A model generated the notes under the pieces. That model had not been told where the DNA came from and did not search any database. It saw only the letters and a program-made list of their open reading frames with translations. Made by a program: the position numbers and the translations under genes. From assembly GCA_009015555.1 (NCBI GenBank), contig GCA_009015555.1_3613.1: a stretch of 64,000 bases of DNA, one strand, 5' to 3'. The stretch comes from a phage. How positions within the stretch are numbered: position 1 is the first letter of the stretch; every line of letters starts with the position of its first letter. Below are positions 1 through 64,000 of the stretch, piece by piece.

Positions 1-63
1 TTACGCGATGCCGCAAAGGCCCGCCGGGCCGAACTGGAAACAATGATCAGCACTAAATGCTAA
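1..63 (+). CDS. 3' end of an upstream ORF (partial, runs off window start)
   Basis: Open frame 1 from position 1 to TAA at 61-63; followed by a promoter. Confidence 0.3.
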   Translation, partial: LRDAAKARRAELETMISTKC

Positions 64-71
64 AAATAAAG

Positions 72-101
72 TTGACGCCGGGAAGCGTTACGGGTTATAC
101 T
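72..101 (+). promoter_or_regulatory. sigma70-like promoter (TTGACG-18-TATACT)
   Basis: -35 TTGACG and -10 TATACT with 18-nt spacer upstream of first early ORFs. Confidence 0.5.
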
Positions 102-149
102 CTTTTCATCGGGTCACAACAGACCACAACAAACAAAGAGAGAAACAAA

Positions 150-227
150 ATGAGCGTAATCTTCCTGGTATCTGTTTTCGTAGCTATCGCATCCACAACC
201 GCAATTTGCATCAAAATGGGCTGGTAA
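150..227 (+). CDS. small hydrophobic peptide (25 aa, MSVIFLVSVFVAIASTTAICIKMGW)
   Basis: ATG with upstream AAAGAGAG; stop abuts ATG of next ORF; below track size cut-off. Confidence 0.3.
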   Translation: MSVIFLVSVFVAIASTTAICIKMGW

Positions 228-228
228 A

Positions 229-621
229 ATGACTACTTTCAACGCTTTACACCTCCGCGCCTTTATCGCTGGTTACTTTGAGGCGCTGTATTTTGCAGAA
301 TCCGCCACCGGGAACGATGGCGAAGAGATCGACAACCTCGCCGGGTATGAGTTGAGCGCCACGGCGAAAGAAGAGGGCGAACAGGCTTGCGCCCGCTTCC
401 TGGACTGGCACGGCGAAAAGGTAAATTTAGCCATTGCCGGATCGGATGACTACGATCACACGCAAGCGGGCCGCGATTTTTGGTTTACCCGCCAGGGGCA
501 CGGCGTCGGATTCTGGGATCGTGGCTTGGGTATGGTTGGCGATGACCTAAGCACGGCGGCGCGGTCATTTGGTGAAAAACATGTATTTATCGACGATGAC
601 GGATTGATCGGGGTAGAATGA
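229..621 (+). CDS. hypothetical early protein (130 aa)
   Basis: Track ORF; downstream of promoter; 4-nt overlap with next ORF. Confidence 0.6.
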   Translation: MTTFNALHLRAFIAGYFEALYFAESATGNDGEEIDNLAGYELSATAKEEGEQACARFLDWHGEKVNLAIAGSDDYDHTQAGRDFWFTRQGHGVGFWDRGLGMVGDDLSTAARSFGEKHVFIDDDGLIGVE

Positions 622-1082
622 TGAACCTTACAGATCTGAAATATTACGACGAACTGACACCCGGCGCACAGGCTGAAGCCCGGCGCAACGTCGCCGCCAG
701 TGTGCAGACCTACCACGGGCGGAATATTGGCAAAGCGTTTTTTAAGTTTCAGCGGGACCCGCACGGGGCGATCAATGACCCGCTACACATCCGCCGGATC
801 ATTAACGGCGGGGAAGCGTGGCGCAAGATCCGCCAGGAGGGCGACGCCTATCTAATCCGCTTCATTCGTTCGAACCGTGTGATCTTCACCCCTTGCGGCG
901 CTTATGTGGCGTATGTGGATAGCTTCACGATGTTTATTGATGGGTTGGAATACATACCCACAGCCGAACAACAAAAGGCGCTGAGAACGCCTTACATTGA
1001 CGTTAACGGGCGGGGGCCTGCCTTTCATGATTGGCTATACCGTATGCACCACAAAATAAAATTTTTCATGATCCGGGGTTGA
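618..1082 (+). CDS. hypothetical early protein (154 aa)
   Basis: Track ORF, ATGA overlap with upstream gene. Confidence 0.6.
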   Translation: MMNLTDLKYYDELTPGAQAEARRNVAASVQTYHGRNIGKAFFKFQRDPHGAINDPLHIRRIINGGEAWRKIRQEGDAYLIRFIRSNRVIFTPCGAYVAYVDSFTMFIDGLEYIPTAEQQKALRTPYIDVNGRGPAFHDWLYRMHHKIKFFMIRG

Positions 1083-1107
1083 CACCCGGCGCAATAGGGC
1101 CGATAAT
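1079..1107 (+). promoter_or_regulatory. sigma70-like promoter (TTGACA-17-GATAAT)
   Basis: Consensus -35 and near-consensus -10 with 17-nt spacer. Confidence 0.5.
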
Positions 1108-1160
1108 GTCTCTCATAGGGCGGGGAATGGTCCCCGGCCCAATGACCTGGAGTCAGTACA

Positions 1161-1412
1161 ATGGAAATCAAACACGTAATTTCTGCAAACGTCGCCGTTT
1201 TAGGTTCTGTAAGTGAAACCCGTGTGAGTCTGGCTAAATGGTGCGCCGCTCAAACTTTCGGGAGTTACGGCGAAAAGGTAACAGAGGTTAAGCGCTTGCT
1301 TTCCTTTGGTAACGTGGGCCGCAAGTTGTTAACAGAGGATATCGCCCGCCGGGTTGAGATCCATTATTCACTTGCTCAAATCATCGTAAAAGAGATCGAA
1401 AGCGCAATTTAA
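1161..1412 (+). CDS. hypothetical early protein (83 aa)
   Basis: Track ORF with GGAG upstream; followed by GC hairpin GGCCCC-GCAA-GGGGCC. Confidence 0.6.
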   Translation: MEIKHVISANVAVLGSVSETRVSLAKWCAAQTFGSYGEKVTEVKRLLSFGNVGRKLLTEDIARRVEIHYSLAQIIVKEIESAI

Positions 1413-1448
1413 CCCGGCCCGGCCCCGCAAGGGGCCAACAGAGGACAA

Positions 1449-1673
1449 ATGAGAATGATTATCAAAAACACTTTGGGCAAAACTGATTTTCTGCGCTCGC
1501 TGGAGATCGGCAAGCCGCAAGCCTGGTATTGTAAAAAGCTGGCGCATGATGAAATGAAAGATTTTACAGCCACGTTAACCCGTGTTAAAATCAGCATTAC
1601 CCAAAAGAAAGCGCTTTTAGTGATTGAGGGGCAGATCCCGCAAACCGTGATCATTGTTGAGAGGACCGCATAA
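1449..1673 (+). CDS. hypothetical early protein (74 aa)
   Basis: Track ORF, RBS AGAGGA upstream. Confidence 0.5.
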   Translation: MRMIIKNTLGKTDFLRSLEIGKPQAWYCKKLAHDEMKDFTATLTRVKISITQKKALLVIEGQIPQTVIIVERTA

Positions 1674-1674
1674 A

Positions 1675-1899
1675 ATGGGGGCCAATACTCGCAACCGCTA
1701 CGGCATAACGCGCCGTTTCGGGGTCTGCTATATGCTGGCAGATGATCCACAATATCGGGCCTTGCTGGAGGCTTACCAGGTCACCAAACTGGACGCCCAA
1801 AAGGGCCGGGCCGAACACGACGCCCACACCGCCAACATTAAAGCGCTTCACGACTTTTTAGCCGTCGCGGAAAAGCGTCACGACATCCGCCACAATTGA
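1675..1899 (+). CDS. hypothetical early protein (74 aa; start moved to in-frame ATG after RBS GAGAGG)
   Basis: Track ORF 1654..1899; internal ATG at 1675 has RBS and avoids overlap. Confidence 0.5.
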   Translation: MGANTRNRYGITRRFGVCYMLADDPQYRALLEAYQVTKLDAQKGRAEHDAHTANIKALHDFLAVAEKRHDIRHN

Positions 1900-1909
1900 G
1901 GGCCGAACC

Positions 1910-2104
1910 ATGATCACAGCTTCAGAGATCCGCCAAACGTTAGCCGCCTTGCGTTACCTTCACCGCCTGCGCCGGGAGAGTGATCCGACTTATGCCGGGT
2001 CATGCCTGGCGAAAGATGCCGAAAACGGGATCGCCACCCTGAAGGAATTAAACGACCGCATGAGGGATAGCGACCGATCCGACTTTATCGGGGGTGAAAT
2101 ATGA
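1910..2104 (+). CDS. hypothetical early protein (64 aa)
   Basis: Track ORF with RBS. Confidence 0.5.
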   Translation: MITASEIRQTLAALRYLHRLRRESDPTYAGSCLAKDAENGIATLKELNDRMRDSDRSDFIGGEI

Positions 2105-2409
2105 TCGCTTTATCGCCAATGGTTTTAGAATGGTATCGCCAGCAGATCGCGCCGCCGCTGGCTATCTTCAAAGAGGCCGAAAGCAAACAGCGCCGGATCT
2201 CCATTCATGAGATCATTACGCTTAACGCCGGGCAGAAAATGAATGTTTCCCGGTCCCACATGGGCAACACGTTAGCGCTTTTAAGTTTACGCCGCAAGCG
2301 TCAACGCCTAACCCTTGAATCACTCCGCATTATGGGACAGCCGCACCAGGTCACCGGGGATCGGATCGCCAGGGCATGGAACCGGGCAAACAGTCGAAAG
2401 GCTGGATGA
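2101..2409 (+). CDS. hypothetical early protein (102 aa)
   Basis: Track ORF; ATGA overlap with upstream ORF. Confidence 0.55.
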   Translation: MIALSPMVLEWYRQQIAPPLAIFKEAESKQRRISIHEIITLNAGQKMNVSRSHMGNTLALLSLRRKRQRLTLESLRIMGQPHQVTGDRIARAWNRANSRKAG

Positions 2410-2828
2410 ATTAACAGTGTTTACAGGGGTTGACTTGTTCGCCCCTTTTTTGTTATTCTTATGTCATGCGATGGCACCTGATGCAGGGGGAGACAAACAC
2501 CGGACCTGCCCGCTATTCAGGAAGGCAGACCGGACCTGGGCCGCGCCGGGCAGATGAGAATGATTATCATTTTCAACAAAATCAAATACATACTTTAAAA
2601 CCGTTGTCAAATTTATTTCCGTTTACTGTATAAATGTACATGCCCGCCAAACGCTCTAAATCGCGTTTTAAGCCGTTTTCCCCTTACCCGGTATCCTACA
2701 TCATAAAAATATAGATCTCCCGAAATCGGACTTTCGCACTTTTTGCCCTTGCAAACGTAAAATTTTTATGTTAGACCTGAAGGGCTGAAAGCCGGGTTTA
2801 CGTTGACAAAACTTTACAATTCTCCCTA

Positions 2829-2857
2829 TTGACGCCAGGAGGCGGATCGCTTATTCT
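2829..2857 (+). promoter_or_regulatory. sigma70-like promoter (TTGACG-17-TATTCT)
   Basis: -35/-10 pair ~50 nt upstream of ORF 2910; a second TTGACA lies 26 nt upstream. Confidence 0.35.
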
Positions 2858-2909
2858 TTACCACGTAGGGCGGCAATGACGCGACGGCCCACAGAGAGGA
2901 GACCGTAAA

Positions 2910-3281
2910 ATGAACCTGAACAATTTCAACCGCTACTACATCCGCGACGAACAGGCAAATGCTTTCGGGTATGATCGTTCGTTCGAAATGCAACAGCACG
3001 TAAACGGCGCAAAGTTACACGTTGAAACTGTTACCTTTGAAAACTATTTTATGGCGACCTTTGAAAGCGGCTTACAGATCTCTATTGAGTACAAAGGCGG
3101 CGTGATGACTCTCGCAACAGATGACAAATTACGCCGTAAAGATCTGTTATCACATCCGGGCTACGCAAGCAACAAAGCATTATTGATTAAAATCTATATC
3201 CGCTGGGTAGTGGGCCGCATCGCAACAGAAGAGGAGATCGCCGCCCTGGTAGATCTGGCCCTGAATCTGGATTTAAATTAA
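2910..3281 (+). CDS. hypothetical early protein (123 aa)
   Basis: Track ORF; RBS AGAGAGGAG. Confidence 0.6.
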   Translation: MNLNNFNRYYIRDEQANAFGYDRSFEMQQHVNGAKLHVETVTFENYFMATFESGLQISIEYKGGVMTLATDDKLRRKDLLSHPGYASNKALLIKIYIRWVVGRIATEEEIAALVDLALNLDLN

Positions 3282-3284
3282 TCG

Positions 3285-3313
3285 TTGACAAGGGGGCCGA
3301 AAGGCCCCATAAT
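3285..3313 (+). promoter_or_regulatory. sigma70-like promoter (TTGACA-17-CATAAT) with GGGGCC-GAAA-GGCCCC hairpin in spacer
   Basis: Consensus elements; same architecture repeated at 3673. Confidence 0.5.
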
Positions 3314-3358
3314 ACCCACTCAAGCAACAAACCACTAAAAACACTGGAGACCGTAAAA

Positions 3359-3670
3359 ATGACTAAATCAAAATTTTTCGAAATGCTGGATCGCTACCTG
3401 TCAAGCCATAACGAATGGGCGAAGTTAGGCAACGGCGGCAACGAATACACCGCCGCACAGTTAGAGGGCTATGTATTCCACGAAGATCCGGCCCGTTTGG
3501 CATCTTACAAAGAATCTGATCCGTCTTATCCGTGGGTTGCTCACGCTTCAGGCTTCACCCTTGCCGATTGTTGGCATGTTGAAGTGATGCAACACAAAAC
3601 AGCGGCAGCGGCAGAAAAGCAAGCTGAAATCTTCACCCGCTGGATCGAAGAGTACAAAAACAAAAAATAA
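3359..3670 (+). CDS. hypothetical early protein (103 aa)
   Basis: Track ORF with RBS GGAGA. Confidence 0.6.
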   Translation: MTKSKFFEMLDRYLSSHNEWAKLGNGGNEYTAAQLEGYVFHEDPARLASYKESDPSYPWVAHASGFTLADCWHVEVMQHKTAAAAEKQAEIFTRWIEEYKNKK

Positions 3671-3672
3671 TA

Positions 3673-3701
3673 TTGACTCAGGGGCCGAAAGGCCCCATAA
3701 T
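3673..3701 (+). promoter_or_regulatory. sigma70-like promoter (TTGACT-17-CATAAT) with GGGGCC-GAAA-GGCCCC hairpin in spacer
   Basis: Near-identical copy of promoter at 3285. Confidence 0.5.
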
Positions 3702-3735
3702 GCGATCTCACCCAACAAAACGGGATTAAGCCATA

Positions 3736-3981
3736 ATGAACCGCCTTTTTAAAATCAATCTTCCACTTTGGACCCTGGCGGCGGTCCTCATCGCGTTTTC
3801 TGGCGATACCGTAAACAACTGGATTTTATCCGCTGTACTCGGACCCGATCAAATGGTCACAACATTTTTAAACGCTTTCGGCGCTACACTGGCAACGGCC
3901 CGCCTGGCTTATCGTCGTAAATCCTTAAACCGTTATGATCTGGCGCTGGCACTGCCTGCCCTGGTTACCTGCCTTAACTAA
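3736..3981 (+). CDS. small membrane protein (81 aa)
   Basis: Track ORF; hydrophobic N-terminal segment; followed by terminator. Confidence 0.55.
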   Translation: MNRLFKINLPLWTLAAVLIAFSGDTVNNWILSAVLGPDQMVTTFLNAFGATLATARLAYRRKSLNRYDLALALPALVTCLN

Positions 3982-3998
3982 CATCATTCAGCCAAACA

Positions 3999-4029
3999 GG
4001 CCCGCCACCCCGGCGGGCTTTTCTTTTGT
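3999..4029 (+). terminator. rho-independent terminator
   Basis: GC-rich hairpin GGCCCGCC-ACCC-CGGCGGGC followed by TTTTCTTTT. Confidence 0.6.
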
Positions 4030-4299
4030 CCCCAACGTGGCAAGCCTGGAGGGCTACCCGGTCCGACTCCCCCAGTCAATAGCCCTTATCACTTCCATTT
4101 GTGGAAATCAACACTTAATTTTATTCACTTTAAAGCGCATAATTGAATAAACGAGGGGCTAACCCACTAGCCAGGGTTGAGAGTAGCGGCCCGCATAGGG
4201 CCTTACAGCGCGTTTTAGACCCTATTGACTTCTATCTGCAAACGTGTATCAGGCCAAAACTGACTAAATCACCTTTTCTTTACATAACTTGACACTATT

Positions 4300-4950
4300 T
4301 ATTCATTTATCTGCATAATGCGAGAATGATTCTCATTTACTATCAATAACTTAACTTTTTATTGACTTCTCAGAAAACACGGTTTTACGTTCCCACGGAT
4401 CAAGGGAGGGCGCGCCGGAGGCGCGACCAATAGAAAACAGGTAACGAACCCTCCCCCGTTGCTAGCTCGCAACGGTTTAGCGTTACGTTCCCACGGTCAA
4501 GGGATGACCGCTATCACCTGTTTTCTATTGGTCATTTGAAGGTGTAAACCTTCATAAAGTCAAGCCTTTTTAGTGCCTACAGGCACAAATACGAATTATT
4601 CTCATCTGCATAAAATCGTGTTTTATCTGCATAAATACGTAAACAGGCGGACCCGTACAGCGTAGCGGGGGCCGCATAGGCCCTACAGGGCAAGGGGCTT
4701 TATTGTGCGAAAAGTAAACGAAAGCGTAGCTTTTGCCTGGCAAAATTCACTCTTCGTGTCAAGCGAAAAATAATTTTTTTTTTCTTTTTGCGTAAACGAT
4801 AATGGTTCTCATCCGACAACCATTCTCAAAGGGCGAATGCGAATCATTCTCATTATCATGCCACAAGGTGAGTGAGACTCATTCTCATCTACGCCAGTGC
4901 TGGCGGGCCTCTCCACGTGTTGGGAATGATTATCATTATCCCGAGTGCGT
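4300..4950. repeat. array of imperfect palindromes built on ATTCTCAT / ATGAGAAT half-sites plus TTATCTGCATAA direct repeats
   Basis: At least six sites, e.g. GAGAATGATTCTCAT, AATGGTTCTCAT..AACCATTCTCA, TGAGACTCATTCTCAT, ATGATTATCAT; TCTGCATAA three times. Confidence 0.5.
4381..4535. repeat. nested repeat structure: 16-bp perfect inverted repeat (CCAATAGAAAACAGGT / ACCTGTTTTCTATTGG) flanking direct repeats TTACGTTCCCACGG(A)TCAAGGGA
   Basis: Read directly; additional GGGAGGG/CCCTCCC and GCGCGCC-GGA-GGCGCGC stems inside. Confidence 0.55.
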
Positions 4951-6169
4951 ATAAGGTGTATTATGTTAAATGGGGTATGGTGGCGTGATGCACAGTCGGA
5001 CCGATGAGTCAATAAGAGAAGTGTAAAGATGGGCAAGATGGTAGACATTTTGTGGAGATGATCACGTAAAGCGAGGGCCTACCCGGTCCGATTGAGGAAA
5101 AGCTGAGAGGGGCTAAGTCATTGATTCATAAGGATATTTGGGGAAAATAACGAGGCCCCTCCCCACCCCCTGATCGCCATGCCTGGCAGCAATATCCATA
5201 CGCTGAGATATTTTTCTGGTTTCTGGGCAAGAAGGGCCACCCCTGATCGCGTTCTAAAAATTTTGGCGGGAGGGTAAAAACACCAAAAAGTCAGGGTAGG
5301 TGAGCCTCTCCGGCTCCCTTGATATTTGGGCAATGTGGGAATACAGACGGGTACGTCTCTGTGGGACGGTTACTACCCGGCGGGAGAGGGCCTCCCGGAC
5401 GGGGTGGTGCACCAGCCTGTGGCACATGAGTTATGCACAGGTCTGCCTCTTTAGGCGACAGATGTGGCTCTACAGGTTTACCACTGTGGGAAACAAAATT
5501 GTGGGAGGGAGATACAAAAATACCGCCCGAAGGCGGTTTATAGATGAATTATTTGTCCACCGTGGCTCTCATATATCTTTCGGACAGACTCCAGATTTTG
5601 GGAGTATGTGGTCTCTGTGGGGCCATCCCTTAAAGAGGATGTACCGCAGGTTAGGATTTTCTTACACTCAAGCTCCGCCTTTGTTGCCATTCCGGGTGGG
5701 AACCGATATATGAACAATGGTGTAACCGTGTGGTCTGGATTGTTCCTCTGTAGTTGCCTTATCCTAATCTTTGGTGTGTGGGTAACACCAAACTTGATGC
5801 TCCCCTCACCGACATCAAGTATGTAGGCACAGTCAGGCGACATCCTGTTGGATCTTCGGGACACGACCGCCATTTTATCACGGACTGACAAGTCAACACC
5901 TGGGTTTCTGACTAGGCCCGGCACCAATATATCCGGGCACCTTTTCCTCTCGATCGCTGCCATCTTTTGACTCTGTTCTGAGTACCACTCGTTACCCGAG
6001 ATTGTTTTGTATTTGTTCATATGCGGCCCGCCGTGGGTAATACGCGATGTGTTTGATATTGTGGTGGGCGAGGAACATAGGTCCGACTCTCCAGGTGTGT
6101 TTTCATAAGTGTTCCTCTTTGGCATGTTTGGAATATGTGGGGAGTATACCTATGTTTGGGGAAGGGGTC

Positions 6170-6192
6170 AAGGGCCTTTCGGCCCTTTTTAT
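6170..6192 (+). terminator. rho-independent terminator (plus-strand orientation)
   Basis: Hairpin GGGCC-TTTC-GGCCC followed by TTTTTATA; on the minus strand no U-run follows. Confidence 0.45.
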
Positions 6193-6473
6193 AGGATTTC
6201 AAATTCCTTGCGGAACAGGTCACGCTGGTTGTTGATGAACACCCAGGATGCTACAGGGTGGTCTTCGGAGAAGTCGTCCTTCTCTACAGTGACCACATCG
6301 TATGGTGGGTATGTGAGTGCCTCTACCCGACTGTGGAATCGGTAGACCTTACCGACCACAAACCCGTACTCATTTCCCCTAAGACACCGGGCGGTGCCTA
6401 CGGAAGGGACAGGGCAGTACGCTGGCTTGTATGCCTTGGCCTTCTTGGGGACATTCCACTTATGCGCCGTCAT
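6189..6473 (-). CDS. hypothetical protein (94 aa); last gene of the leftward block
   Basis: Track ORF; ATGA overlap with upstream small ORF. Confidence 0.5.
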   Translation of the reverse strand: MTAHKWNVPKKAKAYKPAYCPVPSVGTARCLRGNEYGFVVGKVYRFHSRVEALTYPPYDVVTVEKDDFSEDHPVASWVFINNQRDLFRKEFEIL

Positions 6474-6613
6474 TCGATCGTCCTCCGTGCATAGTCATAA
6501 CCTTGCTGGAAGAAATCCCACAGGTCCTCAACGTAGGACTTATTGGGGTACTCTGACGGGTCCCAGCCTGTGTGCTCCTCAAAGTATTCGTTGAACTGCT
6601 CGCGTAGTGTCAC
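6470..6613 (-). CDS. small ORF (47 aa, GTG start, RBS GGAGG)
   Basis: Fills gap between two track ORFs with overlapping stop/start on both sides. Confidence 0.3.
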   Translation of the reverse strand: MTLREQFNEYFEEHTGWDPSEYPNKSYVEDLWDFFQQGYDYARRTIE

Positions 6614-6828
6614 AGGTAATCCTCCAACTTTTTGAGCCAGAAACCAGACAGGTCCCGGCGTCGTCTATCCACTGGGCCGCTATCCATGATCTGGTAGATA
6701 ACGCCGTCTCTCTGGTCCTCGAAGATACGCACGTCACAGTCCACATACAGATACCGCAGTTCTTTCTGTGTGAAGCCATACGTCGGATACCAGTCAGAGA
6801 CCTTGACCTCCGGAGGGACCTTAATCAT
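6610..6828 (-). CDS. hypothetical protein (72 aa)
   Basis: Track ORF. Confidence 0.5.
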   Translation of the reverse strand: MIKVPPEVKVSDWYPTYGFTQKELRYLYVDCDVRIFEDQRDGVIYQIMDSGPVDRRRRDLSGFWLKKLEDYL

Positions 6829-7184
6829 GAGGATGCCTTAAACCCGGCGTTCCAGCCGAAGTCGTAATCAGTTTTGGGATCACCGTTCGCGCCCTTGTAG
6901 CCGCCCGGCGGGCACTCACCCTCAAAGTGCTTCAGTGCGTCCACATACCCGATGTACCAGTCCTTGGGCTTGTCCTCTTTCGAGTACCAAGATTCGCGGA
7001 ATACGAACTCTCTCCACAGGTCTTGGATGACGGCGACGTGCTCCCGCTGGCAGCGGCTATACAGGTTGTTCCTGCCGTTGTACAGCATGTCAAAGACACG
7101 CTGCTCCAGCGCTGCCTCTTCGTCACTGTTCGGGATAATCGGATTGTACCCGGCATACGGGCTTCGGTCTTCGGTATTTTCCAC
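6825..7184 (-). CDS. hypothetical protein (119 aa)
   Basis: Track ORF; 4-nt overlap with downstream ORF. Confidence 0.55.
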   Translation of the reverse strand: MENTEDRSPYAGYNPIIPNSDEEAALEQRVFDMLYNGRNNLYSRCQREHVAVIQDLWREFVFRESWYSKEDKPKDWYIGYVDALKHFEGECPPGGYKGANGDPKTDYDFGWNAGFKASS

Positions 7185-7217
7185 AGAAACTCCTTAGTTA
7201 TCAACAGGTTCGCCACT

Positions 7218-7502
7218 TCAGGCAGGGTACTGATGGGACTCGACAGGCTCCATGACTACCACCAATTGTTGGCCCACACCGCTTATGGTACGGTAGCGCA
7301 CGGAGCGCTCCGGCAGGGGAGGGCGGTTCTGTTCCAGTTGGTGGACCAGTTGGTAGATTTCCTCTTCCGTTGCCGGGCGGCATTCCATCCGGTATCCCAT
7401 GTTGGGAACGAGCGCGGAGGCCATAACCTCTGCCACGATGTGCTCCGGCACGATGGCGGCTACCATGCCGTCCCGGTCTACGATTGCATACGGAACACCC
7501 AT
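7218..7502 (-). CDS. hypothetical protein (94 aa)
   Basis: Track ORF. Confidence 0.5.
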   Translation of the reverse strand: MGVPYAIVDRDGMVAAIVPEHIVAEVMASALVPNMGYRMECRPATEEEIYQLVHQLEQNRPPLPERSVRYRTISGVGQQLVVVMEPVESHQYPA

Positions 7503-7503
7503 A

Positions 7504-7659
7504 CTAACCTCTCTTCAGCCATTGATCACGATTTTCCCAGATGCGTTCTGCGGCTTGTTCAGCCCAGCGCCTGTCCAGGTAACGCTCGAAGTAATACCCC
7601 GCCACCCCTGCGGCGATGATCAGCAGGAACCCACCGACGATTACGATGCCGGGAGTCAT
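7504..7659 (-). CDS. small membrane protein (51 aa, MTPGIVIVGGFLLIIAAGVAGYYFERY...)
   Basis: ATG overlaps stop of upstream ORF (ATGA); stop abuts next start; single TM helix. Confidence 0.35.
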   Translation of the reverse strand: MTPGIVIVGGFLLIIAAGVAGYYFERYLDRRWAEQAAERIWENRDQWLKRG

Positions 7660-7850
7660 GCGTCCACCAAACGGCGTCCAAACGCCGCTATGTCGTCTTC
7701 ATTTGCCAAACGGATAGTCGTAGACACCAGCAGGAATCTGTCCCAGTAGCGGGCCACTGAGCGGGCCATAACGATGTTATGCACCAAGGCCAACGGGTTC
7801 CCGTTGATGTCCTCGATAATGTGCGGGGCGTTCATTTCTTCAATAGTCAT
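7656..7850 (-). CDS. hypothetical protein (64 aa)
   Basis: Track ORF. Confidence 0.45.
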   Translation of the reverse strand: MTIEEMNAPHIIEDINGNPLALVHNIVMARSVARYWDRFLLVSTTIRLANEDDIAAFGRRLVDA

Positions 7851-8064
7851 CGTACCAATCTCCTTGCAGTTCCGCCAGCCGGGCGGTGTCGGATTTAATT
7901 CGGCGTTGCAGAGTACAGATTTCCCGGATGCGGGCCTCTTCAGGCGTTTCTATCGGGAACTCATGCACCAACCCTGTCGAGGACAGGCGCAGTTCTGTAC
8001 GGTGCCCGTTAGGGTACTGGATTATACGGACGCCCTGGTCCCACAAATCACGGTTCTTGCTCAT
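7840..8064 (-). CDS. hypothetical protein (start uncertain; track ORF extends to 8172)
   Basis: Track ORF; N-terminal 36 codons are Cys-rich low-complexity, internal ATG chosen. Confidence 0.35.
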   Translation of the reverse strand: MSKNRDLWDQGVRIIQYPNGHRTELRLSSTGLVHEFPIETPEEARIREICTLQRRIKSDTARLAELQGDWYDDY

Positions 8065-8289
8065 AGACCCATCCAGACCGCAATGGCACAAGGGGCGAAT
8101 AGCAGGGCTACAATGGCCCATGACACATATGCGTACCATGCAGGCCACAAAAGATAATCGCAGTTCTCCCATTCAGTGTTAGGGTTGTTGATCATTTGCC
8201 CTCCTCTCAGTGACTACCGTGCCCCAGGCACAGTTCCCCGTACAGGAATACCGCGCCAGCAACGCAGGCCATGAACAAACAAAAGCCCA

Positions 8290-8472
8290 TCATTCCAGAA
8301 TACCTCGCTTCACGCCTTCACGGCACAGTTCCACAACCACCAGGGCAGCGGAGCTATCCTTGCCGAGGCACAGGGCCATCTTACGCATCAGTGGCAGCGT
8401 GGACAGGATAACAGAGTCCTCCAGGCGGCTGATAGTCTCACGAATTTGTTCAATAGGTACTCGCTTTTCCAT
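8290..8472 (-). CDS. hypothetical protein (60 aa; start at internal ATG preceded by GAGGAG)
   Basis: Track ORF 8290..8502; RBS lies inside the first 10 codons. Confidence 0.4.
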   Translation of the reverse strand: MEKRVPIEQIRETISRLEDSVILSTLPLMRKMALCLGKDSSAALVVVELCREGVKRGILE

Positions 8473-8573
8473 AGTCTTCTCCTCTTCAGTTGATAAGGTC
8501 AATATACACCCATATGTTTACGCTGTAAACATGTTTCGGGGCATATGTCGAAAAAAGTTCATTCCATAAACAT

Positions 8574-8598
8574 GAAAACCGCCCGGATGGGCGGTTGC
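8574..8598 (-). terminator. rho-independent terminator
   Basis: Hairpin ACCGCCC-ATCC-GGGCGGT then U-run on minus strand. Confidence 0.45.
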
Positions 8599-8601
8599 GT
8601 T

Positions 8602-8814
8602 TTATTTGCGGAAGATTTGTACCGGGGTCGGCACGTAATGACTCTGCGGGTTCAGGGGGTGACGGTAGCAATCGAAATCCTCCGGGTTGTCGTTAGACTT
8701 CAGGATCACTTCACGAACCAGCGGCAGGCTGGTAAACAAACCCCAGTCCACATCGGTCTGTCCCATCTCTCCACGCATACTTACGTGGAATAGTTGGTAA
8801 ACGTATGCTTTCAT
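8602..8814 (-). CDS. hypothetical protein (70 aa)
   Basis: Track ORF. Confidence 0.5.
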   Translation of the reverse strand: MKAYVYQLFHVSMRGEMGQTDVDWGLFTSLPLVREVILKSNDNPEDFDCYRHPLNPQSHYVPTPVQIFRK

Positions 8815-8815
8815 C

Positions 8816-9286
8816 TCACTCTCCGTATTTTGCTTTCAGGCGGGCCAACTGGGCACGTTCCTCAGCCTCACGACGTTCAGCCGCCTGCTGCTCTGCTTTC
8901 TCCGCACGAAGTCGTTGCGCCTCCCGGTGATCAACCAGACGGGCATCATACTTACGCTTGGCGAGGATCTCTGCATCTTCCAGCATCAACTGACGTTCAG
9001 CCGAGTATTTCTCATACCCCTCGTCGGAGATTTCGTCAACCGCATAAGATGTACCGAAGTACCCGTTGATGCCCAAAGTGATGTCGGCCCCGGCAGTGAA
9101 CTCGTAATCCTTGTTCAGGCTACGATCCTGGGCCACAGTGTCCAGATAGATGGCGTGGGCCAGCAACTCAATAGCCTGTTCACGATCCTGAGTTGACTGA
9201 ATCGTCATGTCACTGTCAGTGCGGCCTTCACAGTAGCCGCCACGGTAGACGGCATCGTTTTCACGGTAAGAAATAATTGTGTACAT
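8816..9286 (-). CDS. hypothetical protein with charged coiled-coil C-terminus (start at ATG with RBS AGGGG)
   Basis: Track ORF 8816..9307; C-terminal RLRAEKAEQQAAERREAEERAQLARLKAKYGE. Confidence 0.55.
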   Translation of the reverse strand: MYTIISYRENDAVYRGGYCEGRTDSDMTIQSTQDREQAIELLAHAIYLDTVAQDRSLNKDYEFTAGADITLGINGYFGTSYAVDEISDEGYEKYSAERQLMLEDAEILAKRKYDARLVDHREAQRLRAEKAEQQAAERREAEERAQLARLKAKYGE

Positions 9287-9489
9287 TAGAACCCCTGTTT
9301 TGTCCAAGGTAGTGGAATACGTAACTGCCCGATTGTAAACTCCCTGCCAGGATACTCAGCAGCCAAAACCGTCAGGTTGAGTGCAGCAGCCTGCATGGAT
9401 TTATAAATGTGGAAGTGTCCGTCGATACAAACAATTCCGTCATTTCCTTTCTGCTTTATCGCAAAAGCATCATGGTAACCGCCAGCCAT
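9286..9489 (-). CDS. hypothetical protein
   Basis: Track ORF 9286..9522; internal ATG with RBS GGGGGA chosen. Confidence 0.45.
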   Translation of the reverse strand: MAGGYHDAFAIKQKGNDGIVCIDGHFHIYKSMQAAALNLTVLAAEYPGREFTIGQLRIPLPWTKQGF

Positions 9490-9490
9490 A

Positions 9491-9766
9491 TCATCCCCCA
9501 CAATATTTGTTAACTGGTTCACCGTCGATGTCTAAATCGGTGATTACGTGCTTAGGTCCAGTATAGTCCTCTGCCAGTTTCTTTGCAACCCTTTTTGCTT
9601 CTTCCAAGGTTTCAAAATCCTTGATGTCGGGGTCGCCGTGGGAGTAATGCTGCTGGACATACTGCCAGAAGGGCCACCAGAAGCCACGATTGTACTTCAC
9701 CCGGTAATACTCAACCACACGCCCGTTGGCGTAGGTCTTCACATTTTTCTCGATAAGAATCTTCAT
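9491..9766 (-). CDS. hypothetical protein (91 aa)
   Basis: Track ORF. Confidence 0.5.
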   Translation of the reverse strand: MKILIEKNVKTYANGRVVEYYRVKYNRGFWWPFWQYVQQHYSHGDPDIKDFETLEEAKRVAKKLAEDYTGPKHVITDLDIDGEPVNKYCGG

Positions 9767-10122
9767 TCAAACATCCCCTCCATATCGTTCTCGTAGATGT
9801 GATCCCGGATAGCCTCTGCGGTAGCTTTGATGCTGTCCTTGTGGGCATGGATAAGAGTCTTGAACATGTCCACCTTGCCCGGCAGACCAGCAAGCTGCGC
9901 CTTGTTGGCTGCGGCCCTAAAAACACCCATGCAGTGCATGTCATACCCCCAGGGTGTATACAGCCGGAGGAGTTCGGGGAACTCGTCCTTGATCATGTCC
10001 TCAAAATTGTAATATTTCGACTCCCAATACCCGAACATCATCAAATTACCGATATTCCGGCGGAGGGTTTCGTTAGTCTTTGCCATTTCAAGCAACAATT
10101 CAATTGCAGATTTTTCGATCAT
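9763..10122 (-). CDS. hypothetical protein (start at ATG with RBS GGAGG)
   Basis: Track ORF 9763..10140. Confidence 0.5.
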   Translation of the reverse strand: MIEKSAIELLLEMAKTNETLRRNIGNLMMFGYWESKYYNFEDMIKDEFPELLRLYTPWGYDMHCMGVFRAAANKAQLAGLPGKVDMFKTLIHAHKDSIKATAEAIRDHIYENDMEGMFE

Positions 10123-10245
10123 TTTGCCTCCTAAGTGCAATTATTTTGCGGTTTTGTGCAGAAAAGTGCCGGAATTTTGACTTTTACGTGCAAAAACGGC
10201 ACATTTTTACCTGATTTGTGTAAAATACATGAAAACTGTCAAAAA

Positions 10246-10473
10246 TCAACTCTTTTTGATGAATTGGTATCCCGGCGCTTTCAAAAAGGCGATTTGTTTT
10301 TGTACCTGGTCCAGCAAGAAAGATGACCACTCAGGGTAAACTGTTTCGAAGAAAGCCATCTCTTCCTTGTCATACAGGAAGGAATCGCTCAATTGGTGAA
10401 CAAAATCTATCACCTCTTCAGGGCAAAATACTGCCACAGTACCCTCTTCAAGCTCCAATTCAAGTATTTTCAT
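10246..10473 (-). CDS. short member of paralogous family (motif EEMAFFETVYPEW)
   Basis: Track ORF; shares C-terminal module with ORFs 14538-16834. Confidence 0.5.
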   Translation of the reverse strand: MKILELELEEGTVAVFCPEEVIDFVHQLSDSFLYDKEEMAFFETVYPEWSSFLLDQVQKQIAFLKAPGYQFIKKS

Positions 10474-10724
10474 ATGGCTACGAACCCATCCTCGTTCATC
10501 AGGACGTGGTTCGGTGCCCAGAAGTTGTGCCGGGACTCAAGCCACAGGTAGAATCGACGCTTACTTGACAGCGGATGCGGCTCTGTCTCGTAGGAAACGA
10601 GGGCCGTGCGGCCCTTATTCTTCCCACGGAGGATTCGTACACGCTGATCCTTTTTCCACTGGGATGGCACCCGTGGCGAATCGTAACACTTAGGCAGACA
10701 TTCCATGATATGGCCCCTTTCCAC
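10470..10724 (-). CDS. hypothetical protein (84 aa)
   Basis: Track ORF; ATGA overlap. Confidence 0.45.
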   Translation of the reverse strand: MERGHIMECLPKCYDSPRVPSQWKKDQRVRILRGKNKGRTALVSYETEPHPLSSKRRFYLWLESRHNFWAPNHVLMNEDGFVAI

Positions 10725-11205
10725 AGAATTTTTCCCAAAGTGCAGAGTCTATCCCGTGCAAGCCGGGCAGCAACTCCACCACCTGAGTCGTTATGCCCGG
10801 GTACAGAAACTCCAGCATCTCCAGTTCTTCGTTCTGGATGTCACGACAATCCAAGAAGAAGTCTGTCATCTTCACCGGGGATTGCCATACCTTTCCGACA
10901 CGACGCTTCAGGAACACATCCCCATCAGGCATCGCCATCCAAGAGATCCGGTCCAGCTTTCCGGTTGTGGAAATACTGAAGTGTCTCGGAGTGGAGGTGA
11001 CTGTCCCACCAAGGTATGGACCAATATCGAAACGAAACTTAATGGCAGGTTTGCCGACATTCTGAACCACACGATTGTCCTTGCGGTAGCCGCCATTTCC
11101 TGTAAAGATCAGGTTCCCGACGTATTTACGCCGAGTTAGATCTCGCCATGTCCACTCTTTAAACAGTTTGTGCAGGGTGGTCTTAGTCATCCGTGGAATC
11201 ATCAT
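10690..11205 (-). CDS. hypothetical protein (start at MM with RBS GGAGG)
   Basis: Track ORF 10690..11313. Confidence 0.45.
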   Translation of the reverse strand: MMIPRMTKTTLHKLFKEWTWRDLTRRKYVGNLIFTGNGGYRKDNRVVQNVGKPAIKFRFDIGPYLGGTVTSTPRHFSISTTGKLDRISWMAMPDGDVFLKRRVGKVWQSPVKMTDFFLDCRDIQNEELEMLEFLYPGITTQVVELLPGLHGIDSALWEKFCGKGPYHGMSA

Positions 11206-11413
11206 TTTCCTCCGGCAGGATCTCGAATTTTGCAACACCCAGTACCACCACGTGACCCAGAGACAGGACACCTGTCCACGGAGAGCCGTCACGCTTGGGC
11301 CGGGTCCCTTCAACGTCGCAGAAGCCGTTTTTAAGCTCCGAAGCAGTGAAGATCTGCCCCTTTGGAAACACTTTGTTGAAGTCGGTAATCACGTTCGTAC
11401 ATTTCAGCTTCAC
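11183..11413 (-). CDS. hypothetical protein (76 aa)
   Basis: Track ORF; long overlap with neighbour lowers confidence. Confidence 0.3.
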   Translation of the reverse strand: MKLKCTNVITDFNKVFPKGQIFTASELKNGFCDVEGTRPKRDGSPWTGVLSLGHVVVLGVAKFEILPEENDDSTDD

Positions 11414-11681
11414 GATTCATCCCCTCGTATTCAATAGCCACGGCTTTTTGCCACTCTTCTGCGTTTGGTTCCAGTGCCTGAGCCACAAGGCAGGCTCTGG
11501 TCCTCAGGTCTTCAGAAAACTTCCCTGTAGCAACAGTCTCACAACTGATGGCTGTGACCTCTGCGTTGAGTTCCTTACTCACGAAACCTTTGTAATACAT
11601 ATCCCGGGCCTGAAGAACAATGGCCTCCCACAGGTGCCAGTGCATATCGTCCACGTGTATCATATAACTATGGTCTCCCAC
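11331..11681 (-). CDS. hypothetical protein (116 aa)
   Basis: Track ORF. Confidence 0.45.
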   Translation of the reverse strand: MGDHSYMIHVDDMHWHLWEAIVLQARDMYYKGFVSKELNAEVTAISCETVATGKFSEDLRTRACLVAQALEPNAEEWQKAVAIEYEGMNREAEMYERDYRLQQSVSKGADLHCFGA

Positions 11682-11884
11682 TTGAAAAATTTACCAAACG
11701 GCCCATCAACCTCAACCTCATAACTGGCCTCCAAGCTCGTTCCTACCTCCCGGTAAGCATGGATACGGATATCTACCCTATACCTCTCCATGCCGCAGGG
11801 GAATCTGAACTTAATCTCCCTTTTAATCAGATCCGTTATCCCACCGCACTCCGCGACGGGTTTTCTCCACGGCGTTGTCTTCAT
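11660..11884 (-). CDS. hypothetical protein (74 aa)
   Basis: Track ORF. Confidence 0.45.
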   Translation of the reverse strand: MKTTPWRKPVAECGGITDLIKREIKFRFPCGMERYRVDIRIHAYREVGTSLEASYEVEVDGPFGKFFKWETIVI

Positions 11885-11934
11885 AAGTCACCTCCAGGGC
11901 CAGTATACACGAACATCATCGGATTGCAAGCAAT

Positions 11935-11962
11935 AAAAAACCGCCCGAAGGCGGTTGTTTTT
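11935..11962 (-). terminator. rho-independent terminator (hairpin usable in both directions)
   Basis: AAAAAACCGCCCGAAGGCGGTTGTTTTT. Confidence 0.5.
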
Positions 11963-12073
11963 AAAGAGGGGCGATGTCCGACTCAGGAACTTCCTGAACA
12001 ACAGGCCGACCACCGATCTTCACCTCGACGTACCAGTTTTCGGTGTCAGCAACCGGAGCGAGAGTTTTGCCCA

Positions 12074-12580
12074 TCAGACCTTCAAATGGGCCGGAGATGA
12101 ATCGGATTTGTTGATATTCGCTAAATGACATTTATCTTCCTCGTTAATAAACAAAGACATATCTGTCTTCAGGTCGTATTCACGACGCCAAAAGACAGCC
12201 ATAGTTTCGACGATTTGGTTCCCGTACATTGTACGGATGAAGCCAATATCGCCATATGTCAACTCCTTCCCTACAGGCAAGGCGTCGTAGAAGTGGCGCG
12301 GCACCGGAGACCAAAACTCAATACCCTTCCAGAAGAACTGGGCTTTTCTTTCGGTCCGAGGGTCATAGGCATACTTATCCCACGCATCCTTCCCTGGCTC
12401 TCCCGGGGAACCAGCCATACCCATAGGCCCCATAGGGCCAGGGTGGTTCTTTATTTCCGCAGCAGCGATGCCCTTTATGTGGGACCAGATATCTCCGCAG
12501 TCCATATCATACCCGGCGACACGGATAGCAGCCTGCAAGGCACCAATCAAGTCAGTTGTTCTTTTAAGCTCCTGCTCCAC
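12074..12580 (-). CDS. collagen-like repeat protein (GPMGPMGMAGSPGEPG), paralog family member
   Basis: Track ORF; Gly-X-Y tract; FWKGIEF motif shared with ORF 16328. Confidence 0.55.
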   Translation of the reverse strand: MEQELKRTTDLIGALQAAIRVAGYDMDCGDIWSHIKGIAAAEIKNHPGPMGPMGMAGSPGEPGKDAWDKYAYDPRTERKAQFFWKGIEFWSPVPRHFYDALPVGKELTYGDIGFIRTMYGNQIVETMAVFWRREYDLKTDMSLFINEEDKCHLANINKSDSSPAHLKV

Positions 12581-12785
12581 TCTCCACCCCTATCCATACC
12601 AAGACCTTGCAGAAGATGTAGTAATACAGGGGAACAGCCCCCAGTATGTACCAGAATACCCACTGACTGGACCAACCCTTTACCCAATACGGGACGATGA
12701 CCTTCCTTACGATCAGGATCAGACCACCCAGCGGTACGATAATACCAAAGAACCAGAGTGCAGCAAGAATCAGGAAATCAATCAT
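12564..12785 (-). CDS. small membrane protein (73 aa, 2 TM)
   Basis: Track ORF; hydrophobic. Confidence 0.5.
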   Translation of the reverse strand: MIDFLILAALWFFGIIVPLGGLILIVRKVIVPYWVKGWSSQWVFWYILGAVPLYYYIFCKVLVWIGVESGAGA

Positions 12786-13120
12786 TTGACCCCCTTTACG
12801 CCAGTAATATTTTTAATTTCCGCCTTTACCGATGCAGCTTGGGATTTTTCCACAGTTACGATAAGGACCTCGGTAGTTTGTATTTTGAGCCAACGGCGAT
12901 AGAAAGCCTCCAGAGAAGTATCACGGGCGGCAAGTTGGAAGCCTTCGGCTTCAAAATACACATCCCCGGCCTGTACGTCAACCACGGCGTCATCTGCTGG
13001 GTTGTCATACTCCTCTTGCTCAACACCGTCAAATAGGATCAGGGTGTCGTCATGCCAACGACTGCCCCAGAACTCCTCGTCATTGTAGAATTGTTTCCAA
13101 AGGGCACCTTTTACCTTCAT
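12782..13120 (-). CDS. hypothetical protein (start at ATG with RBS AGGAG)
   Basis: Track ORF 12782..13198. Confidence 0.45.
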   Translation of the reverse strand: MKVKGALWKQFYNDEEFWGSRWHDDTLILFDGVEQEEYDNPADDAVVDVQAGDVYFEAEGFQLAARDTSLEAFYRRWLKIQTTEVLIVTVEKSQAASVKAEIKNITGVKGVK

Positions 13121-13255
13121 TTGTATTCTCCTGTAAAGTTTTAAACGGGAATGCCCGTCAGGACGCACCAGATCGATTCTGAGGCGTTTTCTCGCCAAGG
13201 ATGATAAATCACCTTACCTCACCTCTAAAACGCTTACAGCGCGTTACAGGGCGTT

Positions 13256-13465
13256 TTAAGGAACCTTGGTGCAACTCACATTTGGACTACCCTCCATAAG
13301 ACGACAGATCATCGTCTTATCTGATGTCTTCGTGATGACGTAATCCGGGCAGGCGATGATAGTGGCACCACCGCCGTGGTCATGCACGGTACACTTCTTC
13401 AGGTCTTCCTCGGCACTGGCCCCAAAGGCCAAGAGTGCCAGTAAAATTAACGACGCTCTTCCCAC
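13256..13465 (-). CDS. small secreted protein (signal peptide, 4 Cys)
   Basis: Track ORF; N-terminal LILLALLAFGASA. Confidence 0.45.
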   Translation of the reverse strand: MGRASLILLALLAFGASAEEDLKKCTVHDHGGGATIIACPDYVITKTSDKTMICRLMEGSPNVSCTKVP

Positions 13466-13743
13466 TGGCGGTACTCCTCTTCCAGACCCTCAAGGGTCGC
13501 ATTAGCCATAAGCGGCTGGCCCTCCACAGGGTCGATGATATACAGCGTCCCGGTAACATTGTCCACCTGATCCATCATCTGCATGATGTCCGGACGCTTG
13601 AACACGTCATACGGCAGGCCGGGGAAGGCTGTCTGCAACATCATCTTGCAGTTCTGGGCAAATCCGCAGTTTGAGCCTTGGAAGGACATGAACCCCGGCG
13701 TAACCACCATTAGAGACACAACACCAAAACGAGATCTGCTCAT
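13447..13743 (-). CDS. hypothetical protein (98 aa)
   Basis: Track ORF. Confidence 0.5.
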   Translation of the reverse strand: MSRSRFGVVSLMVVTPGFMSFQGSNCGFAQNCKMMLQTAFPGLPYDVFKRPDIMQMMDQVDNVTGTLYIIDPVEGQPLMANATLEGLEEEYRQWEERR

Positions 13744-13744
13744 A

Positions 13745-14008
13745 TCAGTTCAACCTGTTGATTTCTTTAGCTTCGACCACTTCCAGATTTTTGTAGTTCA
13801 CGATCTGGTAGCTCCCCAAGTAGATGTCAGTCTCAAGGATCACCCGGCGGGCTTCCTCCAACGACAGTGCCACACACAGGAAGTCGTTAAACCCGCCCTG
13901 CGGGTAGTATTTTTCCGATGCGAACACCAGAAACAGTCCGGTTGCCGCCGGAGGCTCAGACATCGCCGTAACGGCTTGAGCGGTAACTTCTTTGTTCATC
14001 TGTAACAT
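13745..14008 (-). CDS. hypothetical protein (87 aa)
   Basis: Track ORF. Confidence 0.5.
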   Translation of the reverse strand: MLQMNKEVTAQAVTAMSEPPAATGLFLVFASEKYYPQGGFNDFLCVALSLEEARRVILETDIYLGSYQIVNYKNLEVVEAKEINRLN

Positions 14009-14019
14009 ATTGATCTCCT

Positions 14020-14310
14020 TTACCAGTCCAGTTTGTCAGCGCGGTGGCAGATTGCCAGTCGTGCAGCGCCGAGTTCGTCGCCTTTGCCCAGCAGTATATT
14101 ATGGTCCCGCTGGAACTTCAACTCTTTTATCACATATTCGAGATGCGGTTCGAGTAAACTTACCAGCACCTCGGCCTTTTCCGGATGCAGGGTCTCAAAG
14201 AGATCCCAGCCTGCATCGAAGTTCTCTTCATCGTCGGTGAAGAACTGCTCGCGTAGTTCCGGCGACATGATGTGGAACAAAAGGTGAGAGTATCGGGTAT
14301 TTTTGCTCAT
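14020..14310 (-). CDS. hypothetical protein (96 aa)
   Basis: Track ORF. Confidence 0.5.
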   Translation of the reverse strand: MSKNTRYSHLLFHIMSPELREQFFTDDEENFDAGWDLFETLHPEKAEVLVSLLEPHLEYVIKELKFQRDHNILLGKGDELGAARLAICHRADKLDW

Positions 14311-14483
14311 CAGCTACGACTCTTATGCAGAAGGCCGATGATGGCAGCACCCAAGACGCCGAAGCCCAGACCAATACCGAAGGCCCCTGTCAGCCCAGCG
14401 TTCGCCAGTACCGCTGCACAACCGCTAATCATGGACATGATGCCGATGATAAATGCTTTTTCGATGGTAGATACCTTTTTCAT
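14310..14483 (-). CDS. small glycine-zipper lipoprotein (57 aa; lipobox ISGC)
   Basis: ATG with RBS GAGGAGAG; stop overlaps next start; not in track (<60 aa). Confidence 0.45.
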   Translation of the reverse strand: MKKVSTIEKAFIIGIMSMISGCAAVLANAGLTGAFGIGLGFGVLGAAIIGLLHKSRS

Positions 14484-14537
14484 TCTTCTCTCCTCTGTTG
14501 TTTGATAGGACCCATCATACAGGGTCCTGTGTCAATG

Positions 14538-14996
14538 TCAATCGTTTTCGAAAGCATTTAATGCCTGAAGCTCTTTCCAGGCGGCAATCCATGCCTGCTT
14601 TATCTTGGCGTACTCTTTAGGATGAGCAACTTCCAGTAATCGAAGCTCGTCCCGAGTTACGTGCCTGTCGTCCTCGAAGAACTCCATAGCCTCATCAGAG
14701 AGGTAAGCCGTAAAGACGATCTCTTTGAACTTTATCGTCCTGTTCCTCGACGTCGGAGGATCTACGATGACCTGGGTTCCAGTTGTTGTGATAGTCGGGG
14801 CCGGGGTATTCATGACCTCCCTCATAATCCTTTCCCACTCCCGGGCCTTGATATCGGACGGGGAGGGGGTCCAAGGTTGGTGAATGTTCGGCGGGATGTT
14901 GCCATCCCCAATTCTCCACGGCCCGCCAATCCCAGTTGTCTCATTACCCATCAATGAAGAATTGATGTGTTCCTTCAGGCTCTTATGTTCACTCAT
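14538..14996 (-). CDS. paralog family member (Gly-rich N-terminal part; C-terminal ...KQAWIAAWKEL)
   Basis: Track ORF; shared motifs with neighbours. Confidence 0.55.
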   Translation of the reverse strand: MSEHKSLKEHINSSLMGNETTGIGGPWRIGDGNIPPNIHQPWTPSPSDIKAREWERIMREVMNTPAPTITTTGTQVIVDPPTSRNRTIKFKEIVFTAYLSDEAMEFFEDDRHVTRDELRLLEVAHPKEYAKIKQAWIAAWKELQALNAFEND

Positions 14997-15435
14997 TTGG
15001 CATCATCTCCCCTAAATCAAAGGCTCGGTACGCCTGGCGTTTGTTCCACTCTTCCGCCCAAGCATCCCGGATCGATTTCCACTCGGACTCATCCACCACC
15101 TTGATAAAAGAAAGTTCGTCCCCGTTCAATTGGGTAGCATCATCAATCATGGCAAAGGTTTCTGGTTTCAAGCGGACCTTGAATGCAAGCCCGGCATACG
15201 ATAAAACATAAAGCTCTGTGCAGATACCCATAGGCCCAGGTGTCCCGCACACCCCGGACACCCCCATATCCCCTCTTGGTCCCAACATCCCATTTACCCC
15301 CATCACAACCCCGGTAGTTGCGTCGTAACGCAGTTCGTTCAACTGCGCCGCCCTCAGTTCATCATTAGCGCTTCGCTTTTGGCCCATTGAATTTCTCCAG
15401 CAACAGTTTATCGGCTTCGTCCAAAGCCCCAGCAA
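14989..15435 (-). CDS. paralog family member with collagen-like tract (GVNGMLGPRGDMGVSGVCGTPGPMG)
   Basis: Track ORF; WAEEW motif; start uncertain. Confidence 0.5.
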   Translation of the reverse strand: MLGLWTKPINCCWRNSMGQKRSANDELRAAQLNELRYDATTGVVMGVNGMLGPRGDMGVSGVCGTPGPMGICTELYVLSYAGLAFKVRLKPETFAMIDDATQLNGDELSFIKVVDESEWKSIRDAWAEEWNKRQAYRAFDLGEMMPNE

Positions 15436-15838
15436 AGAGAGGCACCATTGGGGAAAGATCTGCGTACAGCATCTCGAACATCGCCACCTCTCCTTCGTCC
15501 ACGTTGTGCGTGTCTAAGAAGATTTCTTCAATAGACAGACGTTCGGTATCTCCTCGCCCAAAGGCATGATAAACCAAACGATCACCCTTCTCAGGGCAGG
15601 TTCTCCACTGAAGAAGGCCACTCATGCTCTTAGTCCACAACCGCAGGTCCCCGTTCTTCATCTCGTGACGCATGGTAAACTCCCGGACGGTATTCGGCCC
15701 GGTGGGGACTTCGATAGTCAAACCTCGGAACTTACCTTCCAACTTGGTCACTACTTGGCGTCGAACAGGATCATCCATAACGGCCTTCCAACTCCAATCC
15801 CGAGCCAGCCTCTCAATTACATCTTTGATTTCACTCAT
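15365..15838 (-). CDS. paralog family member (motif EVAMFEMLYADL)
   Basis: Track ORF. Confidence 0.55.
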   Translation of the reverse strand: MSEIKDVIERLARDWSWKAVMDDPVRRQVVTKLEGKFRGLTIEVPTGPNTVREFTMRHEMKNGDLRLWTKSMSGLLQWRTCPEKGDRLVYHAFGRGDTERLSIEEIFLDTHNVDEGEVAMFEMLYADLSPMVPLFAGALDEADKLLLEKFNGPKAKR

Positions 15839-16359
15839 TATTTATCCTTCGTTGGGAAAAATACAGACAGGGTATTGGAACCCGCCGCCTTATCGAGTTT
15901 TCGGGTGACGCCGAAGAACTCCCGATTCATATCTATGAGCATTTGCTCGTCGCCGTAAAGCATCTGGAACATATCCAACTCTTCAAATGTCGGACGCCAA
16001 GGGTCGTCAAACATCTCCGATAAATGAGTCTTTACACCGTCACACTCGTAAGTGCAGGAGTTTTCAGTGACTACCAATCTGGCCCGGAGACCTTTTATGC
16101 CAATGCCGGGGATCTCTATGCTCGCCAGATCTCCTGTCTCAGGGTCGATATTCGCCTTTACCATCTTGTCCATCTCCCAAGAAGAATCCATCTTGGTTTT
16201 GAGGTAGAACGAGGCCCGGCTGTCTATATCTATCCCTCTCTCCACCCGATGCTCAAGGAACTTGAAGAAAACTTGGTGTTTCAGCCAGTGGTTCCACCCG
16301 ATCCAGCGAGCACCCTGCCCAAATACCTCACGGGTAATTTCTTCTTGGCTTTTTCTCAT
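15838..16359 (-). CDS. paralog family member (motif ELDMFQMLYGDE)
   Basis: Track ORF. Confidence 0.55.
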   Translation of the reverse strand: MRKSQEEITREVFGQGARWIGWNHWLKHQVFFKFLEHRVERGIDIDSRASFYLKTKMDSSWEMDKMVKANIDPETGDLASIEIPGIGIKGLRARLVVTENSCTYECDGVKTHLSEMFDDPWRPTFEELDMFQMLYGDEQMLIDMNREFFGVTRKLDKAAGSNTLSVFFPTKDK

Positions 16360-16834
16360 AGTAGTCTAACTCCCACTCGTCAAATTCTTCTTTGGCCCTT
16401 TCGATTGCCCACTTTTCCGCCCACTGCTCCCTAAACGCTTTAAATTCATCCGGATAAGTCATCTGGAAGAATGCCATATCCTCCTTGGTGAGGGCATACT
16501 GGTTAAAGAAGAGAGCCTTTATGTCCTCTTCTGAATATAATGTAACCGAAATTCCCTTCCAGATCAACTTGGATTCGATAATTTCTTTCGGCGGTTCGTA
16601 TGATCCGCTGTGACCCATCGGTCCTCCCGGCGCACCTAAGTTTGCCCAACTCCCGTGCATCCACATATACAGAACACCCCCGATGATATAGGTGTCGCCG
16701 TGGTTTGCCGTCAAGGGTAGATTGGTCACTGATTGCAATGACCCTTGTATCACCATATTTTGTGTCGCAGCAGGGAAAAGGCCGGGAGACGTTGAATACG
16801 GGTTAGATACATTACCAGTGTTAAAATTTGCCAT
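16328..16834 (-). CDS. paralog family member (GAPGGPMGHSGS; EDMAFFQMTYPDEFKAFREQWAEKW)
   Basis: Track ORF. Confidence 0.55.
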   Translation of the reverse strand: MANFNTGNVSNPYSTSPGLFPAATQNMVIQGSLQSVTNLPLTANHGDTYIIGGVLYMWMHGSWANLGAPGGPMGHSGSYEPPKEIIESKLIWKGISVTLYSEEDIKALFFNQYALTKEDMAFFQMTYPDEFKAFREQWAEKWAIERAKEEFDEWELDYYEKKPRRNYP

Positions 16835-16881
16835 GCACCCTCCAAAAGAAAAGGCCGACCGTCTTTCGACGATCGACCCGA

Positions 16882-17325
16882 TTATCCAAAGAACAGCACG
16901 ATGACTGTCACAATGGCGTATACCGCCGCCCCGGCAATGAGAATCATTCCGAATGGCTTGCGTGTGAAGCGCTTTAGACGAGCGAACAGGGAGTTTCTTT
17001 TCTTATGCTCTACAACAAGATTCTTGCAGAGTGTCAGGAAAGAATTGATCTCTCCGGCATCGCCTGTCATAGCGAATGGAGTGTGCTTCAACTCTCCGGG
17101 GTTCGGGACTGCAATCGGCCCAGATGGTGTTTCCACAACCATGCCGCGCTGATTTACCCGGTAAGTAACCCCTCGGATCTTATCTTCAAGGACGTATGCC
17201 CTGAATCCCCAAAGATCGGCCTTGGCCCGGCGGATAGATCCGCACGAGTAATCCAAGCGATCCCCTCGGATCAGATCGAGGTTACCCTCTACCATCGGAA
17301 GTTGACGAACGTATGCGTAAAACAT
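16882..17325 (-). CDS. hypothetical protein with C-terminal transmembrane anchor
   Basis: Track ORF; RBS GGGAGGAAGG; C-terminal GMILIAGAAVYAIVTVIVLFFG. Confidence 0.55.
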   Translation of the reverse strand: MFYAYVRQLPMVEGNLDLIRGDRLDYSCGSIRRAKADLWGFRAYVLEDKIRGVTYRVNQRGMVVETPSGPIAVPNPGELKHTPFAMTGDAGEINSFLTLCKNLVVEHKKRNSLFARLKRFTRKPFGMILIAGAAVYAIVTVIVLFFG

Positions 17326-17530
17326 AGCCTTCCTCCCGTTGTAAGATTCCGCACAACCATTTTACCATGTTATGCAAAAATACAACAGAAGACTCTTGAC
17401 AAAGTTGCCATGTTGTCATTTTACACAACAAATTCTCCGCTTCACATTTAAATTGCTAAAATCTATTTTAATACATCGAAAATGCCTATCGTCGGGATCT
17501 GGTCAATAGGCATAACCTTGCAATGAATTT

Positions 17531-18124
17531 TTAGTCAAAAGTCGTTTCACATTTATGCTGGAAACGTTCCAGTGCGATCGAGGTCCTTGGCTCCGCCAAT
17601 CCGGTCCCGTAAACATACGATTTTCCGGTCATGGTTTTACGCACACCGTATGATCCGAGTTCCAGATCTTCGTACATGACGTCGAACCCGTCCTCTGTCT
17701 CGATCACCTCTGTAGGCAGTGCATAAAACTCCCTCAGAAACTTCTGCATCTTCCCGGCGATCCACAGTGCATCCGTCCGGGTGTAGAAGTTGCTGTCATC
17801 ACTCAGCTTCATGAGTTCCAGTTTCAGGAACACAGGTAAGTGAGTTTCGTCAAGGATCGGCTCGTCACGGTAGCAAGGGGTCAACGCCATCCAACGCCCT
17901 GGTTTAAGTTTGCCCTCTTTCTCCAACTGGAGAAAAGATTGCTCCGCCGAGGCAACAACAGTATCCGGATATTTACCGTACAGGCGGGAATCATGTACGC
18001 CCGCCGGGCAGGTGTGAGACATAACATCCGGGTCTACAAGGGCCGGGACCTTTTTGGTCTCAAACCAAAGCCCCCACCAGTTAATCGCGTCACGTACCAG
18101 TGCCAAGTTCATAGGATATTTCAT
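17531..18124 (-). CDS. hypothetical protein with class-II aminoacyl-tRNA-synthetase-like motifs (tentative)
   Basis: Track ORF; motif-2-like CYRDE..HLPVF and motif-3-like GTGLAEPR; function unverified. Confidence 0.5.
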   Translation of the reverse strand: MKYPMNLALVRDAINWWGLWFETKKVPALVDPDVMSHTCPAGVHDSRLYGKYPDTVVASAEQSFLQLEKEGKLKPGRWMALTPCYRDEPILDETHLPVFLKLELMKLSDDSNFYTRTDALWIAGKMQKFLREFYALPTEVIETEDGFDVMYEDLELGSYGVRKTMTGKSYVYGTGLAEPRTSIALERFQHKCETTFD

Positions 18125-18125
18125 A

Positions 18126-18386
18126 TTACCCCCTGTGCCCGTTTTCGAATACTCGGCGGGTAATGCCGGAGAACTTTTTCAGGTCTTCCATCTTGAACCC
18201 CGGGTAGTTTTCCTCCAAGAATCCTTGCATGGCCCCGTAAAGATCAGACATCTCGACAAGAATCATGACGTGACTGCCCTGACGGTGTGCATCGACCAGT
18301 TCCTCGACCTCCTCTTGAATCTTGCCGAGAGATCCGAAACGGCGCTTTTCTATTTTGTCCAGATGATAACCAGGTTTATCTTGCAC
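18126..18386 (-). CDS. MazG/HisE-like all-alpha NTP pyrophosphohydrolase (tentative)
   Basis: Track ORF; EEVEEL...EMSDLYGA pattern. Confidence 0.45.
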   Translation of the reverse strand: MQDKPGYHLDKIEKRRFGSLGKIQEEVEELVDAHRQGSHVMILVEMSDLYGAMQGFLEENYPGFKMEDLKKFSGITRRVFENGHRG

Positions 18387-18395
18387 TTTCTCCTC

Positions 18396-18896
18396 CTATG
18401 GGCAGCAGCGCGGCCCTCCACCACAATAATATTGCCAGCTTCTACCCCCGTGGTAGTTTACTGGCCCTGCTCTCTCACACCCTGACCCGCTGCACCCCTC
18501 TTCCATAATGTGGTAGTCGATGGAACATGAGTGTGGATGGTCCAGCATATCGAGGATCTCAAAACAAAGTCCTCTCAACCATATAAAGTGATTATGCTCG
18601 CATACCTCCAACAAGTCAATCTCTTGTTTTGTCGGTTTTGCCGGATTCTCAAAATACGGGTATGATTTCCATCCAGTAATGACATGGATAACCTTACCGT
18701 CCTTTACCTCATAATCCACGCTCTCAACCAGCCTGATCGAAACCTCTTGGATTACCTCTGTGCAACTTGATCCGTAATCAGGATTTGCCTTCCCTGTGCG
18801 AATGTTTTCCTCTATCCAAGAGATAACCGGGCTTTTGGCCCGGTGTGTATCGACAGACAGGAGATGCGCCATTCTCCCGTTAGTCATTGTGACCAT
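18396..18896 (-). CDS. Cys/His-rich hypothetical protein
   Basis: Track ORF; CEHNH, HPHSC, CSGSGC, CGGGPRCC clusters. Confidence 0.5.
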   Translation of the reverse strand: MVTMTNGRMAHLLSVDTHRAKSPVISWIEENIRTGKANPDYGSSCTEVIQEVSIRLVESVDYEVKDGKVIHVITGWKSYPYFENPAKPTKQEIDLLEVCEHNHFIWLRGLCFEILDMLDHPHSCSIDYHIMEEGCSGSGCERAGPVNYHGGRSWQYYCGGGPRCCP

Positions 18897-20008
18897 GCAG
18901 CATCCTGTACATTGAGGATCAGTTCTTCCGCCAATCGCTTGTTGCTGTTCTTCGGCAGCTTACTCTCGTGGTAGAGAACTTCACGGATCAGTTTGTCCTT
19001 GTCCGATGCCCACTCAACGATGTCCTCGTAACTGTGGGTTCCGTTACGAATGCCCAGCAGTTCCTCTGCGTCCGGGCGGCGAACGATGACCTGCCCCGTT
19101 TCAAGGATTTCCTGTCCCATACGGAGCAGGCGCACCAAGTGCATGGCGTGTTTGGTGTCGTAACCGAACTTCTCCTCCAGCTCATGCCGGGCGGCGTTAC
19201 GGTTCTTCACCCACTGCCAGTAGTTGTGGTGCTTATCCTTGGCAACCGTGTGATCCTGACGAAGATATTTAACGATGAACAACGGCGGCTGCTTTTTCAC
19301 AGACTCTGGGATCTCATCGTACTGCAATTTACGGATCGACCCGTCGGGGTTGAACATCGGCCCAACATCTTCACGGTGGTCCGGTACTACGCCATAGATG
19401 TCCGCCCCGAACGGCACCAACGTGCAGACACCCTGCATATTGTTCAGCTTACGCATGAAGTCTTCGTGCTTCAGCACCTTCACGTCGAGGTAGCTCTGTA
19501 CCAAACGGAAGAACTCAAGTTGGGTCGGCTTTTCTTCCGGCATCGGGTTGTTGATATGCTTGTTGTGACCCTTGATGCGTTTCAACTGCGCCATCGCATA
19601 ACCGCCGAAGCGGTAGGCCACGTTTTTGTTCAGCAGTTGCGGCAGGAAGGACTTCAAATAGTCCCACGCCGGATGCTTGTACAGAGTCGCCTGATCATCA
19701 GTGAAGCCCAGTTCAATGATATTTGGGTTCATGTCGCAGAACAACTCCATGAAGTTGTTCAGTTCGTAAACCTTTCCATCTTCCTCGTCCTCGATCCCCA
19801 TCTCACGGAGGGTTCGGAAAGGTGCCCGGATTACTCCCGGGCGGGCAACGATGATGCCACGAATATCAGTGTCGCTAGTCGGCGTCGCCGTCCCATACGC
19901 ATGAGATCCTGCGAGACATAGCATCAGCACCTTCGATACGTCTTTGTGACTTTCCAGCTTCTCGACGATGCTTTTTACCCTTCCATTTGTCACAATGGTA
20001 TTTTCCAT
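18884..20008 (-). CDS. nucleotidyltransferase-fold protein (Pol-beta superfamily signature GS..G...SDTD)
   Basis: Track ORF 18884..20041; start at in-frame ATG (MENTIV). Confidence 0.6.
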   Translation of the reverse strand: MENTIVTNGRVKSIVEKLESHKDVSKVLMLCLAGSHAYGTATPTSDTDIRGIIVARPGVIRAPFRTLREMGIEDEEDGKVYELNNFMELFCDMNPNIIELGFTDDQATLYKHPAWDYLKSFLPQLLNKNVAYRFGGYAMAQLKRIKGHNKHINNPMPEEKPTQLEFFRLVQSYLDVKVLKHEDFMRKLNNMQGVCTLVPFGADIYGVVPDHREDVGPMFNPDGSIRKLQYDEIPESVKKQPPLFIVKYLRQDHTVAKDKHHNYWQWVKNRNAARHELEEKFGYDTKHAMHLVRLLRMGQEILETGQVIVRRPDAEELLGIRNGTHSYEDIVEWASDKDKLIREVLYHESKLPKNSNKRLAEELILNVQDAAWSQ

Positions 20009-20095
20009 TAATCCTCCAGTCGTGCAAATCACAGAGACCAACCCATCCGGGCTTTTTCACCCGGATGAAACTGTCACAGTTAGTACAGTCTTTTG

Positions 20096-20497
20096 TTACA
20101 GACATTTTACCCCGTAGAAAATCAGAGCGATCACCATCCCGGTTGTGTAGATTGCACCGAAGACGTGCTGACCGTAAGTGTACGTTTTCGCCTTGCCTGC
20201 ATTGGCAATGCCCAAGATATAGCTAACGATGATCGATGCCCAGTGTACAATCATGATGCCGAGGCTCAGTGCGCCAGGGGACCAAATGTACAGCGAGTAC
20301 GAAAGGTACGCTGCAAAGATACCCATCAAAGTTTTGAAGAGAAGAGACCCGGCACCTAACGTTCGCTGTTCGAACTTCAACGCCTCCGGCTTAATGCTTT
20401 CCAAGAAGAGCATCAGACCCAAGCTGATTACATTCAGGCTCGCGCCCAAGCAGAAGATTACCATAAGAACGATGTACTGCCAAGTTGGTGCCAACAT
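20096..20497 (-). CDS. integral membrane protein (4 TM)
   Basis: Track ORF; hydrophobic. Confidence 0.5.
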   Translation of the reverse strand: MLAPTWQYIVLMVIFCLGASLNVISLGLMLFLESIKPEALKFEQRTLGAGSLLFKTLMGIFAAYLSYSLYIWSPGALSLGIMIVHWASIIVSYILGIANAGKAKTYTYGQHVFGAIYTTGMVIALIFYGVKCL

Positions 20498-20898
20498 TAT
20501 AATTTCTCCTCATAAATATCAGTGATGAGGTCAGAGACCTCGAAAGGTTCTAACTCTTCAACGTTAATCAACCGCTTCAGTCGCTCGATAACGAAGTCCT
20601 TCTTCACAAACACATCCGACAAGTGGGCAATGTCCTGCTTGCCACGCATCCCACTGACCAACTGCTTGTACCGGATGTGCTCATAATACTCTTCCCGGGT
20701 GATGTCTGTCAACATCTTTCCGTCTTCCAGTTTCAGAAAGACAGTCCCGTGGTCCCAGTCGAATCCACTGTGGGCAGAGTCTACACCGACACGGGGTGTT
20801 CCGCCAATGGTCACGAAACCTTTGTCGATCTGTACCGCCACTTTGTCTTCCGGGTTGCATTTCTGCAACTGCTCAATCAACTCTTTAACTTTTATCAT
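20497..20898 (-). CDS. hypothetical protein (133 aa)
   Basis: Track ORF. Confidence 0.55.
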   Translation of the reverse strand: MIKVKELIEQLQKCNPEDKVAVQIDKGFVTIGGTPRVGVDSAHSGFDWDHGTVFLKLEDGKMLTDITREEYYEHIRYKQLVSGMRGKQDIAHLSDVFVKKDFVIERLKRLINVEELEPFEVSDLITDIYEEKL

Positions 20899-21194
20899 TT
20901 GCCAACCTTACAGAAATGTGCCAAGGCCAGCCCAATCAGAGACAGAATTGCCGCCGCCAAGATGAAAGGTAAAAAGAACGGTAGTATTGTCAGGAGTACC
21001 GGGGTGATGAAGCCAAGAACGGCACCAACCAATGACCCCAGTACGGCCCCATTTTCACGATTGTAACTCGGTTCCCCGGCGAGGGCCAAGAGTACCACCC
21101 CTAACCACACCAGGACACCGATTATCGCCCATACCCACCCGATCATCACGACACTACCGATGGCGTTCGAGGCCGCAACCATTAAATCAAACAT
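20895..21194 (-). CDS. integral membrane protein (99 aa)
   Basis: Track ORF; hydrophobic. Confidence 0.5.
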   Translation of the reverse strand: MFDLMVAASNAIGSVVMIGWVWAIIGVLVWLGVVLLALAGEPSYNRENGAVLGSLVGAVLGFITPVLLTILPFFLPFILAAAILSLIGLALAHFCKVGK

Positions 21195-21195
21195 A

Positions 21196-21651
21196 TTAAC
21201 CCCTTTTAAGATGGAACTTTTTCAGTTCGACGATGAAATTACGTTCTGTTTCCGTAAAGTCTACCCAGCGGCAGAAATCGCCCTCCCCGAAGTAACCCGC
21301 CGGGGCCTCTCCGTCCTCGTCCAGCTTAACATCGTAAAAGTAATCTGGGAGAACGAAGGCAATAGCCGTCAGTGCCCCGTTCAGTGCATCCTCTTCCTCA
21401 TGGAAGTAAGCAAACGGAATGGAACTTGGGATCTTATCCGCAAATTCATACATCCGTTGCTGATACCCGCCGTCCAGCACGATAAAGGTTTTATCCTTCT
21501 TGAGCCACTGCTCGATCATTTTCACTTTCGGATTGTCTCGCGGTTCGTCCCAGTAGTCAGCCAGTAGTTCGCAGGCAGCATGTCCCGGCTGGATACCTGC
21601 CTGGATGCCCATGATATACTGGTTGACCAAGAAATACATACGAGTCTTCAC
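21196..21651 (-). CDS. PTH2-like peptidyl-tRNA hydrolase (tentative)
   Basis: Track ORF; IMGIQAGIQPGHAA resembles PTH2 GKIAAQCxHAA core. Confidence 0.45.
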   Translation of the reverse strand: MKTRMYFLVNQYIMGIQAGIQPGHAACELLADYWDEPRDNPKVKMIEQWLKKDKTFIVLDGGYQQRMYEFADKIPSSIPFAYFHEEEDALNGALTAIAFVLPDYFYDVKLDEDGEAPAGYFGEGDFCRWVDFTETERNFIVELKKFHLKRG

Positions 21652-21974
21652 TCTTTACCTCCGAAAATTTTACGGGCCAATTCCTCATCGCCGATCGTGT
21701 GGTTCCAAATCCACCGGATTATTTCAATTGCCCACGCGATAGCGTAACAGCCGATCAGGATAAACCATGCAATGGGCCAAACCACTGCGATCAAGACCCA
21801 CCCTAGCATTAGCATGGACCAATCCACGGTTTTACCCTTGTCCAAAGGGCAAAGATACCACCCATCGATGGCGTCCGGCATCTTTATCCCCCGGCCAGTC
21901 TGCCGCCACTTGATAATCCCGAACCACACTGCCGCACTAATACAGACGCCAAGTAGGTAAATTGGAATCGTCAT
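21648..21974 (-). CDS. membrane protein (108 aa)
   Basis: Track ORF; hydrophobic. Confidence 0.5.
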   Translation of the reverse strand: MTIPIYLLGVCISAAVWFGIIKWRQTGRGIKMPDAIDGWYLCPLDKGKTVDWSMLMLGWVLIAVVWPIAWFILIGCYAIAWAIEIIRWIWNHTIGDEELARKIFGGKE

Positions 21975-23253
21975 ACCCTTCCTCCTCTCTTAATTTTTTG
22001 ATTTCTGCCTTTACTCGTGATAGAGCGCGGGCAACGTATTTAACTTTCATCGCTCGGATCTCAGAAGAGATTAATTCACGACGACCTGCCAATCTCGCGG
22101 AGATCTCTTTACTCTTCTCGGAGATTTCCAGTCGATTCTTATGCAACTCGACAGCACAGGCCCATAGTACATGAGGCTGGTCGTAGATGTCAAACATTTT
22201 CTCCGGCCCACGACCCCGTGCGTCGCACATACAAGCCTCAATGAACTTCAGTGCGAACTGATTTTCCTGCGGTTTGTGCGCCTTGATGCGTTCAATCAGG
22301 TCGAATACCTTGCGAGGCTTCAGATCCATGATCCGGTGCAGTCGTGTGTGGTCGGCGCAAACGCGATGGGCGAGGTCTGCCCATTTGTTTGGTACGCCGA
22401 ATCGCTCGCTCAGTTGTGCAACCAACCCAAGACCGAAGTATTCGTGCCCGTGCAGGTTCCCGTACTCAAAATACTGGACCTTCCCCAAGTCGTGACACAG
22501 GACTGCCCATTTCACCTCCGGTGATGACATGATGCGCTGGGCATAGTCCAAACACAGCAGCGTGTGAACGTATGCGTCACCCTCGGGGTGGTGGGCTTTC
22601 GGCTGCAATGCACCTCGCAGGTTTGCCACCTCCGGCATTTCCCCAAGATTGCAGAGCATGTCGATCATCAACGAGGGTCGGTTGTCATTACTCTGGTCCT
22701 CGAAGCATTTGCGGATCTCAGCCATCTTGCGCTCTTTCGGGAGCGCAGCCAGTGTCGCTTTTGCACTCTCGCAAACGAACATCGTTGAGTGGTCCACCAC
22801 GAACTTGCCGCCAAAGCGGGCCAAGAATCGAGCCAGGCGGTAGATACGGAGCGGGTCTTCACGCATAGCTGCCGCTGATACGTTCCTCAGAACACCTTTT
22901 TGGATGTCACGGATGCCGCCATATGGGTCGATGTATTCCCCGGTCTCCAGATCCTTTGCGATCGCATTAATGGTCAAGTCCCGGCGGGCCAAGTCCTCTT
23001 CGATGGTCACATCTGGGCTGAACATCACCTCGAAATCGTGGTATCCTGCGCCAGTTGAACGCTCGGTACGGGCCAGGGCGTACTCTTCCTTGGTCTCAGG
23101 ATGCAGGTAAACTGGGAATGCGGCACCAACTTGCTCGAAGCCGAGTGCCATCATCTCTTCGTGGGTGGAGCCGACCACAACGTAGTCACGGTCTTTGCTC
23201 TCAACACCCATCAGTTCATCGCGGACCGCGCCGCCTACCAGATAGATTTTCAT
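21937..23253 (-). CDS. cca: tRNA nucleotidyltransferase (CCA-adding enzyme) with HD domain
   Basis: MKIYLVGGAVRD..DRDYVVVG head motif, RDLTINA, HD-domain HHPEGDAYVHTL. Confidence 0.9.
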   Translation of the reverse strand: MKIYLVGGAVRDELMGVESKDRDYVVVGSTHEEMMALGFEQVGAAFPVYLHPETKEEYALARTERSTGAGYHDFEVMFSPDVTIEEDLARRDLTINAIAKDLETGEYIDPYGGIRDIQKGVLRNVSAAAMREDPLRIYRLARFLARFGGKFVVDHSTMFVCESAKATLAALPKERKMAEIRKCFEDQSNDNRPSLMIDMLCNLGEMPEVANLRGALQPKAHHPEGDAYVHTLLCLDYAQRIMSSPEVKWAVLCHDLGKVQYFEYGNLHGHEYFGLGLVAQLSERFGVPNKWADLAHRVCADHTRLHRIMDLKPRKVFDLIERIKAHKPQENQFALKFIEACMCDARGRGPEKMFDIYDQPHVLWACAVELHKNRLEISEKSKEISARLAGRRELISSEIRAMKVKYVARALSRVKAEIKKLREEEGYDDSNLPTWRLY

Positions 23254-23471
23254 TTTTTGATGTTCCCTTCCCAGTTGTGCAGATAATCATCGAAGGTCTC
23301 TTTGCAATCGGCAGAGACCACTACTTCCGTATCATCACCCCAGTTGGTGACTCCAGACTCAACAACCTTGAGGTGCTTGGCACCCCAGGATGGGTTGTAC
23401 ACATCATCGAAAAACTTACCCGGCACCGTGCCGCCTTCAAACAGATAGGTTCTTTCTACGTATCCGCTCAT
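23250..23471 (-). CDS. hypothetical protein (73 aa)
   Basis: Track ORF; ATGA overlap. Confidence 0.5.
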   Translation of the reverse strand: MSGYVERTYLFEGGTVPGKFFDDVYNPSWGAKHLKVVESGVTNWGDDTEVVVSADCKETFDDYLHNWEGNIKK

Positions 23472-23800
23472 ACTCTTTCTCCTCGTAAGTTGACAGACCA
23501 GCGGTCAATATCCTTTTCCCAATCCATCGTTCGTTTGGGCATCTCTTTCTCACCACGCAGGTATCTTATGATATTCAGCGGGTGCTTGTCAACAAAAGAA
23601 ATGTCGCTGAACGGGTCATACTCACCACGAAGCATGTTTTCGAATCGAGTGAACTCATTGCCGGACTTTGCCTCAATGGTCATTACGTCAAAATCGTCGT
23701 GTGGACGAGCAGGATCATGAGGGTACACGACCATTTCATACCCTGACAGAGTTTTGGCTTTCTTTGTAAACACCGGGCGGTAAAAAATGTCGTATTTCAT
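23468..23800 (-). CDS. hypothetical protein (start at ATG with RBS GAGGAG)
   Basis: Track ORF 23468..23866. Confidence 0.5.
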   Translation of the reverse strand: MKYDIFYRPVFTKKAKTLSGYEMVVYPHDPARPHDDFDVMTIEAKSGNEFTRFENMLRGEYDPFSDISFVDKHPLNIIRYLRGEKEMPKRTMDWEKDIDRWSVNLRGERV

Positions 23801-23847
23801 GATTATCTCCTCTTCAATGATGGTCATTATACACATGTCTGGTCGCA

Positions 23848-23882
23848 ATGCAATAAAAAAGGCCACCCGAAGGTGACCTTTT
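23848..23882 (-). terminator. rho-independent terminator
   Basis: Minus strand hairpin GGTCACC-TTCG-GGTGGCC followed by TTTTTT. Confidence 0.5.
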
Positions 23883-23884
23883 TG

Positions 23885-24397
23885 TTATTTGGGAGAGACC
23901 CAGTAGAAAGGCTTCTCCAGATTCAGCTTTTTCAGTGGGTCCCAGATGAAATATGCGTACCCGGCACCGTCTGTTTTACCATCCTCGGTGAAGGATGGTC
24001 GCTTCGACAACGTGATCAGGTGGTCAAGGGGGTACTGTTTCCAGAACTCCTCTCGACGCATACTCTCCAAGAACCCCAGGCGCAGCAGCATGATTACGAC
24101 ATCTGCATCTTTATGGGCCTTCTCCACAAACTCTTGGGCCAAGGAGTAGGGCGGATTGGTGATAATGCAATCCACACGATCGTAAGAAGTATTAAGGTAA
24201 TCAACACCGTCCCTGATCTCTCCCCACGCTGACCCGATCGGCAGTTCGTTGTAAAAGCGCCCGGAGGCGCGACAAGGTTCCATGTAAGTCCAGCCCTTGC
24301 GGATTGGAATCAGGTCGAACAGACATTTTACTGCCCACTCAGGAGTTTCGTATACATCGAATGCCTTACGTTCGCCCTTCGGCTTCAGTGCCGCCAT
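23885..24397 (-). CDS. small DNA N6-adenine methyltransferase-like protein (NPPY motif)
   Basis: Track ORF; motif IV IITNPPY, motif-I-like EPCRASGRF. Confidence 0.55.
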   Translation of the reverse strand: MAALKPKGERKAFDVYETPEWAVKCLFDLIPIRKGWTYMEPCRASGRFYNELPIGSAWGEIRDGVDYLNTSYDRVDCIITNPPYSLAQEFVEKAHKDADVVIMLLRLGFLESMRREEFWKQYPLDHLITLSKRPSFTEDGKTDGAGYAYFIWDPLKKLNLEKPFYWVSPK

Positions 24398-25320
24398 TAA
24401 TCTTCCTCTCCAACATAGAACTGACTTCCCGCCAGGATTTCTTCAATCAAGCACTCCAGTGCCTGCTGACGAGTATTCTGCGAGGGATCGAGATCAAGGC
24501 CAAAGGCAATGCCGATCTCCTCGATCTCGTCCATGTTGTACTCATCGAAATCCTTCGGGCACAGGGTACTCAGACGAAACACCTTTTTGTAGCCGTCATC
24601 CAAGGTGATGTCGAACTCATCTCCCTGTGGGAAGTCTTCCGCCGACAGAACTTTAGTCTCCGGGAACGGAAGGGAAATTACCTCTCCGATCGGCAATAAA
24701 ATACCTTCGTCCTGTGAAGCAGGTTCCGGCAGTTTACCCGAGCCAAATCGGGAAAGAATCTGCTCACGACGTTCACTGTTCTGCAAACGCTCACGCATCT
24801 CTTCCGCCGTCAGGTATATTTCCCCGGCACGTTCGAACAACTCAGCCAGTTCAAGAGGCGTCAGGACCTCAGCCATCATCCCGTAGAACTTCTCTTTGAA
24901 GAGACGTTCATAAAATTTGCTGCGGGCGATCACGTGGGCACTATCACCTCCAGATCCCAACTGAACGTTGTGGAACATGAAATAGCAGCCGTCTTCACAA
25001 ATACGCTCATCCCCGGACAGGAAGATCGTGGTTGCTGCACTGGCACACTCACCAATGGCCCGGGTAATGATCTTCGCCTTGCTGTCACGGAAAGCAGCGA
25101 GGTACATGTCGGCAATGTCTACTCGCCCGCCCGGTGATGTGATCAGGATTTCAATAACATCATCTTCCTCTGCGGTCCGAATCATGTCCAAACCCTCGAA
25201 GTGGTTTCGTGGATCATTGTCCAGTTCGGTCACATAGAGACGCCAGTCACGGCGCTCTTGAGGGGTACACCAAAGGTTACCACGGTAAGTTTGATCAACG
25301 GTATCGAATTGCTCTTCCAT
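24397..25320 (-). CDS. ClpP-family serine peptidase-like protein with C-terminal extension
   Basis: ITSPGGRVDIADMY...ECASAATTIFLSGD...FMFHNVQLGSGG matches ClpP Ser/His region. Confidence 0.6.
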   Translation of the reverse strand: MEEQFDTVDQTYRGNLWCTPQERRDWRLYVTELDNDPRNHFEGLDMIRTAEEDDVIEILITSPGGRVDIADMYLAAFRDSKAKIITRAIGECASAATTIFLSGDERICEDGCYFMFHNVQLGSGGDSAHVIARSKFYERLFKEKFYGMMAEVLTPLELAELFERAGEIYLTAEEMRERLQNSERREQILSRFGSGKLPEPASQDEGILLPIGEVISLPFPETKVLSAEDFPQGDEFDITLDDGYKKVFRLSTLCPKDFDEYNMDEIEEIGIAFGLDLDPSQNTRQQALECLIEEILAGSQFYVGEED

Positions 25321-25796
25321 CAGGCCCCCTTGCTCAGTTCAGTACGGACACGAATGTGGTTTTGCAGAATCCACTCAATAACCTGAGACCGATCCGAATC
25401 CACAATTACTTCATGATGGCGCTTGAACATGTCGAGGATCTTTTGAGCCTCGACCGCATACCGCGCTGCCCGGTCGATAAACAGCAGACGCTCTTTTGCA
25501 TCACCTGTCACCGGACACAGTTCACTTGGCACCTCGATATCTGCCAAATGGTCAACCAGTTCTTGACGCTTTGAGAACATGAGGTGGACCTCTTGCTCAA
25601 CTGGCATCGACAGGTCGAATAATTTGGCCCAAAAGCCGGGCTTAACCCGTAGCTTACGGACGTTGATGATTTCCTCTTTCATGTCCAAGAAAAGGAGTTC
25701 CGCCAGATCTTCCAGGCGAGCGGCATCGACAGCACCACAGTTTTTAAGTTCCATCAGTTTGCGATGTTCAACTGTGGCAAAAATACCCTTATCCAT
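25320..25796 (-). CDS. hypothetical protein (start at ATG with RBS GGGAGAG)
   Basis: Track ORF 25320..25946. Confidence 0.5.
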   Translation of the reverse strand: MDKGIFATVEHRKLMELKNCGAVDAARLEDLAELLFLDMKEEIINVRKLRVKPGFWAKLFDLSMPVEQEVHLMFSKRQELVDHLADIEVPSELCPVTGDAKERLLFIDRAARYAVEAQKILDMFKRHHEVIVDSDRSQVIEWILQNHIRVRTELSKGA

Positions 25797-25806
25797 AAAC
25801 TCTCCC

Positions 25807-26121
25807 TTAGATACCGACGAGGTAGTGAAATTTTCCGTCATCTGACGTAATTTTGTCAATAACGTAGTACCACTCATTGATACCTCGCTTAACACTAATG
25901 CCAACCCGATCACCAGGGGACAACTGCACATCAGAAATGTGCTCAATTGCCTCTCGGAAATAACGCCAATGGGTCATCTCCTTGAAAGCACAGATACGCT
26001 TGTTGGAACCATCCACGGTCCAGAGCGCTTGGTTGGCCCACTGACCTACCGACCACTTCCCGGTCTTCTTATCCTTACCCAGTGCAAAAGCGCTGTTAAG
26101 GTTATTACGATTTAAGGCCAC
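25807..26121 (-). CDS. hypothetical protein (104 aa)
   Basis: Track ORF. Confidence 0.5.
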   Translation of the reverse strand: MALNRNNLNSAFALGKDKKTGKWSVGQWANQALWTVDGSNKRICAFKEMTHWRYFREAIEHISDVQLSPGDRVGISVKRGINEWYYVIDKITSDDGKFHYLVGI

Positions 26122-26698
26122 GCTTTTCCTCCATACTTACCAAAAACTTCTCAAGGACTTCGTGGTTTTTCTCATGAAGGAGATTCAAGGTACGAATACC
26201 CTGCTTCTTCGCAAGATTCACTGCCGTCGCCGTCCCACCCTTCGGGTCACCCTTCTTGGTTTCGAGGGCGTAATATAACACAAACTTGCTCTGGTTCAAG
26301 TAAGCATTTCCGAGATCGGCACCGAACAACTGGTGTACGTTCCGTTCATGGAGCTTGCGAGCACCTTGGGATAACCTCTCCCACCCACCATGCACTTCCT
26401 TCACCCAATCCCAACGCATCTCTGCGTGTTCCGGGAACTGTCTGTCCACAGCGTCCAAAGTGATGTCCCACGTATTGACAAGGCCATCACCACCTGTGAA
26501 ACCTCTCCAAGGGATGAAGATCTCACATTTTGCACCTTCAAATCTCTGCGCTCCACGTTGGAACGCCGCATCCGCCCCGGCAGCTTTACCGGAACGCAAA
26601 ACAAACCCCATACGGGCTAGTCGGTAAGCGGCGTCTTCCATGACGCCTACGACTTCAGCCGGGGTTTCACGGGAACCAATCCCGGTGTATGCCGTCAT
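26105..26698 (-). CDS. DprA/SLOG-like Rossmann-fold protein (tentative)
   Basis: YTGIGSRETP...VLRSGKAAGADAAF pattern. Confidence 0.45.
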   Translation of the reverse strand: MTAYTGIGSRETPAEVVGVMEDAAYRLARMGFVLRSGKAAGADAAFQRGAQRFEGAKCEIFIPWRGFTGGDGLVNTWDITLDAVDRQFPEHAEMRWDWVKEVHGGWERLSQGARKLHERNVHQLFGADLGNAYLNQSKFVLYYALETKKGDPKGGTATAVNLAKKQGIRTLNLLHEKNHEVLEKFLVSMEEKRGLKS

Positions 26699-27444
26699 TA
26701 CTGCTCCTTCAAGTCACGCTCACGCGCCTTAACCACTGCCTTACAGAACGGGCTACGGACGATATCGTCACTGGAACCTTCGACAAACTCTGCCAGATGG
26801 AAGAGGTTGTGACGATCGATAAACTCAATCGCCCAGTCCAGCCCGGATTCACGGCCCTTCATGTCGTTCTGGGTAATGTCACCCAGGCAGAACATCTTGG
26901 AACCTTCACCCAGTCGTGTCATGATCGTATATGCGGTCTCTTCGTCCGTGTTCTGAAACTCGTCGATAATAACCACAGAATCCTCAAAGGATCGACCACG
27001 CACGTACTCCAGAGGAACGAACTCGATGTTCTTGTTGTTCAACTGGGTCTCGTAGTAGTTCGCCCCGTAGCGATCTTTGATCACCTGAACCAGTGCCGCG
27101 AGGTACGGTTCAAATTTCTCTCTGATATCACCCGGCAGCAGGCCCAAACTGTTCCCCATACCCACGGTTGGGCGGGACAGGACGATCTTTTTAATCTTCC
27201 CAGATTTGAGCCAGTCAATGACGGTACTCATCACAACGAAAGTCTTACCAGTGCCAGCGGGGCCGTTTACGAAAACGGCATCCTTCTGGTTTACCGCGCT
27301 CAAAAGGCTTTTCTGGAAGTGGGTCCGGGTCTGGATAGCCTTAGCCAGTTCAACTTCCTCGCGGGCGCGGGGTGTTACCACACGCTCACGACTTGCCTTC
27401 TTCTCACGACGAGATTGACGCTCTTGACGATTGTTATGACGCAT
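26698..27444 (-). CDS. phoH: PhoH-like ATPase
   Basis: Walker A VNGPAGTGKTF, Walker B VIIDEFQN, RBS GGAGG. Confidence 0.85.
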   Translation of the reverse strand: MRHNNRQERQSRREKKASRERVVTPRAREEVELAKAIQTRTHFQKSLLSAVNQKDAVFVNGPAGTGKTFVVMSTVIDWLKSGKIKKIVLSRPTVGMGNSLGLLPGDIREKFEPYLAALVQVIKDRYGANYYETQLNNKNIEFVPLEYVRGRSFEDSVVIIDEFQNTDEETAYTIMTRLGEGSKMFCLGDITQNDMKGRESGLDWAIEFIDRHNLFHLAEFVEGSSDDIVRSPFCKAVVKARERDLKEQ

Positions 27445-27488
27445 AGTACCTCCGAAAGCTGTTTATGGCCCCCGGCGGGGGCCGTCAG

Positions 27489-28082
27489 TTACTTCTGGCA
27501 AAGGCCCAGTTCAACGTTGTACTCCGGCATTTCCCGGAACACACGGTCGTACCACCCGTAGGTGAACTCCTCGTTGGCCTGACGCTTCTCACTGATGTCT
27601 GTGTAATAAGACACCTGATGACAGGTCAGTGCGAATGCAAGAACGTTGATGCCCTTGTCTCCACGCGCCTTCTGGAACGCCTTCAGGGCAGCAAGGGTAT
27701 TTTTACCCATGCCTCCATCTGTGGCAATATCTCCGTAGAGTTTGCCCTGGCGATTCAGTACGTTCAACATACGCTGAAGAGTCTTGACTGCGTTTGCACG
27801 TCCGGAGTTGATCCCGAAGTCAAACAGGCGGTCGGCGATAGCCGGGCTGATAGCCAAGATATCATCCAACCACATACGCTGCCACCAACCACGGTCATAA
27901 ATGTCCAAGGCTTGGGCCACTGTCAAGTCTTTCATCGCGCCTTTATACCCGAACTCCCTTGCCGTTGCAATGGTGATCCCATGATTGGTTTCACCACCAA
28001 GGTCGTTCTTGTTGTTGACATACCCAGCCTCGATATTCACCTTGGCGCGGATAATGCCTTCTTTACTAAAGCGTACTGGCAC
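27489..28082 (-). CDS. peptidoglycan hydrolase-like protein (GH108 N-terminal domain + PG-binding-like C-terminus), GTG start
   Basis: EAGYVNNKNDLGGETNHGIT signature; RBS GGAG before GTG. Confidence 0.65.
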   Translation of the reverse strand: MPVRFSKEGIIRAKVNIEAGYVNNKNDLGGETNHGITIATAREFGYKGAMKDLTVAQALDIYDRGWWQRMWLDDILAISPAIADRLFDFGINSGRANAVKTLQRMLNVLNRQGKLYGDIATDGGMGKNTLAALKAFQKARGDKGINVLAFALTCHQVSYYTDISEKRQANEEFTYGWYDRVFREMPEYNVELGLCQK

Positions 28083-28091
28083 TACAACTCC

Positions 28092-28505
28092 TTATTGCAG
28101 GGTCGGCTTACTGACGACGCCATAAAGAAGCTCCTGCTGCGCTTCTTGAAGCGCCGGGACGAGTTGCAGGTTCATCTCTGCAATCGCATCCTGATAAAGA
28201 ATATCTGCGTGGTACTGCTTCAGGTGCTCCGGAGCCAACGTCGCCAAATGTTCAGCAAACAGGTTCTGGAGGCGGTTCCGATAATCTTCACCGGACAATT
28301 GATCAACCAGTTTCTCCTGGTCTTTAATCCGGCGCAGATCGTCGGCAGTTTTGTCTTCAATGTCCTGGAGAAACTCCAGGGTATCGACAGCCACTTCGAT
28401 TTGCGGTTCAATGTTGATTTCCGCAAGACGGATAGCCACGTCATGGAGAATGTCCAGTTCCGCTTCTTCCGGGGATACCACGATGTTCTCAGCCAGTGCT
28501 GTCAT
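28092..28505 (-). CDS. hypothetical acidic protein
   Basis: Track ORF 28092..28550; internal ATG with RBS AGGAG chosen. Confidence 0.45.
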   Translation of the reverse strand: MTALAENIVVSPEEAELDILHDVAIRLAEINIEPQIEVAVDTLEFLQDIEDKTADDLRRIKDQEKLVDQLSGEDYRNRLQNLFAEHLATLAPEHLKQYHADILYQDAIAEMNLQLVPALQEAQQELLYGVVSKPTLQ

Positions 28506-28515
28506 TCCCTTCTCC

Positions 28516-28803
28516 TTACAGTTCGCCAATGTCGAAATCGCCAGCTTCAACGACCTCTTTTTCAGACTCGAAATGAGCCACTAACTCAGTGTACCCGCCG
28601 ATGTACCGATCGTCAAGGAAAATCTGCGGCACGGTAGCAGCAGGTCGTCCAGTCGCATCTTTCACCCAAGCGTTCATTTGCATAAAGAACACTTCGTCCT
28701 CTAAAACATCCTTGTATGTGAACTCCAACAGTTTTGACTGGAGAAGCTCCTTGGCCCGTACACAGTACGGACAGTTTTCCTTGCCGAAGACCGTAAAGTA
28801 CAT
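28516..28803 (-). CDS. glutaredoxin/NrdH-like redoxin (CPYC)
   Basis: FGKENCPYCVRAKELL; adjacent to RNR genes. Confidence 0.8.
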   Translation of the reverse strand: MYFTVFGKENCPYCVRAKELLQSKLLEFTYKDVLEDEVFFMQMNAWVKDATGRPAATVPQIFLDDRYIGGYTELVAHFESEKEVVEAGDFDIGEL

Positions 28804-29030
28804 CAAACCTCCACAAACATAGCCAGTACCGGGGATTTGGCGTCGAAATAATCGACATGTGCTTCCAGCGGGCCGTGATTTTCAAAAGTGCCCAGCGTAT
28901 GAGGGATACCCTCTGCATCATACACCAGATTCAGATCTTTGCTGTATTTGTACACCGAGCCAGCCTTGAACGGATTGTTCATGGATTTGGCAACCACCTT
29001 GCAGTACAAATCTTGTAGGTCTTCCATCAT
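28803..29030 (-). CDS. hypothetical protein (75 aa)
   Basis: Track ORF. Confidence 0.5.
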   Translation of the reverse strand: MMEDLQDLYCKVVAKSMNNPFKAGSVYKYSKDLNLVYDAEGIPHTLGTFENHGPLEAHVDYFDAKSPVLAMFVEV

Positions 29031-29248
29031 TCCTCCACAATTTCAAAAGTCGCCACAATGGCGCTGTCTTCATCACAACAAGCGGCACGGACCGTAACCC
29101 CATCTGGTTCCAATTCCCAGTTGTGATCAGTCTCGTCTATGGAGTCGTTGTCAGCAACACCATACTCCAAATCTGCCCCGTACACCTTTCCGACGGTGAA
29201 GAACTTTCCATACCCATTGCCAACGGTCTTACATTTCAGCTTTGCCAT
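29027..29248 (-). CDS. hypothetical protein (73 aa)
   Basis: Track ORF. Confidence 0.5.
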   Translation of the reverse strand: MAKLKCKTVGNGYGKFFTVGKVYGADLEYGVADNDSIDETDHNWELEPDGVTVRAACCDEDSAIVATFEIVEE

Positions 29249-29257
29249 AAAACCTCC

Positions 29258-30355
29258 TTACAGGTCCATATTGAAATCTTCGGCAGACATAGAGGAATCA
29301 ACCTGGCCGGACAGATACTGACCGTTCTCGGTTTCCTGCGGTGTTACCTGCACATTACCGGTATTCAGGTGGCTGTTGATCCAAGGGATTGGGTTCTTGG
29401 TCGGTTTTCCGATCAGTTCACCAAGGCCAACCGCCCGCATACGTTGATCTGTGATGTAGTCGATGTAACCGTCCAGCATACCTTTGTTCAGACCGATCAT
29501 CGAACCGTCTTTGAACAGGAAGCTGCCCCAGTCTTTCTCCTGCACCGATGCGTCGATAAAGCCCTGTCGTGCCTCTTCGTAGCAATCCTCTGCTACACGA
29601 GCAAACAGATCACCTTCGTTACCGTTCTGCATTTCTTTCAGCATATACTGGGTGCCGGACAAATGCAAGGCTTCATCACGGGCAATCAGTTCAATAATGT
29701 TGGTGTTGCCCAGCATTACCCCGCGCTCGCCGAACGCAAATGAGCAGGCGAAGCTCACGTAGAAGCGGATCGCTTCCAGTGCGTTGATATTGTGCAGGCA
29801 CAGGTACAGCGCACGGGCATGAGTGTACGGGTCAACCGGAAGGTTTAGGGCCTTGCGGCAGTTCAGTTCGTACAGGTCATCATACATCTTCGTCACCGCC
29901 TCGGCGCGGGCGATAATCTCCGGCGACTTCATGATGTCGTCAAAGACGATCGACGGATCTGCCAGGATGTTACGGATGATATGGGTGTATGAGCGAGAGT
30001 GGATAGTCTCACTGAACGCCCAAGTCTCGACCCATGTTTCCAAGGTTGTGTCGGACACGATCGGGAGCAGAACTGCGTTCGGCCCACGGCCCTGTACAGA
30101 ATCCAGAAGGATCTGGTACTTCAGGTTGCTGATGAAGATGTGCTTCTCGTGATCCGGCAGATTCATGTAGTCGATACGGTCACGGGTCACGTTAACTTCT
30201 TCCGGACGCCAGAAGAACGCCAGTTGCTTCTCGATCAGCTTCTCGAACTTGGCGTGTTTCTGCTGGTCATAACGAGAAACGTTCGGTGTCTCGCCGAGGA
30301 ACATCGGCTGAGTCAGGAAATCGAATTTGTTCTGGTTGAAAGTGCTGTAAGACAT
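29258..30355 (-). CDS. nrdB: ribonucleoside-diphosphate reductase beta subunit (class Ia)
   Basis: Full-length R2 homolog; start at ATG with RBS AAGGAG (track ORF extends to 30388). Confidence 0.95.
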
Positions 30356-30425
30356 TGTTTTCTCCTTTTCTCTAAACTTGCGGTCCATTATACGGATGCC
30401 GGACCAAGTGTCAATACCCTAAGAC

Positions 30426-30450
30426 AGAAAAACCGCCCCGAAGGGCGGTT
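30426..30450 (-). terminator. rho-independent terminator
   Basis: ACCGCCC-TTCG-GGGCGGT with flanking T-runs. Confidence 0.5.
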
Positions 30451-30452
30451 TA

Positions 30453-30623
30453 TTATTTGAGGATCTTCTGCATGTCACGGTAGATCGCTTTGTGGTCACG
30501 ACACGAGCACAGATTCACCTTGTATGCGTTGTTGATGAGAGTCTTCTTCTCCAACGGCCCATACGTCTTGGTCCAACTGATCATCCGCCAGCGGCGATAG
30601 ATGAACCACCATAACACAGTCAT
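30453..30623 (-). CDS. small hypothetical protein (W/R-rich)
   Basis: Track ORF 30453..30659; weak. Confidence 0.3.
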   Translation of the reverse strand: MTVLWWFIYRRWRMISWTKTYGPLEKKTLINNAYKVNLCSCRDHKAIYRDMQKILK

Positions 30624-30631
30624 ACTGCCCC

Positions 30632-32890
30632 TTACAGTTTGCAAGCCCCGCCGCCGCAACCATCGTCTTCCTGATCGTTGCCGTCTTTGGTCTCTTGGTA
30701 ATACAGAGTCTTCAGTCCGTGTTTATACGCCCACATAATGTCACGCAGCACGACCTTGATCGGCAGCTTTCCGCCCGGGAAGTCCCACGGCTTGTAGAAC
30801 GTATTCGCCGATGCCGCCTGGTCGATGAACTTCTGCATGATTGCCACGAGAGTCAGGTAAGGAATAGGCGAAGCCATGTCCCACTTGTACTCGTAAACCA
30901 CACTTGGGTCACCTACCCCCGGCACCAACACTGGCAGCATACCCGCTCCGGATTTCTTGAAGGAAATCGCATCACGAGGTGGCTCAAAACCATTCGTGGA
31001 GTTAGTGATCTGGCTGGATGTCTCGCAAGGCATCATCGTGGACAGCGTGGAGTTACGCAGGCCATGAATCGCGATATCGACACGCAGCTTTTCCCAGTCC
31101 ATCTTCAGTTCCGCAGTGTGGAGAGCATCCACCTCTTTTTTGTAACGGTCGATCGGCAGAATGCCCTGAGAGTAAGTGGTCTCGTGGAAGAGATCACATT
31201 TGCCCAGTTCTTTTGCCAGGTCAACCGACGCTTCCAGTAGGTAATACTGGAATGCTTCAGCCAGTTCGTGAACAGCGTTAGCTGCACGAGGGTCGCTGTA
31301 CTTCATCCCGCGCTTCGCCAGGTAGTACGCGAGGTTGGTCCAGCCAATCCCCAGTGTACGGCGCAGCTTGGTCTTCTCTGCCGCCAGAACCGGGTAGTTC
31401 TGATAGTCCAGCAGTCGGTCCAGAGCACGAACCAGTGTACGGACAGGCTCACGCATGTCTTCCGGCTTCTCGATCTTGCCAAGGTTAATGGCAGACAGAG
31501 TACACAGGGCTACCTCGCCCGGGTCTTCTGGATCGTTAATGTCGTTGATCGGATGCGTCGGCAGCGCGATCTCCATACACAGGTTGGACTGCTTCACCGG
31601 GGCCTGTTTAGGGTCAAACGGGCTGTTGGTATTACAGTGGTCAACGTGCTGAACATAAATACGACCAGTTTGTGAACGCTCCTGCCCAAAGACAGAGAAT
31701 GCGTCCGCCGCAGGGATAGACTTCTTCGCCACGGAAGGATCTGCTTCCAGTTCCTCGTAAAGCTGTTGGAATTTCTCCTGATCAGAGAAGAAATATTCGT
31801 ACAGCTTACCGCCAGCCACGTTCGGGTGGAACAACGTGATGTTCTTGCCCTGCTGGAGGCGGGTATAAAGCAGCTTGTTGATCTGGAGGCCGTAGTCCAC
31901 ATGGCGAGCACGAGTGCTCTCGGTGCCACGATTGTTCTTCAGAACGATCAGGCTCTCAAAATCCCAGTGCCACATCGGGTAGAAATAGTTAGCCGATGCC
32001 TTACGGACGCCGCCCTGAGAGGTCCACCCAAGAGACTCTTGGTACATGCGGACAATCGGCACGGTGCCTGCGTGTTTAACCTCACCACCACGAATGGCAG
32101 AATCCTGACCACGAATCATGCCGAAGTTCAGGCCGATCCCGGCTCGTTGAGCCGCATATTTACCCTGCGCCGTGTTGGCGTTAAAGATCTGGTCGATATT
32201 ATCACCAGACTCAATCAGTACGCAAGAGCTAAACTGACGGGTCGGGGTACGAACACCCGCCATGATCGGGGTCGGTAAAGACACCTTCATCAGCGATACG
32301 TTCTCGTACAGGTCAACAATACGTTCCAGACGGGTCTTTTTGTCTTCCTGTGACAACAGGCCCATTGCAATCAGCATCAGCGCCATCTGAGGGGATTCAT
32401 AAATCTCCCCGGTGACGCGGTGCTTGACCAGGTACTTGTCTTCGTACTGACGCATTGCTGCGTAAGTGTAATCGAAGTCGCGGTCGTGAACGATCTTGTC
32501 ATTCAGGAAAGCAATCTCATCACGGGTGTAATCGTCCAGCAGGTGGCGGTCGTACTTGCCGTTGCCCACGTTCAGATAAATCTGATGGAACAGATCGAAC
32601 GGCTGGAAATCACCATATGCCTCTTTGCGGATCTTGAACAGCAGCAGTCGTGCAGCAGCGTACTGGTAATCCGGATTCTGAACACTAATCAGGTCGGATG
32701 CCGCCTTAATCAGGGTTTCGTGGATGGCCTTTGTTGTTACTCCATCGAACATTTGAATCTGGGCTTTCATAAGGATCTCTGATGCACACACATCGAGACC
32801 TTCACATGCCCACTCTACCACACGGTTAGCCTTCTCGGCATCGAACTTCTCTGTCGCGCCGGAATTTTTTACAACATTAATGCTGGTCAA
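30632..32890 (-). CDS. nrdA: ribonucleoside-diphosphate reductase alpha subunit (class Ia), TTG start
   Basis: 752 aa R1 homolog; C-terminal CGGGACKL; RBS GGAG upstream of TTG. Confidence 0.95.
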   Translation of the reverse strand: MTSINVVKNSGATEKFDAEKANRVVEWACEGLDVCASEILMKAQIQMFDGVTTKAIHETLIKAASDLISVQNPDYQYAAARLLLFKIRKEAYGDFQPFDLFHQIYLNVGNGKYDRHLLDDYTRDEIAFLNDKIVHDRDFDYTYAAMRQYEDKYLVKHRVTGEIYESPQMALMLIAMGLLSQEDKKTRLERIVDLYENVSLMKVSLPTPIMAGVRTPTRQFSSCVLIESGDNIDQIFNANTAQGKYAAQRAGIGLNFGMIRGQDSAIRGGEVKHAGTVPIVRMYQESLGWTSQGGVRKASANYFYPMWHWDFESLIVLKNNRGTESTRARHVDYGLQINKLLYTRLQQGKNITLFHPNVAGGKLYEYFFSDQEKFQQLYEELEADPSVAKKSIPAADAFSVFGQERSQTGRIYVQHVDHCNTNSPFDPKQAPVKQSNLCMEIALPTHPINDINDPEDPGEVALCTLSAINLGKIEKPEDMREPVRTLVRALDRLLDYQNYPVLAAEKTKLRRTLGIGWTNLAYYLAKRGMKYSDPRAANAVHELAEAFQYYLLEASVDLAKELGKCDLFHETTYSQGILPIDRYKKEVDALHTAELKMDWEKLRVDIAIHGLRNSTLSTMMPCETSSQITNSTNGFEPPRDAISFKKSGAGMLPVLVPGVGDPSVVYEYKWDMASPIPYLTLVAIMQKFIDQAASANTFYKPWDFPGGKLPIKVVLRDIMWAYKHGLKTLYYQETKDGNDQEDDGCGGGACKL

Positions 32891-32908
32891 GCGGATCTCC
32901 TTATTGAA

Positions 32909-33139
32909 TTACTTAGCTTCAGGCTTTTTGACTTCGTACTGCTCAACATCTTCCTCGGAAGCCGCACCGAGGCGGATTGTTTTACCGGAGTACGGGTCGT
33001 GGTACGTATCGTCGTAACCCATCGACTCATCACACAGGTCGTTGAACTGCAACCAGCCAATGTACTCGGCTTTGCTTTGGAAGCCACGTTTGAACCACTT
33101 AGTCTGCTCGTCCGGAACAGCATTGTTTTTCTTTGCCAT
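32909..33139 (-). CDS. hypothetical protein (76 aa)
   Basis: Track ORF. Confidence 0.5.
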   Translation of the reverse strand: MAKKNNAVPDEQTKWFKRGFQSKAEYIGWLQFNDLCDESMGYDDTYHDPYSGKTIRLGAASEEDVEQYEVKKPEAK

Positions 33140-33141
33140 GA

Positions 33142-33636
33142 TTACGCTCCTTTCACCAGGTTGAAGATATCATCCATGTCGTCGAACTCTGGCAGGTCCA
33201 TGACAACAACGTCGCTACGATCCTCGCGTTTGGTGTACTTGCGGGTGTTGACCTTTTCCACAGATGGGATGTCGAACGCCAGGGAGTTCACCAGTGCAGC
33301 ACCCACGGCGCTGTTTACATCGAGGACATCTACTTTATCATAAATCCCCACGAACGGGAAGTCACGTTCATCACGCAGACGACCTGAGAAAATGGTTGTC
33401 GTGCGGAACATGTAAGGCTTATCAGCACATCGGACATTTACGCCGTCCATGCGGTCAATCTTGCATGGGACGTACAGACCAGTCTCTTCATTCAGGACAG
33501 AGACCTCAAATCCGATCAGGTGCAACACTTGGCGAAGAGTTTCCTTTTTCTTCATGTCCTTTCCAAGAAACTTTGCACACTCGACAATGAAATCCAGAGT
33601 CACAGAGCCATATTTAATATTTTTACCGAAAGCCAT
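33142..33636 (-). CDS. hypothetical protein (start at ATG with RBS GAGGAG)
   Basis: Track ORF 33142..33657. Confidence 0.5.
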   Translation of the reverse strand: MAFGKNIKYGSVTLDFIVECAKFLGKDMKKKETLRQVLHLIGFEVSVLNEETGLYVPCKIDRMDGVNVRCADKPYMFRTTTIFSGRLRDERDFPFVGIYDKVDVLDVNSAVGAALVNSLAFDIPSVEKVNTRKYTKREDRSDVVVMDLPEFDDMDDIFNLVKGA

Positions 33637-33717
33637 TCTACATCTCCTCGTACACAAATTCCGGGGCCAATGCCCCGGTCATAACAGAATAGGGTAAGGT
33701 TACTTCTTTGTCAAACT

Positions 33718-34764
33718 TTATTTAGCAAAATTGCTCAGGTTGTACCCACCAACTGCAACATGGCCCGGGATTAGCTGGCGATGCTGGATAAATCCCTTGA
33801 AATTGCCCGACCAGAAGTTTCCTTCGCGATCGACGTGCGTGATCCCTTTCTCCCAAGAGGATGGGCACCATGCCGCATTCAGCAACTGGCTCTCTGGGTA
33901 CTCACAATCATCAACCGTCTCTTCAATTTCACGACCCTGGTGTTCGAATGGAGAGGCATGTACCTTCTTCCCGGCAACCAGACGGGTGTAGATGTCCAGA
34001 GCCTTGTCCTTGGTGCTGTCCAGACGGCGATAGCTCACCTGACCACAACAAGAGGCAGAGATGCGGAGCGCCTCTTCTTCTGTCAGCATTACCGGGCGGT
34101 CATTTTCATCCAGAACGCAATAGCCTTCGAAGATGTGTGCGTCACCCTCCGGCCCGAAACCGTACACGTGGTCAACATACGGGGTGTGCCATACGCCCGC
34201 CGGGAGCCACTCCGGCTCGGAGTTATCCATCGCCTCCTTCATGAGGTTAGCCAGAACCTCGATCGTTGGGTCTGCATCAGCATCGACACGAAGCCACAGG
34301 AAGTTTTCCATTTCCGTTGTGGTCATGACCGTCTTCATCATCTGGAACGGTTCGATCAGACGGTTAGCGATCTGCTTGTGGAATTTGGCCTCTTCAAAAG
34401 CCAGTGCCACTTCGCAGGCGCGATCAGCCGCCTCGGCCCATGCGTCGCGCCCAGTCATTCCCTGCTCGTACTGCGGCAGGTAAACCAACGCATCATGCTC
34501 AACACCCTTGTCCTGCATACCCGGCTGGTTGGAGCCGAAGCGGACTGGCATTGCCATGTTTTCACGAATCAGCTTCACCATCGTCTTGATCGGTACAGCG
34601 CGAGATGACATCGCGTTACGGCTGAACAGTCGGTGAGTCATGAACTCACTGTGGATGATGCGAGGGTAAGTCAATTCAAAAGTCGTGATACGACCACTGC
34701 GCTGCCCCACAGAATCGGCGATGATCTGAACTTCGATATTGCCACGACTAAATACCTGACCCAT
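33718..34764 (-). CDS. thyX: ThyX-like flavin-dependent thymidylate synthase homolog with C-terminal extension
   Basis: ThyX-like motif THR-LFSRNAM-SSR (canonical RHR-x7-S-x-R) and preceding FELTYPRIIHSEF block. Confidence 0.6.
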   Translation of the reverse strand: MGQVFSRGNIEVQIIADSVGQRSGRITTFELTYPRIIHSEFMTHRLFSRNAMSSRAVPIKTMVKLIRENMAMPVRFGSNQPGMQDKGVEHDALVYLPQYEQGMTGRDAWAEAADRACEVALAFEEAKFHKQIANRLIEPFQMMKTVMTTTEMENFLWLRVDADADPTIEVLANLMKEAMDNSEPEWLPAGVWHTPYVDHVYGFGPEGDAHIFEGYCVLDENDRPVMLTEEEALRISASCCGQVSYRRLDSTKDKALDIYTRLVAGKKVHASPFEHQGREIEETVDDCEYPESQLLNAAWCPSSWEKGITHVDREGNFWSGNFKGFIQHRQLIPGHVAVGGYNLSNFAK

Positions 34765-34778
34765 AAAATCTCCTTTTA

Positions 34779-34982
34779 TTACTTCAACTTACGAATTTTG
34801 TAAGGAACAACAACATCATGCCTGACGGCAAGATACAAGTCAAGCATCTCCTTGCACATATCCTGCGTCACCCTGAAAGAAGTGAGCAGGTCTCCCTGCT
34901 CCGTTCTTACCTCAATATGCTCCCCGTATCGGACAACATATCGACCTTTTCCGCAACGCATTACAGGTTTTCCAGCAACCAA
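34779..34982 (-). CDS. hypothetical protein (67 aa)
   Basis: Track ORF. Confidence 0.4.
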   Translation of the reverse strand: MVAGKPVMRCGKGRYVVRYGEHIEVRTEQGDLLTSFRVTQDMCKEMLDLYLAVRHDVVVPYKIRKLK

Positions 34983-35572
34983 TCAGCGATTTCTTTCCAG
35001 TCCGCTGAAGTTAAGTCGTAATTGATGCGTGGCTCAACATCCTGACTGAAAGGCGTGTCGAACTTGATCTTAATCACGTCGTCCGGGAATTGATTCAGGA
35101 ACTGGTTCCGATCGTCAATGATTACCCCTCCAGCGACGCCCGCTTTAACCTTTGTGGCATAAAAACCGCTGCCGTCTGTCCCGTTGTCGAGATCAAGGAA
35201 CGGACAATGACGCTTCAGGAATCGTACCTTGCTGCTGAAGTGCCCCTTCTTGCAGTAAGATACGAAACGAATCGGGTGCCCGGCCTCGTGCAAACGACGA
35301 ATTGCATCCACTGCCCCGGCAATCGGCGTCATCTTGTCGTACAGATGAGGATCTTCCCAAAACTCATACGGCTCAATCGCCTCTTTGCAACGAGTCGGGA
35401 AGTATTTGGAGAGGTTGTAATTGAACAACCCCTTTTCCTCATAATCCTTGTCCATCAAATCAACGTCCGCAGGGATTTGATAGACACTTTCCATCCAGTA
35501 AAGCCAAGGCCACCCTGAATCAACGAACGTCAGATCTACATCTACCAGGATCGGGGTCTTAGTGAATGACAT
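34961..35572 (-). CDS. HAD-family 5'(3')-deoxyribonucleotidase-like protein
   Basis: ILVDVDLT N-terminal motif; start at ATG with RBS GGGAG (track to 35608). Confidence 0.5.
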   Translation of the reverse strand: MSFTKTPILVDVDLTFVDSGWPWLYWMESVYQIPADVDLMDKDYEEKGLFNYNLSKYFPTRCKEAIEPYEFWEDPHLYDKMTPIAGAVDAIRRLHEAGHPIRFVSYCKKGHFSSKVRFLKRHCPFLDLDNGTDGSGFYATKVKAGVAGGVIIDDRNQFLNQFPDDVIKIKFDTPFSQDVEPRINYDLTSADWKEIADWLLENL

Positions 35573-36218
35573 ACAGGTCGCTCCCTTTACAGTCTTGCAC
35601 AAAATCACAAATCTTACGGACCGTGCCGTTCAGATCGCCTTCTTCGTTCAGGATGTCAGTTTCATACATCCGAAGATGTTCAGGAAACTCTTTCGCATAG
35701 ATATATCGGCGAGAATCCCCATCGAAATTGTACTCCGTGCCATCTTTTTTCAGACGGTGGATTCGGACAAGGAAATAGTTGTCCGGGCCAACCACATTCA
35801 CAACCGGGATCGACTCCTCTAAGAAGCCCCCGTCGCTGACCACAACTACCAGTTGCACGTCTGCCGGGGTTTCATCCTTCAGCTTTTGCAACTTGGCGGC
35901 AAATGCCTTACCAAACACATCATTCCCAAATGTGGGCTTCATGATGTTCTCGGAGCAGTGGATCATCCAGTCACGAGGGCTGACGTTTACGCCGTTGATC
36001 TGGAGATACGGGCACGGCTTCTCTTTGTACTCACGCTCATACAGAGCGAACCACAGCTTACGGCTCAGGCCGGATGCCCGGATAGCGATATCGAACAGAA
36101 GTTCCTTGAACTCCATGTGGACGACTTCAAACCCCGGGGTGTTGATATAGCTGTGGAGACCTTCGCACAGTGCATCTTTTCCCGCGCCCGCCGGGGCATT
36201 CAAATTAATCAGAATCAT
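35559..36218 (-). CDS. P-loop nucleotide kinase (dNMP kinase-like)
   Basis: P-loop NAPAGAGKDA; start at ATG with RBS GGGAG (track to 36245). Confidence 0.55.
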   Translation of the reverse strand: MILINLNAPAGAGKDALCEGLHSYINTPGFEVVHMEFKELLFDIAIRASGLSRKLWFALYEREYKEKPCPYLQINGVNVSPRDWMIHCSENIMKPTFGNDVFGKAFAAKLQKLKDETPADVQLVVVVSDGGFLEESIPVVNVVGPDNYFLVRIHRLKKDGTEYNFDGDSRRYIYAKEFPEHLRMYETDILNEEGDLNGTVRKICDFVQDCKGSDLYVIH

Positions 36219-36529
36219 TAGTGCTCCCACTCCTCTCTGTACCATTTTGGCATAGGTGCCAAATAACCATTCACACGCTCAAGTTCGTTAAGGATCTTCT
36301 CTGCCGAACTTAATTTTGTAAAGCGGCGGAGGGTCTTCCACCCCTTGTAATGAACCGGGAGTTCAAAACACTCATAAGAGCCTTCGCAATACCTGAACTC
36401 TTGAACCCGATACTTAAAGAAATAAGCTCTCGGGTCGTACTGGATTCGATATTTGAACTGATCGCCATTATCCCGATGCGCCTGCTTTTTGTCAAGGGCC
36501 TTTTTCATTTCTTGGGAGATGAACATCAT
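36218..36529 (-). CDS. hypothetical protein (103 aa)
   Basis: Track ORF. Confidence 0.5.
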   Translation of the reverse strand: MMFISQEMKKALDKKQAHRDNGDQFKYRIQYDPRAYFFKYRVQEFRYCEGSYECFELPVHYKGWKTLRRFTKLSSAEKILNELERVNGYLAPMPKWYREEWEH

Positions 36530-36544
36530 TATCCTCCTGTTTCA

Positions 36545-36572
36545 AAAAGAAAAACCGCCCCGAAGGGCGGCT
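36545..36572 (-). terminator. rho-independent terminator
   Basis: GCCGCCC-TTCG-GGGCGGT followed by TTTTTCTTTTT on minus strand. Confidence 0.55.
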
Positions 36573-36576
36573 TGGG

Positions 36577-37659
36577 TTACAGAATGTTCGCCAGCGTTTT
36601 CTTCATCGCTGCCTTCTCACGAACGTTCTGGCGGTCACGGGCACAAGACCCGCATTCCTGACAACGGTACACCTTAAATTTGGACAGGAAGGTGTGGGCA
36701 GATTTGCCTTTTTCTTCCACCAAGTCGTCGGAACCGCAGCGTACACATCGCATCACAGACTGATCCGGGTGGAACAGGGCAATGTTAGGGTGCTTACGCA
36801 TAAACGGACGAACGGTCAGGTACAGTTCTTCCAATGTCGGGATATCCCCGATGTTGTACTCTTCCATTTCGTCGAATGCCGTAGGATCACCTTCCACACA
36901 GCGACGCCACAGACCGAATCCTTCGTGAGACAACTTACGGCTGTCCAGTTCGAAGTAGTTACACGCCGCTTCCAGTGCATTGGAAGGCAGAGAGAACGAC
37001 TCCTTCAGTGCCGCCAGTGTGTCGATCGTGATATATGGGCTTGGCGGTTGCATACCGTAATATGCGAAACGCTGGTTGGCCCAACCACGGTCGAAACGGG
37101 CGTTGTGTGCAATGAAGATATCACACTCGTCAAGGACTTGCCAGAGATCCTGAATCAGTTTTTTATCCGACTGATGATCCCGTTTGAACTCTTCCGGGTA
37201 GTCGGTCAGTTTACGACTGAAGATGGACGGGTTGTGCAGCCACTTCCCGGCGAACGTCAGCATGTACGGCTCTTGAATAACCTGCTTCGGCGCGATGAAT
37301 TGCTTGAAGCGACCAAACGAATAGGCGATGCTCGGAGAGGTCTCGACATCACCAAGGAACACTTTGGCACCCGGGTTATTTTCCTTCACCTTTTCGATGA
37401 AGGTTTTCTGGATCTCTGCCAGCGTTTTACCACCATTGACTTCCTGCTGCATAAAATCAGCGTACTCATCTGGTGTTGGGATACTGTCAATCAATTGTTG
37501 GACAGTTTCCAGATTACGTGCTTCCAGTTCACGCTTCAGCATGTTGCGTACAGTTGACTCTTGAGATTCCTTGCCCAGTTGACGGGCTACCTCGCGCTGG
37601 GACAACCCACCCTTCATCAGAGCCATAACCTGTTCAACAGTAAAAGTCACATTAGCCAA
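36577..37659 (-). CDS. DEDD-family 3'-5' exonuclease with N-terminal HTH and C-terminal zinc ribbon
   Basis: FLGDVETSP, IFIAHNARFD, YNIGDIPTLEELY motifs; CVRCGS...CQECGSC. Confidence 0.7.
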   Translation of the reverse strand: MANVTFTVEQVMALMKGGLSQREVARQLGKESQESTVRNMLKRELEARNLETVQQLIDSIPTPDEYADFMQQEVNGGKTLAEIQKTFIEKVKENNPGAKVFLGDVETSPSIAYSFGRFKQFIAPKQVIQEPYMLTFAGKWLHNPSIFSRKLTDYPEEFKRDHQSDKKLIQDLWQVLDECDIFIAHNARFDRGWANQRFAYYGMQPPSPYITIDTLAALKESFSLPSNALEAACNYFELDSRKLSHEGFGLWRRCVEGDPTAFDEMEEYNIGDIPTLEELYLTVRPFMRKHPNIALFHPDQSVMRCVRCGSDDLVEEKGKSAHTFLSKFKVYRCQECGSCARDRQNVREKAAMKKTLANIL

Positions 37660-37673
37660 AATTAATCTCCCGA

Positions 37674-37907
37674 TTACTTACAAAATTCGATAATGTCTAC
37701 CACGGCGAAGTCACGAACATCGTCTTTATCGACATCGTGCGCCTTGATGAACCACTGAGCGCCTTTATGGTACTCACTTTCCCCGTACCAGAACATTGGG
37801 GCACCCTTGATGGTTCGATAACCGCATTCACCTCTCCAGTTACGGTAGAAGAACCGAATGTTCGGGGCATCCAACCCCGCATACAGACTTCGATCGATCT
37901 TACTCAT
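37674..37907 (-). CDS. hypothetical protein
   Basis: Track ORF 37674..37937. Confidence 0.4.
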   Translation of the reverse strand: MSKIDRSLYAGLDAPNIRFFYRNWRGECGYRTIKGAPMFWYGESEYHKGAQWFIKAHDVDKDDVRDFAVVDIIEFCK

Positions 37908-38469
37908 AAAGATAGTCTTCCTCCAATTTCCGGACAAACTCAGTGACGTAGATGGTGATCATCACGCCCTTGTCCAGGTTCTCGTCAATAACGATACCGA
38001 AGTTCAGGTAGGCGTTACGGGCGATAGTTTCCTTTGTCCACCTCTTGAGTGACTTCTTCAAGTCGGCGACAATCTCTCCGTGGAACTTATGGTGGAGATA
38101 GTCCCTTTCAAGATAGTCTGCCAGTCTACGCAGAGTTTCACTCATTGTCAACCCTGTTTTCCCTTCCATGTGCTTAGACCACAACTTCTGGACTCCGCCC
38201 TCGAAAAGATTAAGAGTTGACCCGATGACCCCACGGCATTTTCCGTCGTAATGGTCATGGTCCAAACATGGGTCCGCCATCGGCTCCCGCAGGATAGCAC
38301 AAAGACCACCCTGCTCCAAAAGGAGTTGATCCCGGTAGGCCGCAATACTCTTCGACCCAGAGACCCACTTATCCTTGCTCAAAGGTACACGAATCGGCGT
38401 TGTAGCCTTCACTTTAGCAGTGAAGCTGGGCTTCCTCGATCGCCTTCTTCTCCCTGTCCGTATTGCCAC
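37900..38469 (-). CDS. recombination endonuclease VII-like protein
   Basis: CAIL..DPCLDHDH..GKCRGVIGSTLNLFEG matches endo VII zinc/active-site motif. Confidence 0.7.
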   Translation of the reverse strand: MAIRTGRRRRSRKPSFTAKVKATTPIRVPLSKDKWVSGSKSIAAYRDQLLLEQGGLCAILREPMADPCLDHDHYDGKCRGVIGSTLNLFEGGVQKLWSKHMEGKTGLTMSETLRRLADYLERDYLHHKFHGEIVADLKKSLKRWTKETIARNAYLNFGIVIDENLDKGVMITIYVTEFVRKLEEDYLYE

Positions 38470-39058
38470 TAATACCCTCCATCGTCAGAGCGAAAAGGAA
38501 CTCCTCCCGGGTCGGGTTTTTGAAGTCCTCAAAATATCCCAGCATGGTCCGGCGGAACAGCGTAACAGGAAAGTCAAACTTATCCGACAGTGATCCGACA
38601 TTTGTACCGACGCCTGTACTGGTCAGGGCAATATCTGAACCCAGCCCGTTCCTGATCCTCTCATCGTTTTGCGTTAAGAGGAACATAGCCATGCCCGGTA
38701 TGTAATCTGATCTTTTGCAACGAGACATCACCTCTGCCAAGTTTTCAGGATACTCCATCCTCTCAAACCCCCGCCCGGTGACGAGGACCTCATCATAGAT
38801 GAGGCCCCTTGTCTTCTCTGCCCAAGACCATTGATTAGTGCAGTAAAAGTTGATCAGGAAATCAACATTCAGCACCTTGTCACGAACAATGATCTCGTCG
38901 AAGTGTTTCCTGTCTACAGACTCGTATGTTTTATCGCGGGAAAGAGTCCCCTGCAAAGAAAACCTCCAGTCCTGCTTATCACTCCGGTCGTAACACAGGA
39001 TAATCTTACGTGTTGCGTTCTTTAAGATTGAATCCCAGTCTTTCTCCGTTTCTCTCAA
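38414..39058 (-). CDS. hypothetical protein (TTG start in track)
   Basis: Track ORF. Confidence 0.45.
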   Translation of the reverse strand: MRETEKDWDSILKNATRKIILCYDRSDKQDWRFSLQGTLSRDKTYESVDRKHFDEIIVRDKVLNVDFLINFYCTNQWSWAEKTRGLIYDEVLVTGRGFERMEYPENLAEVMSRCKRSDYIPGMAMFLLTQNDERIRNGLGSDIALTSTGVGTNVGSLSDKFDFPVTLFRRTMLGYFEDFKNPTREEFLFALTMEGISGNTDREKKAIEEAQLHC

Positions 39059-39629
39059 GGAAACACCCTCCGATCAGGATGGCGTCGGCGAGGTCGGTAG
39101 CCCCGCCATTCTTTCCAGACTTATTATAGCCCTTCAGGAATCCCGGATGCAGGATCTCGCAAACACGCATCATTTCGTTTTTGCCCATCTTCACCTTGAC
39201 CATCTTCGTCCCGGCATCGTTCATGGTTTCCTGTTCTTCACCCGGTAACCACTTACGTGCCCAAGACTTAACCGATGTCGGCGCGATGACGTGAATTTGG
39301 TCCATAGTATACCCGTCACGAAGAAGAGTCAACTGGATGCTGTAAAATAATCCAGCCAGGTCCCTTGTGGCATCGCCAACCGACCCCAGGCTCAACGATT
39401 CAAGCACGATGTGATCCACATCGAACGAATCACACACCCCGGCAATCTGCCCGGTGATGTAGGCAATCTGTTCAGCAGTGTGCTCGAAGTACATGCACCA
39501 ACCTTTGGAGTCCTTGGCCTTCTTCTCTGACCCCGTGGTGTGGAGTACCTCCTTAAAGATCGGAATCCCGTCTTCCAACACCACATAGGCACATGAAGAC
39601 AAACTTTGGTCAATCGTCAATAAGCGCAT
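39006..39629 (-). CDS. RuvC-like Holliday junction resolvase (tentative)
   Basis: LLTIDQS...IVLESLSLG...GATDLADAILIG acidic catalytic pattern. Confidence 0.55.
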   Translation of the reverse strand: MRLLTIDQSLSSCAYVVLEDGIPIFKEVLHTTGSEKKAKDSKGWCMYFEHTAEQIAYITGQIAGVCDSFDVDHIVLESLSLGSVGDATRDLAGLFYSIQLTLLRDGYTMDQIHVIAPTSVKSWARKWLPGEEQETMNDAGTKMVKVKMGKNEMMRVCEILHPGFLKGYNKSGKNGGATDLADAILIGGCFLERNGERLGFNLKERNT

Positions 39630-39945
39630 CTTCATCCTTAGCAATAAAATGGTACTCGTTCATCAAAAACACATAGTTCTTGATGACCTTTTGAACTTCG
39701 TCGTACACCGTGAACATGGCGTACTTGTCCCCCGGGTAAGGAACACCCACCGGGTATACTTCGCACAGACTACGCACCCGTGGGTCGTACCACTGGATTC
39801 GCCAAGGTTCTTCCAGCATGGTCCACGGCTCCTCGATGAGATAGAAGGTCTTTGAAGCCCCGGGCACGAATGCCGCCCGGAGTTCATCTGCCTTAATCAT
39901 CTCCTCGACGCGAACATCCAAACCGCCAGCGTCGTTTTGACTCAT
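39610..39945 (-). CDS. hypothetical protein (111 aa)
   Basis: Track ORF. Confidence 0.5.
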   Translation of the reverse strand: MSQNDAGGLDVRVEEMIKADELRAAFVPGASKTFYLIEEPWTMLEEPWRIQWYDPRVRSLCEVYPVGVPYPGDKYAMFTVYDEVQKVIKNYVFLMNEYHFIAKDEDALIDD

Positions 39946-41057
39946 TACACAACCCCCACTTTACGAAGAACATGTCCCAGAGTGGTCTTATCATCCGGGG
40001 TGCGCTTCATGTACACCGCTTGGAAGATAACAGAGGCCCACTGCCCGGCGCTGAACTTGCGATCCACGCCCATGTGATCAGTGAATGCCACCCCGTCAGG
40101 GAACCACTCCTTGTACTGATTTACGATCGCTTCCCACATGGCCTTCTCATCCTGACACGGAGAGATGACTTGGAAGGCAGAGGTCTCGCCAAACTTGATC
40201 TTGTCGAAGTTTTGGTATGGCTTCACGTTATCCGATTGATCACCGAACAACATTTGGTAACCAAAGAACTTCTGGCCCCAGCCTTTTACCTTACCCTTCT
40301 CCATCCAGATCTCCCCCATCGACTCATCAATAAGCCACGGGAGCGGATGCTTCCAGTCGCGCTCTGTTGAGTCACGCATGGTATTGAAGATAAGGCCAGG
40401 GCACTGGACTTGATCTTTGTCGAATGATGCCACGATATAGTTGAACTTGCCAGTCTTTTTGTAATGCAACCAGCCCTCATACTGTTTCATGGTCAGATAA
40501 TCATCCGCCTCGATCCCGTCAATCACGATCGCGCCGTATTTCCGTTGAACATATTCACGGGTATCCGACAGCAACAACGGGCGAACAGTGTCCTCACGGT
40601 TGCCTTTGTAGATTTCCGGCGTCGGCAGCGCCAACCGGAAGTTTCCGGTCCCACCCAAGACACCGAGTCCATTTGTCGTACCCATGTGTTCAAGGATCGC
40701 GTTGATCTTAATCTTCAGCAAGTGCAGGCAGTTTTCCACAGGTTCAGGGTACTGCTTGTCCGTAATTGTGAAATCATCACGGGTCCAAGGAGTAAACTCC
40801 CGGCCCGCTGCCGCCATCTTCGCCTCCATGTTGGTGTTCTGGTCCTTCAGCCACCCGCCGACTACTGTTTTCTGTCGGCCCCAAAACTCCGTCTTGTTCT
40901 TGAACTCCATCTGACGACCGGATTTGTTGTGGGTTGCGATAATGGTACGCTTTTCCGCGCCCGCCGCCGCAACATAACACGTCTGATCCAAATCAAGAAC
41001 AATAGTAACATCATCCGTAACGATATCCTTCAGGTTTTCTACAACGGGATAACCCAT
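39945..41057 (-). CDS. FEN-family 5'-3' exonuclease / flap endonuclease
   Basis: EIYKGNRED, GIEADDY, FGDQSDNV motifs; RBS GAGGAG. Confidence 0.8.
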   Translation of the reverse strand: MGYPVVENLKDIVTDDVTIVLDLDQTCYVAAAGAEKRTIIATHNKSGRQMEFKNKTEFWGRQKTVVGGWLKDQNTNMEAKMAAAGREFTPWTRDDFTITDKQYPEPVENCLHLLKIKINAILEHMGTTNGLGVLGGTGNFRLALPTPEIYKGNREDTVRPLLLSDTREYVQRKYGAIVIDGIEADDYLTMKQYEGWLHYKKTGKFNYIVASFDKDQVQCPGLIFNTMRDSTERDWKHPLPWLIDESMGEIWMEKGKVKGWGQKFFGYQMLFGDQSDNVKPYQNFDKIKFGETSAFQVISPCQDEKAMWEAIVNQYKEWFPDGVAFTDHMGVDRKFSAGQWASVIFQAVYMKRTPDDKTTLGHVLRKVGVV

Positions 41058-41069
41058 TACTCACTCCTC

Positions 41070-41576
41070 TTAAAACGCATCACCAAAGTCCTCTTCTTCC
41101 TTGACGGGGCGCTTGAACTTAAAGTCCGGCCCCATGTACTCACTCAGGTAGTCGATATTAAGCGACCACTCCTGCTGGCTGCGCTGCCGCCATGTGGCAA
41201 ACTCACTTTTCAGATAAGCAATGGCCTGATCACGAGTGATCCCATTAACCTTCATGAATTGCTTGATCGCCCTTTCGAGTTTCCCGTTCTTCTCGGCGAG
41301 GCCCGGATGGTGGAACTCATGGCACGGCGGACACAGGCTCATGAGGCCGACCAGTTTAACCTCTCCATTTTCGAATGTCCAGCTTTCATGACACTCAACC
41401 GGATGTTTTCTTCCGTTTCCACCCTGCCCACCACAGATCTGGCAGGTGTAGTTGTGCTCGGCATAGCACTTCCGGCGCACCTTATCCCACCCGGTCTGGG
41501 TGAGGTAAGAACGGAGGTTGTTGTCCCACGCCGTTTGTGGGATCAGGCAGATTTTATGCTTAATCTTTGAAGTCAT
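41070..41576 (-). CDS. HNH-motif zinc-binding endonuclease-like protein
   Basis: CQICGG..HPVECHESW...LCPPCHEFHH; start at ATG with RBS AGAGGG. Confidence 0.55.
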   Translation of the reverse strand: MTSKIKHKICLIPQTAWDNNLRSYLTQTGWDKVRRKCYAEHNYTCQICGGQGGNGRKHPVECHESWTFENGEVKLVGLMSLCPPCHEFHHPGLAEKNGKLERAIKQFMKVNGITRDQAIAYLKSEFATWRQRSQQEWSLNIDYLSEYMGPDFKFKRPVKEEEDFGDAF

Positions 41577-42111
41577 TACGCACCCTCTCATACCCGCCGC
41601 AGCGGTCAATCAGGGCGTCCGTCGCCCGGTCCCACGCCTTGCCCAAGAGGTTCATCCCCAACCAGTTGGCCTCGTCGTCAATCATCGGGTGGTCTTGGCT
41701 CAGGCCGACACCCCAGATACGATCCCGGTCAGAAGCCTCAACAAAACTCCGGCCCGCAAGTCGGTGCTGGATCGCCTCGCAGCGGAGGCCGAGGTCAAAC
41801 ACCAGACGGCAGTAACAGACATTCTCGACGATCTGCTCTCGGGACTTCTCCCACAGTTCGTTGTTGAACCCCTTTACCTTACGACCAAGCATCTTGGCTT
41901 CCTGCGGGTGGAATACCTCTGTGATCTGCCGGGCGATATTGTGATCGGCAAACAGCATGGCCTTTTCGTACATCATCATGTGCTCCCCGGTGTAGAACTT
42001 AACACCTTCCTGCTCATGTCGCGGCAGAGCGAAAGCCCTGTCGTTTCGGTAATGATTACTGAACATGTCCTTCCACGAATAGAAGAACACGTGCTTGTCG
42101 GTCACCCTCAT
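41560..42111 (-). CDS. NADAR (YbiA-like) domain protein
   Basis: FFYSWKDMFSNHY, GEH..MYEKAMLF, AKMLGRKV, ANWLGMNLLGKAW blocks. Confidence 0.65.
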   Translation of the reverse strand: MRVTDKHVFFYSWKDMFSNHYRNDRAFALPRHEQEGVKFYTGEHMMMYEKAMLFADHNIARQITEVFHPQEAKMLGRKVKGFNNELWEKSREQIVENVCYCRLVFDLGLRCEAIQHRLAGRSFVEASDRDRIWGVGLSQDHPMIDDEANWLGMNLLGKAWDRATDALIDRCGGYERVRNDFKD

Positions 42112-42305
42112 ACGCAGAACTCCCCTGCCAGTCGGTTGTACTTTTCCCGGAAGAACTCAAGGCGGACCTCCAGGTCGTCGATATGGTCCGCAGCCTGAAT
42201 CATCTGGTCATACGGATCTCCGTCGCAGTTCTCCTGACTCGCAAGGTCCCGCAGGACCGTCTGAATCGGGAACATGCCGTTTTTAATTGGATGGATCACT
42301 TTCAT
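42108..42305 (-). CDS. hypothetical protein
   Basis: Track ORF 42108..42320. Confidence 0.4.
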   Translation of the reverse strand: MKVIHPIKNGMFPIQTVLRDLASQENCDGDPYDQMIQAADHIDDLEVRLEFFREKYNRLAGEFCV

Positions 42306-42517
42306 CGGCGGCTTCCCCACTCGGTGGAGATCAGGAAGGCCATAGCCACGGCAAATACCAACTCAACCATCAATGTGACATTGATCACTGTCTCCAGTTC
42401 ACGACCGTAAATACCGTTCAGGTTGAAAGTCGTTAACCCCACAATCGCCGGGGTGGCGAAAAGGATCAGTACGCCGATAACAACATAGCCGATCAAGAAT
42501 TTAACCAAACTGTTCAT
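42302..42517 (-). CDS. small membrane protein (2 TM)
   Basis: Track ORF 42302..42592; internal ATG with RBS. Confidence 0.45.
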   Translation of the reverse strand: MNSLVKFLIGYVVIGVLILFATPAIVGLTTFNLNGIYGRELETVINVTLMVELVFAVAMAFLISTEWGSRR

Positions 42518-42852
42518 AGTCCATCTCCAAAAATCAGGGACGCCGGGCAACTGATCCGGCAGTCTTTTGCTAACGGGAAGTCCTGCAACCACTGCGCCAG
42601 TAGGATGCTCGAACTGTTTTTGTAATCACCGGAGTTGATGTGGATGTATCCGATCTCCCAAGGGAACAGAGGGCTGTTCACGATGTGAGTCTCCACAATG
42701 TCCGTCAACTGACCATAAGTGATCAAGTTCTCTGCCTTCGATGGCAGGTACAAGCCGAAGCGAAGACCCGCCGGGCCAGTCGGTTCCATCTTACGGAACC
42801 CTACCGCCTTGGACATGTCTACCGCAAACACCTCAATAGTTACAGTTTCCAT
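42514..42852 (-). CDS. hypothetical protein (112 aa)
   Basis: Track ORF. Confidence 0.5.
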   Translation of the reverse strand: METVTIEVFAVDMSKAVGFRKMEPTGPAGLRFGLYLPSKAENLITYGQLTDIVETHIVNSPLFPWEIGYIHINSGDYKNSSSILLAQWLQDFPLAKDCRISCPASLIFGDGL

Positions 42853-43229
42853 CAGTAAAGATCCTCGCTAAACAGTGTATCGTATGGCGCACCTTTTTTA
42901 CGCACCGTGTTGATCTGTCCTGCGTGAGTGGCAATGACCAGGGCATCTTGTCGGTTGTGATACTCTCCCCATTGGTCGATAAAACCCTGCTCTTCACCCG
43001 CTACAAAACGAGTAGAAATTTTATCTTCCAAGAGGTCAAGAACCTCAGCCATATCTTTGGAATAGTGACGAGACCCCGGAACTACCACAAAACCACCAGT
43101 CTTCAGTTCGAAGCGGTTGGCGGCACAAACAATCCGTCGCTGCAATTTGCGACCGTCCCACCAGTCGGCGATCTTATAACAAATTTCCGGGAGACCTTCT
43201 TTTACGGTATCTTCCATCAGTTCCTCCAA
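42852..43229 (-). CDS. hypothetical protein (125 aa)
   Basis: Track ORF. Confidence 0.5.
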   Translation of the reverse strand: MEELMEDTVKEGLPEICYKIADWWDGRKLQRRIVCAANRFELKTGGFVVVPGSRHYSKDMAEVLDLLEDKISTRFVAGEEQGFIDQWGEYHNRQDALVIATHAGQINTVRKKGAPYDTLFSEDLY

Positions 43230-43429
43230 TATACGTTTTTGTCTTTTTTAATCATGCGGCTTACCTCTTTTGCCGACAAACGGTCATAACTTGCTCCGTT
43301 TTCCCGGTATGCGCCGCATGGGACCCATTCAGGGATAGAAAAGCTATAGTGCTGGTAGAAGATAGTACCTTTGGCAATTTCAATCTCCAGCCAAGGGAGA
43401 TGAACCTCGCGGATTTTGAAATATGTCAT
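43217..43429 (-). CDS. hypothetical protein (70 aa)
   Basis: Track ORF. Confidence 0.45.
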   Translation of the reverse strand: MTYFKIREVHLPWLEIEIAKGTIFYQHYSFSIPEWVPCGAYRENGASYDRLSAKEVSRMIKKDKNVYWRN

Positions 43430-43599
43430 TGTCTGTTCACCAGGCTCGTCAGGATCGCAGAACCGATATATTCCAGCACATCATTGGTCGTGCTCATCTC
43501 CGGCAGTTTGATTGCCTTGCTTTCTTTATCTATTCCTGCCTGAACAGAGGGGTTTTTGAGAAGGGCCGCGATCTGCTCTTTGTTGAACTTTACTAACAT
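43426..43599 (-). CDS. hypothetical protein (start at ATG with RBS AGGAGA)
   Basis: Track ORF 43426..43647. Confidence 0.4.
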   Translation of the reverse strand: MLVKFNKEQIAALLKNPSVQAGIDKESKAIKLPEMSTTNDVLEYIGSAILTSLVNRQ

Positions 43600-43609
43600 G
43601 ATGGTCTCC

Positions 43610-43819
43610 TTAGTGCTTAACGTATTTTGAAGGGCAAGAACCGCCACCTTCGTGAGTTATCGCCACGGTGGTGCGCCCGTTGCTATAAATGCACACCTTG
43701 TCACTACCGTCGGTGTAGTAATCCTCCAGGTCCAGCGTTTGAGCCGCATGTGCCGCAGAGAAATTTAACACACCTGTAATCAAAACTCCCAGCATAAACC
43801 CTAAGAATACTTCTTTCAT
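43610..43819 (-). CDS. small secreted protein (signal peptide)
   Basis: Track ORF; N-terminal hydrophobic stretch ending AHA. Confidence 0.45.
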   Translation of the reverse strand: MKEVFLGFMLGVLITGVLNFSAAHAAQTLDLEDYYTDGSDKVCIYSNGRTTVAITHEGGGSCPSKYVKH

Positions 43820-44022
43820 TTCGTCACCCCTTTTGCGATATTTTCGATTCGTTGGCGAAGGATCTCTTCGCCCGGTATTGGCCCGGCCTTAATAAATTCA
43901 CGGGCCTCTGGAAATTCAGTCTCCGGAAGTGCATTCAGGATCTGTTTCAGAAAACACAAAGCCTGCATACGGTGCCCATCGAACTGAAGCGCAAGGTCTC
44001 GCCATTTCATTTCTGTACTCAC
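43816..44022 (-). CDS. hypothetical protein (68 aa)
   Basis: Track ORF. Confidence 0.45.
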   Translation of the reverse strand: MSTEMKWRDLALQFDGHRMQALCFLKQILNALPETEFPEAREFIKAGPIPGEEILRQRIENIAKGVTK

Positions 44023-44522
44023 TTTGCCCCCATCGCTTTCGATATGTCGTCCAAATACTGAGTCTGTGTCTTGTCATCGTCCGGCAGGCGGAGGATGTCG
44101 GCACCCCAGCGGTTGGCGTTCATCATGATGTGCAGCGGACCGCGCCGCCATTCGCCGTACCATGCACTAAGTTTGTCGTGCTCTTTGTGCATACTGTCCA
44201 ACTGGTCAATAAGATAATACGCATGATTCAGGAACTTTGCAACCAATTTCACAATATTTTCGTACTTCGGTGGAAACGGGTTGTACTCGAACATCTTATC
44301 CAGAATAACCATCTCGCGGACCATCTCACGAACGGTGCCGATCGGGTTGGCTACCGGGGCGTTCTCCCAGTTGAAGCGGTAAAGAGACTCACAGATTTCC
44401 TTGCAGCGCTTCTCCTTCTTCTCTTGGCTCTTTGGAGCTTGGAAGAAGATCTCTGCTGGAGGGTAGATGGATACGTTGTTGATCCACTTTTCAATGAAGG
44501 CCAGGTTGATACTGTTGCTCAT
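44019..44522 (-). CDS. hypothetical protein (167 aa)
   Basis: Track ORF. Confidence 0.55.
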   Translation of the reverse strand: MSNSINLAFIEKWINNVSIYPPAEIFFQAPKSQEKKEKRCKEICESLYRFNWENAPVANPIGTVREMVREMVILDKMFEYNPFPPKYENIVKLVAKFLNHAYYLIDQLDSMHKEHDKLSAWYGEWRRGPLHIMMNANRWGADILRLPDDDKTQTQYLDDISKAMGAK

Positions 44523-44591
44523 GATATTTCCTCTTTCGTTGTTTGATGGGAGTAGTATACAGGAGGGGAGGCAGGAGTCAAGAGGCAGATA

Positions 44592-44620
44592 AAGAAAAAC
44601 CGCCCCGAAGGGCGGTTCTT
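44592..44620 (-). terminator. rho-independent terminator
   Basis: ACCGCCC-TTCG-GGGCGGT followed by TTTTTCTTT on minus strand. Confidence 0.55.
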
Positions 44621-44902
44621 TTAGTATTGATCTTCAGCGTAGCGGCGCTGATTTTCTGTGTTATCCACGTCCTTTAGCGTAAAGTTGTACTGCTCGCTAC
44701 GGACTGGGGCCGGGCGCGGTGTCGGGTCCAGATGGGCCAGCTTGACACCCGGCGGAATTTCATTGATGGTGAACGTGGTGTTGACCAGTTGTCCAGCCAG
44801 TTCATCCATACGCATGGAAACGAAGGCGGCTACGGAACGACCTTCACGGTCAGCCAGGAAACGCAGTTTTTCGAAGGTTGCATCGTTGAAGTTAATGTTC
44901 AT
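44621..44902 (-). CDS. ribbon-helix-helix-like DNA-binding protein (tentative)
   Basis: Track ORF; N-terminal beta-strand/helix pattern FEKLRFLADREGRSVAAFV. Confidence 0.45.
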   Translation of the reverse strand: MNINFNDATFEKLRFLADREGRSVAAFVSMRMDELAGQLVNTTFTINEIPPGVKLAHLDPTPRPAPVRSEQYNFTLKDVDNTENQRRYAEDQY

Positions 44903-44974
44903 ATTGTAAATCTCCTTTCTGAATTATGTTTGGGTTAACCGCCCCCGTAGGGGCGGGGTACTGCACAGCGGGTA

Positions 44975-45292
44975 TTACTCGCCGTCTTCTTCAGAAGCGC
45001 GGCCCATCAGGATGTCCAGTTCGTTAAGCTGCTCAATCTGGCCTTCCAGCGCCGCACGTTTCTTCTCAGCGGCGTCCTGCTTGTCGTACTCGCCGTTGAT
45101 CAGGGTTCGCAGGAATTTCGGATCGATGTTCAGATCTTCTTTGGTGATCGCCAGGATGCTTTTCAGGTCTTCTGCGGCGTCCTTCTGCTTACGAATCGCA
45201 TCAACACCTTCCTGAACGATATTTGCAAGGCGCTTACGTACAGCCGGGTCAGAAGGCAGGGTGTTCAGCAGTTCAACTTTTACTTTAGCCAT
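44975..45292 (-). CDS. hypothetical protein (105 aa)
   Basis: Track ORF. Confidence 0.55.
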   Translation of the reverse strand: MAKVKVELLNTLPSDPAVRKRLANIVQEGVDAIRKQKDAAEDLKSILAITKEDLNIDPKFLRTLINGEYDKQDAAEKKRAALEGQIEQLNELDILMGRASEEDGE

Positions 45293-45366
45293 TTGTGTTA
45301 CTCCTCTTCAGTGAATGTGTGAGCATTATGCTCGTTTTAACTCAGTGTGTCAACAACTTTTTGAAA

Positions 45367-45543
45367 CTATCGGACGAACATTCGACCTTGTTCAAAATAT
45401 CCATTCTTAATGCCCCGAGGGGCAGAAAGAGACTGTACCGCAGTAGCACCACAATTGCAAGTGGCAGTTTTGCGGTCTGCAATCTTTCGATTCTTGTCAA
45501 ATACTGCCCCGCACCCGGGGCATTTGTAAGAATACGTCGGCAT
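45367..45543 (-). CDS. FmdB-type zinc-ribbon protein (58 aa, MPTYSYKCPGCG...CNCG)
   Basis: Hand-translated; TAATG overlap with MazG stop; below track size cut-off. Confidence 0.5.
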   Translation of the reverse strand: MPTYSYKCPGCGAVFDKNRKIADRKTATCNCGATAVQSLSAPRGIKNGYFEQGRMFVR

Positions 45544-45905
45544 TACTTGTCTGTCTCCAGGATCTTACGCTCAGTAGCCAGATCACGGTTCTCCGCCAGG
45601 TCGTTTTCGAACTTACTCGGGTAACGAGCCTTCAGCTTGCGAATCACACGGTCCTGCTCTGCATCGAAGTCGGTGTTCAGTGCATCCATCGCCAGTGCCA
45701 GATACCACAGCAGGTCACCCATTTCCTCTTTCAGGTTGGTGGTGTCCAGAGGCTTGCCGTAGAACAGGGACTTCTTCAGGGCATCCTGGAACTCTGCCGC
45801 CTCGGTCACCAGACCCATTGAAGCGTGAATCAGGCGCGGGCCAACCGCGTCCAGATAAAAGTTGTGGGACTCGGTACGGATAGCATCTTTAATAAACTGC
45901 GACAT
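45543..45905 (-). CDS. mazG: MazG-like nucleotide pyrophosphohydrolase
   Basis: EEMGDLLWYLALA motif; start at ATG with RBS AAGGAG (track to 45944). Confidence 0.7.
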   Translation of the reverse strand: MSQFIKDAIRTESHNFYLDAVGPRLIHASMGLVTEAAEFQDALKKSLFYGKPLDTTNLKEEMGDLLWYLALAMDALNTDFDAEQDRVIRKLKARYPSKFENDLAENRDLATERKILETDK

Positions 45906-45959
45906 CAACTTCTCCTTTTCTGTTTCAGTGGGGCCATTATACATGACCCCGTTACACTG

Positions 45960-46400
45960 TCAACGACTTTTGTAAATCTTTTCTGCTTCTTCCCGGCGAC
46001 GTTCGTCACGGGCCTTCCTTTCGATGGCACACGCTTCCCGGTAGGCTTTCCGCCGGGCACCGCAGATACCTTCGACCAGACGCAGAACGCGATCCTGCTC
46101 CCAACGGTTCATCCAGTCGAGATCCCCGGAGACAACAGGGGAGCCGTGGAAGTTGTCACGGTAAAGGTACGTCTTCACCTTCCGTTCGTGGTCGAGGATC
46201 ACATAGTCCACAAAGTGGCTACAGCGGTCTCGGTCCGCTTGCGATGGGTTGTCGTACACTTCCAGCTTTTTGGCAGCGATCAATTCGAGAATCCGATTGA
46301 CCGGGGGCCGGGTCATGCGCCTTGGTGTCACGTACTTATCCCATGCCCATACGAGGACCAGAAGAATAAACAAACTTGTGCAGACCCAGAATCCCGTCAT
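45960..46400 (-). CDS. membrane-anchored hypothetical protein
   Basis: Track ORF; N-terminal TM helix. Confidence 0.55.
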   Translation of the reverse strand: MTGFWVCTSLFILLVLVWAWDKYVTPRRMTRPPVNRILELIAAKKLEVYDNPSQADRDRCSHFVDYVILDHERKVKTYLYRDNFHGSPVVSGDLDWMNRWEQDRVLRLVEGICGARRKAYREACAIERKARDERRREEAEKIYKSR

Positions 46401-47764
46401 TCCAGATCCTCCGCAATAGCCCGCAGCAGATCCAGCAGGGAGTCAGATGCCTCGATCACCTCTTCCAGGCTGTTAGCCTTGGTCTTGTCCATACGGATCT
46501 CGACGAACTTGTAGTTCAGACGAGGCAGGAACAGAGACTGAAGCTCTTTGGTTTCCGACTTCGTGATGTCGTTGGCCTTGATCGTGATGATCTGCCCGAT
46601 GAAGAAGTCCGCTGGCTTCTTACGAAGCGCGTCCGTCAAGCCGGAGCCGACGCCAACTTCCAGCAAGCCGTCACGAGTACGACAGATCAGTGCGCCGACG
46701 AGACTAGGATCTTTCTTGTGCGGCGTTGTAGCCACGACTTCCAGATCAACATCGAACTCGTTCTTCAACTTGACGCCTTTCTTCGTCTTGTTGTCGCCCC
46801 ACGGCATCTTCGCCTCTTTGAGGACGGTGCCCTCTTTCTTCTGGAGGCGCATTTCGATGAAGTGGTCGATCGCTTCCTTCAGGCTGTTGATCTTACGGCC
46901 CGTAACCATACGGAAGTTGTAACGGCGATCGACTTCCTGCACCAGCAGATCCGCCTCGATACGACGATCAGCGTAGTCGGTCTTCGACTTACGTGCGATG
47001 TACTCTTCCATCGTCACGATGTCCCAGATCACCAGGCGCACCAGATCACGATCGATGTCTGCCGGGTCTTGGTTCAGGTAGCCGTTGCCCTCAGCACGTT
47101 CCATCACACCATGCAGGCCATCATCGTCGATAACCAGACCTTCGCCATGTGCCACAAAGGCCCCACGGTTTTCTGCCGCCTGCATCAGGCGCTGCTCGAT
47201 CTCTTCCGGAGCACGGAAGTTCAGTTCCTTCCCGGAGCGGGAGCGGTAGATCACCTGCTCAGGCCACACCATGATGTCCGCATACAGGCCATCCATTTTC
47301 TCGTCGGAGAAAGCGCCCTTGTAGTTGAACTTACGCAGCAGATCCTCTTTGAACAGGGTGTAGCTCTGGTACGGAGGCTCCGTGATCAGGTCTTTCCACA
47401 CCTTATTGGTCAGAGTGGTCTGGATGCCGCACTCCAGATCTCGGTTGATGATCTTCAGAAGTGTGCCCGGCTCCTCGCAGGTCTGTACCAGTTGAGTCAT
47501 GTACGACTTCGCATCATCACCCGTGTAAACTCGCCCTGCGATGTTCTTCACCAACAGATCCACGCTTTCAGACAGCGGGGTAAGACCAGTCGTGAAGAAT
47601 GGAACCCGCAGTCCTCGGACGAAAAAGTTCAGTTCTTTGGAATATGCAACAGCGAAGGCTTGTTTCAGGCCATCGTTATCGGCATTCGCCCGCAGGATCG
47701 CTTCCTTCTCCTTGAGGGATCGGGTTGCAGACAACTCTGCGAGAATACTCGTTACGTTTGACAT
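46397..47764 (-). CDS. ATP-dependent DNA ligase (T4 gp30-like)
   Basis: KMDG adenylation motif, RDLECG, PHKKDP, DKTKAN blocks collinear with T4 ligase; RBS GAGGAG. Confidence 0.9.
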   Translation of the reverse strand: MSNVTSILAELSATRSLKEKEAILRANADNDGLKQAFAVAYSKELNFFVRGLRVPFFTTGLTPLSESVDLLVKNIAGRVYTGDDAKSYMTQLVQTCEEPGTLLKIINRDLECGIQTTLTNKVWKDLITEPPYQSYTLFKEDLLRKFNYKGAFSDEKMDGLYADIMVWPEQVIYRSRSGKELNFRAPEEIEQRLMQAAENRGAFVAHGEGLVIDDDGLHGVMERAEGNGYLNQDPADIDRDLVRLVIWDIVTMEEYIARKSKTDYADRRIEADLLVQEVDRRYNFRMVTGRKINSLKEAIDHFIEMRLQKKEGTVLKEAKMPWGDNKTKKGVKLKNEFDVDLEVVATTPHKKDPSLVGALICRTRDGLLEVGVGSGLTDALRKKPADFFIGQIITIKANDITKSETKELQSLFLPRLNYKFVEIRMDKTKANSLEEVIEASDSLLDLLRAIAEDLE

Positions 47765-47850
47765 TTGGTCTCCTCATTAACGCCACAATTGTAAGCCCGG
47801 CGAGCATTGCCCCACCGAGAATTAAGAATACCGCAAGAAATCGGATCGCG

Positions 47851-48237
47851 TCAAGCATTATCTGGTGACCAGAGTAACACTGATTCCTCGATCTCAAAAT
47901 CGTAGTCGTCCACATGACCAGACTCCCGGTCGATATGAGTGTGATAACTGCACGTCCAGCGATAAACACCAGGGTCCATGTCATCTACGTCCGGCGGCAG
48001 GCCAAGATACTCCGCCTCCGGGCCGTTGTCCATGATACCGGGATGCAGGTTTGGTGGGTCCAGCACGGTAACCCTTCCAGCATAATCCACCGCCACGATC
48101 CACACACTCCCGTGCGGGGAGTCATATTCCGGCTCTTCGTCAACCATGATCAGCATATCCTCGGTCTCCTCTACTGGAGGATTAAGGCACTTATCGATCC
48201 CGGCGTCAAGCCACTTTTCAGATAAACTCTTACCCAC
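47851..48237 (-). CDS. hypothetical acidic protein (128 aa)
   Basis: Track ORF. Confidence 0.5.
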   Translation of the reverse strand: MGKSLSEKWLDAGIDKCLNPPVEETEDMLIMVDEEPEYDSPHGSVWIVAVDYAGRVTVLDPPNLHPGIMDNGPEAEYLGLPPDVDDMDPGVYRWTCSYHTHIDRESGHVDDYDFEIEESVLLWSPDNA

Positions 48238-48496
48238 GAACCCACCCCTTCGATTTCATATACGCCTCCGCAGAGGGCCAGTTATTATCGACAACAGCCT
48301 TTAACCAATCATGGTCGAGTCCGTCATGTACATGCTCCGAGTACAGGTCGTCAATGGTCTCCAAGTGATCCTCTTGACCTTGGTCAACGAGATAATCACG
48401 GAGCGCCGTCACCCGGCGACCCAGCTTGCACGATTCGCAATCACACATCAACTTCCTCCACGACGCAAAGTCTTTGAGCGAGAACCCAAGTTCCAC
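48230..48496 (-). CDS. hypothetical protein (88 aa)
   Basis: Track ORF. Confidence 0.5.
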   Translation of the reverse strand: MELGFSLKDFASWRKLMCDCESCKLGRRVTALRDYLVDQGQEDHLETIDDLYSEHVHDGLDHDWLKAVVDNNWPSAEAYMKSKGWVRG

Positions 48497-48782
48497 CTTG
48501 TGACTCTGGTCTCTGGAATGTTCTGATCCCCTGAACCCTCACCTTGAACCACTTCCGAGTTTCCCCAGACTTCAGGTCGGTTTTCAGATGTGGGGCAACA
48601 GGTGCCAGTGTACAGTGCCAGCCGGGCCGCAGGGCGAATCCCTTTGTCGGGTGGGACTCTGCCTCCATCCACTGCCCAGGCACCACTACGAGCTTCCTGT
48701 TGATAAACAGAGGCCCTATCGTACCATCTTTCCGCACACGGAACAACTTGTATGCGGTTATTTCAAGACATATATCAGCCAT
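48441..48782 (-). CDS. hypothetical protein (start at ATG with RBS GGAG)
   Basis: Track ORF 48441..48860. Confidence 0.5.
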   Translation of the reverse strand: MADICLEITAYKLFRVRKDGTIGPLFINRKLVVVPGQWMEAESHPTKGFALRPGWHCTLAPVAPHLKTDLKSGETRKWFKVRVQGIRTFQRPESQGGTWVLAQRLCVVEEVDV

Positions 48783-49077
48783 CAATATGCTCCAGAACCA
48801 GAAGGTGTTTGCACCGCTTGTTGTTTGCCCAGACCAGAAGGGCCATGTCCATCCATGCAACCTGATCCGGGTCTCCGGCCACGGTTAAGTGCATGTTGTC
48901 ACAGTTCTGCCTTACTTTCGTCACAGTGAAGTCAATATTGGCCCGGTTCATCCGTTCCTCAAGATACTCCAACTGGTCGTTCAGATCAATACTCCATTTG
49001 TAAAATCGCGGTTTTTCTTGTGCCCGGTAGATCTCTTCCATTCGATCAACCACACCCTCCGCAAAGCTCAGTGTCAT
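48775..49077 (-). CDS. hypothetical protein (start at ATG with RBS GGGGG)
   Basis: Track ORF 48775..49137. Confidence 0.5.
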   Translation of the reverse strand: MTLSFAEGVVDRMEEIYRAQEKPRFYKWSIDLNDQLEYLEERMNRANIDFTVTKVRQNCDNMHLTVAGDPDQVAWMDMALLVWANNKRCKHLLVLEHIDG

Positions 49078-49292
49078 CCTACCCCCTTCATTCCCGCCCG
49101 GCACTCCGGGCAATACCAAACCCCGAGACCGGGGCATTCAGGATCTTCCACGTAATTATCAGGCTTATTCGATACAGTCACTGATTGACCGATCACCGCA
49201 CCCGGTATTTTGTAGAAACAGATATGCGGCCCAACACCATAGTGAGGGTATGAACCGTCTGCACAGTTACCACACATCGCGTTTCTTCCCAC
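49074..49292 (-). CDS. Cys-rich small protein (putative zinc-binding)
   Basis: Track ORF; CGNC...CPGLGVWYCPEC. Confidence 0.5.
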   Translation of the reverse strand: MGRNAMCGNCADGSYPHYGVGPHICFYKIPGAVIGQSVTVSNKPDNYVEDPECPGLGVWYCPECRAGMKGVG

Positions 49293-49494
49293 GAGGGTGC
49301 AGATCCATATCCACAGCCAAGAACGGATTCTTACGCGCCCAGCGCTCTTCTTTAGTCTCCAGCCCGTAGTTAAGATAGGACAACAACCAACGACCCAGCA
49401 CTATCGCCAACACAATGATTACGGCAAACACAACCAGATCCAATTCGCGTTGATTAAGACCGAAAGCCACAATATCATTCACACACTGTTTCAT
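49267..49494 (-). CDS. small membrane protein (75 aa)
   Basis: Track ORF. Confidence 0.5.
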   Translation of the reverse strand: MKQCVNDIVAFGLNQRELDLVVFAVIIVLAIVLGRWLLSYLNYGLETKEERWARKNPFLAVDMDLHPRGKKRDVW

Positions 49495-49775
49495 CAGATC
49501 ATCTCCATCGTAATCAGTACATTGTCGAGGTCATCAGCGTTAAGCTGGAGTTCAGGCTTCATACTATCTTCCACACGGTGATAAATCAACCCCTTTTCCA
49601 CATATTTGATCATCACCTCGTAATATTTCCCCAACAGGGTGTCCCATCCACACTCGTAAACAGACACCATACAGACTTTCAGGCCAGCTTTTGCTGAGTG
49701 CCATGCCTCACGCACAGCTTCCAGATGGGCTAATTCCAGTTCATCAATTTTATTACGCTGCTTATTACTTAACAT
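49494..49775 (-). CDS. hypothetical protein (93 aa); first gene of leftward block
   Basis: Track ORF; RBS GAGGG; promoter upstream. Confidence 0.55.
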   Translation of the reverse strand: MLSNKQRNKIDELELAHLEAVREAWHSAKAGLKVCMVSVYECGWDTLLGKYYEVMIKYVEKGLIYHRVEDSMKPELQLNADDLDNVLITMEMI

Positions 49776-49814
49776 TCTATAACCCTCATACGGTTGTCTC
49801 GTTTCAATGTGTGC

Positions 49815-49843
49815 ATTCTATGATCCAATGATCCTCTTGTCAA
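49815..49843 (-). promoter_or_regulatory. sigma70-like promoter driving the leftward gene block (TTGACA-17-TAGAAT on minus strand)
   Basis: Plus-strand ATTCTA and TGTCAA read as -10/-35 on minus strand with 17-nt spacer. Confidence 0.5.
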
Positions 49844-49859
49844 TACTTTAAATTTTAAA

Positions 49860-50010
49860 TTTTTCATGTAAGATCTATATAAAGATCCTAAAGATCAATA
49901 GGAATCTTCTATTGTTTTCTTGTTTTTAATAATTATTATGAATGTATATGAATAATAATTATAAGATCAATAATTTATGAGTGGAACGAATAAATTATAA
50001 GATTAATAAA
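49860..50010. repeat. AT-rich region with reiterated (T)AAGATC(A)ATA motifs and clustered GATC sites
   Basis: AAGATCTATATAAAGATCCTAAAGATCAATAGG, TATAAGATCAATAA, TATAAGATTAATAA. Confidence 0.45.
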
Positions 50011-50139
50011 ACCGTAGCCCGGAGGGCGAGCGTAGCGAGGTTTATAGATTCTATTATTACTTCGTGTGCCTTTCAGGGCTACATGGTTGACAACCGATTT
50101 GATTAATGAAACACTGGGTAGGGTTTCAAAGGAGGGTAT

Positions 50140-50508
50140 GTGAAGGATTTTGTTGTTCCAGAGGGTTCTTTTGTAAGCCTCCCTACTAAGTGGGGCTTCG
50201 ACTTGCCTGCTGAAGACCTGAAGCGGATGTTCTTGTTACATTTCCGATTCAAGTATTTTGCAGAGCAAGCGTTTCAGAGTGGTGAAGACGTTAGGCGTTG
50301 TTACTATGAGTCACAGGAGACCATGTGTCGCCTGTTTGGTATGTCTGAAGCATCAAGGACGAAGGTTGGAAAGTTTCTCAAGCGAATGGAGGCATCGGGC
50401 CACATTTCCATCATACGTGAGAAAGTAATGCTGTACGGTTCAATGAAGCCACGGCACTACATTGTGGTCAATGACCCTGTGCTATTGGAAAGGTATGGTC
50501 TTTCTTAG
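50140..50508 (+). CDS. hypothetical protein, possible winged-helix DNA-binding protein (GTG start)
   Basis: Track ORF; RBS AAGGAGGG; first rightward gene after AT-rich region. Confidence 0.5.
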   Translation: MKDFVVPEGSFVSLPTKWGFDLPAEDLKRMFLLHFRFKYFAEQAFQSGEDVRRCYYESQETMCRLFGMSEASRTKVGKFLKRMEASGHISIIREKVMLYGSMKPRHYIVVNDPVLLERYGLS

Positions 50509-50550
50509 ACTATCTGACTGAATCTTGATAAAATGGGGGCGGAGGAACTC

Positions 50551-51201
50551 ATGAACGAAATGCTTATGCTTGGGCAGGCCAAAGCTAAAGCTGGCCTGGA
50601 TATTGATTTTGAAGACGCCGAGATTGGCAGCACCACGATTGTGGACAAGAACGGACATCCTTTCACACTCGTTGGTACTATCGCGACTGGTGGTGGGGTA
50701 GTCGAAGACCCCGAGGTAGGGAAGTGCTTCTACTTCCCCGGTACGGGATACTTCGAAACCCCTATGGTAAAGGACCTTCAACTCGCTGGAGTACCTGTCA
50801 TGATCGAGGCGGTATTTAAGTGGGACGGTGCCGCAGGAGGGTCTATCTGGGAGACTGGGAACTACCCCAGTGGACGACCACCAACACCCGGCATTTGCCT
50901 TAGTGTTGGTCAATACCCTGCTACGTACATCCAGTATTTCATGATGTATACCAACGGGTCTTGGGGCCGTGGCCTACCTCCAGCTACAACCTTCACCGGG
51001 GAATGGGAGACTGTAACCTTCCAACGGTCAAATGATGGAACGGGACCAATGGTTGTTTATCGCGACGGTGCCGAGTTCTCCAGGGTTGCCTTGGGTCCAA
51101 GCCCGATCGGTAATGGAAGCAAGCTGTCGGTTGGCGGGTCGTACACATACGGTGCCTATTGGAAGGGACGCCTGAAAAGTCTTAAAATTACACCACTCTA
51201 A
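50551..51201 (+). CDS. hypothetical protein with lectin/LamG-like C-terminal pattern (tentative)
   Basis: Track ORF 50533..51201; start at ATG after GGAGGAA. Confidence 0.5.
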   Translation: MNEMLMLGQAKAKAGLDIDFEDAEIGSTTIVDKNGHPFTLVGTIATGGGVVEDPEVGKCFYFPGTGYFETPMVKDLQLAGVPVMIEAVFKWDGAAGGSIWETGNYPSGRPPTPGICLSVGQYPATYIQYFMMYTNGSWGRGLPPATTFTGEWETVTFQRSNDGTGPMVVYRDGAEFSRVALGPSPIGNGSKLSVGGSYTYGAYWKGRLKSLKITPL

Positions 51202-51203
51202 CA

Positions 51204-51234
51204 AAAGGCCCTTGACGGGGCCTTTTTCTTTTTG
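51204..51234 (+). terminator. rho-independent terminator
   Basis: AGGCCC-TTGAC-GGGGCCT followed by TTTTCTTTTT. Confidence 0.55.
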
Positions 51235-51269
51235 TAAGATCGCTTTACTTTAACTGAGAGGAGAGAGAT

Positions 51270-52160
51270 ATGATTCGTGCATATTTAGGCGGAAGTCAGT
51301 TGGACATCGAGTTCAGCACATTTGCCGGGGGCGAGAGAAACGTCCTCATCAAGGGTTTCCAATGGCCCAGTCCGTTCAATGCGGATCTGAAAGAGAAGAT
51401 GCCAGAAGGTAAAGACCTTGTTGTCTACGCCCATGTTGACAGTTCAGATGCCATCATGGACCTGCTGCTGTTTACCGACGCATTCAACCGCATGGGTCGA
51501 GGCACAGGCAACCAGGTGAAGAAGGTCTGTTATGTGCCATACATCCCGTATGCCCGTCAAGACCGAGTGATGGTTCCTGGAGAACCGCTGTCGTCGGCAG
51601 TGTTTGGAACACTTATCAACCTGTGTGGATTTGACCGTATCATTGTTGATGACCCGCACTCAGATGTGTCTCCGTCACACATCAAGAACGTTGCCATTTT
51701 CGAACAATATGAACTGGCCTTGGATATTCTTGGCCCGGGCTTCTTCGACGATGCCGTTATCGTAGCTCCGGACGCCGGGGCAATCAAGAAGGTCACGAAG
51801 TTGGCTCAGAAGGTCAACCACCGTGAAATCGGGGTTGGGACCAAGCATCGTGACCTTATGACCAATAACATCACTGACACGACTTATGCCGGGCCGGATG
51901 TTAATGGTAAGCGTGTCATCATGGTTGATGACATTTGCGACGGAGGTCGTACATTTATCGAGCTTGGTAAGGTTCTCCGTGCCAATGGTGCGAAAGAGGT
52001 TGTTCTGTACACCACGCACGGGATTTATTCCTACGGCGCGGATGTGTTTAAGGACGTTATTGATGAGGTTTACTCCGCCTATCCGTGGATGAAGAACCTG
52101 GAAGGCCGAAACGAAAATAATATTTTCAAATCTGTTGACAAGATGGTTGAGTTCAAGTAA
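51270..52160 (+). CDS. ribose-phosphate pyrophosphokinase (Prs)-like enzyme; candidate ADPR-pyrophosphate synthetase of a NAD+ reconstitution pathway
   Basis: PRTase type I motifs YARQDR, DPHS, VIMVDDICDGGRT; RBS GAGAGGAGAG. Confidence 0.85.
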   Translation: MIRAYLGGSQLDIEFSTFAGGERNVLIKGFQWPSPFNADLKEKMPEGKDLVVYAHVDSSDAIMDLLLFTDAFNRMGRGTGNQVKKVCYVPYIPYARQDRVMVPGEPLSSAVFGTLINLCGFDRIIVDDPHSDVSPSHIKNVAIFEQYELALDILGPGFFDDAVIVAPDAGAIKKVTKLAQKVNHREIGVGTKHRDLMTNNITDTTYAGPDVNGKRVIMVDDICDGGRTFIELGKVLRANGAKEVVLYTTHGIYSYGADVFKDVIDEVYSAYPWMKNLEGRNENNIFKSVDKMVEFK

Positions 52161-52211
52161 TATTCACAACGTTCCGGGGCACATTGCCCCAATTTAACTG
52201 AGGAGATTTAT

Positions 52212-54002
52212 ATGTTACATAACGACCTGCCTATCCTGTTTGCTGACTGGTACAAACCGAGCCATATTTCCATGTACAGCAAACAGTCTGAGATCGTACA
52301 AGACAACATGACCCCACGCTCAAGCAAACACTTTCAGCACTTTTCTGACAGTGACCAGCGCGTCATGTCTGCTGGCCTGCAAGGCTTTATTAAGTGGTTC
52401 CTGATTGAACACTTCAACCGTGAGTTCTTCGGTCGTCCGAAGGAAGAAGTTATCGGGGAGTTCAAAGAGATCTGTGACCTGGCGATCGGCCCAGACATGG
52501 TTGAAACGTGGGGCTTCGAAAAGCTGCATGACCTGGGCTATCTGCCTGTTGAAATCCGCGCCCTGCCGGAAGGTACTCTTTCTCCGGTACAAGTGCCTCT
52601 GTTCACAATTCAGAACACGCACCCGGACTTCTACTGGCTTCCTAACTACCTGGAGTCAGTGATCTCCTCTGAAAACTGGAAAACCGTAACTACGGCAACC
52701 ATTTTCTGGCAGTATCGTAAGCTGGCTGAACTGTGGGCGCAGAAAACCTGCGACAACAACCTGCACGTCCCGTTCCAGATTCATTGCTTCGCTTATCGCG
52801 GCCAGGCTGGCACTCACGATGCGGCCCAGTCTGAACTGGGACAACTGATGAACTCTCAGGGCACCGACACCATCCCGGCGATCCTGTATGCAAACCGTTA
52901 TTACGGTATGAAAGGCAAGTTCGTATCCGGCTCCATCCCGGCATCCGAGCACAGCGTTGCAACAACGAACATCGGGTTCATCATCGGACGCCTCCGTTCT
53001 GAGCATCCGGAAATGTCGCTGGATGACCTGCGTTTCCACGCAGAAGTCGAGTTCCTGCGCCGATACATCACTGAAATCTTCCCGAAAGGTTTCGTGTCTT
53101 ATGTCGGCGACAGTTATGACTGGTTCCGCCTGATCACTCAGGGTGTTCGTATCCTGAAAGACGAAATCATGGCCCGTGATGGTCGTGTGGTATTCCGCCC
53201 GGATTCCGGCGTACCGGAAGACATCATCTGCGGCACACTGGACTGGCGTAAGATTGAAGACCTCGACACGGCAGGTACTCTGGAACGCGCTGCCAATTGG
53301 GCACTGGAAAGTGCCGAAGATGAAGTTCGTGAGAACACCCCGCACGGTGAATGCGGTGATGAATCCGTTGAACGTTACTTCCTGTTCGATGGCGATCTGT
53401 ACCTGATGAAGGGTGAGATTGACTGGAACCGTCACGACAAAACGTATTACTACATCGACGGTCGCCGTGTTCTGTCTTACGAAAAGGCAGAACTCACTGA
53501 TGAGCAGAAAGGTTCTGTTGAACTGCTGTACGATGTGTTCGGTGGCGACCTGAACTCCAAAGGCTATCGTACTCTGGACACCCACGTCGGCCTGATTTAC
53601 GGTGACTCCATCACCGTTGCTCGCGCCAAAGAGATCTTCGAGCGCCTGGAAGCAAAAGGCTTTGCATCGAACAACGTTGTGTTCGGTGTCGGTTCCTTCA
53701 CCACCCAGTTCAACACTCGTGATTCTCTGGGTCAGGCAGTCAAGGCGACAGGCGCGGTTATTGACGGTCAGCAGATCATGGTCGTCAAAGAGCCTAAGAC
53801 CGACCTCGGCAAGAAGTCTGCTCAGGGCTTCCTGAAGGTTGTTCGTGGTGAAGACGGTGAACTGAAGCTGGTTGATAACCTCCAACTGGAGCAAGTCAAC
53901 GATACCGACAATGAACTGCGTGTGGTTTTCCGTGACGGCGTTCTGCTGGTTGACGAAACGCTGACTGAAATCCGTGAGCGTGTCACAGCAAACCTGAAAT
54001 AA
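52212..54002 (+). CDS. nadV: nicotinamide phosphoribosyltransferase (NAMPT/NadV)-like enzyme with ~100-aa insertion
   Basis: DWYKPSHI, PEG..VPLFTIQNT.PDFYWL, FAYRG, GTDT, SIPASEHS, YVGDSYD, FRPDSG, VFGVGSF collinear with NAMPT. Confidence 0.9.
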   Translation: MLHNDLPILFADWYKPSHISMYSKQSEIVQDNMTPRSSKHFQHFSDSDQRVMSAGLQGFIKWFLIEHFNREFFGRPKEEVIGEFKEICDLAIGPDMVETWGFEKLHDLGYLPVEIRALPEGTLSPVQVPLFTIQNTHPDFYWLPNYLESVISSENWKTVTTATIFWQYRKLAELWAQKTCDNNLHVPFQIHCFAYRGQAGTHDAAQSELGQLMNSQGTDTIPAILYANRYYGMKGKFVSGSIPASEHSVATTNIGFIIGRLRSEHPEMSLDDLRFHAEVEFLRRYITEIFPKGFVSYVGDSYDWFRLITQGVRILKDEIMARDGRVVFRPDSGVPEDIICGTLDWRKIEDLDTAGTLERAANWALESAEDEVRENTPHGECGDESVERYFLFDGDLYLMKGEIDWNRHDKTYYYIDGRRVLSYEKAELTDEQKGSVELLYDVFGGDLNSKGYRTLDTHVGLIYGDSITVARAKEIFERLEAKGFASNNVVFGVGSFTTQFNTRDSLGQAVKATGAVIDGQQIMVVKEPKTDLGKKSAQGFLKVVRGEDGELKLVDNLQLEQVNDTDNELRVVFRDGVLLVDETLTEIRERVTANLK

Positions 54003-54006
54003 TTTC

Positions 54007-54030
54007 AGCCGCCCTTCGGGGCGGTTTTTA
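54007..54030 (+). terminator. rho-independent terminator
   Basis: GCCGCCC-TTCG-GGGCGG followed by TTTTT. Confidence 0.6.
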
Positions 54031-54047
54031 ACTATCCGGAGGATGAA

Positions 54048-54206
54048 ATGAAACTGAATGAATCTCAGTATCTGGCGGCAAGAAAGGCGTTTGTGGAAAA
54101 TTCCGTATTCGATAATATCCGTATGTGGGTGGAAGATGGGCAAATGTCAGAGGATGAGCTTCGGGTGTTGATTGGAGAGATCTTCGCTCCCGTGGAGGTA
54201 GAATGA
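54048..54206 (+). CDS. small hypothetical protein (52 aa, MKLNESQYLAARKAF...)
   Basis: RBS GGAGG; ATGA overlap with next ORF; below track cut-off. Confidence 0.35.
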   Translation: MKLNESQYLAARKAFVENSVFDNIRMWVEDGQMSEDELRVLIGEIFAPVEVE

Positions 54207-54394
54207 GAAACCCAGTTGCACGAAACGACTTTAACCGGGCAGCAACGCACCCAGATCGCTCTAAGCGGCCTCAAAAGACTGTAGACGAGGGTTTGCTCGA
54301 CTACTTTGCAGAAAACGCTGAGAACGTCGCATACAGCGAATATGAACGTGCCTCTACAAACGCTCCGGGCGCTCCCCTTCCACCCGGGCGTTGA
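54203..54394 (+). CDS. hypothetical protein (63 aa)
   Basis: Track ORF. Confidence 0.4.
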   Translation: MRNPVARNDFNRAATHPDRSKRPQKTVDEGLLDYFAENAENVAYSEYERASTNAPGAPLPPGR

Positions 54395-54419
54395 CTATCA
54401 TTAAGTCCTCCAGTAAAAT
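54391..54419 (+). promoter_or_regulatory. sigma70-like promoter (TTGACT-17-TAAAAT)
   Basis: Upstream of ORF 54454. Confidence 0.4.
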
Positions 54420-54453
54420 GACCATATCACTTGATTAACTTACTGTTGGACTT

Positions 54454-54705
54454 ATGAATCCCTATAAACTCACTCTCAGCTTTATCACCCCTGATTACAC
54501 TTCTGAAGAACATTGTGAGCATTACCCTACCCTTCAAGACGCTCTCGATGACGCCGACGATTTAGCTTTCAGTACCGTCGGATTCCCTCTTGAGGATTGG
54601 CAAAGTGTTGACTTTGGTGAAGGTAATTACTTATACTCGTTTTACCCGAACGAGGTTGATAAAACCTCTCGCTATAAACTGGCAATCCTGAAGGAGGAAG
54701 TTTGA
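54454..54705 (+). CDS. hypothetical acidic protein (83 aa)
   Basis: Track ORF. Confidence 0.45.
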   Translation: MNPYKLTLSFITPDYTSEEHCEHYPTLQDALDDADDLAFSTVGFPLEDWQSVDFGEGNYLYSFYPNEVDKTSRYKLAILKEEV

Positions 54706-54938
54706 GAAAGTTCCATTACTTAGTCACCATCGACCTGGATGATGACCACCTTGAGCAGATGGTTAAGGACCAGCCTGACCTTATCGACTGCGAGACGTTC
54801 GAAGGAGTAGCCCCGGAAAACTTCGTAAGTGTTTTCGCAGAGAAGATGACCGAAGGTATTGACGAGGCTTTACAAGAAGGTCTCGGTGACGCTGGCAACA
54901 GCAAAGTTAAAACTATTTTCGCAGGAGAATGCAAATGA
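54702..54938 (+). CDS. hypothetical acidic protein (78 aa, TTG start)
   Basis: Track ORF; RBS AGGAGG. Confidence 0.45.
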   Translation: MRKFHYLVTIDLDDDHLEQMVKDQPDLIDCETFEGVAPENFVSVFAEKMTEGIDEALQEGLGDAGNSKVKTIFAGECK

Positions 54939-55004
54939 ACAGCACCGAATTAGTGATCGGCTACGGAGAAGGCATTCGTAGCGAAGAGGACTGGGGAGTT
55001 TTCG

Positions 55005-55175
55005 ATGAGCGCCCGGACCTTTAATCACCTGCCGGGGGCGGATGACCCCCGGAACCACGAATATAAGGGATACATCTGCCTTTGTTTTGTGTGCGGAAAC
55101 AAATATCTTGGTCCAAAACGCTCGGTTATGTGCAATCTTTGTGCAAACGGTAAAAAGCCTGTTGACAAAGAGTAG
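55005..55175 (+). CDS. small zinc-ribbon protein (56 aa; CLCFVCG...CNLCANG)
   Basis: ATG with RBS GGGGAG; two CxxC pairs; below track cut-off. Confidence 0.4.
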   Translation: MSARTFNHLPGADDPRNHEYKGYICLCFVCGNKYLGPKRSVMCNLCANGKKPVDKE

Positions 55176-55190
55176 AGCTACAGGTAATCT
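55162..55190 (+). promoter_or_regulatory. sigma70-like promoter upstream of tRNA cluster (TTGACA-17-TAATCT)
   Basis: Consensus -35; ~290-nt leader before first tRNA. Confidence 0.4.
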
Positions 55191-55477
55191 GAATATGTCC
55201 CGAACGAGATGACAATCAAGTAGGTGGATGGATAAGTCAACCCGGTCTGTTAAACGACCAAAGTGCCATTGCGGTTCGGGTTGAGTTCAGCCGGATAAAC
55301 AGCGGCTCCATCGACGGCCTCTGGAATAGCGACGGTTGCTTCAGGTCTCACGACCACCCGTTACGTGAAACACGCTTTTGCTGGACGAGAAGGGGAAGTC
55401 AACCCCACGGGCATACGTCCTCTGCCCATTTCTCCCTCCCCCGGAGCGTAACAACTACCGGACTTGCTGGGAGACTT

Positions 55478-55553
55478 GCTGGATTAGCTCAGTAGGTAGA
55501 GCGCCTCACTTGTAATGAGGATGTCGCGGGTTCGATTCCTGCATCCAGCACCA
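55478..55553 (+). tRNA. tRNA-Thr (anticodon TGT)
   Basis: Cloverleaf by hand: acceptor GCTGGAT/ATCCAGC, loop CTTGTAA, T-loop GGTTCGATTCC, encoded CCA. Confidence 0.8.
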
Positions 55554-55559
55554 GATCAT

Positions 55560-55636
55560 GCAACGTTGCCGGAGTCTGGTAACGGCTCTCGCTGCAAACG
55601 AGATGAGCACTGGTTCGAATCCAGTACGTTGCTCCA
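55560..55636 (+). tRNA. tRNA-Cys (anticodon GCA)
   Basis: Acceptor GCAACGT/ACGTTGC, loop CTGCAAA, T-loop GGTTCGAATCC, CCA. Confidence 0.8.
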
Positions 55637-55637
55637 A

Positions 55638-55714
55638 GCGCCTTTGGTCCAATTGGTAGAGGCACTACATTCAAAATGTAGGGGTTCCCAGTTCGAATCT
55701 GGGAAGGCGCACCA
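55638..55714 (+). tRNA. tRNA with Leu anticodon CAA but short (5-nt) variable arm; identity uncertain
   Basis: Acceptor GCGCCTT/AAGGCGC, anticodon stem CTACA/TGTAG, loop TTCAAAA, T-arm CCCAG-TTCGAAT-CTGGG, A73, CCA. Confidence 0.55.
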
Positions 55715-55730
55715 AAATTTATGTAACCTA

Positions 55731-55759
55731 TTGACATAGTGTAATTATACTGCTAATAT
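55731..55759 (+). promoter_or_regulatory. sigma70-like promoter (TTGACA-17-TAATAT)
   Basis: Consensus -35, good -10, upstream of ORF 55786. Confidence 0.5.
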
Positions 55760-55785
55760 GGATACACTAATTCAATGGGGGCATT

Positions 55786-56160
55786 ATGAGCAAGGCTGCG
55801 ATTGTAACTCGTAAGCGTGGTCGCCCAAGCAAAGAAGAGAGCACAGCAATCGCCCTTGAAAAGGCAATGCTTGATCTCCGAGGCGAATTGGCCCGTCTGA
55901 CGCCGAAGGCCATTCATACTCTCGAAAACCTGCTCACAACAGGCACAGAGAAAGTGAAGGAAACCACGGCGAAGTATATCCTTGAGCAGGCGAAAGAGGT
56001 TAACAACCTCTATACTGAAGAGGATAACGAAGACGACGCAGCAGGCGGCACAACATCTGCCTCTTCTGAAACTCACGCTGGTTCTTCTGACGAGATGAAA
56101 AATGCCATCCCGTTGACAACCCAGATTCGTGAGTATAAAGCAGTAGGCGAAGATGATTAA
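55786..56160 (+). CDS. small basic/acidic protein with AT-hook-like RKRGRPSK motif
   Basis: Track ORF; own promoter and terminator inside tRNA cluster. Confidence 0.55.
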   Translation: MSKAAIVTRKRGRPSKEESTAIALEKAMLDLRGELARLTPKAIHTLENLLTTGTEKVKETTAKYILEQAKEVNNLYTEEDNEDDAAGGTTSASSETHAGSSDEMKNAIPLTTQIREYKAVGEDD

Positions 56161-56163
56161 CTG

Positions 56164-56190
56164 GAAGGCTCCCGAAGGAGCCTTTATTAG
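56164..56190 (+). terminator. rho-independent terminator
   Basis: AGGCTCC-CGAA-GGAGCCT then TTTATT. Confidence 0.5.
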
Positions 56191-56325
56191 AAGTTCTCTT
56201 TTGACGGGCACTTGTTAACGACCCGCAGAATGACGACGGTGTACAACGGCGTTTGATGGCGAGGAAGGTCTATAGGGATCAGCGCAGATCCTTGGATGTC
56301 AGGTGAGCCGTACAAAAGAGAATTT

Positions 56326-56413
56326 GGGGAGTTATTTCCGTAGAGGTAGCGGTGCAGACTGTAAATCTGTTGTCATTGCGACTCGGGTGGTTCGACTCCA
56401 TCACTCCCCACCA
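56326..56413 (+). tRNA. tRNA-Tyr (anticodon GTA), long variable arm
   Basis: Loop CTGTAAA, variable arm GTCATTGCGACTC, T-loop GGTTCGACTCC, CCA. Confidence 0.8.
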
Positions 56414-56419
56414 AATTAT

Positions 56420-56514
56420 AGTAGGATGGCTGAGTGGCTTAAAGCAGCATCTTGGAAAGGTGTCGGATCAGGTAACCCCTGGTCCCGGGAGTTCAAATCT
56501 CCCTCCTACTGCCA
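56420..56514 (+). tRNA. tRNA-Ser (anticodon GGA), type II
   Basis: Acceptor AGTAGGA/TCCTACT, D-loop GAGTGGCTTAA, loop TTGGAAA, long variable arm, CCA. Confidence 0.75.
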
Positions 56515-56518
56515 GACC

Positions 56519-56595
56519 GGATCGTTAGCTCAATTGGTTAGAGCAAGGGACTTTTAATCCCGAGGTTCGGGGTTCGAGTCCCTGACGGTCCACCA
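56519..56595 (+). tRNA. tRNA-Lys (anticodon TTT)
   Basis: Acceptor GGATCGT/ACGGTCC, loop CTTTTAA, T-loop GGTTCGAGTCC, CCA. Confidence 0.8.
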
Positions 56596-56760
56596 GAAAG
56601 GAAGAGGGTCCAAGCTGGTAATGCGAGAGGCGAGTCCTCAGACCAAAGCCCAGATGGAGGCCACCCTAAAGTCGTCCAACCGAAGGTCCCTGATTGAGTA
56701 ATACTTCCCCGCTTGTCGGGTACAGTTCTCAGTCACACCGGAAGGGGCGCACCCTATAAT

Positions 56761-56836
56761 TGACGGTGAGCATATAAGGACATGCGGGGGCCTGTTAAGT
56801 CCAGGATAGCTGGTTCGAATCCAGTACCGTCAGCCA
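56761..56836 (+). tRNA. tRNA-Asn (anticodon GTT)
   Basis: Acceptor TGACGGT/ACCGTCA, loop CTGTTAA, T-loop GGTTCGAATCC, CCA. Confidence 0.75.
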
Positions 56837-56945
56837 ATTTGGTTCCGACAAGGTGACGGCGCACCCCGGAGCGACGCTGAAAGATGCAGGCCGACGAACA
56901 CATACGTGTACTTAATCAATAGTCATTGCGATGGCTATTCGTTAA

Positions 56946-57023
56946 GTCCTGGTAGACAAACTGGATAAAGTCACCACCCTTTCAAGGTGGGGTTTGAGGG
57001 TTCGATCCCCTCTCAGGACGCCA
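56946..57023 (+). tRNA. tRNA-Glu (anticodon TTC)
   Basis: Anticodon stem CCACC/GGTGG, loop CTTTCAA, T-loop GGTTCGATCCC, CCA. Confidence 0.75.
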
Positions 57024-57117
57024 ATCTTTTAGGTCGGTAGATTAATGAGCAAAGGCCGCTCGCTGGATTCCAACCCCAGTTCAAGGCGTTCGATTCGTCA
57101 CCTTCCTGCCAAATTCA

Positions 57118-57193
57118 GGTCCTATGGTATTAGCGGTAAACATACTCGCCTGTCACGCGAGAGTCACGGGTTCGAATCCCGTTAGGACCGCCA
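57118..57193 (+). tRNA. tRNA-Asp (anticodon GTC)
   Basis: Acceptor GGTCCTA/TAGGACC, loop CTGTCAC, T-loop GGTTCGAATCC, CCA. Confidence 0.8.
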
Positions 57194-57200
57194 CTTCAAA

Positions 57201-57275
57201 TGGGGATTAGCTCAGGGGTAGAGCGCACAACTGATAATTGTGAGGTCGGTGGTTCGAAACCACCATCCCCAACCA
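57201..57275 (+). tRNA. tRNA-Ile (anticodon GAT)
   Basis: Acceptor TGGGGAT/ATCCCCA, loop CTGATAA, T-loop GGTTCGAAACC, CCA. Confidence 0.8.
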
Positions 57276-57345
57276 AACAGCCCCTCCCGGGATTGGACCG
57301 GGTTAACGGCAATCGCACACTGAGGCGTCTTCCGGGGGAACAATA

Positions 57346-57422
<77 letters not shown>

Positions 57423-57428
57423 AATTAT

Positions 57429-57503
57429 TGCGAGGTAGTTCAGCGGTAGAACAGGGGTTTCATACGCCTCATGTCGGCAGTTCGATTCTGCCCTTCGCAA
57501 CCA
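57429..57503 (+). tRNA. tRNA-Met (anticodon CAT; initiator/elongator/Ile-lysidine not resolved)
   Basis: Acceptor TGCGAGG/CTTCGCA, loop TTCATAC, T-loop AGTTCGATTCT, CCA. Confidence 0.7.
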
Positions 57504-57509
57504 AATCAT

Positions 57510-57587
57510 GCTCCAGTAGCCCAATTGGTAGAGGCACTTGATTTAGGATCATGTCAGCGATGAGTTCGAATCTCTCCTGGAGTACCA
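57510..57587 (+). tRNA. tRNA-like gene with Leu anticodon TAG, short variable arm and weak T-stem; identity uncertain
   Basis: Acceptor GCTCCAG/CTGGAGT, D-arm CCAATTGGTAGAGG shared with 55638 tRNA, loop TTTAGGA, A73, CCA. Confidence 0.45.
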
Positions 57588-57593
57588 CATAAA

Positions 57594-57667
57594 GCGGGCA
57601 TGGTATAGTGGTTGTGCCTTAGCCTTCCAAGCTAATGAGTCCGGTTCGATCCCGGATGTCCGCTCCA
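57594..57667 (+). tRNA. tRNA-Gly (anticodon TCC)
   Basis: Acceptor GCGGGCA/TGTCCGC, stem TTAGC/GCTAA, loop CTTCCAA, T-loop GGTTCGATCCC, CCA. Confidence 0.8.
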
Positions 57668-57740
57668 ATTCACGGTGAGTCACTGCCGTTAAGTGTGAAG
57701 TTAAAAATGCCCGTGGTGATCGGGTTATCTCACCCAGTGT

Positions 57741-57816
57741 AGGGGATTAGTTTAATTGGTAAAACATCGGGTTTTGATCCCGACATCGCGAGGTTCGAAT
57801 CCTCCATCCCCCGCCA
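57741..57816 (+). tRNA. tRNA-Gln (anticodon TTG)
   Basis: Stem TCGGG/CCCGA, loop TTTTGAT, T-loop GGTTCGAATCC, CCA; 1-72 is A-C mismatch. Confidence 0.7.
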
Positions 57817-57898
57817 CATTAATGCTCATTAGCTCTTGTCAGTGGAACTCGAACCCTTAGAGCAGGCGACACAGACGTGTGTTTTAGTGAGCATCAAT

Positions 57899-57974
57899 GT
57901 GGCCTTAATTCAGCAGGTAGAATCCCCGGTTGTGAACCGGGCAGTCGTGGGTTCAAGTCCCACAGGTCACCCCA
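57899..57974 (+). tRNA. tRNA-His (anticodon GTG)
   Basis: Acceptor GTGGCCT/AGGTCAC, stem CCCGG/CCGGG, loop TTGTGAA, C73, CCA. Confidence 0.8.
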
Positions 57975-57978
57975 ATCT

Positions 57979-58071
57979 GGAAGATAGGGCGTAGTGGTAC
58001 GCACCCGGATTTGAACCCCGGCCCGCTGTGGCGACCCCACGGTGATAGTTCGACTCTATTATCTTCCGCCA
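57979..58071 (+). tRNA. tRNA-Ser (anticodon TGA), type II
   Basis: Collinear with bacterial tRNA-Ser(UGA): acceptor GGAAGAT, loop TTTGAAC, long variable arm, ...TTCC-G-CCA end. Confidence 0.7.
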
Positions 58072-58092
58072 CCCCTGATCATAAGGCAAACT

Positions 58093-58785
58093 ATGTTAGA
58101 AATGTTAACAGTGGGTAAATACACCCCTAGTCCTATAATTTCTAGCCCTATGGATGCTTATTTTGAGGGCGAGAGGAATAATAAATACGGCACTGTTGAG
58201 TGGGTTGTTCCTCAAGGCGTCACCTCAATCTGCTGTGTAGTGATAGGCGCAGGATCTTCTGGCAGAAGCGGCGGTCTTTCTTGGAGAAACAACATTCCAG
58301 TTACACCTGGTGAAAAACTTAAAATGCAGGTTAACTCCACAGCCAGCGCCCTCTTGAGAGAGACAACTATCCTTTGTGCTGCCCAGTGTGGCGGCAACGG
58401 AGGAAAAACATATAACTCTGTGAACGACGGTGGAGGCAATGCTGGACAATCACCACATGGTAGAGGTGGTGCTGGCGGCTACACCGGGAATGGTGGTGAT
58501 GGGCATACGTTCACAGGTGGTCCAGGACCAGGGTCCCCAGGTTCAGGTGGCGGCGGCGGCGGAGGCGCAGTTGTGTATCTGAACGGATCATTGACACCAA
58601 CTGTCTGCGGCGGAGTCGGCATGTATGGACAGGGGTCGAATGGTGGCGCTGATAACAGCGCCGGATATCCAGGCTCCGGCGGTTCTGGAACAAGATACGG
58701 AAGAGCAGTCGATGGTTATGGTGTTGTCAGGGTTGTGTGGGGAAATTATTCATTCCCAACAAATGCCCCGAGACCGAAATCCTGA
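58093..58785 (+). CDS. glycine-rich repeat protein (GGxGG tracts, poly-Gly run) embedded in tRNA cluster
   Basis: Track ORF 58042..58785; start at ATG after AAGG just downstream of tRNA-Ser. Confidence 0.5.
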   Translation: MLEMLTVGKYTPSPIISSPMDAYFEGERNNKYGTVEWVVPQGVTSICCVVIGAGSSGRSGGLSWRNNIPVTPGEKLKMQVNSTASALLRETTILCAAQCGGNGGKTYNSVNDGGGNAGQSPHGRGGAGGYTGNGGDGHTFTGGPGPGSPGSGGGGGGGAVVYLNGSLTPTVCGGVGMYGQGSNGGADNSAGYPGSGGSGTRYGRAVDGYGVVRVVWGNYSFPTNAPRPKS

Positions 58786-58856
58786 TAGGGATGGTCCCTA
58801 CGAGGATCGTCTTTTGCTCAGTGGTACTCAGCATTTACTTAGTATTCAAACAATAT

Positions 58857-58943
58857 AGAAGAGTGGCGAAATAGGTAGCCGCACCGGACTGCTAATCCGG
58901 GGTCCTTCGGGGCCTGAGAGTTCAAGTCTCTCCTCTTCTGCCA
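58857..58943 (+). tRNA. tRNA-Ser (anticodon GCT), type II
   Basis: Acceptor AGAAGAG/CTCTTCT, stem CCGGA/TCCGG, loop CTGCTAA, long variable arm, CCA. Confidence 0.75.
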
Positions 58944-58948
58944 AGCAT

Positions 58949-59024
58949 GGAACTGTAGCTCAGTTGGTAGAGCGGTTGCCTGAAGAGCAGCGCGTCAGCG
59001 GTTCAAATCCGTTCAGTTCCACCA
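58949..59024 (+). tRNA. tRNA-Phe (anticodon GAA)
   Basis: Acceptor GGAACTG/CAGTTCC, D-arm TAGCTCAGTTGGTAGAGC, loop CTGAAGA, T-loop GGTTCAAATCC, CCA. Confidence 0.8.
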
Positions 59025-59063
59025 CATTCTAACAAGAATAAAATATCTCCTCTCCTTCGCCTC

Positions 59064-59094
59064 AGTGCCCTCCTTCGTGGAGGGCTTTTTTATT
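59064..59094 (+). terminator. rho-independent terminator closing tRNA cluster
   Basis: GCCCTCC-TTCGT-GGAGGGC then TTTTTTATTT. Confidence 0.5.
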
Positions 59095-59130
59095 TCTGGT
59101 TTCGGTGATAAAATACCCAAAGGAGGTATT

Positions 59131-59502
59131 ATGACAACTTTCATATTGAAGTACAAGAAGTACCTGATCGGCATCGGGGTCGCGGCCCTTCTGCTGTTCT
59201 CCTTTAATTGGTATGTCGGCACCAAGGAGGATGCGGCTTATGACCGTGGCTTTCAGTATGCAAACACCCAGTGGGAGAAAAAGGGAAAAGAGTACGTTGA
59301 TCTTATCGACAAAGGTAAGGCTGACAACACGGCTCTTAATGAAGAACTGGCTCGGGTATCTGAGGAAAAGCGTAAGCTGGAAGAAGCCCGCCGTCATAAT
59401 GTAAACGACAAACAGGTCGAATACAACAAAACTGAAGCCGCCCGGAAGAAAGGGTTGGACGATGACTTTGTGGATCTGTACAACGAATCCTTGGGGGACT
59501 GA
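59131..59502 (+). CDS. i-spanin (Rz)-like protein: N-terminal TM helix plus charged coiled-coil
   Basis: Track ORF 59065..59502; start at ATG after AAAGGAGG; LIGIGVAALLLFSF then KRKLEEARR. Confidence 0.55.
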   Translation: MTTFILKYKKYLIGIGVAALLLFSFNWYVGTKEDAAYDRGFQYANTQWEKKGKEYVDLIDKGKADNTALNEELARVSEEKRKLEEARRHNVNDKQVEYNKTEAARKKGLDDDFVDLYNESLGD

Positions 59503-59816
59503 TGAGAAAATTTATTCTCGGAATGTTCATGGTTCTGGCACTGTCAGCGTGCAGCAACAAAGACAGAATCCCAGAGGTTGCCTTCAAGGGCACCACGGTA
59601 GAAGACCTTGTAGATAAGCCGGACCGAGAGCTAATGCGTAAGGCTCCACCAAAGCAGTACCTCAAGAAAGGTACAGACAACGGTGAAGGCGCGGTTGTTA
59701 TAAGTAACAACAACTTGCGGGCAGCGACAGTCGAGCGCAGGCTCGAAGACCTCCAGCAATACGTCTGCAACCTCTTCCAAGACCCAGTTGGGGAAGTCTG
59801 CGTAAAGGGTAAGTGA
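59502..59816 (+). CDS. o-spanin (Rz1)-like outer-membrane lipoprotein (lipobox LSAC)
   Basis: Track ORF; start overlaps Rz-like stop (TGATG); signal peptide MFMVLALSAC. Confidence 0.5.
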   Translation: MRKFILGMFMVLALSACSNKDRIPEVAFKGTTVEDLVDKPDRELMRKAPPKQYLKKGTDNGEGAVVISNNNLRAATVERRLEDLQQYVCNLFQDPVGEVCVKGK

Positions 59817-59825
59817 TTGTGCCAA

Positions 59826-59860
59826 AAGGCTCTCCATACGTGGAGGGCCTTTTCTTTTAG
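59826..59860 (+). terminator. rho-independent terminator
   Basis: AGGCTCTCCA-TACG-TGGAGGGCCT then TTTCTTTT. Confidence 0.5.
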
Positions 59861-59921
59861 GTCACTTTGTGATAATATACCTACTATCGAAGCATGTCAA
59901 TTTATTTATTCAGGAGAGTTA

Positions 59922-61409
59922 ATGTCCGCTACATTCGCACCCGCGAGTCGTAAGCAACAGATGGTTCTCGAATCTAAAGCACAGATCCTCATCATGGGTG
60001 GCGCAGCAGGCTCCGGCAAATCTTACCTGCTCCAGTTGATGCCCCTGTTGATCATTGATGATCCTCGTACAGCTTGCATCATGTTCCGCCGTACAGTGCC
60101 TCAGATTCGTGGTCAGGGCGGTCTGTTCGACAAAGCGAAAGATATTTACAACCAGCTTCCTCCGGTCGTCAAGCCTAAGTTCAAAGAGAACGAGATGATT
60201 GCGACCTTCCCGAACGGGGCGACGGTGAAGTGGCAGTCCATGCAGCACATCAACGATAAGTATAACATCCAGGGTCTGGAATTTACTTTCATTGGTGTGG
60301 ATGAAGGGACCCAGTTTGACTGGGAACAGCTTGAGTACATGATGTCGCGTTTGCGTTCAAACTCAAAGTACCCTTCCCGTATGGTCGTATCTTGTAACCC
60401 CGACCCGGATCATAAGCTCCGGGAAATGATTGACTGGTATCTGGATGAGAATGGTCTGCCGATCCCTGAACGTGACGGAGTTATCCGTTGGTTTGTTCGT
60501 GTGGATGACAACTACATCTGGGGTTCCACCAAGGAAGAACTGAAGCAACGCTTCGGTAAGAAATGTAAGCCTGTTTCATTCAGCTTCATCTCTTCCACCA
60601 TTTACGACAACCCTCCGATGCTGATCAACAACCCGGAGTACCTTGCCCAGTTGGAAGGTCTGAACGATGTTGACCGCGCCCGCCTGCTTCACGGCAACTG
60701 GGACGCTCGCCCGGAAGGTGCAAACTATTTCAAACGTGAGTTCCTGAAAGAGGTGGATTGCCTCCCGATGAACGTCACGAAAGTCCGTGCTTACGATAAG
60801 GCAGGTACGGAGCGATCCACAGCAAACAAAACCCCTGACTTTACGGCGGGGATTGGTGTGGCCCGCGATGACGACGGATTTTATTACCTGTATGGAAACT
60901 ACCATGACGATTTCATCGACAATGGTGAGTGGTCCACTGGCACCGCCGGGCGCTTCTGTAAGAAAGCTGGCGAACGTGACGTGATTATCACGAAGCAGGC
61001 AATGCTGGACGGTGACGACACAATCGTCATTTTCTCCGTTGACCCCGGTCAGGCAGGTATCTCCGAGTTCACCACGTCATCCCGTGATCTTATCTCGAAA
61101 GGGTATATGGTAGAGAAAGACCCGACACCCGGTAACAAATCGAAGCTAACCCGCTTCTCCCCGTTTGCCCAGTTGGCACAGAACGGATTTGTCCGGATCG
61201 TTAAGAAGTCATTCCCTCTGGACACGTACAACGCATTGATGAAAGAACTTGAGTCTTTCAACGGTGAACGTTCTACCGGGTCCCGTAAGGATGACTGGGC
61301 GGATGCCGTGGCATCAGGAATTAACTTCCTGGAGAAGACCGAGGTCGTCCGCGCCGTCGCTATTCCTCGACCAAATGCCCCTACTCTGTACGCCTCACGT
61401 CGTTATTAA
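59922..61409 (+). CDS. terminase large subunit
   Basis: Walker A GGAAGSGKS, Walker B FIGVDEG, C-terminal nuclease region; RBS CAGGAGAG (track ORF from 59817). Confidence 0.9.
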   Translation: MSATFAPASRKQQMVLESKAQILIMGGAAGSGKSYLLQLMPLLIIDDPRTACIMFRRTVPQIRGQGGLFDKAKDIYNQLPPVVKPKFKENEMIATFPNGATVKWQSMQHINDKYNIQGLEFTFIGVDEGTQFDWEQLEYMMSRLRSNSKYPSRMVVSCNPDPDHKLREMIDWYLDENGLPIPERDGVIRWFVRVDDNYIWGSTKEELKQRFGKKCKPVSFSFISSTIYDNPPMLINNPEYLAQLEGLNDVDRARLLHGNWDARPEGANYFKREFLKEVDCLPMNVTKVRAYDKAGTERSTANKTPDFTAGIGVARDDDGFYYLYGNYHDDFIDNGEWSTGTAGRFCKKAGERDVIITKQAMLDGDDTIVIFSVDPGQAGISEFTTSSRDLISKGYMVEKDPTPGNKSKLTRFSPFAQLAQNGFVRIVKKSFPLDTYNALMKELESFNGERSTGSRKDDWADAVASGINFLEKTEVVRAVAIPRPNAPTLYASRRY

Positions 61410-61427
61410 TATCACAGGGGATATGCC

Positions 61428-62951
61428 GTGTCAAGAAAACGTAATCGTAACCGCTCCGTTAAAGTGGCTAAGGCCACCAGCGAGCAACTTAACGTATCCC
61501 GTATGCGTATGAGTGAGCAAGGGACCTTTGCTCTGGCTAAGGTTCAGGTTGACTCCGAACGTATGAAGGCCGAAGAGATTCGCTGGCCCAACCTGATTGG
61601 TACAGTCGAGTCAATGAAGCAGGACGCCACCGTTGCGACGGGCCTTGACATGCTGTACACTTTCGTGGAGAAGGCGTTCAAGGATTTCAAGGTAATCCCT
61701 GGCGAATCTGAGGAGTCCAAAAAGGCTGCTAAGTTTGTTGAGTATTGCCTGAAGAACATGGAAGGTCAAACCCTTCGTCAGTTCGCCCGTGACGCCGCAA
61801 CATTCAACGAGTATGGCCTGTCAGTTGTGGAGAAAGTCTACACTCAGGTTACTGTTGGGGAATACATCGGCAAGTACAAGGTAAAGAACCTTGCTTTCCG
61901 ACCGCAGGCGTCCTTGAGCCGGACAAACCCGATTGTTTACAATGAGGACGGCTCTGCCATCATCGGTATTAAACAATCCCTATCTGCGTTCCAGAACTAC
62001 ACAGCCAGTGAGATTGGTGTTGGTGGCGTATCCACCCGCATGAGTGATGTCATTATCCCAATCAATCGTGTCATGCTGATGAACACGGGAGGCTCTTCAT
62101 CTCAGGCTCTCGGTGTCTCTCCTCTGGTAGGGTGCTACCGAGCGTGGCGTGAAAAGATTCTGATTGAGAACCTTGAGGTTGTTGGCGCAACCAAGGACAT
62201 GGGTGGTGTGATCGAATTGAAGATCCCTTCCCAGATCCTGAACAAAGCTGCAATGGACCAGTCTTCTCCTGAAGCAGAAATGGTCCGTGGCCTGATGTCT
62301 GACGCTGCAAATGCCCACTCCGGTGAGCAGTCATTCTTCATGCTGCCATCTGATACAAAGGATAACGCCCCTCAGTATTCAATGACCCTCAAGGGCATCG
62401 ACGGGATGGGTAAGCAGTACAGCACCGCACAGTTGATCAGTGACCGTAAGAAGTCAATCCTTGATCGTCTGGGCGCTGGCTTCATCAACGTGGGTAACGA
62501 CAAAGGCGGTTCTTACAACCTGTCTGAGTCCAAGCAGACTATCCACACCCAGTTTGTTCAACGTGTAAACGAGATCATTCTGGAAGCTCTGAACGAAAAC
62601 CTGCTGCCACAATTGCTGGCTCTGAACGATATGCGCCTCCCGGAGACGGAGATGCCATACGTCAAGGCTGGGGAAATCGTGGACGTGGACATGGAAGGTT
62701 TCTCCAAGGCGATTCAGCGTATTGGTGCCGTTGGATACCTGCCGAAAACTCCGAAGGTTATCAACCGTGTACTGGAAGTTCTGGGCATTGATGAGAAGAT
62801 TGAGGAAGACATTTCTCAGGAAGAACTCATGAAGCTGTTGGGTGAAGATACGAGCCGCGCCGGAGACGGCATGACGAAAGGATCTTCTGGTAACGGTACT
62901 GGCAAAATCTCTTCCACAAGAGATAATTCAGCGGCTAATTTGGATAATTAA
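61428..62951 (+). CDS. portal protein (by size and position after terminase), GTG start
   Basis: 507-aa ORF immediately downstream of terminase; RBS AGGGGA. Confidence 0.6.
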   Translation: MSRKRNRNRSVKVAKATSEQLNVSRMRMSEQGTFALAKVQVDSERMKAEEIRWPNLIGTVESMKQDATVATGLDMLYTFVEKAFKDFKVIPGESEESKKAAKFVEYCLKNMEGQTLRQFARDAATFNEYGLSVVEKVYTQVTVGEYIGKYKVKNLAFRPQASLSRTNPIVYNEDGSAIIGIKQSLSAFQNYTASEIGVGGVSTRMSDVIIPINRVMLMNTGGSSSQALGVSPLVGCYRAWREKILIENLEVVGATKDMGGVIELKIPSQILNKAAMDQSSPEAEMVRGLMSDAANAHSGEQSFFMLPSDTKDNAPQYSMTLKGIDGMGKQYSTAQLISDRKKSILDRLGAGFINVGNDKGGSYNLSESKQTIHTQFVQRVNEIILEALNENLLPQLLALNDMRLPETEMPYVKAGEIVDVDMEGFSKAIQRIGAVGYLPKTPKVINRVLEVLGIDEKIEEDISQEELMKLLGEDTSRAGDGMTKGSSGNGTGKISSTRDNSAANLDN

Positions 62952-63020
62952 TCCGGTCGTGAAAACAACCTGTTGCAAAACAGTCAGTTCAGTGCTAAAA
63001 TAATTATCACGGGAGCAATG

Positions 63021-63596
63021 ATGGAAAACATTACCCTTTCCGACCTTCCTTCACAAACTAATCTGACTCGAATCCAAAAGAGTCGGTTTGTGAAAAAGGC
63101 CAACGACCTGTTGAAGCAGGGCTTTAATAAAGCTGCTGCCGTTAACGGGGCCGTTGGCTCCGTCCTCGTCCAGAAAGCCGCTGGTGAAGAAGAGATGATT
63201 TCTTATGAGATCATCTACGAACCTGACACCCCGGACCTTCACGGACAGTGGATGTCGAAAGAGACCTTGGTAAAGGCTCAACAGGATTTCAAAAAGGCTC
63301 AGGAACTCGGTGCTGTCACGGAGAACCTGTATCACCTTTTCGACACCGACTCTTGGAAAATCGTTGACCACTGGATTCAACCAGAGTTCGACGTTAATGT
63401 AGCGCAAACTGGCGAAGTAATCAAGGCCGGATCTTGGGTTGCAAAAGTTCAGTACACCCCTGAGACATGGGAGTTGAAGAAGGCCGGACTTATCGGTGGC
63501 CTGTCACTTCAGTGCGGCGGAATGCTGAACGAAGAGACGAATGAACTTTCCGAACTGGACTTCAGTATTTCACTCGAAGAAGAGGAAGCCAAATGA
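63021..63596 (+). CDS. hypothetical head-morphogenesis-region protein
   Basis: Track ORF 62973..63596; start at ATG spaced 5 nt after GGGAG. Confidence 0.45.
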   Translation: MENITLSDLPSQTNLTRIQKSRFVKKANDLLKQGFNKAAAVNGAVGSVLVQKAAGEEEMISYEIIYEPDTPDLHGQWMSKETLVKAQQDFKKAQELGAVTENLYHLFDTDSWKIVDHWIQPEFDVNVAQTGEVIKAGSWVAKVQYTPETWELKKAGLIGGLSLQCGGMLNEETNELSELDFSISLEEEEAK

Positions 63597-64000
63597 TCAA
63601 GACGTGGATCGAGAAAGGTCGCCAGATTAAATCTCGCGGCATTGCTCTCACTCACCGAGATCAGGGCTACAGCGCGAATAACCGCCACGTCAGCCTCCTG
63701 ACCAAATCCGAAGTTGACCCTGAGAAACTCACGGTTGACATCATCAAATCTCTCGAACAGGTCCAACTCACCATTTCTATGGAAGAGTACCTGCGCCGCT
63801 TCTTCCACCTGTGGAGTGGAGATGCAGAGTTGCTCACCAAAGTGCTGGGCATGAAGACCGAGTTCGAACAGTCCATCGAAGACAACCCGCCGGATGATGA
63901 TTCCTGGGAAGCAGAATGGAATGAGCGCCACCAAGAATACTTGGAACAGAAGCTCTCCTCTGTCACCCTTATCAAGAAAGCGAAGGCTGGCGATGAACTG
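63593..64000 (+). CDS. hypothetical protein (partial, continues beyond window end)
   Basis: ATG overlapping upstream stop (ATGA), RBS GAAGAGGAAG; open to end of window. Confidence 0.4.
   Translation, partial: MIKTWIEKGRQIKSRGIALTHRDQGYSANNRHVSLLTKSEVDPEKLTVDIIKSLEQVQLTISMEEYLRRFFHLWSGDAELLTKVLGMKTEFEQSIEDNPPDDDSWEAEWNERHQEYLEQKLSSVTLIKKAKAGDEL

Follow-up and report, generated by a model that had tools for sequence, protein, structure and literature searches.

We found that the segment 4381-4535 can fold into a nested palindromic element in which a long perfect stem encloses two small hairpins, and that evolution has preserved this structure in homologues from different phage lineages. The pattern is real and lies far beyond chance. 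Judged by sequence comparison, the element type spans six lineages, namely five named genera (Certrevirus, Vequintavirus, Seunavirus, Mydovirus and Henunavirus) and the unclassified, distant phage SSBI34, and its position relative to the terminal repeat and to a dif-like site is fixed in the relatives. We tentatively propose that it might be a cis-acting branched DNA palindrome for concatemer-end processing or packaging, a reading to which we give a probability of roughly 0.4.

The window (the whole 64-kb stretch of DNA analysed) comes from an rV5-like myophage of the genus Certrevirus (subfamily Vequintavirinae), and its nearest record is Cronobacter phage CR3 with 91% identity across the region. 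The element sits between converging blocks of genes, in a gap (3982 to about 5100) where some 1.1 kb is free of genes, with plus-strand genes ending on the left, where a strong terminator is located at 3998-4020, and minus-strand genes ending on the right. No record carried a meaningful annotation of the gap, and no description of the element was found in the CB7 and P7_Pc genome papers or in the annotated records searched. The features of the region are as follows.

4289-4319, plus strand: promoter-like block TTGACA-N19-CATAAT, pointing towards the element.
4322-4334: Fur-box-like 6-1-6 palindrome GAGAATGATTCTC, directly 3' of the promoter-like block.
4341-4353, plus strand: perfect IHF consensus TATCAATAACTTA (WATCAANNNNTTR), kept in the alignment of relatives.
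4385-4407, plus strand: direct repeat copy 1, TTACGTTCCCACGGATCAAGGGA, outside the long stem.
4390-4394 and 4404-4408: hairpin H1, possible inside repeat copy 1, TTCCC paired with GGGAG, invariant.
4411-4425: GC hairpin H2 of 6 bp, CGCGCC (4411-4416), GGA loop, GGCGCG (4420-4425).
4425-4442: left arm of the 18-bp perfect inverted repeat, GACCAATAGAAAACAGGT.
4443-4489: inner branch 1, with AACGAA (4443-4448) paired to TT[A]CGTT (4483-4489), where repeat copy 2 begins.
4456-4462 and 4469-4475: hairpin H4 of inner branch 1, after a short stem, CCGTTGC, loop TAGCTC, GCAACGG.
4483-4504, plus strand: direct repeat copy 2, TTACGTTCCCACGGTCAAGGGA, within the long stem.
4494-4510: inner branch 2, hairpin H5, CGGTCA-AGGGA-TGACCG, built from the 3' part of repeat copy 2.
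4516-4533: right arm of the 18-bp perfect inverted repeat, ACCTGTTTTCTATTGGTC.
4537-4564, plus strand: hairpin H6, TGAAGGT-GTAA-ACCTTCA, then near-invariant AAAGTCAAG, 3' of the right arm.
4738-4763, plus strand: homologue of the terminal-repeat left boundary, where the window reads ...GCAAAATTCACTCTTCGTGTCAAG; the boundary is placed here by homology.
4944-4971, plus strand: dif-like XerC/XerD site AGTGCGTATAA-GGTGTA-TTATGTTAAAT, 411 bp downstream of the element.

The inverted repeat had been described by the first-pass annotation as perfect and 16 bp long; it is perfect, with 100% complementary arms separated by 73 nt, but its length is 18 bp. Through a scan of the whole window (12-nt seed, length at least 14 nt, arms at most 400 nt apart) we found it to be the sole repeat of this kind, and by our own arithmetic the chance expectation is about 4e-4. 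The direct repeat, with its second copy inside the arms, was found as claimed: TTACGTTCCCACGG is exact over 14 nt at 4385 and 4483 and goes on past a 1-nt indel as (A)TCAAGGGA, giving copies of 22-23 nt spaced 98 nt apart, and the window contained no third copy. The GC stem was confirmed at 6 bp (CGCGCC-GGA-GGCGCG), but its claimed seventh pair is a G.A mismatch; H2 abuts the left arm, and G4425 is common to both. Both strands of the segment fold far better than shuffles, as RNA (z of -6.6 and -7.2 for the two strands) and with DNA parameters (-41.2 and -44.6 kcal/mol; z of -7.1 and -8.1).

The element was present in all 26 related phage records found, with further copies in two IMG/VR contigs and one new metagenome contig. 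Scans of IMG/VR and metagenomes contributed no more than three new variants of the Certrevirus type and one new arm variant resembling Mydovirus; a 14-base pattern used in one collection scan was too unspecific and returned mostly chance matches. Across 17 related sequences the element is conserved, and four of its helices show compensatory changes. The annotation had held that absence or lack of conservation in close relatives would count against it, and we found the reverse, the element being the best-conserved part of the gap: the stretches 4285-4434 and 4485-4534 are conserved above the ends of the flanking genes. In SSBI34, about 190 bp with the element is the only part of the gap that megablast still detects.

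The consensus fold was computed from 16 Certrevirus-type sequences and comprises H1, H2, the 18-bp stem, its coaxial extension AACGRA/TY[A]CGTT, the short stem with H4, and H5. The covariation check suggested earlier came out clearly in its favour: 98.5% of cells are paired and 9 pairs changed on both sides, while none of 500 shuffles matched the observed cells paired, the both-side-changed pairs or cells, or the covariation score, and controls slid along the alignment gave at most 2 pairs changed on both sides. The long stem occurs in the compensated variants CAGG/CCTG, -GGG/CCC- and GGGG/CCCC, the last of which is also found on another inner haplotype in one metagenome contig. H4 shows four compensated stem variants among the relatives, and in H6 pairing is retained though the stem sequences wholly differ between relatives. 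The proximal 13 bp of both arms are invariant within Certrevirus, and the junction 3' of H5 is variable in length, being 33 nt longer in phiTE and CB7. A closing helix of 5' GGTTT and 3' AAGCC, seen by eye, was discarded, as it occurs in the window and SSBI34 and not in the other relatives.

The GenBank record of PBES 02 is broken exactly at both arms, with the loop missing, as would be expected if the hairpin disturbs sequencing or assembly.

The paired motifs GGGAGGG (4404-4410) and CCCTCCC (4449-4455), also proposed as a stem, are present in the window, but all seven pairs occur in only 4 of 16 relatives. The remaining relatives keep at most 3 contiguous pairs, with no compensation, and the stem competes with the helices that covary. 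The suggestion of a pseudoknotted RNA domain fell with this unconserved stem and with the lack of any RNA family match. At gathering thresholds tRNAs alone passed in Rfam, and over 3950-5150 at E up to 10 the only model over the element was RsmY, with 10.6 bits against a gathering score of 57. Known RNA families (C4 antisense RNA, RNAI, RsmY, ribozymes) were accordingly rejected, as no Rfam model came at or near its gathering score.

Outside Certrevirus the same construction was found with other sequences.

EdH4 (Vequintavirus): 20-nt repeat in two copies, 18-bp perfect stem.
PVP-SE1 (Seunavirus): repeat TCGTTCGCGTKATCGTGG in two copies, 18-bp perfect stem.
Mydo and KPP-1 (Mydovirus): same repeat as PVP-SE1, 21-bp perfect stem.
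Hena1 (Henunavirus): repeat GTTCGCGTTATC in two copies, 22-bp perfect stem.
pEp_SNUABM_01 (Henunavirus): same repeat as Hena1, 21-bp perfect stem.

From the alignment of the 5' half, the common order is repeat copy 1, GC hairpin, a left arm of the form GAC...ATA.AAA and GTAAC, with the right arm following later. The two Henunavirus stems are four substitutions apart, all fully compensated, and the GC hairpin of EdH4 (CGCGAC-GGA-GTCGCG) differs from H2 by one compensated pair. As in the window, the stem of the Henunavirus, Seunavirus and Mydovirus phages encloses the second repeat copy; in EdH4 this copy lies just past the right arm. The other genera also have an inverted third repeat copy that pairs with copy 2 to form a nested 13-bp stem, in which repeat copy 1 could replace copy 2. 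The spacing of the arms ranges from 73 to 217 nt, and the layout of a hairpin followed by GTCAAG, as at H6, was also found in Hena1.

Nine distinct arm pairs of 17-22 bp each, 172 bp in total, are all Watson-Crick, with zero G.T pairs and zero mismatches. Helices of RNA usually contain about 5% or more of G.U pairs, and by our own inference a count of zero in 172 bp would be very unlikely if G.U were tolerated at that rate. In a comparison of eight elements, drawn from six lineages, the fold of the minus strand was either more stable than that of the plus strand or less stable by no more than 1 kcal/mol. The perfect arms, the lack of strand asymmetry and the position kept while the sequence diverges favour a hairpin or cruciform at the DNA level. 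The comparison thus points towards a fold-back formed by DNA, as a hairpin of either strand or a cruciform, or towards a mechanism that keeps the arms identical through it, and DNA rather than RNA would probably be the active form. The earlier interpretation is partly supported in this way, namely for a hairpin, which is probably one of DNA. Other observations run against a DNA palindrome. The 62-nt 5' half of the element is 100% identical between SSBI34 and Certrevirus, which demands a sequence-specific reader. In the phiTE-type and SSBI34 variants H6 contains G.T pairs, but on the plus strand alone, and these would fit an RNA or a plus-strand-specific single strand. Upstream, the promoter-like block is 98-99% conserved among relatives and is followed by the Fur-box-like palindrome and the IHF consensus.

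The last two of these would suit a structured non-coding RNA some 200-240 nt long, or else a pair of sense and antisense RNAs, transcribed from the 4289-4319 block and possibly under Fur-type repression; we regard this as possible but rather unlikely. Such an RNA could bind a protein through the two repeat copies, or switch folds between copies that pair with the same partners. The strong covariation and the RNA fold z of -6.6 would agree with it, as would the conserved TTGACA-N19-CATAAT upstream with a palindrome where the transcription start is expected, and the layout recalls the P1 c4 and P4 CI RNA loci, in which two direct repeats are complementary to single internal segments. However, the 19-nt promoter spacer is 1-2 nt longer than in this phage's other sigma-70-like sites, our consensus promoter scan did not report the block, and no comparable promoter was evident upstream of the homologues in other genera. 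The element has no adjoining intrinsic terminator on either strand; the long stem itself was rejected as one, since it is followed by ATTTG and the gap's only plus-strand terminator-like site is that at 3998-4020. A perfect RNA duplex of 18-24 bp would be a substrate of RNase III, and the missing Rfam match, the absence of G.U pairs from the long-stem variants and the equal or better folding of the minus strand also speak against an RNA. For an antisense transcript there is a candidate minus-strand sigma-70 promoter (TTGACT at 4563-4558, N18, TCAAAT), with conserved -35 and UP-like parts and a -10 that is poor except in SSBI34; the promoter scan reported nothing at this TTGACT.

Fur-box-like matches number 19 in the window against 2.2 expected, and 13 of them (counted strand-wise) are clustered in 4320-4940.

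The DNA hairpin was also considered as part of an element for replication, serving as an origin or as a (priming) site for initiation on single strands. In this reading the hairpin would restore duplex binding sites, or form a promoter-like fold, on which primase, RNA polymerase or PriA could act, and the repeats would act as iterons. The proposal of a replication-origin hairpin had already been made by the first-pass annotation; its DNA hairpin is the favoured form, from the perfect arms, the strand symmetry and the fixed place, but the replication element is, beside the structured RNA, one of the two main rival explanations, and we think it unlikely. It can draw on the non-coding gap with its perfect IHF consensus, its A/T run at 4768-4792 and its weak DnaA-box-like 9-mers, which are 4.7-fold in excess, and further on the three repeat copies of other genera (two direct, one inverted) and the ability of both strands to fold, with a Y shape that resembles parvovirus terminal hairpins and single-strand origins. 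Yet every DnaA-like match has a mismatch, no initiator gene is adjacent (the genes adjoining the gap are small hypothetical genes), and the converging gene blocks together with a peak of the cumulative GC skew at the gap are terminus-like and not origin-like.

Several other candidates were rejected. A mimic of host RNA or of a plasmid origin was excluded by the lack of similarity in 5,426 E. coli genomes and 72,556 plasmids; the 17-mer of the repeat gave 39 matches in 596 Gb of bacterial genomes, which equals chance, and none of these came with other features of the element. ToxI or pseudo-ToxI was dismissed because neither phiTE nor the window has a ToxI-like sequence within this gap, and the repeats are 98 nt apart and not tandem. 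A miniature transposable element or insertion sequence would not fit a single copy in the window, without flanking duplication and syntenic in all relatives. Repeat copy 2 and its tail (GTTCCCACGGTCAAGGGATGACCG) look by eye like a type I-E CRISPR repeat (GTGTTCCCCACGGGTGTGGGGATGAACCG), so that a CRISPR-repeat mimic, acting as an RNA anti-CRISPR or a crRNA-like regulator, might be imagined, and RNA anti-CRISPR-type repeat mimics do exist in phages. We hold this to be extremely improbable: against published type I-E repeats the resemblance is at chance level within the window, the local-alignment score of 24 being equalled or beaten elsewhere in it (best 30), the repeat hairpin is down to 4 bp, the repeats are spaced 98 nt, and these phages are absent from the published lists in the text supplements of the anti-CRISPR paper.

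A recombination or resolution site, another of the earlier suggestions, was not borne out, as the element contains neither an XerCD-type nor another recombinase core. No XerCD site (dif, cer or psi) was found within 4381-4535, and the single match of the window lies outside the element at 4944-4971. E. coli dif reads GGTGCGCATAA-TGTATA-TTATGTTAAAT, and in the site of the window 24 of 28 positions agree with it, including every position of the XerD arm; shuffles gave no such match. It is conserved in 285 phage records, nearly all of them Vequintavirinae, and in EdH4 both arms are identical to those of E. coli dif. The dif-like query also matches CTX phage records.

Wherever the short direct terminal repeat is known (Hena1, EdH4 and KPP-1), the dif-like site is inside it. 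Hena1 has an annotated terminal repeat of 519 bp with the dif-like site at 290-319, EdH4 has 459 bp duplicated at both ends of its record, and KPP-1 has a 514-bp repeat with the site at 116523-116556. The repeat of KPP-1 is backed by doubled read coverage and PhageTerm, and its packaging was typed as T7-type. The left boundaries of the Hena1 and KPP-1 repeats, independently determined, coincide at GCTA/AACAC (the slash marking the boundary), a motif 19 nt before a conserved TGTCAAG. The distance between the end of the right arm and the left boundary of the terminal repeat is 200 bp for EdH4, 261 bp for Hena1 and 309 bp for KPP-1, and the element lies 200-400 bp before the boundary wherever the latter is known. 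In all lineages examined, the arm of the dif-like site that faces the element is the XerC arm. For two Certrevirus phages, phiTE and CB7, circular permutation and no excess of read depth were reported, so a fixed terminal repeat in this phage would follow only from homology; we infer that its end structure is that of the relatives.

The position at the concatemer junction, the T7-type packaging of a relative and the hairpin end proposed for T7 concatemers as a processing intermediate (Chung, Nardone and Hinkle 1990, J Mol Biol 216:939) led us to propose a role in end processing. The palindrome would comprise the long perfect stem around two small inner hairpins, with the GC hairpin and a spare repeat outside the left arm, placed within the final few hundred bases of unique DNA ahead of the short direct terminal repeat. 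When the DNA becomes single-stranded or torsionally stressed at the concatemer junction, either strand might snap into a Y-shaped hairpin or the duplex into a cruciform. The repeat copies and the GTCAAG motifs would be protein-binding sites that, together with the hairpin, mark or process the junction. Which biochemical step it would serve can be framed only as candidates: loading of terminase, cleavage of the junction by a structure-specific nuclease, or a self-primed fill-in that duplicates the terminal repeat.

We might further speculate that a parvovirus-like, self-priming Y hairpin copies or processes the terminal repeat, while the dif site in the repeat lets host XerCD circularise or resolve the injected or replicating genome. 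This extended version seems quite improbable to us; if true, it would be a previously undescribed end-maintenance module that combines a rolling-hairpin-type structure with hijacked chromosome dimer resolution.

The arms might instead be paired protein sites without any fold-back, that is, inverted copies of one recognition sequence comparable to transposon ends or accessory sites, on which the same protein loops the DNA or aids Xer recombination at the dif-like site. Inverted identical sites co-evolve with one binding protein, the dif-like site is 411 bp off, and the invariant proximal 13 bp of both arms within Certrevirus would be natural for such sites. But identity at all 17-22 positions of the arms in nine variants exceeds the usual need of protein recognition, the spacer itself is full of covarying nested hairpins, and the arm spacing varies between 73 and 217 nt. 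Known Xer accessory regions take up some 160-190 bp beside the core rather than lying over 400 bp away. We consider this explanation very unlikely.

If the palindrome does act at the concatemer junction, it would bear on the question of how two terminal-repeat copies are regenerated from the concatemer's single copy, which has no settled answer even in T7. No defined, conserved sequence has so far been linked to the hairpin intermediate that was proposed, and this element is a well-defined candidate: unique in the window, present in six lineages, with fully compensated changes only and a fixed place, its arms can be mutated and rescued. The dif site in the terminal repeat and the Fur-box-like cluster suggest that these phages use host DNA-handling proteins at their genome ends. 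The hosts of such phages, which are candidates for therapy, include Cronobacter, Enterobacter, Klebsiella, Salmonella, E. coli, Pectobacterium and Erwinia, and the break in the PBES 02 record makes the element relevant to genome finishing.

Among known systems, the element is best filed with cis-acting palindromic DNA at phage genome ends. With T7 it would share short direct terminal repeats, cis-acting DNA in the last unique sequence before the repeat, and a fold-back DNA end proposed for end processing or repeat duplication, and the relative KPP-1 packages in the T7 manner. In contrast, the two are unrelated in sequence, circular permutation was reported for Certrevirus phages, and the T7 right end has only imperfect inverted repeats of 10-12 nt against the perfect stem of 18-22 bp with nested hairpins here, so the parallel is functional and not based on sequence.

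The loci of P1 c4 and P4 CI (Rfam C4) are alike in having direct repeats complementary to one internal segment within a structured non-coding region. They serve the immunity control of temperate phages, whereas here no Rfam match was found and the long stem does not carry the signature of a strand-specific RNA. The forked hairpin of CTX attP is likewise a folded single-stranded DNA linked to Xer biology, and a dif-like site lies 411 bp away here; unlike in the XerCD-dif systems, binding arms for XerC or XerD are absent from the arms of this element.

The inverted terminal repeat of parvoviruses such as AAV is a T-shaped hairpin at the end of a single-stranded genome, where it primes rolling-hairpin replication. 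By analogy, the present element may be compared with it in its outer palindrome around two inner ones (Y or T shape), in a repeated protein-binding motif in and beside the stem, and in having two foldable strands. It differs in that it is internal, 200-400 bp from the end of a double-stranded genome of 150 kb.

The gene-free gap of about 1.1 kb (3982 to ~5100) lies between convergent gene blocks and contains, together with the branched palindrome at ~4385-4533, the following two sites:

4944-4971, dif-like XerC/XerD site (AGTGCGTATAA-GGTGTA-TTATGTTAAAT), in which 24 of the 28 positions are identical to E. coli dif
4341-4353, perfect IHF consensus (TATCAATAACTTA), located between the promoter-like block and the palindrome

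The dif-like site is kept across Vequintavirinae (285 phage records), and in the Vequintavirus EdH4 both arms are those of E. coli dif. It is also contained in the direct terminal repeats (459-519 bp) of EdH4, Hena1 (Henunavirus) and KPP-1 (Mydovirus). Host XerCD could use the site for circularising or resolving the phage genome; no paper connecting Vequintavirinae phages to Xer or dif was found in a literature search. The IHF consensus is one of six perfect ones in the window, and is kept in the Certrevirus relatives.

Fur-box-like 6-1-6 palindromes (GAGAATnATTCTC) were found within 4320-4940 and also at 1451 and 2556, and in the copy at 4922 (GGGAATGATTATCATTATC) 16 positions of the 19-bp Fur consensus are matched. 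When up to three mismatches were allowed, 19 matches were found against 2.2 expected, 13 of them inside the gene-free gap. Similar palindromes are carried by the terminal repeats of EdH4, Hena1, KPP-1 and PVP-SE1 (Seunavirus). GATC is commoner than expected in the window (408 sites, 6.4 per kb versus ~3.9), and only two sites fall within 4000-5100, one being the GATC that distinguishes copy 1 of the direct repeat (4385-4407) from copy 2 (4483-4504). Elsewhere in the window, 18 tRNA genes are clustered on the plus strand at 55478-59024.

Hairpins were also detected outside the branched palindrome. Two similar ones with a GCATA loop (GGCCCGCATAGGGCC at 4188-4203 and GGGCCGCATAGGCCC at 4669-4684) share a similar context, GTAGCGG...TACAG, the first lying ~200 bp upstream of the palindrome and the second ~140 bp downstream. 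Two sigma-70-like promoters (3285-3313 and 3673-3701) hold a GC hairpin within the spacer (TTGACA/T-..GGGGCCGAAAGGCCCC-ATAAT), and each sits immediately behind the stop codon of the small gene before it.

The deposited genome of Cronobacter phage PBES 02 (KT353109) ends with ...GACCAATAGAAAACAGG and begins with CCTGTTTTCTATTGGTC...; the breaks in the record thus coincide precisely with the two arms of the palindrome, and the 73-nt loop is absent. Most likely, this is an assembly break due to the palindrome. Directly before the right arm (4516-4533), the Certrevirus phages phiTE (~3000-3050 of L001) and CB7 carry a 33-nt expansion of ACCGCTWAT-type units, and a shorter expansion of the same junction was observed in one IMG/VR contig and in the unclassified phage SSBI34. 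Length changes are tolerated at this junction.

In two independently characterised phages, Hena1 (L065, position 3025) and KPP-1 (L071 reversed, position 1372), the terminal repeat has its left boundary at a conserved motif, GCTA/AACAC (slash at the boundary), with TGTCAAG 19 nt further on. A homologous stretch, ...AATTCACTCTTCGTGTCAAG, is present at ~4738-4763 of the window, with bases at the cut site that differ from those of Hena1 and KPP-1. GTCAAG occurs further at 4497 and 4559, and the variant GATCAAG at 4398. On both sides of the gene-free gap we found a direct repeat, CTACCCGGTCCGA (~4057-4069 and 5080-5092), which is similar to the right-boundary motif of the Hena1 and KPP-1 terminal repeats, TGTCCGTC, where the boundary follows the last base.

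Follow-up and report, generated by a model that had tools for sequence, protein, structure and literature searches.

A lineage-specific superfamily of small proteins with a common C-terminal module and, in part, fiber-type N-termini in Certrevirus-like phages

Small phage proteins with collagen-like tracts raise the question of whether they are parts of the virion or act elsewhere. The window analyzed here (64,000 nucleotides, contig GCA_009015555.1_3613.1) is a Certrevirus genome of the CR3/CR8/PBES 02 type, from a Cronobacter-type phage. A sequence-only reading of it had described at least seven tandem or nearby ORFs as diversifying paralogs that might target host factors or defense systems, or else be structural fiber components. 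All seven are minus-strand ORFs with the coordinates originally assigned, and 11 related phage genomes have conserved counterparts that are annotated as genes. However, the list needs amendment. Translation of 14989 (ORFs are named by their lower coordinate) most likely begins with the ATG at position 15387 rather than with the TTG at 15435, and public records hold this 132-aa form; moreover, two further members and, more weakly, a third had been missed (Table 1). The family thus comprises nine or ten small proteins with a common end-piece. Our overall account, advanced tentatively, is that they form a superfamily of dispensable, likely non-virion mini-fibers acting as intracellular multivalent binders.

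Table 1. Members of the family and flanking transcription signals in the window.
Feature	Coordinates	Strand	Basis
Core member 1, 168 aa	16328..16834	-	BLASTP, hhalign, AF2 model
Remote member, 173 aa	15838..16359	-	hhalign 72-77% to 16328 and 15365
Globular member, 157 aa	15365..15838	-	hhalign 95% to 10690, 87% to 16328
Core member 2, 132 aa from ATG 15387	14989..15387	-	BLASTP, hhalign; ORF reaches TTG 15435
Core member 3, 152 aa	14538..14996	-	BLASTP, hhalign
Collagen-bearing divergent member, 168 aa	12074..12580	-	hhalign 91% to 14989, 73% to 16328
Member absent from the sequence-only list, 170 aa	10690..11202	-	Full-length paralog of 15365
Minimal member, 75 aa	10246..10473	-	HMM E=0.014 among 1020 ORFs; hhalign 71% to 16328
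Probable distant member, 166 aa, outside the interval first described	18396..18896	-	hhalign 50-63% to 15838 and 10690
Possible distant member, 96 aa, 'FDAGWDLFETLHPEKAE'	14020..14310	-	hhalign 69% to 10246, less to others; weakest case
Terminator-like GC-rich hairpin and T-run	16852..16879	-	Between membrane-protein gene and array
Near-consensus sigma-70 promoter, TTGACA-16-TATGAT	14514..14541	-	Directly after five-gene array

The core trio and its fiber-type elements

On sequence grounds, 16328, 14989 and 14538 have a clear C-terminal module of ~70-85 aa in common. BLASTP supports two pairs only, 16328 with 14989 (37 bits) and 14989 with 14538 (40 bits), all other pairs scoring at most 23 bits. 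We rely on hhalign comparisons of ortholog profiles from 27 neighboring genes in all 351 pairs, the neighbors serving as controls. The trio reaches a probability of ~97% (P ~1e-10), whereas pairs of unrelated genes reach only P ~0.01, the expectation for 351 comparisons; under all-versus-all alignment the shared motifs are thus significant. The paralogs retain only 26-33-nt DNA remnants in common, under the two most conserved motifs, and are consequently old duplicates. In the group of 16328, N-terminal parts are 10-48% identical and modules 64-81%, in keeping with the proposal that these paralogs diversify.

AF2 models, which are of monomers only, predict for 16328 an N-terminal beta domain (pLDDT ~85) and a module (pLDDT ~90) made of a confident beta-hairpin and three helices. 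Searches of NCBIfam, Pfam and the PDB matched no known fold or family. The 16328 protein consists of a beta-unit (aa ~27-70, nt 16625-16756), a disordered linker (aa 71-82) and the module (aa 83-168, nt 16328-16588). Its N-terminus is a single ~50-aa beta-unit, of which the phage's virion tail fiber contains at least six repeats: residues 27-80 align with six tandem units of CR8 gp008 at 33-37% identity (best E ~1e-6). The unit also matches annotated tail-fiber proteins in 185 phage records and PHROG tail-fiber families (1e-7 to 3e-4).

Three collagen-like tracts had been quoted, and two are real, since those of 14989 and 12074 are conserved and that of 16328 is not. Despite residue changes, Gly-X-Y periodicity is kept over 6-9 triplets in all 14989 orthologs and 5-7 in all 12074 orthologs. 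In contrast, 'GAPGGPMGHSGS' in 16328 spans three triplets only, lies within the predicted disordered linker and does not keep the periodicity in more distant orthologs. In 14989, eight to nine triplets (nt 15220-15300) are fused directly to the module (nt 14989-15231). In 12074, which PGAP names 'collagen-like protein', five to six triplets (nt 12389-12442) precede a variant module, 'FFWKGIEF...LTYGDIGFIRTMYG'. Both proteins miss the Pfam Collagen threshold (PF01391, 27.2 bits; 16.5 bits for 14989, 15.5 for 12074) because their tracts are too short; the virion fibers gp008 and gp011 exceed it at ~110 bits. The third core member, 14538, has a Gly/Thr/Pro-rich N-terminal part before its module (aa 81-152, nt 14538-14756).

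A close parallel is provided by EPclA-D, collagen-like fiber proteins of Escherichia coli O157:H7 prophages with the order PfN-PCoil-Col-PfC, in which the PfC of EPclA was shown experimentally to trimerize into a stalk-plus-knob shape (Ghosh et al. 2012, PMC3368898). Both EPclA and the present family are phage-encoded and carry a Gly-X-Y tract followed directly by a C-terminal globular domain of ~64-85 aa, and the direct fusion of tract and module matches the trimeric Col-PfC arrangement (PMC3368898). However, our proteins are 3-4 times smaller, have 5-9 triplets instead of ~37, lack an N-terminal virion-attachment domain, lie in a tandem array in the early/middle arm and are undetected in CB7 virions. 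They have no Pfam match to PfN (PF08400), PfC (PF06820) or Pf2 (PF03406), the first two giving nothing at E<=1 across the seven ORFs. The likeness to gp008 and gp011 lies in the beta-unit, 'LP..G..GD.Y.I.....Y.W.G..W...G', with a short Gly-X-Y stretch after it, as follows each unit of gp008. CR8 gp008 differs in being a virion protein of 1093 aa with at least six units and four collagen stretches, without the C-terminal module of the family. Like the T4 fibritin foldon and collagen NC1-type domains, the module is a small C-terminal domain with a beta-hairpin that ends a trimeric stalk (putative in the family), a geometry that suits triple-helix nucleation from the C-terminus. The foldon itself (Fibritin_C, PF07921) has no match in the family, and gp008 is sub-threshold at 19.4 bits against a cut-off of 21.

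Distribution, genomic setting and relation to the virion

Exhaustive searching of 1.84 billion representative proteins with HMMER recovered 65 small proteins (87-177 aa), every one with the module at its extreme C-terminus. Direct fusion of the module to a collagen tract or to the beta-unit is frequent among them. Gly-X-Y tracts of 4-9 triplets occur in 19 and the beta-unit in 11, and in 18 of the 19 tract-bearing proteins the tract ends at most six residues from the first strand of the module. Neither element is present in 37 of the 65, which counts against the mini-fiber explanation. The superfamily is specific to the lineage of Certrevirus-like phages, and the genes occupy the same genomic slot wherever an encoding contig was examined, being syntenic also in the divergent metagenomic phages that were inspected. 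Their number and integrity differ among related phages: CR9 has a duplicate, CB7 and PcCB7V carry fragments, members have been lost from phiTE and DU_PP_I, and PBES 02 has a fusion. The best reading is that these are dispensable accessory genes of the early/middle region.

The genes lie downstream of replication and nucleotide-metabolism genes in the early/middle arm, which is transcribed by host RNA polymerase (PMC7344957). From 16328 down to 14538 the ORFs overlap by 32 (15838 with its upstream gene), 1, 23 and 8 nt, and these five members probably form a single, translationally coupled operon. The hairpin upstream, a site annotated as terminator in phiTE, directly precedes the ribosome-binding site of 16328, GGAGGG, and the sigma-70 promoter opens a new transcription unit after the array. 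We suggest that host RNA polymerase reads the operon from upstream early/middle promoters, through the hairpin; gene position and promoter-like sites point to early/middle expression. The proteins are without exception hydrophilic and acidic, with pI values of 4.4-5.7.

Could the proteins nevertheless belong to the virion in minor or sub-stoichiometric amounts, for example as short whiskers or as decoration fibrils, attached by the conserved C-terminal knob and displaying variable N-terminal stalks? The building blocks shared with gp008 and gp011 speak for this, as does the occurrence of phage collagen-like tracts mostly in virion fibers (PMC3368898), and two PcCB7V members are annotated 'tail fiber protein'. 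However, MS/MS of CB7 virions identified 26 proteins, among them the collagen-domain fiber CB7_10, but none from the gene region of its family members, CB7_157/158/164/168/169; CB7 has no intact core trio, so this proteome covers only the 12074-, 15365-, 15838-, 10690- and 10246-type members. All CB7 structural genes but one lie on a different genome arm. A cryo-EM and MS structural survey of phiTE does not mention the members of that phage, gp113/119/123-125. The array lies among early/middle genes, and the morphogenesis genes occupy the other strand and the other arm (fiber genes at 7-33 kb in the CR8 record, array at ~103-105 kb). Ordinary fibers, furthermore, are constant at the N-terminus and variable at the C-terminus, an arrangement that the family reverses, and the suggestive names come without evidence in their records. 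We consider virion parts unlikely, and non-virion status in this particular phage most likely. The earlier suggestion of structural fiber components is borne out as kinship of architecture (the 16328 unit being a copy of the gp008 repeat, and 14989 and 12074 having collagen tracts) and finds no support as regards membership of the virion.

A separate observation concerns the PBES 02 fusion, which UniRef labels 'Virion structural protein' whereas its own GenBank and RefSeq records call it hypothetical; the label counts in favor of virion parts and against the non-virion reading.

The same building blocks could serve fiber assembly, the proteins being soluble trimeric templates with one fiber repeat that nucleate or chaperone the folding of beta-units and collagen in gp008 and gp011 and are not incorporated. 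This would explain why 16328 holds exactly one gp008 repeat and why the tracts of 14989 and 12074 resemble gp008/gp011, and a C-terminal knob beside a collagen tract is a classic nucleation geometry (PMC3368898). We regard it as decidedly unlikely, insofar as the genes are not adjacent to the fiber genes, have no Pfam match to tail-fiber assembly families, have decayed or can be dispensed with in CB7 and PcCB7V, two phages that still make fibers, and by position are probably expressed ahead of the late genes; the 37 representatives with neither fiber element are also hard to accommodate. Chaperones of the Tfa/gp38/gp57A type gave no match in Pfam, PHROG or NCBIfam, and the family lies far from the fiber genes and on the other strand.

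Remote relatives of the core trio

The kinship of 15838, 15365, 12074 and 10246 to the trio is supported at the level of profiles. The pairs 10690-15365 (95%), 12074-14989 (91%), 15365-16328 (87%) and 15365-15838 (77%) lead, followed by 12074-16328 (73%), 15838-16328 (72%) and 10246-16328 (71%); the similarity of 12074 falls outside its Gly-X-Y tract. The common signature is a 'WKGI..' beta-strand and then 'h-x-E-h-F-x-D...h-T/D-x-E/D-E/D-h-x-h-F-E/Q-h-h-Y-P-D/E', supplemented in the core trio by a 'WAExW' helix. It appears in 15838 as 'F-D-D...T-F-EEL-D-M-F-Q-M-L-Y', and 10246 is barely more than the motif region 'EEMAFFETVYPEW'. In 15365, N-terminal helices with W-x-W lead into a five-stranded sheet and the motif helices (AF2 pLDDT 85.5, pTM 0.81), and the alignment of this full-length paralog of 10690 has 15 invariant columns.

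It could be argued that the family is the trio only, the likeness of the others ('EE-h-x-h-F-E-h-h-Y-P-E') being a convergent or chance acidic-aromatic helix. Remote pairs stay at or below 23 bits in BLASTP, several hhalign pairs are at just 70-77% from low-diversity profiles (Neff 1.5-2.4), and the ORFs had been chosen by that very motif. Against this, the ~20 best of the 351 profile pairs all fall inside one set of 10 genes while controls reach only P ~0.01, and an unbiased HMM scan of 1020 ORFs ranks the same remote ORFs next after the trio. In divergent phages, searched as databases of a few hundred ORFs, a 12074-type ORF matches the 14989 profile (3e-8), a 15365-type ORF matches 16328 (1e-4), a 15838-type ORF matches the 15365/10690 profile over positions 58-146 (3e-4), and an 18396-type ortholog in L013 matches the core-module profile (4e-4). 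Through PHROG cross-matches, 15365 is connected with phrog_13666, and 10690 with phrog_12686; independent AF2 models of 15365 and 16328 predict the same order of elements around the motif. Non-homology of the remote members is therefore very unlikely in our view, and the tandem family with a conserved C-terminal module holds through controlled profile comparisons and divergent-phage intermediates. PHROGs keeps the paralogs as separate, unannotated entries (phrog_13666, 19834, 21419, 30227, 29710, 12686, 12307, 12009, 16086, 25810, 12113, 15823), and their union into one superfamily with a C-terminal module and fiber-type N-termini is new with respect to the libraries and literature searched.

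Proposed function

According to our mini-fiber account, in which the superfamily consists of soluble proteins, 16328, 14989, 14538 and the more divergent 12074 would each consist of a short stalk of one fiber-type element (a single ~50-aa beta-unit, a collagen helix of 5-9 triplets, or a Gly/Thr/Pro-rich segment) fused directly to a knob, the conserved ~70-85-aa alpha/beta domain. The knob would most likely serve as trimerization and registration domain and as a constant binding surface, leaving the N-terminal part free to vary, and these stalk-plus-knob proteins probably form trimers. In 15365, 10690, 15838, 10246 and 18396 the same motif core would sit within a larger or smaller globular domain. 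We infer a binding role, in which the proteins act inside infected cells and engage a host or phage partner multivalently. Targeting of host factors or defense systems, as first proposed, is a reasonable guess from context; PADLOC matched none of the 10 proteins, and together with the NCBIfam, Pfam and PDB searches it gave no link to such targets. The possibility that 14538 is a Tad2-like (PF11195) anti-defense protein was rejected (14.2 bits over 18 residues against a 25-bit cut-off).

At the far end of probability, the mini-fibers could be early soluble mimics of virion fiber repeats on a trimeric knob, decoys or blockers of a host factor that recognizes such repeats, such as a protease, an immune sensor or a receptor that lysis sets free. 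If so, the rapid turnover of N-termini would track host variation, and the family would represent a principle of anti-defense or anti-inactivation through mimicry of structural proteins.

A paralogous family with a common C-terminal module

The seven open reading frames (ORFs) that a sequence-only reading had grouped as paralogues all exist as genes in the window and are annotated in relatives; they are named here by their lower coordinate. BLASTP backs only three of them, 16328, 14989 and 14538 (37-40 bits), and when a hidden Markov model (HMM) of the C-terminus of this trio was run against 1020 stop-to-stop ORFs of the window, the next ranks went to 10246, 15838, 13447 and 15365, with 10690 close behind, all of them marginal. 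Orthologue alignments of 27 consecutive minus-strand genes, drawn from 11 related genomes, were then compared in all 351 pairs with hhalign. The trio reached a probability of about 97%, followed by 10690 with 15365 (95%), 12074 with 14989 (91%), 15365 with 16328 (87%), 10690 with 14538 (80%), 15365 with 15838 (77%), 12074 with 16328 (73%), 15838 with 16328 (72%) and 10246 with 16328 (71%). Links of 18396 and 14020 to other members were weaker. The roughly 20 top pairs all fall inside one set of ten genes, and unrelated pairs reach a P of only about 0.01; ORF 13447-13743, with a weak HMM match (E=0.24) and an hhalign P of about 0.01, was rejected as a member. The aligned columns of the family profiles carry a single consistent signature, and intermediates from divergent metagenomic phages cross-match between subfamilies at 1e-4 to 3e-8. 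On these grounds the family is real, and it is larger than had been proposed.

Among 5.8 billion proteins, a word-indexed search recovered orthologues of the window's own paralogues and nothing else. Exhaustive HMMER searching with a module-only profile (1.84 billion representatives) gave 68 clusters, three of which (P0108, P0132 and P0138, all large) were discarded as non-homologous, their scores being sums of many cadherin-like or Big_3 repeat matches of about 3 bits each. The other 65 are small proteins (87-177 aa) that end in the module. Ahead of it, 19 have four to nine collagen-like Gly-X-Y triplets, 11 a beta-unit (the repeat of about 50 aa found in the virion tail fibre gp008 of phage CR8), two of these both, and 37 a different kind of leader, rich in Gly/Thr/Pro in most cases. 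The tract ends no more than six residues from the module in 18 of the 19 Gly-X-Y proteins. The superfamily unites about a dozen unannotated PHROG families. Four divergent members were looked up in their genomic context: two come directly behind genes for RlaP, a synthetase-like protein and a membrane protein, in the syntenic position, a third lies within a matching ordered paralogue array, and the fourth is on a contig too short to judge. In one divergent metagenomic relative (L017, 4496-5179) a 227-aa Gly_rich_2 protein (PF21722, 33 bits) follows the 12074-type gene.

Stalks, knobs and kinship with tail fibres

Proteins of the 16328 group are 64-81% identical to the window protein over the module, against 10-48% over the first 84 residues. 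AF2 modelling of 16328 places a small beta domain at aa 28-67 (pLDDT about 85); beyond a disordered linker comes the C-terminal module, predicted with confidence as a beta-hairpin (86-101) plus three helices (105-108, 117-126 and 128-160). The protein 15365 is paralogous to 10690 along its full length, with 15 invariant columns in their alignment, and is modelled as one globular domain (pTM 0.81), the C-terminal half of which repeats the order of elements in the 16328 module. Scans of up to 10 members against Pfam, NCBIfam and PADLOC gave nothing above threshold, no PDB sequence matched the profile of the module or that of the 15365/10690 group at better than E=0.4, and no significant structural relative turned up in the PDB. 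Against the viral models of BFVD, Foldseek found family members; its fibre and collagen hits align with the N-terminal unit alone. The module, of about 70-85 aa, is apparently new and has no solved structural relative. A Tad2-like (Thoeris anti-defence) Pfam match in 14538-14996 (aa 38-55) covers 18 residues, scores 14.2 bits against a cut-off of 25 and was judged to be noise.

The collagen-like tracts attributed to several members by the earlier reading hold up in two of them. Every orthologue of 14989 and of 12074 keeps the Gly-X-Y periodicity, with 6-9 and 5-7 triplets respectively, despite changes in the residues and in the number of repeats. This survival marks both tracts, as judged from sequence, as putative triple-helix segments under selection; they are too short to pass the Pfam threshold. 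The tract quoted for 16328 does not stand: it comprises three triplets, is missing from more distant orthologues and lies within the predicted disordered linker.

The least expected feature of the family is its fibre-derived N-termini. Residues 27-80 of 16328, which hold a single beta-unit, match stretches inside proteins annotated as tail fibre, spike or baseplate in 185 phage records, and also PHROG tail-fibre families. The CR8 virion fibre gp008 (1093 aa, L012 7063-10344) has at least six tandem beta-units with 33-37% identity to that of 16328, each copy being followed by a short Gly-X-Y stretch, and both gp008 and gp011 (L012 11393-12763) are bona fide collagen-repeat proteins. A sub-threshold match to the foldon-like Fibritin_C was seen at aa 941-974 of gp008. 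The family's C-terminal module was not found in the structural arm of CR8.

Genomic setting and turnover

The window shares 97% identity across 7 kb with the Cronobacter phages PBES 02, CR8 and CR3 (Certrevirus, Vequintavirinae). Public records list its exact proteins under Escherichia coli (KAB3178357-68), on a contig of 149,946 bp that belongs to a bacterial assembly and is evidently the complete genome of a Certrevirus-like phage. The family genes occupy the far end of a long leftward arm, on the minus strand; the arm also encodes DNA ligase, exonucleases, thymidylate synthase, ribonucleotide reductase, ClpP, PhoH, endolysin, tRNA nucleotidyltransferase, the RlaP nucleotidyltransferase and a small tRNA-synthetase-like gene, this last far below the length of a full synthetase. 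Morphogenesis genes, from terminase to tail fibre, occupy the other arm and the other strand. At fixed spacing, the early-promoter consensus published for Certrevirus found few sites and was replaced by a relaxed scan; the minus-strand promoters so located agree with the assignment of the family's region to early/middle transcription by the host polymerase in CB7 (PMC7344957).

Features of the family locus and of the corresponding region in relatives
Feature	Coordinates	Strand	Remarks
Strong sigma-70-like promoters	49843, 45963, 45353, 44581, 36495, 30414, 20712, 18619, 14541	minus	relaxed scan
197-aa gene	17531-18124	minus	adjoins array in all relatives; labelled histidyl- or seryl-tRNA synthetase, inconsistently
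GC-rich bidirectional hairpin	11939-11956		perfect; T-runs on both strands; just downstream of small ORF 11961-12131
RCC1-like genes	L004 5895-7082; L010 5898-7049 and 7064-8227; L007 (POP15) 7056-8219		beside 12074-type gene

From 16834 to 14538 the genes of the array overlap successively by 32, 1, 23 and 8 nt. A terminator-like hairpin and a GGAGGG ribosome-binding site precede the first gene, a near-consensus promoter follows the last, and the bidirectional hairpin probably ends the 12074 transcription unit.

Family content varies across 12 genomes: CR9 has two 16328-type genes, CB7 retains only fragments of one and is devoid of 14538, the 14538-type gene of PcCB7V is split, and phiTE and DU_PP_I are missing some members. 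In PBES 02 a 1-nt deletion (A4 for the A5 run at window 16350-16354, minus strand; L001 about 9417-9449) merges the 16328-type and 15838-type genes into a single CDS of 331 aa; in every other relative they remain two genes that overlap. Our interpretation is either a homopolymer error or a fusion peculiar to this strain. Programmed frameshifting at the overlap (16328-16359) was rejected, since the downstream frame is +1 and does not suit -1 slippage on A-AAA-AAG. The 100-nt junction (window 16300-16400) is about 94-96% identical to that of CR9 (L005 9909-10009) while the flanking proteins share just 44% and 62%; such conservation may reflect dual-coding constraint, or a recombination joint at which N-terminal modules are swapped. 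Paralogues have only remnants of 26-33 nt of DNA in common, so that the duplications are old, and recent duplication or gene conversion was rejected.

In KaOmega, F1M1E and POP15, one or two RCC1-like beta-propeller genes of about 390 aa are inserted beside the 12074-type gene. Of the three genes scanned, from KaOmega and F1M1E, two match phrog_4219 at 1e-34 and none reaches the Pfam threshold; the window phage lacks these genes, with no counterpart near 11900-12070.

Virion status and possible roles

MS/MS of CB7 virions identified 26 proteins, 25 from gene region 1 (the exception is CB7_55) and none from region 4, where the family lies, in a phage that holds only 16328-type fragments and no 14538. 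The phiTE cryo-EM and MS survey makes no mention of that phage's family members. The only contrary hint is that UniRef names the PBES 02 fusion 'Virion structural protein', a name absent from its GenBank and RefSeq records.

The best-supported interpretation is that the family consists of dispensable accessory proteins of stalk-plus-knob type, the core members having a stalk (Gly-X-Y tract, beta-unit or Gly/Thr/Pro-rich segment) capped by the C-terminal module as a knob. By analogy with the PfC domain of EPclA, which trimerises and registers its stalk (PMC3368898), the knob would probably do the same here, and it probably also supplies a conserved interaction surface. Host-factor binding, help in fibre assembly and low-copy decoration of the virion are the candidate roles; genomic position, gene turnover and proteomics lead us to rank an intracellular accessory role first. 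Mimicry of the phage's own fibre by these proteins is given a small chance, an idea kept alive by the fibre-derived N-termini.

In our view the data establish a solid new protein family and not a new mechanism. A large lytic phage reserves a conserved slot, outside its structural module, for small stalk-plus-knob proteins made from pieces of its own tail fibre, with products not detected in virions (CB7 MS/MS). Should the knob be an autonomous trimerisation domain, it might serve as a new, compact tag that keeps short collagen helices in register. Action on host factors, if it occurs, would make the array a compact accessory locus that evolves fast, and a candidate for studies of host range or defence escape in biocontrol phages of Cronobacter and Pectobacterium.

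Follow-up and report, generated by a model that had tools for sequence, protein, structure and literature searches.

Does a phage that carries 19 tRNA genes also carry, in one short cluster of five genes, a single system that keeps tRNAs functional during infection, as a sequence-only reading of its DNA had proposed? We addressed this question for a 64,000-nt stretch of phage DNA (contig GCA_009015555.1_3613.1; hereafter the window), which derives from an enterobacterial phage of the genus Certrevirus and is 97% identical to Cronobacter phage CR3. All five ORFs named in that reading are present, all on the minus strand, in one co-directional gene string that is tightly packed or overlapping (Table 1), and each product matches a PHROG family (E-values of 1e-44 to 1e-147). 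Profile and fold searches left the family guesses for the weaker candidates standing, at differing strength. The reading we lean towards, with a little more confidence than doubt, is that the region comprises two adjacent, separately inherited translation-support modules: module A, for tRNA 3'-end repair, and module B, a two-subunit enzyme. Promoter and terminator scans of the cluster revealed no operon boundaries above chance.

Table 1 Features of the five-gene region and the tRNA array, by position in the window
Feature	Length	Coordinates	Strand	Module	Basis
Minimal class II aaRS catalytic core, SerRS-like (mini-synthetase)	197 aa	17531..18124	-	B	Motifs, profile, fold
MazG/HisE-like protein (all-alpha NTP pyrophosphohydrolase-like)	86 aa	18126..18386	-	B	PF01503, invariant residues, linkage
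Unknown-function protein, C-terminal Cys-rich motif (CSGSGC...CGGGPRCCP)	166 aa	18396..18896	-		phrog_12113
RlaP-family Pol-beta nucleotidyltransferase	374 aa	18884..20008	-	A	PF10127, phrog_388
Predicted membrane protein	133 aa	20096..20497	-		ORF; membrane protein in CR3 annotation
Unknown-function protein	133 aa	20497..20898	-		phrog_12566
Predicted membrane protein	99 aa	20895..21194	-		ORF
PTH2-fold protein (predicted)	151 aa	21196..21651	-	A	phrog_3668 'hydrolase', fold
Predicted membrane protein, between CCA enzyme and PTH2-like protein	108 aa	21648..21974	-		ORF
Class II CCA-adding/repair enzyme, C-terminal HD phosphohydrolase domain	438 aa	21937..23253	-	A	PF01743, PF01966, NF008137, phrog_2244
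Phage tRNA gene array	19 genes	55478..59024	+		ARAGORN (18) and tRNA-Tyr at 56326-56410

The protein previously described as class II aminoacyl-tRNA-synthetase-like is, firmly at the level of fold, a complete class II catalytic core without a tRNA-binding domain, with true SerRS enzymes as its closest relatives in sequence and fold. Its predicted fold has the class II antiparallel sheet, and signature motifs 1 (..P), 2 (fRxE...F.K.E) and 3 (GxGxGxxR) are all present. Motif 2 (TPCYRDE...F.K.E), which aligns with the SerRS TPCYRxE/F.K.E, and motif 3 (GTGLAEPR), matched to GxGxGxxR by inspection, are invariant in the family. Across 43 aligned sequences sharing 34-76% mutual identity, the invariant residues are R86, F99, K101, E103, G157, S158, T174, A177, P179 and R180; P27 is nearly invariant, as are E88, G173 and G175 (at least 90%). 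The catalytic core occupies nearly all 197 residues. Compared with SerRS, the protein lacks the N-terminal coiled-coil arm and has a shorter motif-2 loop, and any anticodon-binding domain, such as that of HisRS, is likewise absent. At ~180-200 aa, the family has about two-thirds the length of the shortest truncated class II paralogues known (HisZ, Bll0957-type amino acid:carrier-protein ligases, AsnA, EpmA/GenX), and we know of no smaller class II tRNA-synthetase core. None of the Pfam and NCBIfam synthetase models attains its cut-off with this protein, and the family is found in phages only, sharply apart from cellular enzymes: relaxing the threshold from E ≤ 1e-30 to E ≤ 1e-3 raises the number of clusters just from 1177 to 1661. 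PHROG and RefSeq apply the label 'histidyl tRNA synthetase'; we rejected a HisRS or HisZ identity because SerRS ranks higher by both profile and fold. The profile search gave no HisRS match, and no HisG is annotated in CR3.

The adjacent small protein can be assigned with moderate confidence to the MazG/HisE-like proteins, as had been suggested. PF01503 (PRA-PH) falls just under its cut-off with the window protein (1.2e-3, 19.6 bits versus 21.3) and matches 16 of 41 family members at E ≤ 0.01 (best, 2.7e-5). Invariant across the 41 sequences are Y7, H8, K22, E25, E26, E29, E45, D48 and T76, among which E25, E26, E29, E45 and D48 correspond by inspection to the metal-binding EExxE...ExxD signature of all-alpha NTP pyrophosphohydrolases (MazG, HisE/PRA-PH; PF01503, PF03819). 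The length of these enzymes (~85 aa) is also similar, and profile matches in the PDB, to HisE and the MazG-like SSO3215, are weak (E of 0.3-0.4). The window family differs from them in its invariant N-terminal G-Y-H and C-terminal T..AF..G.R motifs and in its constant partner, a synthetase core; it never occurs with histidine-biosynthesis genes. A second, ordinary MazG-like gene is present in the same phage at 45543-45905.

Pairing or fusion with the MazG-like protein sets the mini-synthetase further apart from both SerRS and the truncated paralogues. Among 80 IMG/VR phage loci encoding a mini-synthetase (50 lineages at 60% identity), 78 carry a co-directional MazG-like gene no more than 1.4 kb away. 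In 69 loci the two genes are immediate neighbours, with the MazG-like gene upstream in 45 and downstream in 24, and the two proteins are fused in locus L087 and in 11 of the best 150 family representatives (at 50% identity). They apparently constitute a widespread and undescribed two-protein enzyme; we found no description of the pair in the literature. Outside Vequintavirinae, the pair occurs in most loci without the other three genes: CCA enzyme, PTH2-like and RlaP genes lie near the mini-synthetase in 6, 7 and 9-10 of the 80 loci, respectively, and with this the proposal of a single five-gene system gives way to two modules.

We infer that module B acts as a two-subunit enzyme, at times in one chain. 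Because the mini-synthetase keeps every ATP-binding and amino-acid-activating motif, it probably forms an aminoacyl-adenylate, in company with a partner that retains the putative metal-binding site of an NTP pyrophosphohydrolase, and the module most likely also works at the tRNA acceptor end or in translation. Alternatively, and we consider this doubtful, module B may be unrelated to tRNA: an amino acid or carboxylate would be activated and passed to a small molecule, nucleotide or protein, or a dinucleoside polyphosphate would be made, while the MazG-like partner would hydrolyse a nucleotide substrate or product, in nucleotide or metabolite chemistry or in interference with host signalling. 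AsnA, EpmA/PoxA, HisZ-type paralogues and amino-acid:carrier-protein ligases provide precedents for such chemistry. The proximity to true SerRS enzymes argues against it, as do the Cys-rich or zinc-ribbon-like C-terminal extensions of some homologues, a common type of nucleic-acid-binding add-on. So do the genes around module B, which, where recognisable, often belong to tRNA biology or translation and lie very close: IF3 at ~270-520 nt, tRNAs at ~250-900 nt, RlaP at ~250-550 nt (L065 and L047) and Thg1 at 1.2-2.4 kb. Thg1 is the neighbouring gene in L003, the pair lies within a tRNA array in L035, and the gene order in L064 is Rnl1, DNA ligase, Rnl2, PTH2-like, mini-synthetase, MazG-like and IF3, followed by a tRNA array. 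In only 12 of the 50 lineages does a gene for an RNA-repair or translation protein lie no more than 10 kb from module B, a count that has no matched random-window control and that chance could approach by rough estimate, leaving only their closeness as suggestive.

In module A, the largest product is, firmly by its profile matches, a CCA-adding/repair enzyme with an HD domain, in agreement with the sequence-only reading. NF008137 ('multifunctional CCA addition/repair protein') matches it at 1.3e-110 over model positions 1-396 of 409 and phrog_2244 at 2e-147; the PolyA_pol head (PF01743; 3e-20, 73.3 bits) and the HD domain (PF01966; 2.9e-7, 31.2 bits) are both recognised, and GGAVRD, DRD, RRD, EDPLR and HD motifs are seen in the translation. 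With an NF008137 score of 370, short of the equivalog cut-off of 451, it counts as a family member and not as a certified equivalog. Like E. coli Cca (NF008137), it is matched over its full length, with head and HD phosphohydrolase domains; unlike Cca, it has ~30 additional C-terminal residues, and its phage-encoded gene overlaps that of a small membrane protein.

The nucleotidyltransferase, earlier placed in the Pol-beta superfamily, can be firmly assigned by profile to the RlaP family of RNA-repair proteins (PF10127, 1.2e-17, 64.9 bits against a gathering cut-off of 23; phrog_388, 5.7e-86). Its translation contains the G-S-x10-D-x-D motif ('AGSHAYGTATPTSDTD'), with the Pol-beta GS...DxD motif seen as 'GSHAYGTATPTSDTD'. 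RlaP was named from its genomic association with RNA ligase, its usual context. That association is absent here: we found no RNA ligase (Rnl1/Rnl2), polynucleotide kinase, Thg1 or IF3 in the window or the CR3 genome and no ligase, kinase or phosphoesterase partner for RlaP in the genome, the sole ligase being an ATP-dependent DNA ligase, and, by annotation, CR3 has no RtcB. RlaP therefore stands here without the partner that defines its usual context. According to a 2025 preprint, RlaP adds 1-2 NMP to RNA 3'-OH ends, preferring a cleaved-tRNA mimic, and under excessive damage is required for aminoacylation to be restored; nucleotide addition was demonstrated for Pseudomonas RlaP only (PMC12776372).

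The proposed PTH2-like hydrolase stood as regards its fold, which is predicted to be that of Pth2 (PF01981; 1wn2, 1xty), and became less certain as regards its catalysis. The protein is ~30 residues longer than Pth2, its PF01981 score of 15.6 bits is below the gathering cut-off of 23, and a search of the PDB with its family profile found no Pth2. Lys18 and Asp86 (S. solfataricus numbering), which we take to be the catalytic residues of Pth2, are invariant across five solved Pth2 proteins. A weak hhalign match (probability 11-26%) aligned Q21, H24 and W49 of the PTH2-like protein with Q22, H25 and W49 of Pth2, and extension of this register by hand placed Gln17 on Lys18 and Glu85 on Asp86; both members of the catalytic pair thus appear to be replaced. 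Because of the sub-threshold score and these apparent substitutions, peptidyl-tRNA hydrolase activity is not assured. One contig carries the PTH2-like gene together with a canonical PTH2 gene.

CCA enzyme, PTH2-like and RlaP genes recur together. Their order is kept in a 44%-identical relative (L009) and in the Seunavirus-like loci L097-L104, the three genes lie side by side in Vibrio phage 11895-B1, which is unrelated, and the CCA and PTH2-like genes overlap in Rheinheimera phage Barba8S. We infer that the three proteins form a kit for repairing the tRNA acceptor (3') end. The CCA enzyme would restore CCA, its HD domain may remove 3' or 2',3'-cyclic phosphates, and the PTH2-fold protein would free the 3' end of its acyl group, whether peptidyl or N-blocked aminoacyl, making the tRNA reusable. 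The kit would act on tRNAs of host and phage that are damaged in infection, most plausibly by tRNA-acting host toxins. The host possesses its own CCA enzyme and Pth, a point against this reading, which does not account for the need for phage copies. Among host systems, toxSAS/CapRel pyrophosphorylate the CCA end (PMC9712102, PMC11559606), MenT extends it with nucleotides (PMC10435456), and TacT acetylation of charged tRNA is reversed by Pth (PMC9241777).

Module A fits the published phage RNA-repair theme, in which RlaP, CCA enzyme, Thg1 and PTH2 are regarded as counter-measures to tRNA-targeting immunity (Burroughs and Aravind 2016, as cited in Iyer et al. 2021, PMC7824862), and by analogy with these proposals an anti-defence role is plausible. 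With the phage and bacterial RNA-repair systems described there, and in PMC12776372 for the biochemistry of RlaP, the window shares RlaP (PF10127), a class II CCA enzyme and a PTH2 fold in a large tRNA-rich phage, together with a proposed logic in which RNA ends are restored and tRNAs recycled after nuclease attack. Beyond the missing partners of RlaP, the window differs in two ways. RlaP is linked to the CCA enzyme and the PTH2-like protein, an association suggestive of the acceptor end and not the anticodon loop, and the PTH2-like protein constitutes a sequence family of its own whose putative catalytic pair is altered.

The cluster might instead be a mosaic of independent accessory genes gathered in the early/middle region of large myoviruses, with no concerted tRNA maintenance; the CCA enzyme would then serve general tRNA turnover, RlaP any RNA end and the MazG-like protein the nucleotide pool. 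We judge this unlikely, although it would explain why the five genes lie apart outside Vequintavirinae, why membrane and unknown genes are interspersed in the cluster, and why the PTH2-like gene lies away from the CCA enzyme and RlaP in GAP32, a KVP40-like Vibrio phage and Xanthomonas phage X1. It would also suit the two additional genes that part the mini-synthetase and MazG-like genes in PcCB7V, and gp194, an additional gene inside the CR3 cluster that is missing from the window. It fits poorly with the contiguity of module A in a taxonomically unrelated Vibrio phage and, in part, in Barbavirus, or with the co-localisation of PTH2-like, module B, two RNA ligases, IF3 and tRNAs in the L064 lineage, and linkage within module B in both orders and as fusions cannot be hitch-hiking.

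The earlier count of 19 phage tRNAs was correct: ARAGORN reported 18, and the tRNA-Tyr absent from its list is 100% identical to the tRNA-Tyr annotated in CR3. Their 3' ends, read directly, show a genome-encoded CCA in 19 of 19 genes, because of which the predicted role of the CCA enzyme is repair, not maturation, as for E. coli Cca; the tRNA genes of the host, too, encode CCA. That this enzyme, and by extension the cluster, serves maturation of the phage's tRNAs would suit the large array and the need for CCA enzymes where tRNA genes lack CCA, yet it is largely refuted, and to us highly improbable, given the encoded CCA, the position of the array 32 kb away on the opposite strand, and the retention of ~81% of the region in Certrevirus CB7. 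This relative has a single tRNA gene (PMC7344957) and encodes mini-synthetase, nucleotidyltransferase and CCA enzyme, and because it keeps so much of the region the connection between the five genes and the phage's own tRNAs is loose. That looseness goes against the sequence-only reading, whose tRNA theme is strengthened by the identity of RlaP, the recurrence of module A and the CCA-encoding tRNAs.

As for the interspersed genes, the 108-aa membrane protein has no family match and has equivalently placed homologues in L009, L095 and L096, and conservation of the 99-aa membrane protein is confined to close relatives (5 of 80 loci). A phrog_12566 homologue lies between the PTH2-like and RlaP genes in L009. 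The last 29 residues of the 166-aa Cys-rich protein align with the extension found at the C terminus of two mini-synthetase homologues, P0063 and P0068 (E of 2e-5 at 50% identity); this protein is a possible third component of module B.

Homologues of the five genes at 17531-23253 sort into two modules, not into the single tRNA-maintenance system that the sequence-only reading had proposed. Module A comprises the genes for a CCA-adding/repair enzyme, a 151-aa PTH2-like protein and the nucleotidyltransferase RlaP (374 aa), while module B comprises those for an 86-aa MazG-like protein and a 197-aa class II aminoacyl-tRNA-synthetase-like protein, here called the mini-synthetase. Using 80 IMG/VR phage loci with a relative of the mini-synthetase (30-98% identical to it; 50 lineages at 60% identity), we found a relative of the MazG-like protein on the same strand and within 1.4 kb in 78 loci. 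The two genes directly adjoined each other in 69 of the 80, with the MazG-like gene upstream at 45 of these loci and downstream at the other 24, and no MazG-like homologue was detectable in the two exceptional loci, even with the family HMM. At one locus (L087) both proteins were encoded in one reading frame, and single-chain fusions, with the synthetase core N-terminal and the MazG-like domain C-terminal, were present in 11 of the best 150 representatives. That the two genes stay adjacent in either order and have repeatedly fused argues strongly that the MazG-like protein and the mini-synthetase function together. Homologues of the CCA enzyme, PTH2-like protein and RlaP, by contrast, were far rarer, at 6, 7 and 9-10 of these 80 loci respectively, mainly in close relatives. 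Among 50,697 GenBank phage records, 275 from cultured phages contained the module B pair, including those of phi92-like coliphages and Acinetobacter T4-like phages.

Coordinates of genes and other features in the window, in Cronobacter phage CR3 and in the phage loci fetched for comparison (numbered L).
Feature	Sequence	Coordinates	Strand	Remark
Four tandem paralogue-like genes	window	14989-16834	-	directly downstream of the cluster
Inverted repeat	window	17482-17513	-	directly past the mini-synthetase stop
Mini-synthetase	window	17531-18124	-	module B
MazG-like protein	window	18126-18386	-	module B
166-aa protein	window	18396-18896	-	directly upstream of the MazG-like gene
RlaP	window	18884-20008	-	module A
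PTH2-like protein	window	21196-21651	-	module A
CCA enzyme	window	21937-23253	-	module A
ClpP-like protease	window	24397-25320	-	1.1 kb upstream of the CCA gene
Second MazG-like pyrophosphatase	window	45543-45905	-	CR3 gp245 homologue
Ribose-phosphate pyrophosphokinase-like	window	51270-52160	+	99% identity to CR3 gp256
Nicotinamide phosphoribosyltransferase-like	window	52212-54002	+	94% identity to CR3 gp257
19 tRNA genes	window	55478-59024	+	3' CCA encoded in 19/19
tRNA-Tyr(GTA)	window	56326-56410	+	100% identity to tRNA-Tyr annotated in CR3; encoded CCA
gp194 ('virion structural protein')	CR3	106418-107023		606 nt
Canonical PTH2 (PF01981) and PTH2-like genes	L008	5713-6159 and 8001-8456		2 kb apart
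CCA-enzyme gene in two joined pieces	L094 (Vibrio phage 11895-B1)	1804-3985		HNH endonuclease gene within
ClpP-like gene	L103	3420-4550		about 3.5 kb upstream of the PTH2-like gene
ClpX and ClpP genes	L107	4252-7972		immediately upstream of the PTH2-like gene
IF3	L064	9174-9704		directly after module B

The class II motifs first noticed in the mini-synthetase proved to be genuine. A profile built from 43 homologues matched SerRS catalytic domains in the PDB (2e-6), placing TPCYRDE...FLKLE against SerRS motif 2, and all three class II motifs were fully or almost fully conserved throughout the family, with the two ATP-binding arginines among the conserved residues. Single-sequence PDB searches with this protein, the PTH2-like protein and RlaP gave no useful match, so family profiles and structure models were required. 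With no space for a tRNA-binding domain, the mini-synthetase amounts to a class II core alone, about 190 aa long, and not a usual histidyl or seryl synthetase. We rejected its database label, 'histidyl tRNA synthetase', because SerRS ranked above HisRS and HisZ by profile and by fold; family members currently labelled 'histidyl' or 'seryl tRNA synthetase' are mislabelled. When 1.84 billion cluster representatives were scanned with HMMER, the family proved sharply bounded (1177 clusters at E<=1e-30, rising only to 1661 at E<=1e-3).

The 166-aa protein of the window ends in a cysteine-rich motif (CSGSGC...CGGGPRCCP, residues 138-166), and its last 29 residues recur as a C-terminal extension of two mini-synthetase homologues (P0063 and P0068; E 2e-5). 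Three further homologues (P0071, P0108 and P0338) carry other CxxC-type tails. The cysteine-rich tail may have been added as a module for binding nucleic acid or zinc; near module B in the 80 loci, the motif was limited to Vequintavirinae-like loci, besides a few mini-synthetase fusions.

For the MazG-like protein, the suggested MazG/HisE kinship received moderate support. Its match to PRA-PH (1.2e-3) was slightly below threshold, PRA-PH was matched by 16 of 41 aligned relatives (best 2.7e-5), and PDB profile matches of the family, to HisE and the MazG-like SSO3215, reached only E 0.3-0.4. Residues E25, E26, E29, E45 and D48 were invariant among the 41 relatives and correspond to EExxE...ExxD, the metal-binding signature found in MazG/HisE enzymes. 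The window also has a second, ordinary MazG-like pyrophosphatase gene, so the 86-aa protein is not the phage's sole member of the superfamily.

With its motifs intact, the mini-synthetase core would still bind ATP and activate a carboxylate, and the invariant acidic residues of its partner argue for metal-dependent phosphoanhydride chemistry. Our best guess, drawn from genomic context, is that module B acts at the tRNA acceptor end. We tentatively propose, while thinking it somewhat less probable than its converse, that the pair is a new phage-specific enzyme with a tRNA or translation role, built as two subunits or one fused chain. The smallest natural class II synthetase core and a metal-dependent pyrophosphohydrolase would then act jointly at the acceptor end, where possible activities include re-charging of tRNA without anticodon recognition and unblocking of 3' ends, for example those bearing a 3'-pyrophosphate from CapRel/FaRel2-type immune toxins. 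In the unblocking variant, the residual phosphate would be removed by the HD domain of the neighbouring CCA enzyme; that module B de-pyrophosphorylates tRNA 3' ends is nonetheless improbable, perhaps a long shot. The serious rival is a role independent of tRNA, such as transfer to a small molecule or nucleotide chemistry.

Gene neighbourhoods bear on this choice in a suggestive way. In one lineage (L064), the order is Rnl1, DNA ligase, Rnl2, a small gene, PTH2-like, three small genes, mini-synthetase, MazG-like and IF3, with a tRNA array about 6 kb beyond IF3. Elsewhere, Thg1 is the next neighbour of module B in a 375-kb phage, RlaP lies about 250-550 nt away in two jumbo-phage loci, and the pair sits within a tRNA array at L035. 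By an uncontrolled count, a gene for RlaP, CCA enzyme, PTH2-like protein, Thg1, Rnl1, Rnl2 or IF3 was located within 10 kb of module B in 26 loci from 12 of the 50 lineages, and tRNAs were nearby in 22 loci. The 12 lineages are close to a rough chance estimate for genomes holding a few such genes and are suggestive at most; whatever hint these data give comes from the short distances, with a repair or translation gene within 1.5 kb in five of the 12 lineages. The IF3 gene of L064, found also at L089 and L092, encodes both IF3_N and IF3_C (E 1e-17 and 4e-28), and in this lineage two RNA ligases and an N-terminally extended PTH2-like gene lie upstream.

As first described, the cluster adds one more case to an established theme, in a phage genus that is itself already known. 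What goes beyond that theme is the ligase-free arrangement of CCA enzyme, PTH2-like protein and RlaP and, above all, the proposed enzyme formed by the mini-synthetase and MazG-like protein. Module B is the weightier of the two, being a bare class II core tied genetically, and at times covalently, to a pyrophosphohydrolase-like protein. Its reaction, once worked out, would show the capability of a minimal natural class II core, which bears on ancestral synthetases, and could reveal a new phage means of protecting or rewiring translation. We found no description of the pair in the literature covered, which takes in only part of the subscription journals, so this is not proof of absence.

Within module A, the CCA enzyme is as firm as originally stated, with a PolyA_pol head (3e-20), an HD domain (2.9e-7) and a full-length match to the NCBIfam 'multifunctional CCA addition/repair protein' (1.3e-110). 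The reported total of 19 phage tRNA genes was likewise reproduced, with 18 detected by ARAGORN plus tRNA-Tyr(GTA), which ARAGORN and Rfam at its gathering threshold both missed. Because every one of these genes encodes its 3' CCA, the enzyme is not required for finishing phage tRNA transcripts, and we rejected the reading that it matures them; its most plausible role is repair, as it is for the E. coli enzyme. Certrevirus CB7, with only one tRNA gene (PMC7344957), has a genome that nevertheless matches about 81% of the cluster region and encodes the mini-synthetase, a nucleotidyltransferase and the CCA enzyme, so at least some of the clientele must be host tRNAs. That the CCA-enzyme gene of Vibrio phage 11895-B1 is annotated as split points to an inserted intron or intein-like element in a gene for tRNA repair.

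The nucleotidyltransferase, previously placed in the Pol-beta superfamily, belongs firmly to the RlaP family (PF10127; 64.9 bits compared to a cut-off of 23), which owes its name to a link with RNA ligases. Over-damaged tRNA depends on RlaP to regain aminoacylation (PMC12776372). No Rnl1, Rnl2, Thg1 or IF3 was detectable in the window or in the CR3 genome, and neither has an annotated RNA ligase or kinase, the only ligase being an ATP-dependent DNA ligase. The placement of RlaP beside a CCA enzyme instead of a ligase suggests that it serves the 3' acceptor end rather than a cut anticodon loop.

For the PTH2-like protein, the Pth2 fold was confirmed, but the peptidyl-tRNA hydrolase activity attributed to it is uncertain. 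The protein matched many viral proteins named peptidyl-tRNA hydrolase; Pfam PTH2 matched it at E 0.02 only, and its family profile had no relative in the PDB. Profile-profile alignments to five solved Pth2 sequences were consistent but weak (probability 11-26%), pairing the family-invariant Gln21, His24 and Trp49 with the Pth2-invariant Gln22, His25 and Trp49. Extending this weak register places Gln17 on Pth2 Lys18 and Glu85 on Asp86, two residues reported to be catalytic. At L008, a canonical PTH2 gene and a PTH2-like gene flank a metallophosphoesterase gene, and their presence together suggests that the two families are not redundant. ClpP-like protease genes are near the PTH2-like gene in three separate lineages (the window, L107 and L103), a proximity that may relate to clearance of stalled-translation products.

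A pattern-based search for PTH2-like loci yielded only 13, mostly from one lineage, so we sampled other lineages by hand. The order of CCA enzyme, PTH2-like protein and RlaP was kept at Seunavirus-like loci and at L009, where the PTH2-like protein was just 44% identical. The unclassified 126-kb Vibrio phage 11895-B1 has the three genes contiguously in this order, with the CCA gene split by the HNH gene and RlaP scoring 28.4 bits (cut-off 23), and the CCA gene overlaps the PTH2-like gene in the 82-kb Rheinheimera phage Barba8S. The PTH2-like gene is away from CCA and RlaP in GAP32, in a KVP40-like Vibrio phage and in Xanthomonas phage X1; the association is recurrent, not universal.

We propose that RlaP would restore nucleotides missing from a trimmed tRNA 3' end, that the CCA enzyme would remake CCA while its HD domain takes off terminal phosphates, and that the PTH2-fold protein would release acylated 3' ends. 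Module A points to repair of the acceptor end, a site hit by several recently described immune toxins. Host systems known to injure or block this end are toxSAS/CapRel enzymes that pyrophosphorylate the CCA end (PMC9712102, PMC11559606), MenT/AbiE-type toxins that extend it (PMC10435456) and TacT, whose acetylation of charged tRNA is reversed by Pth (PMC9241777). In an earlier proposal by Iyer et al. (PMC7824862), phages use RlaP, CCA enzyme, Thg1 and PTH2 as counter-measures; new to the phage RNA-repair picture is the concrete, recurring, ligase-free arrangement of module A, which is directly testable because it occurs in phages of E. coli-like hosts.

Nucleotide identity of the region 17531-23253 was 97.4% with Cronobacter phage CR3, which belongs to the genus Certrevirus in the subfamily Vequintavirinae, and 82-96% with other Certrevirus members. 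Pieces of the cluster are already named in databases: RefSeq calls the CR3 counterparts tRNA nucleotidyltransferase, hydrolase, nucleotidyltransferase, hypothetical protein and 'histidyl tRNA synthetase', and in one Pectobacterium relative the names are peptidyl-tRNA hydrolase, phosphoribosyl-ATP pyrophosphatase and 'seryl-tRNA synthetase'. We found no functional study of the cluster proteins in the literature, and PADLOC gave no defence-system match except a generic HD-domain match on the CCA enzyme. All five genes lie on the minus strand within a long co-directional string, in which neighbouring stops and starts touch or overlap. Promoter and terminator scans of 16500-25500 were at chance level (10 versus 8.6 expected and 11 versus 8.3 expected, respectively), so operon boundaries could not be drawn. 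Missed by the consensus terminator scan was an 8-bp inverted repeat, ATGCCTAT...ATAGGCAT, followed by TTTTCG in the 205-nt gap ahead of the next gene, which may be a weak terminator at the 3' end of the string.

CR3 carries an additional gene, gp194, between the 166-aa gene and RlaP; no trace of it was present in the window (about 18884-18896), marking an indel within the cluster. The four tandem paralogue-like genes share a C-terminal motif (for example, MFEMLYADL, MFQMLYGDE and FFQMTYPDEF), and two contain short collagen-like Gly-X-Y runs. Finally, the adjoining ribose-phosphate pyrophosphokinase-like and nicotinamide phosphoribosyltransferase-like genes presumably resemble the phage NAD+ reconstitution pathway NARP1 (Adps and Namat), reportedly described in 2024.
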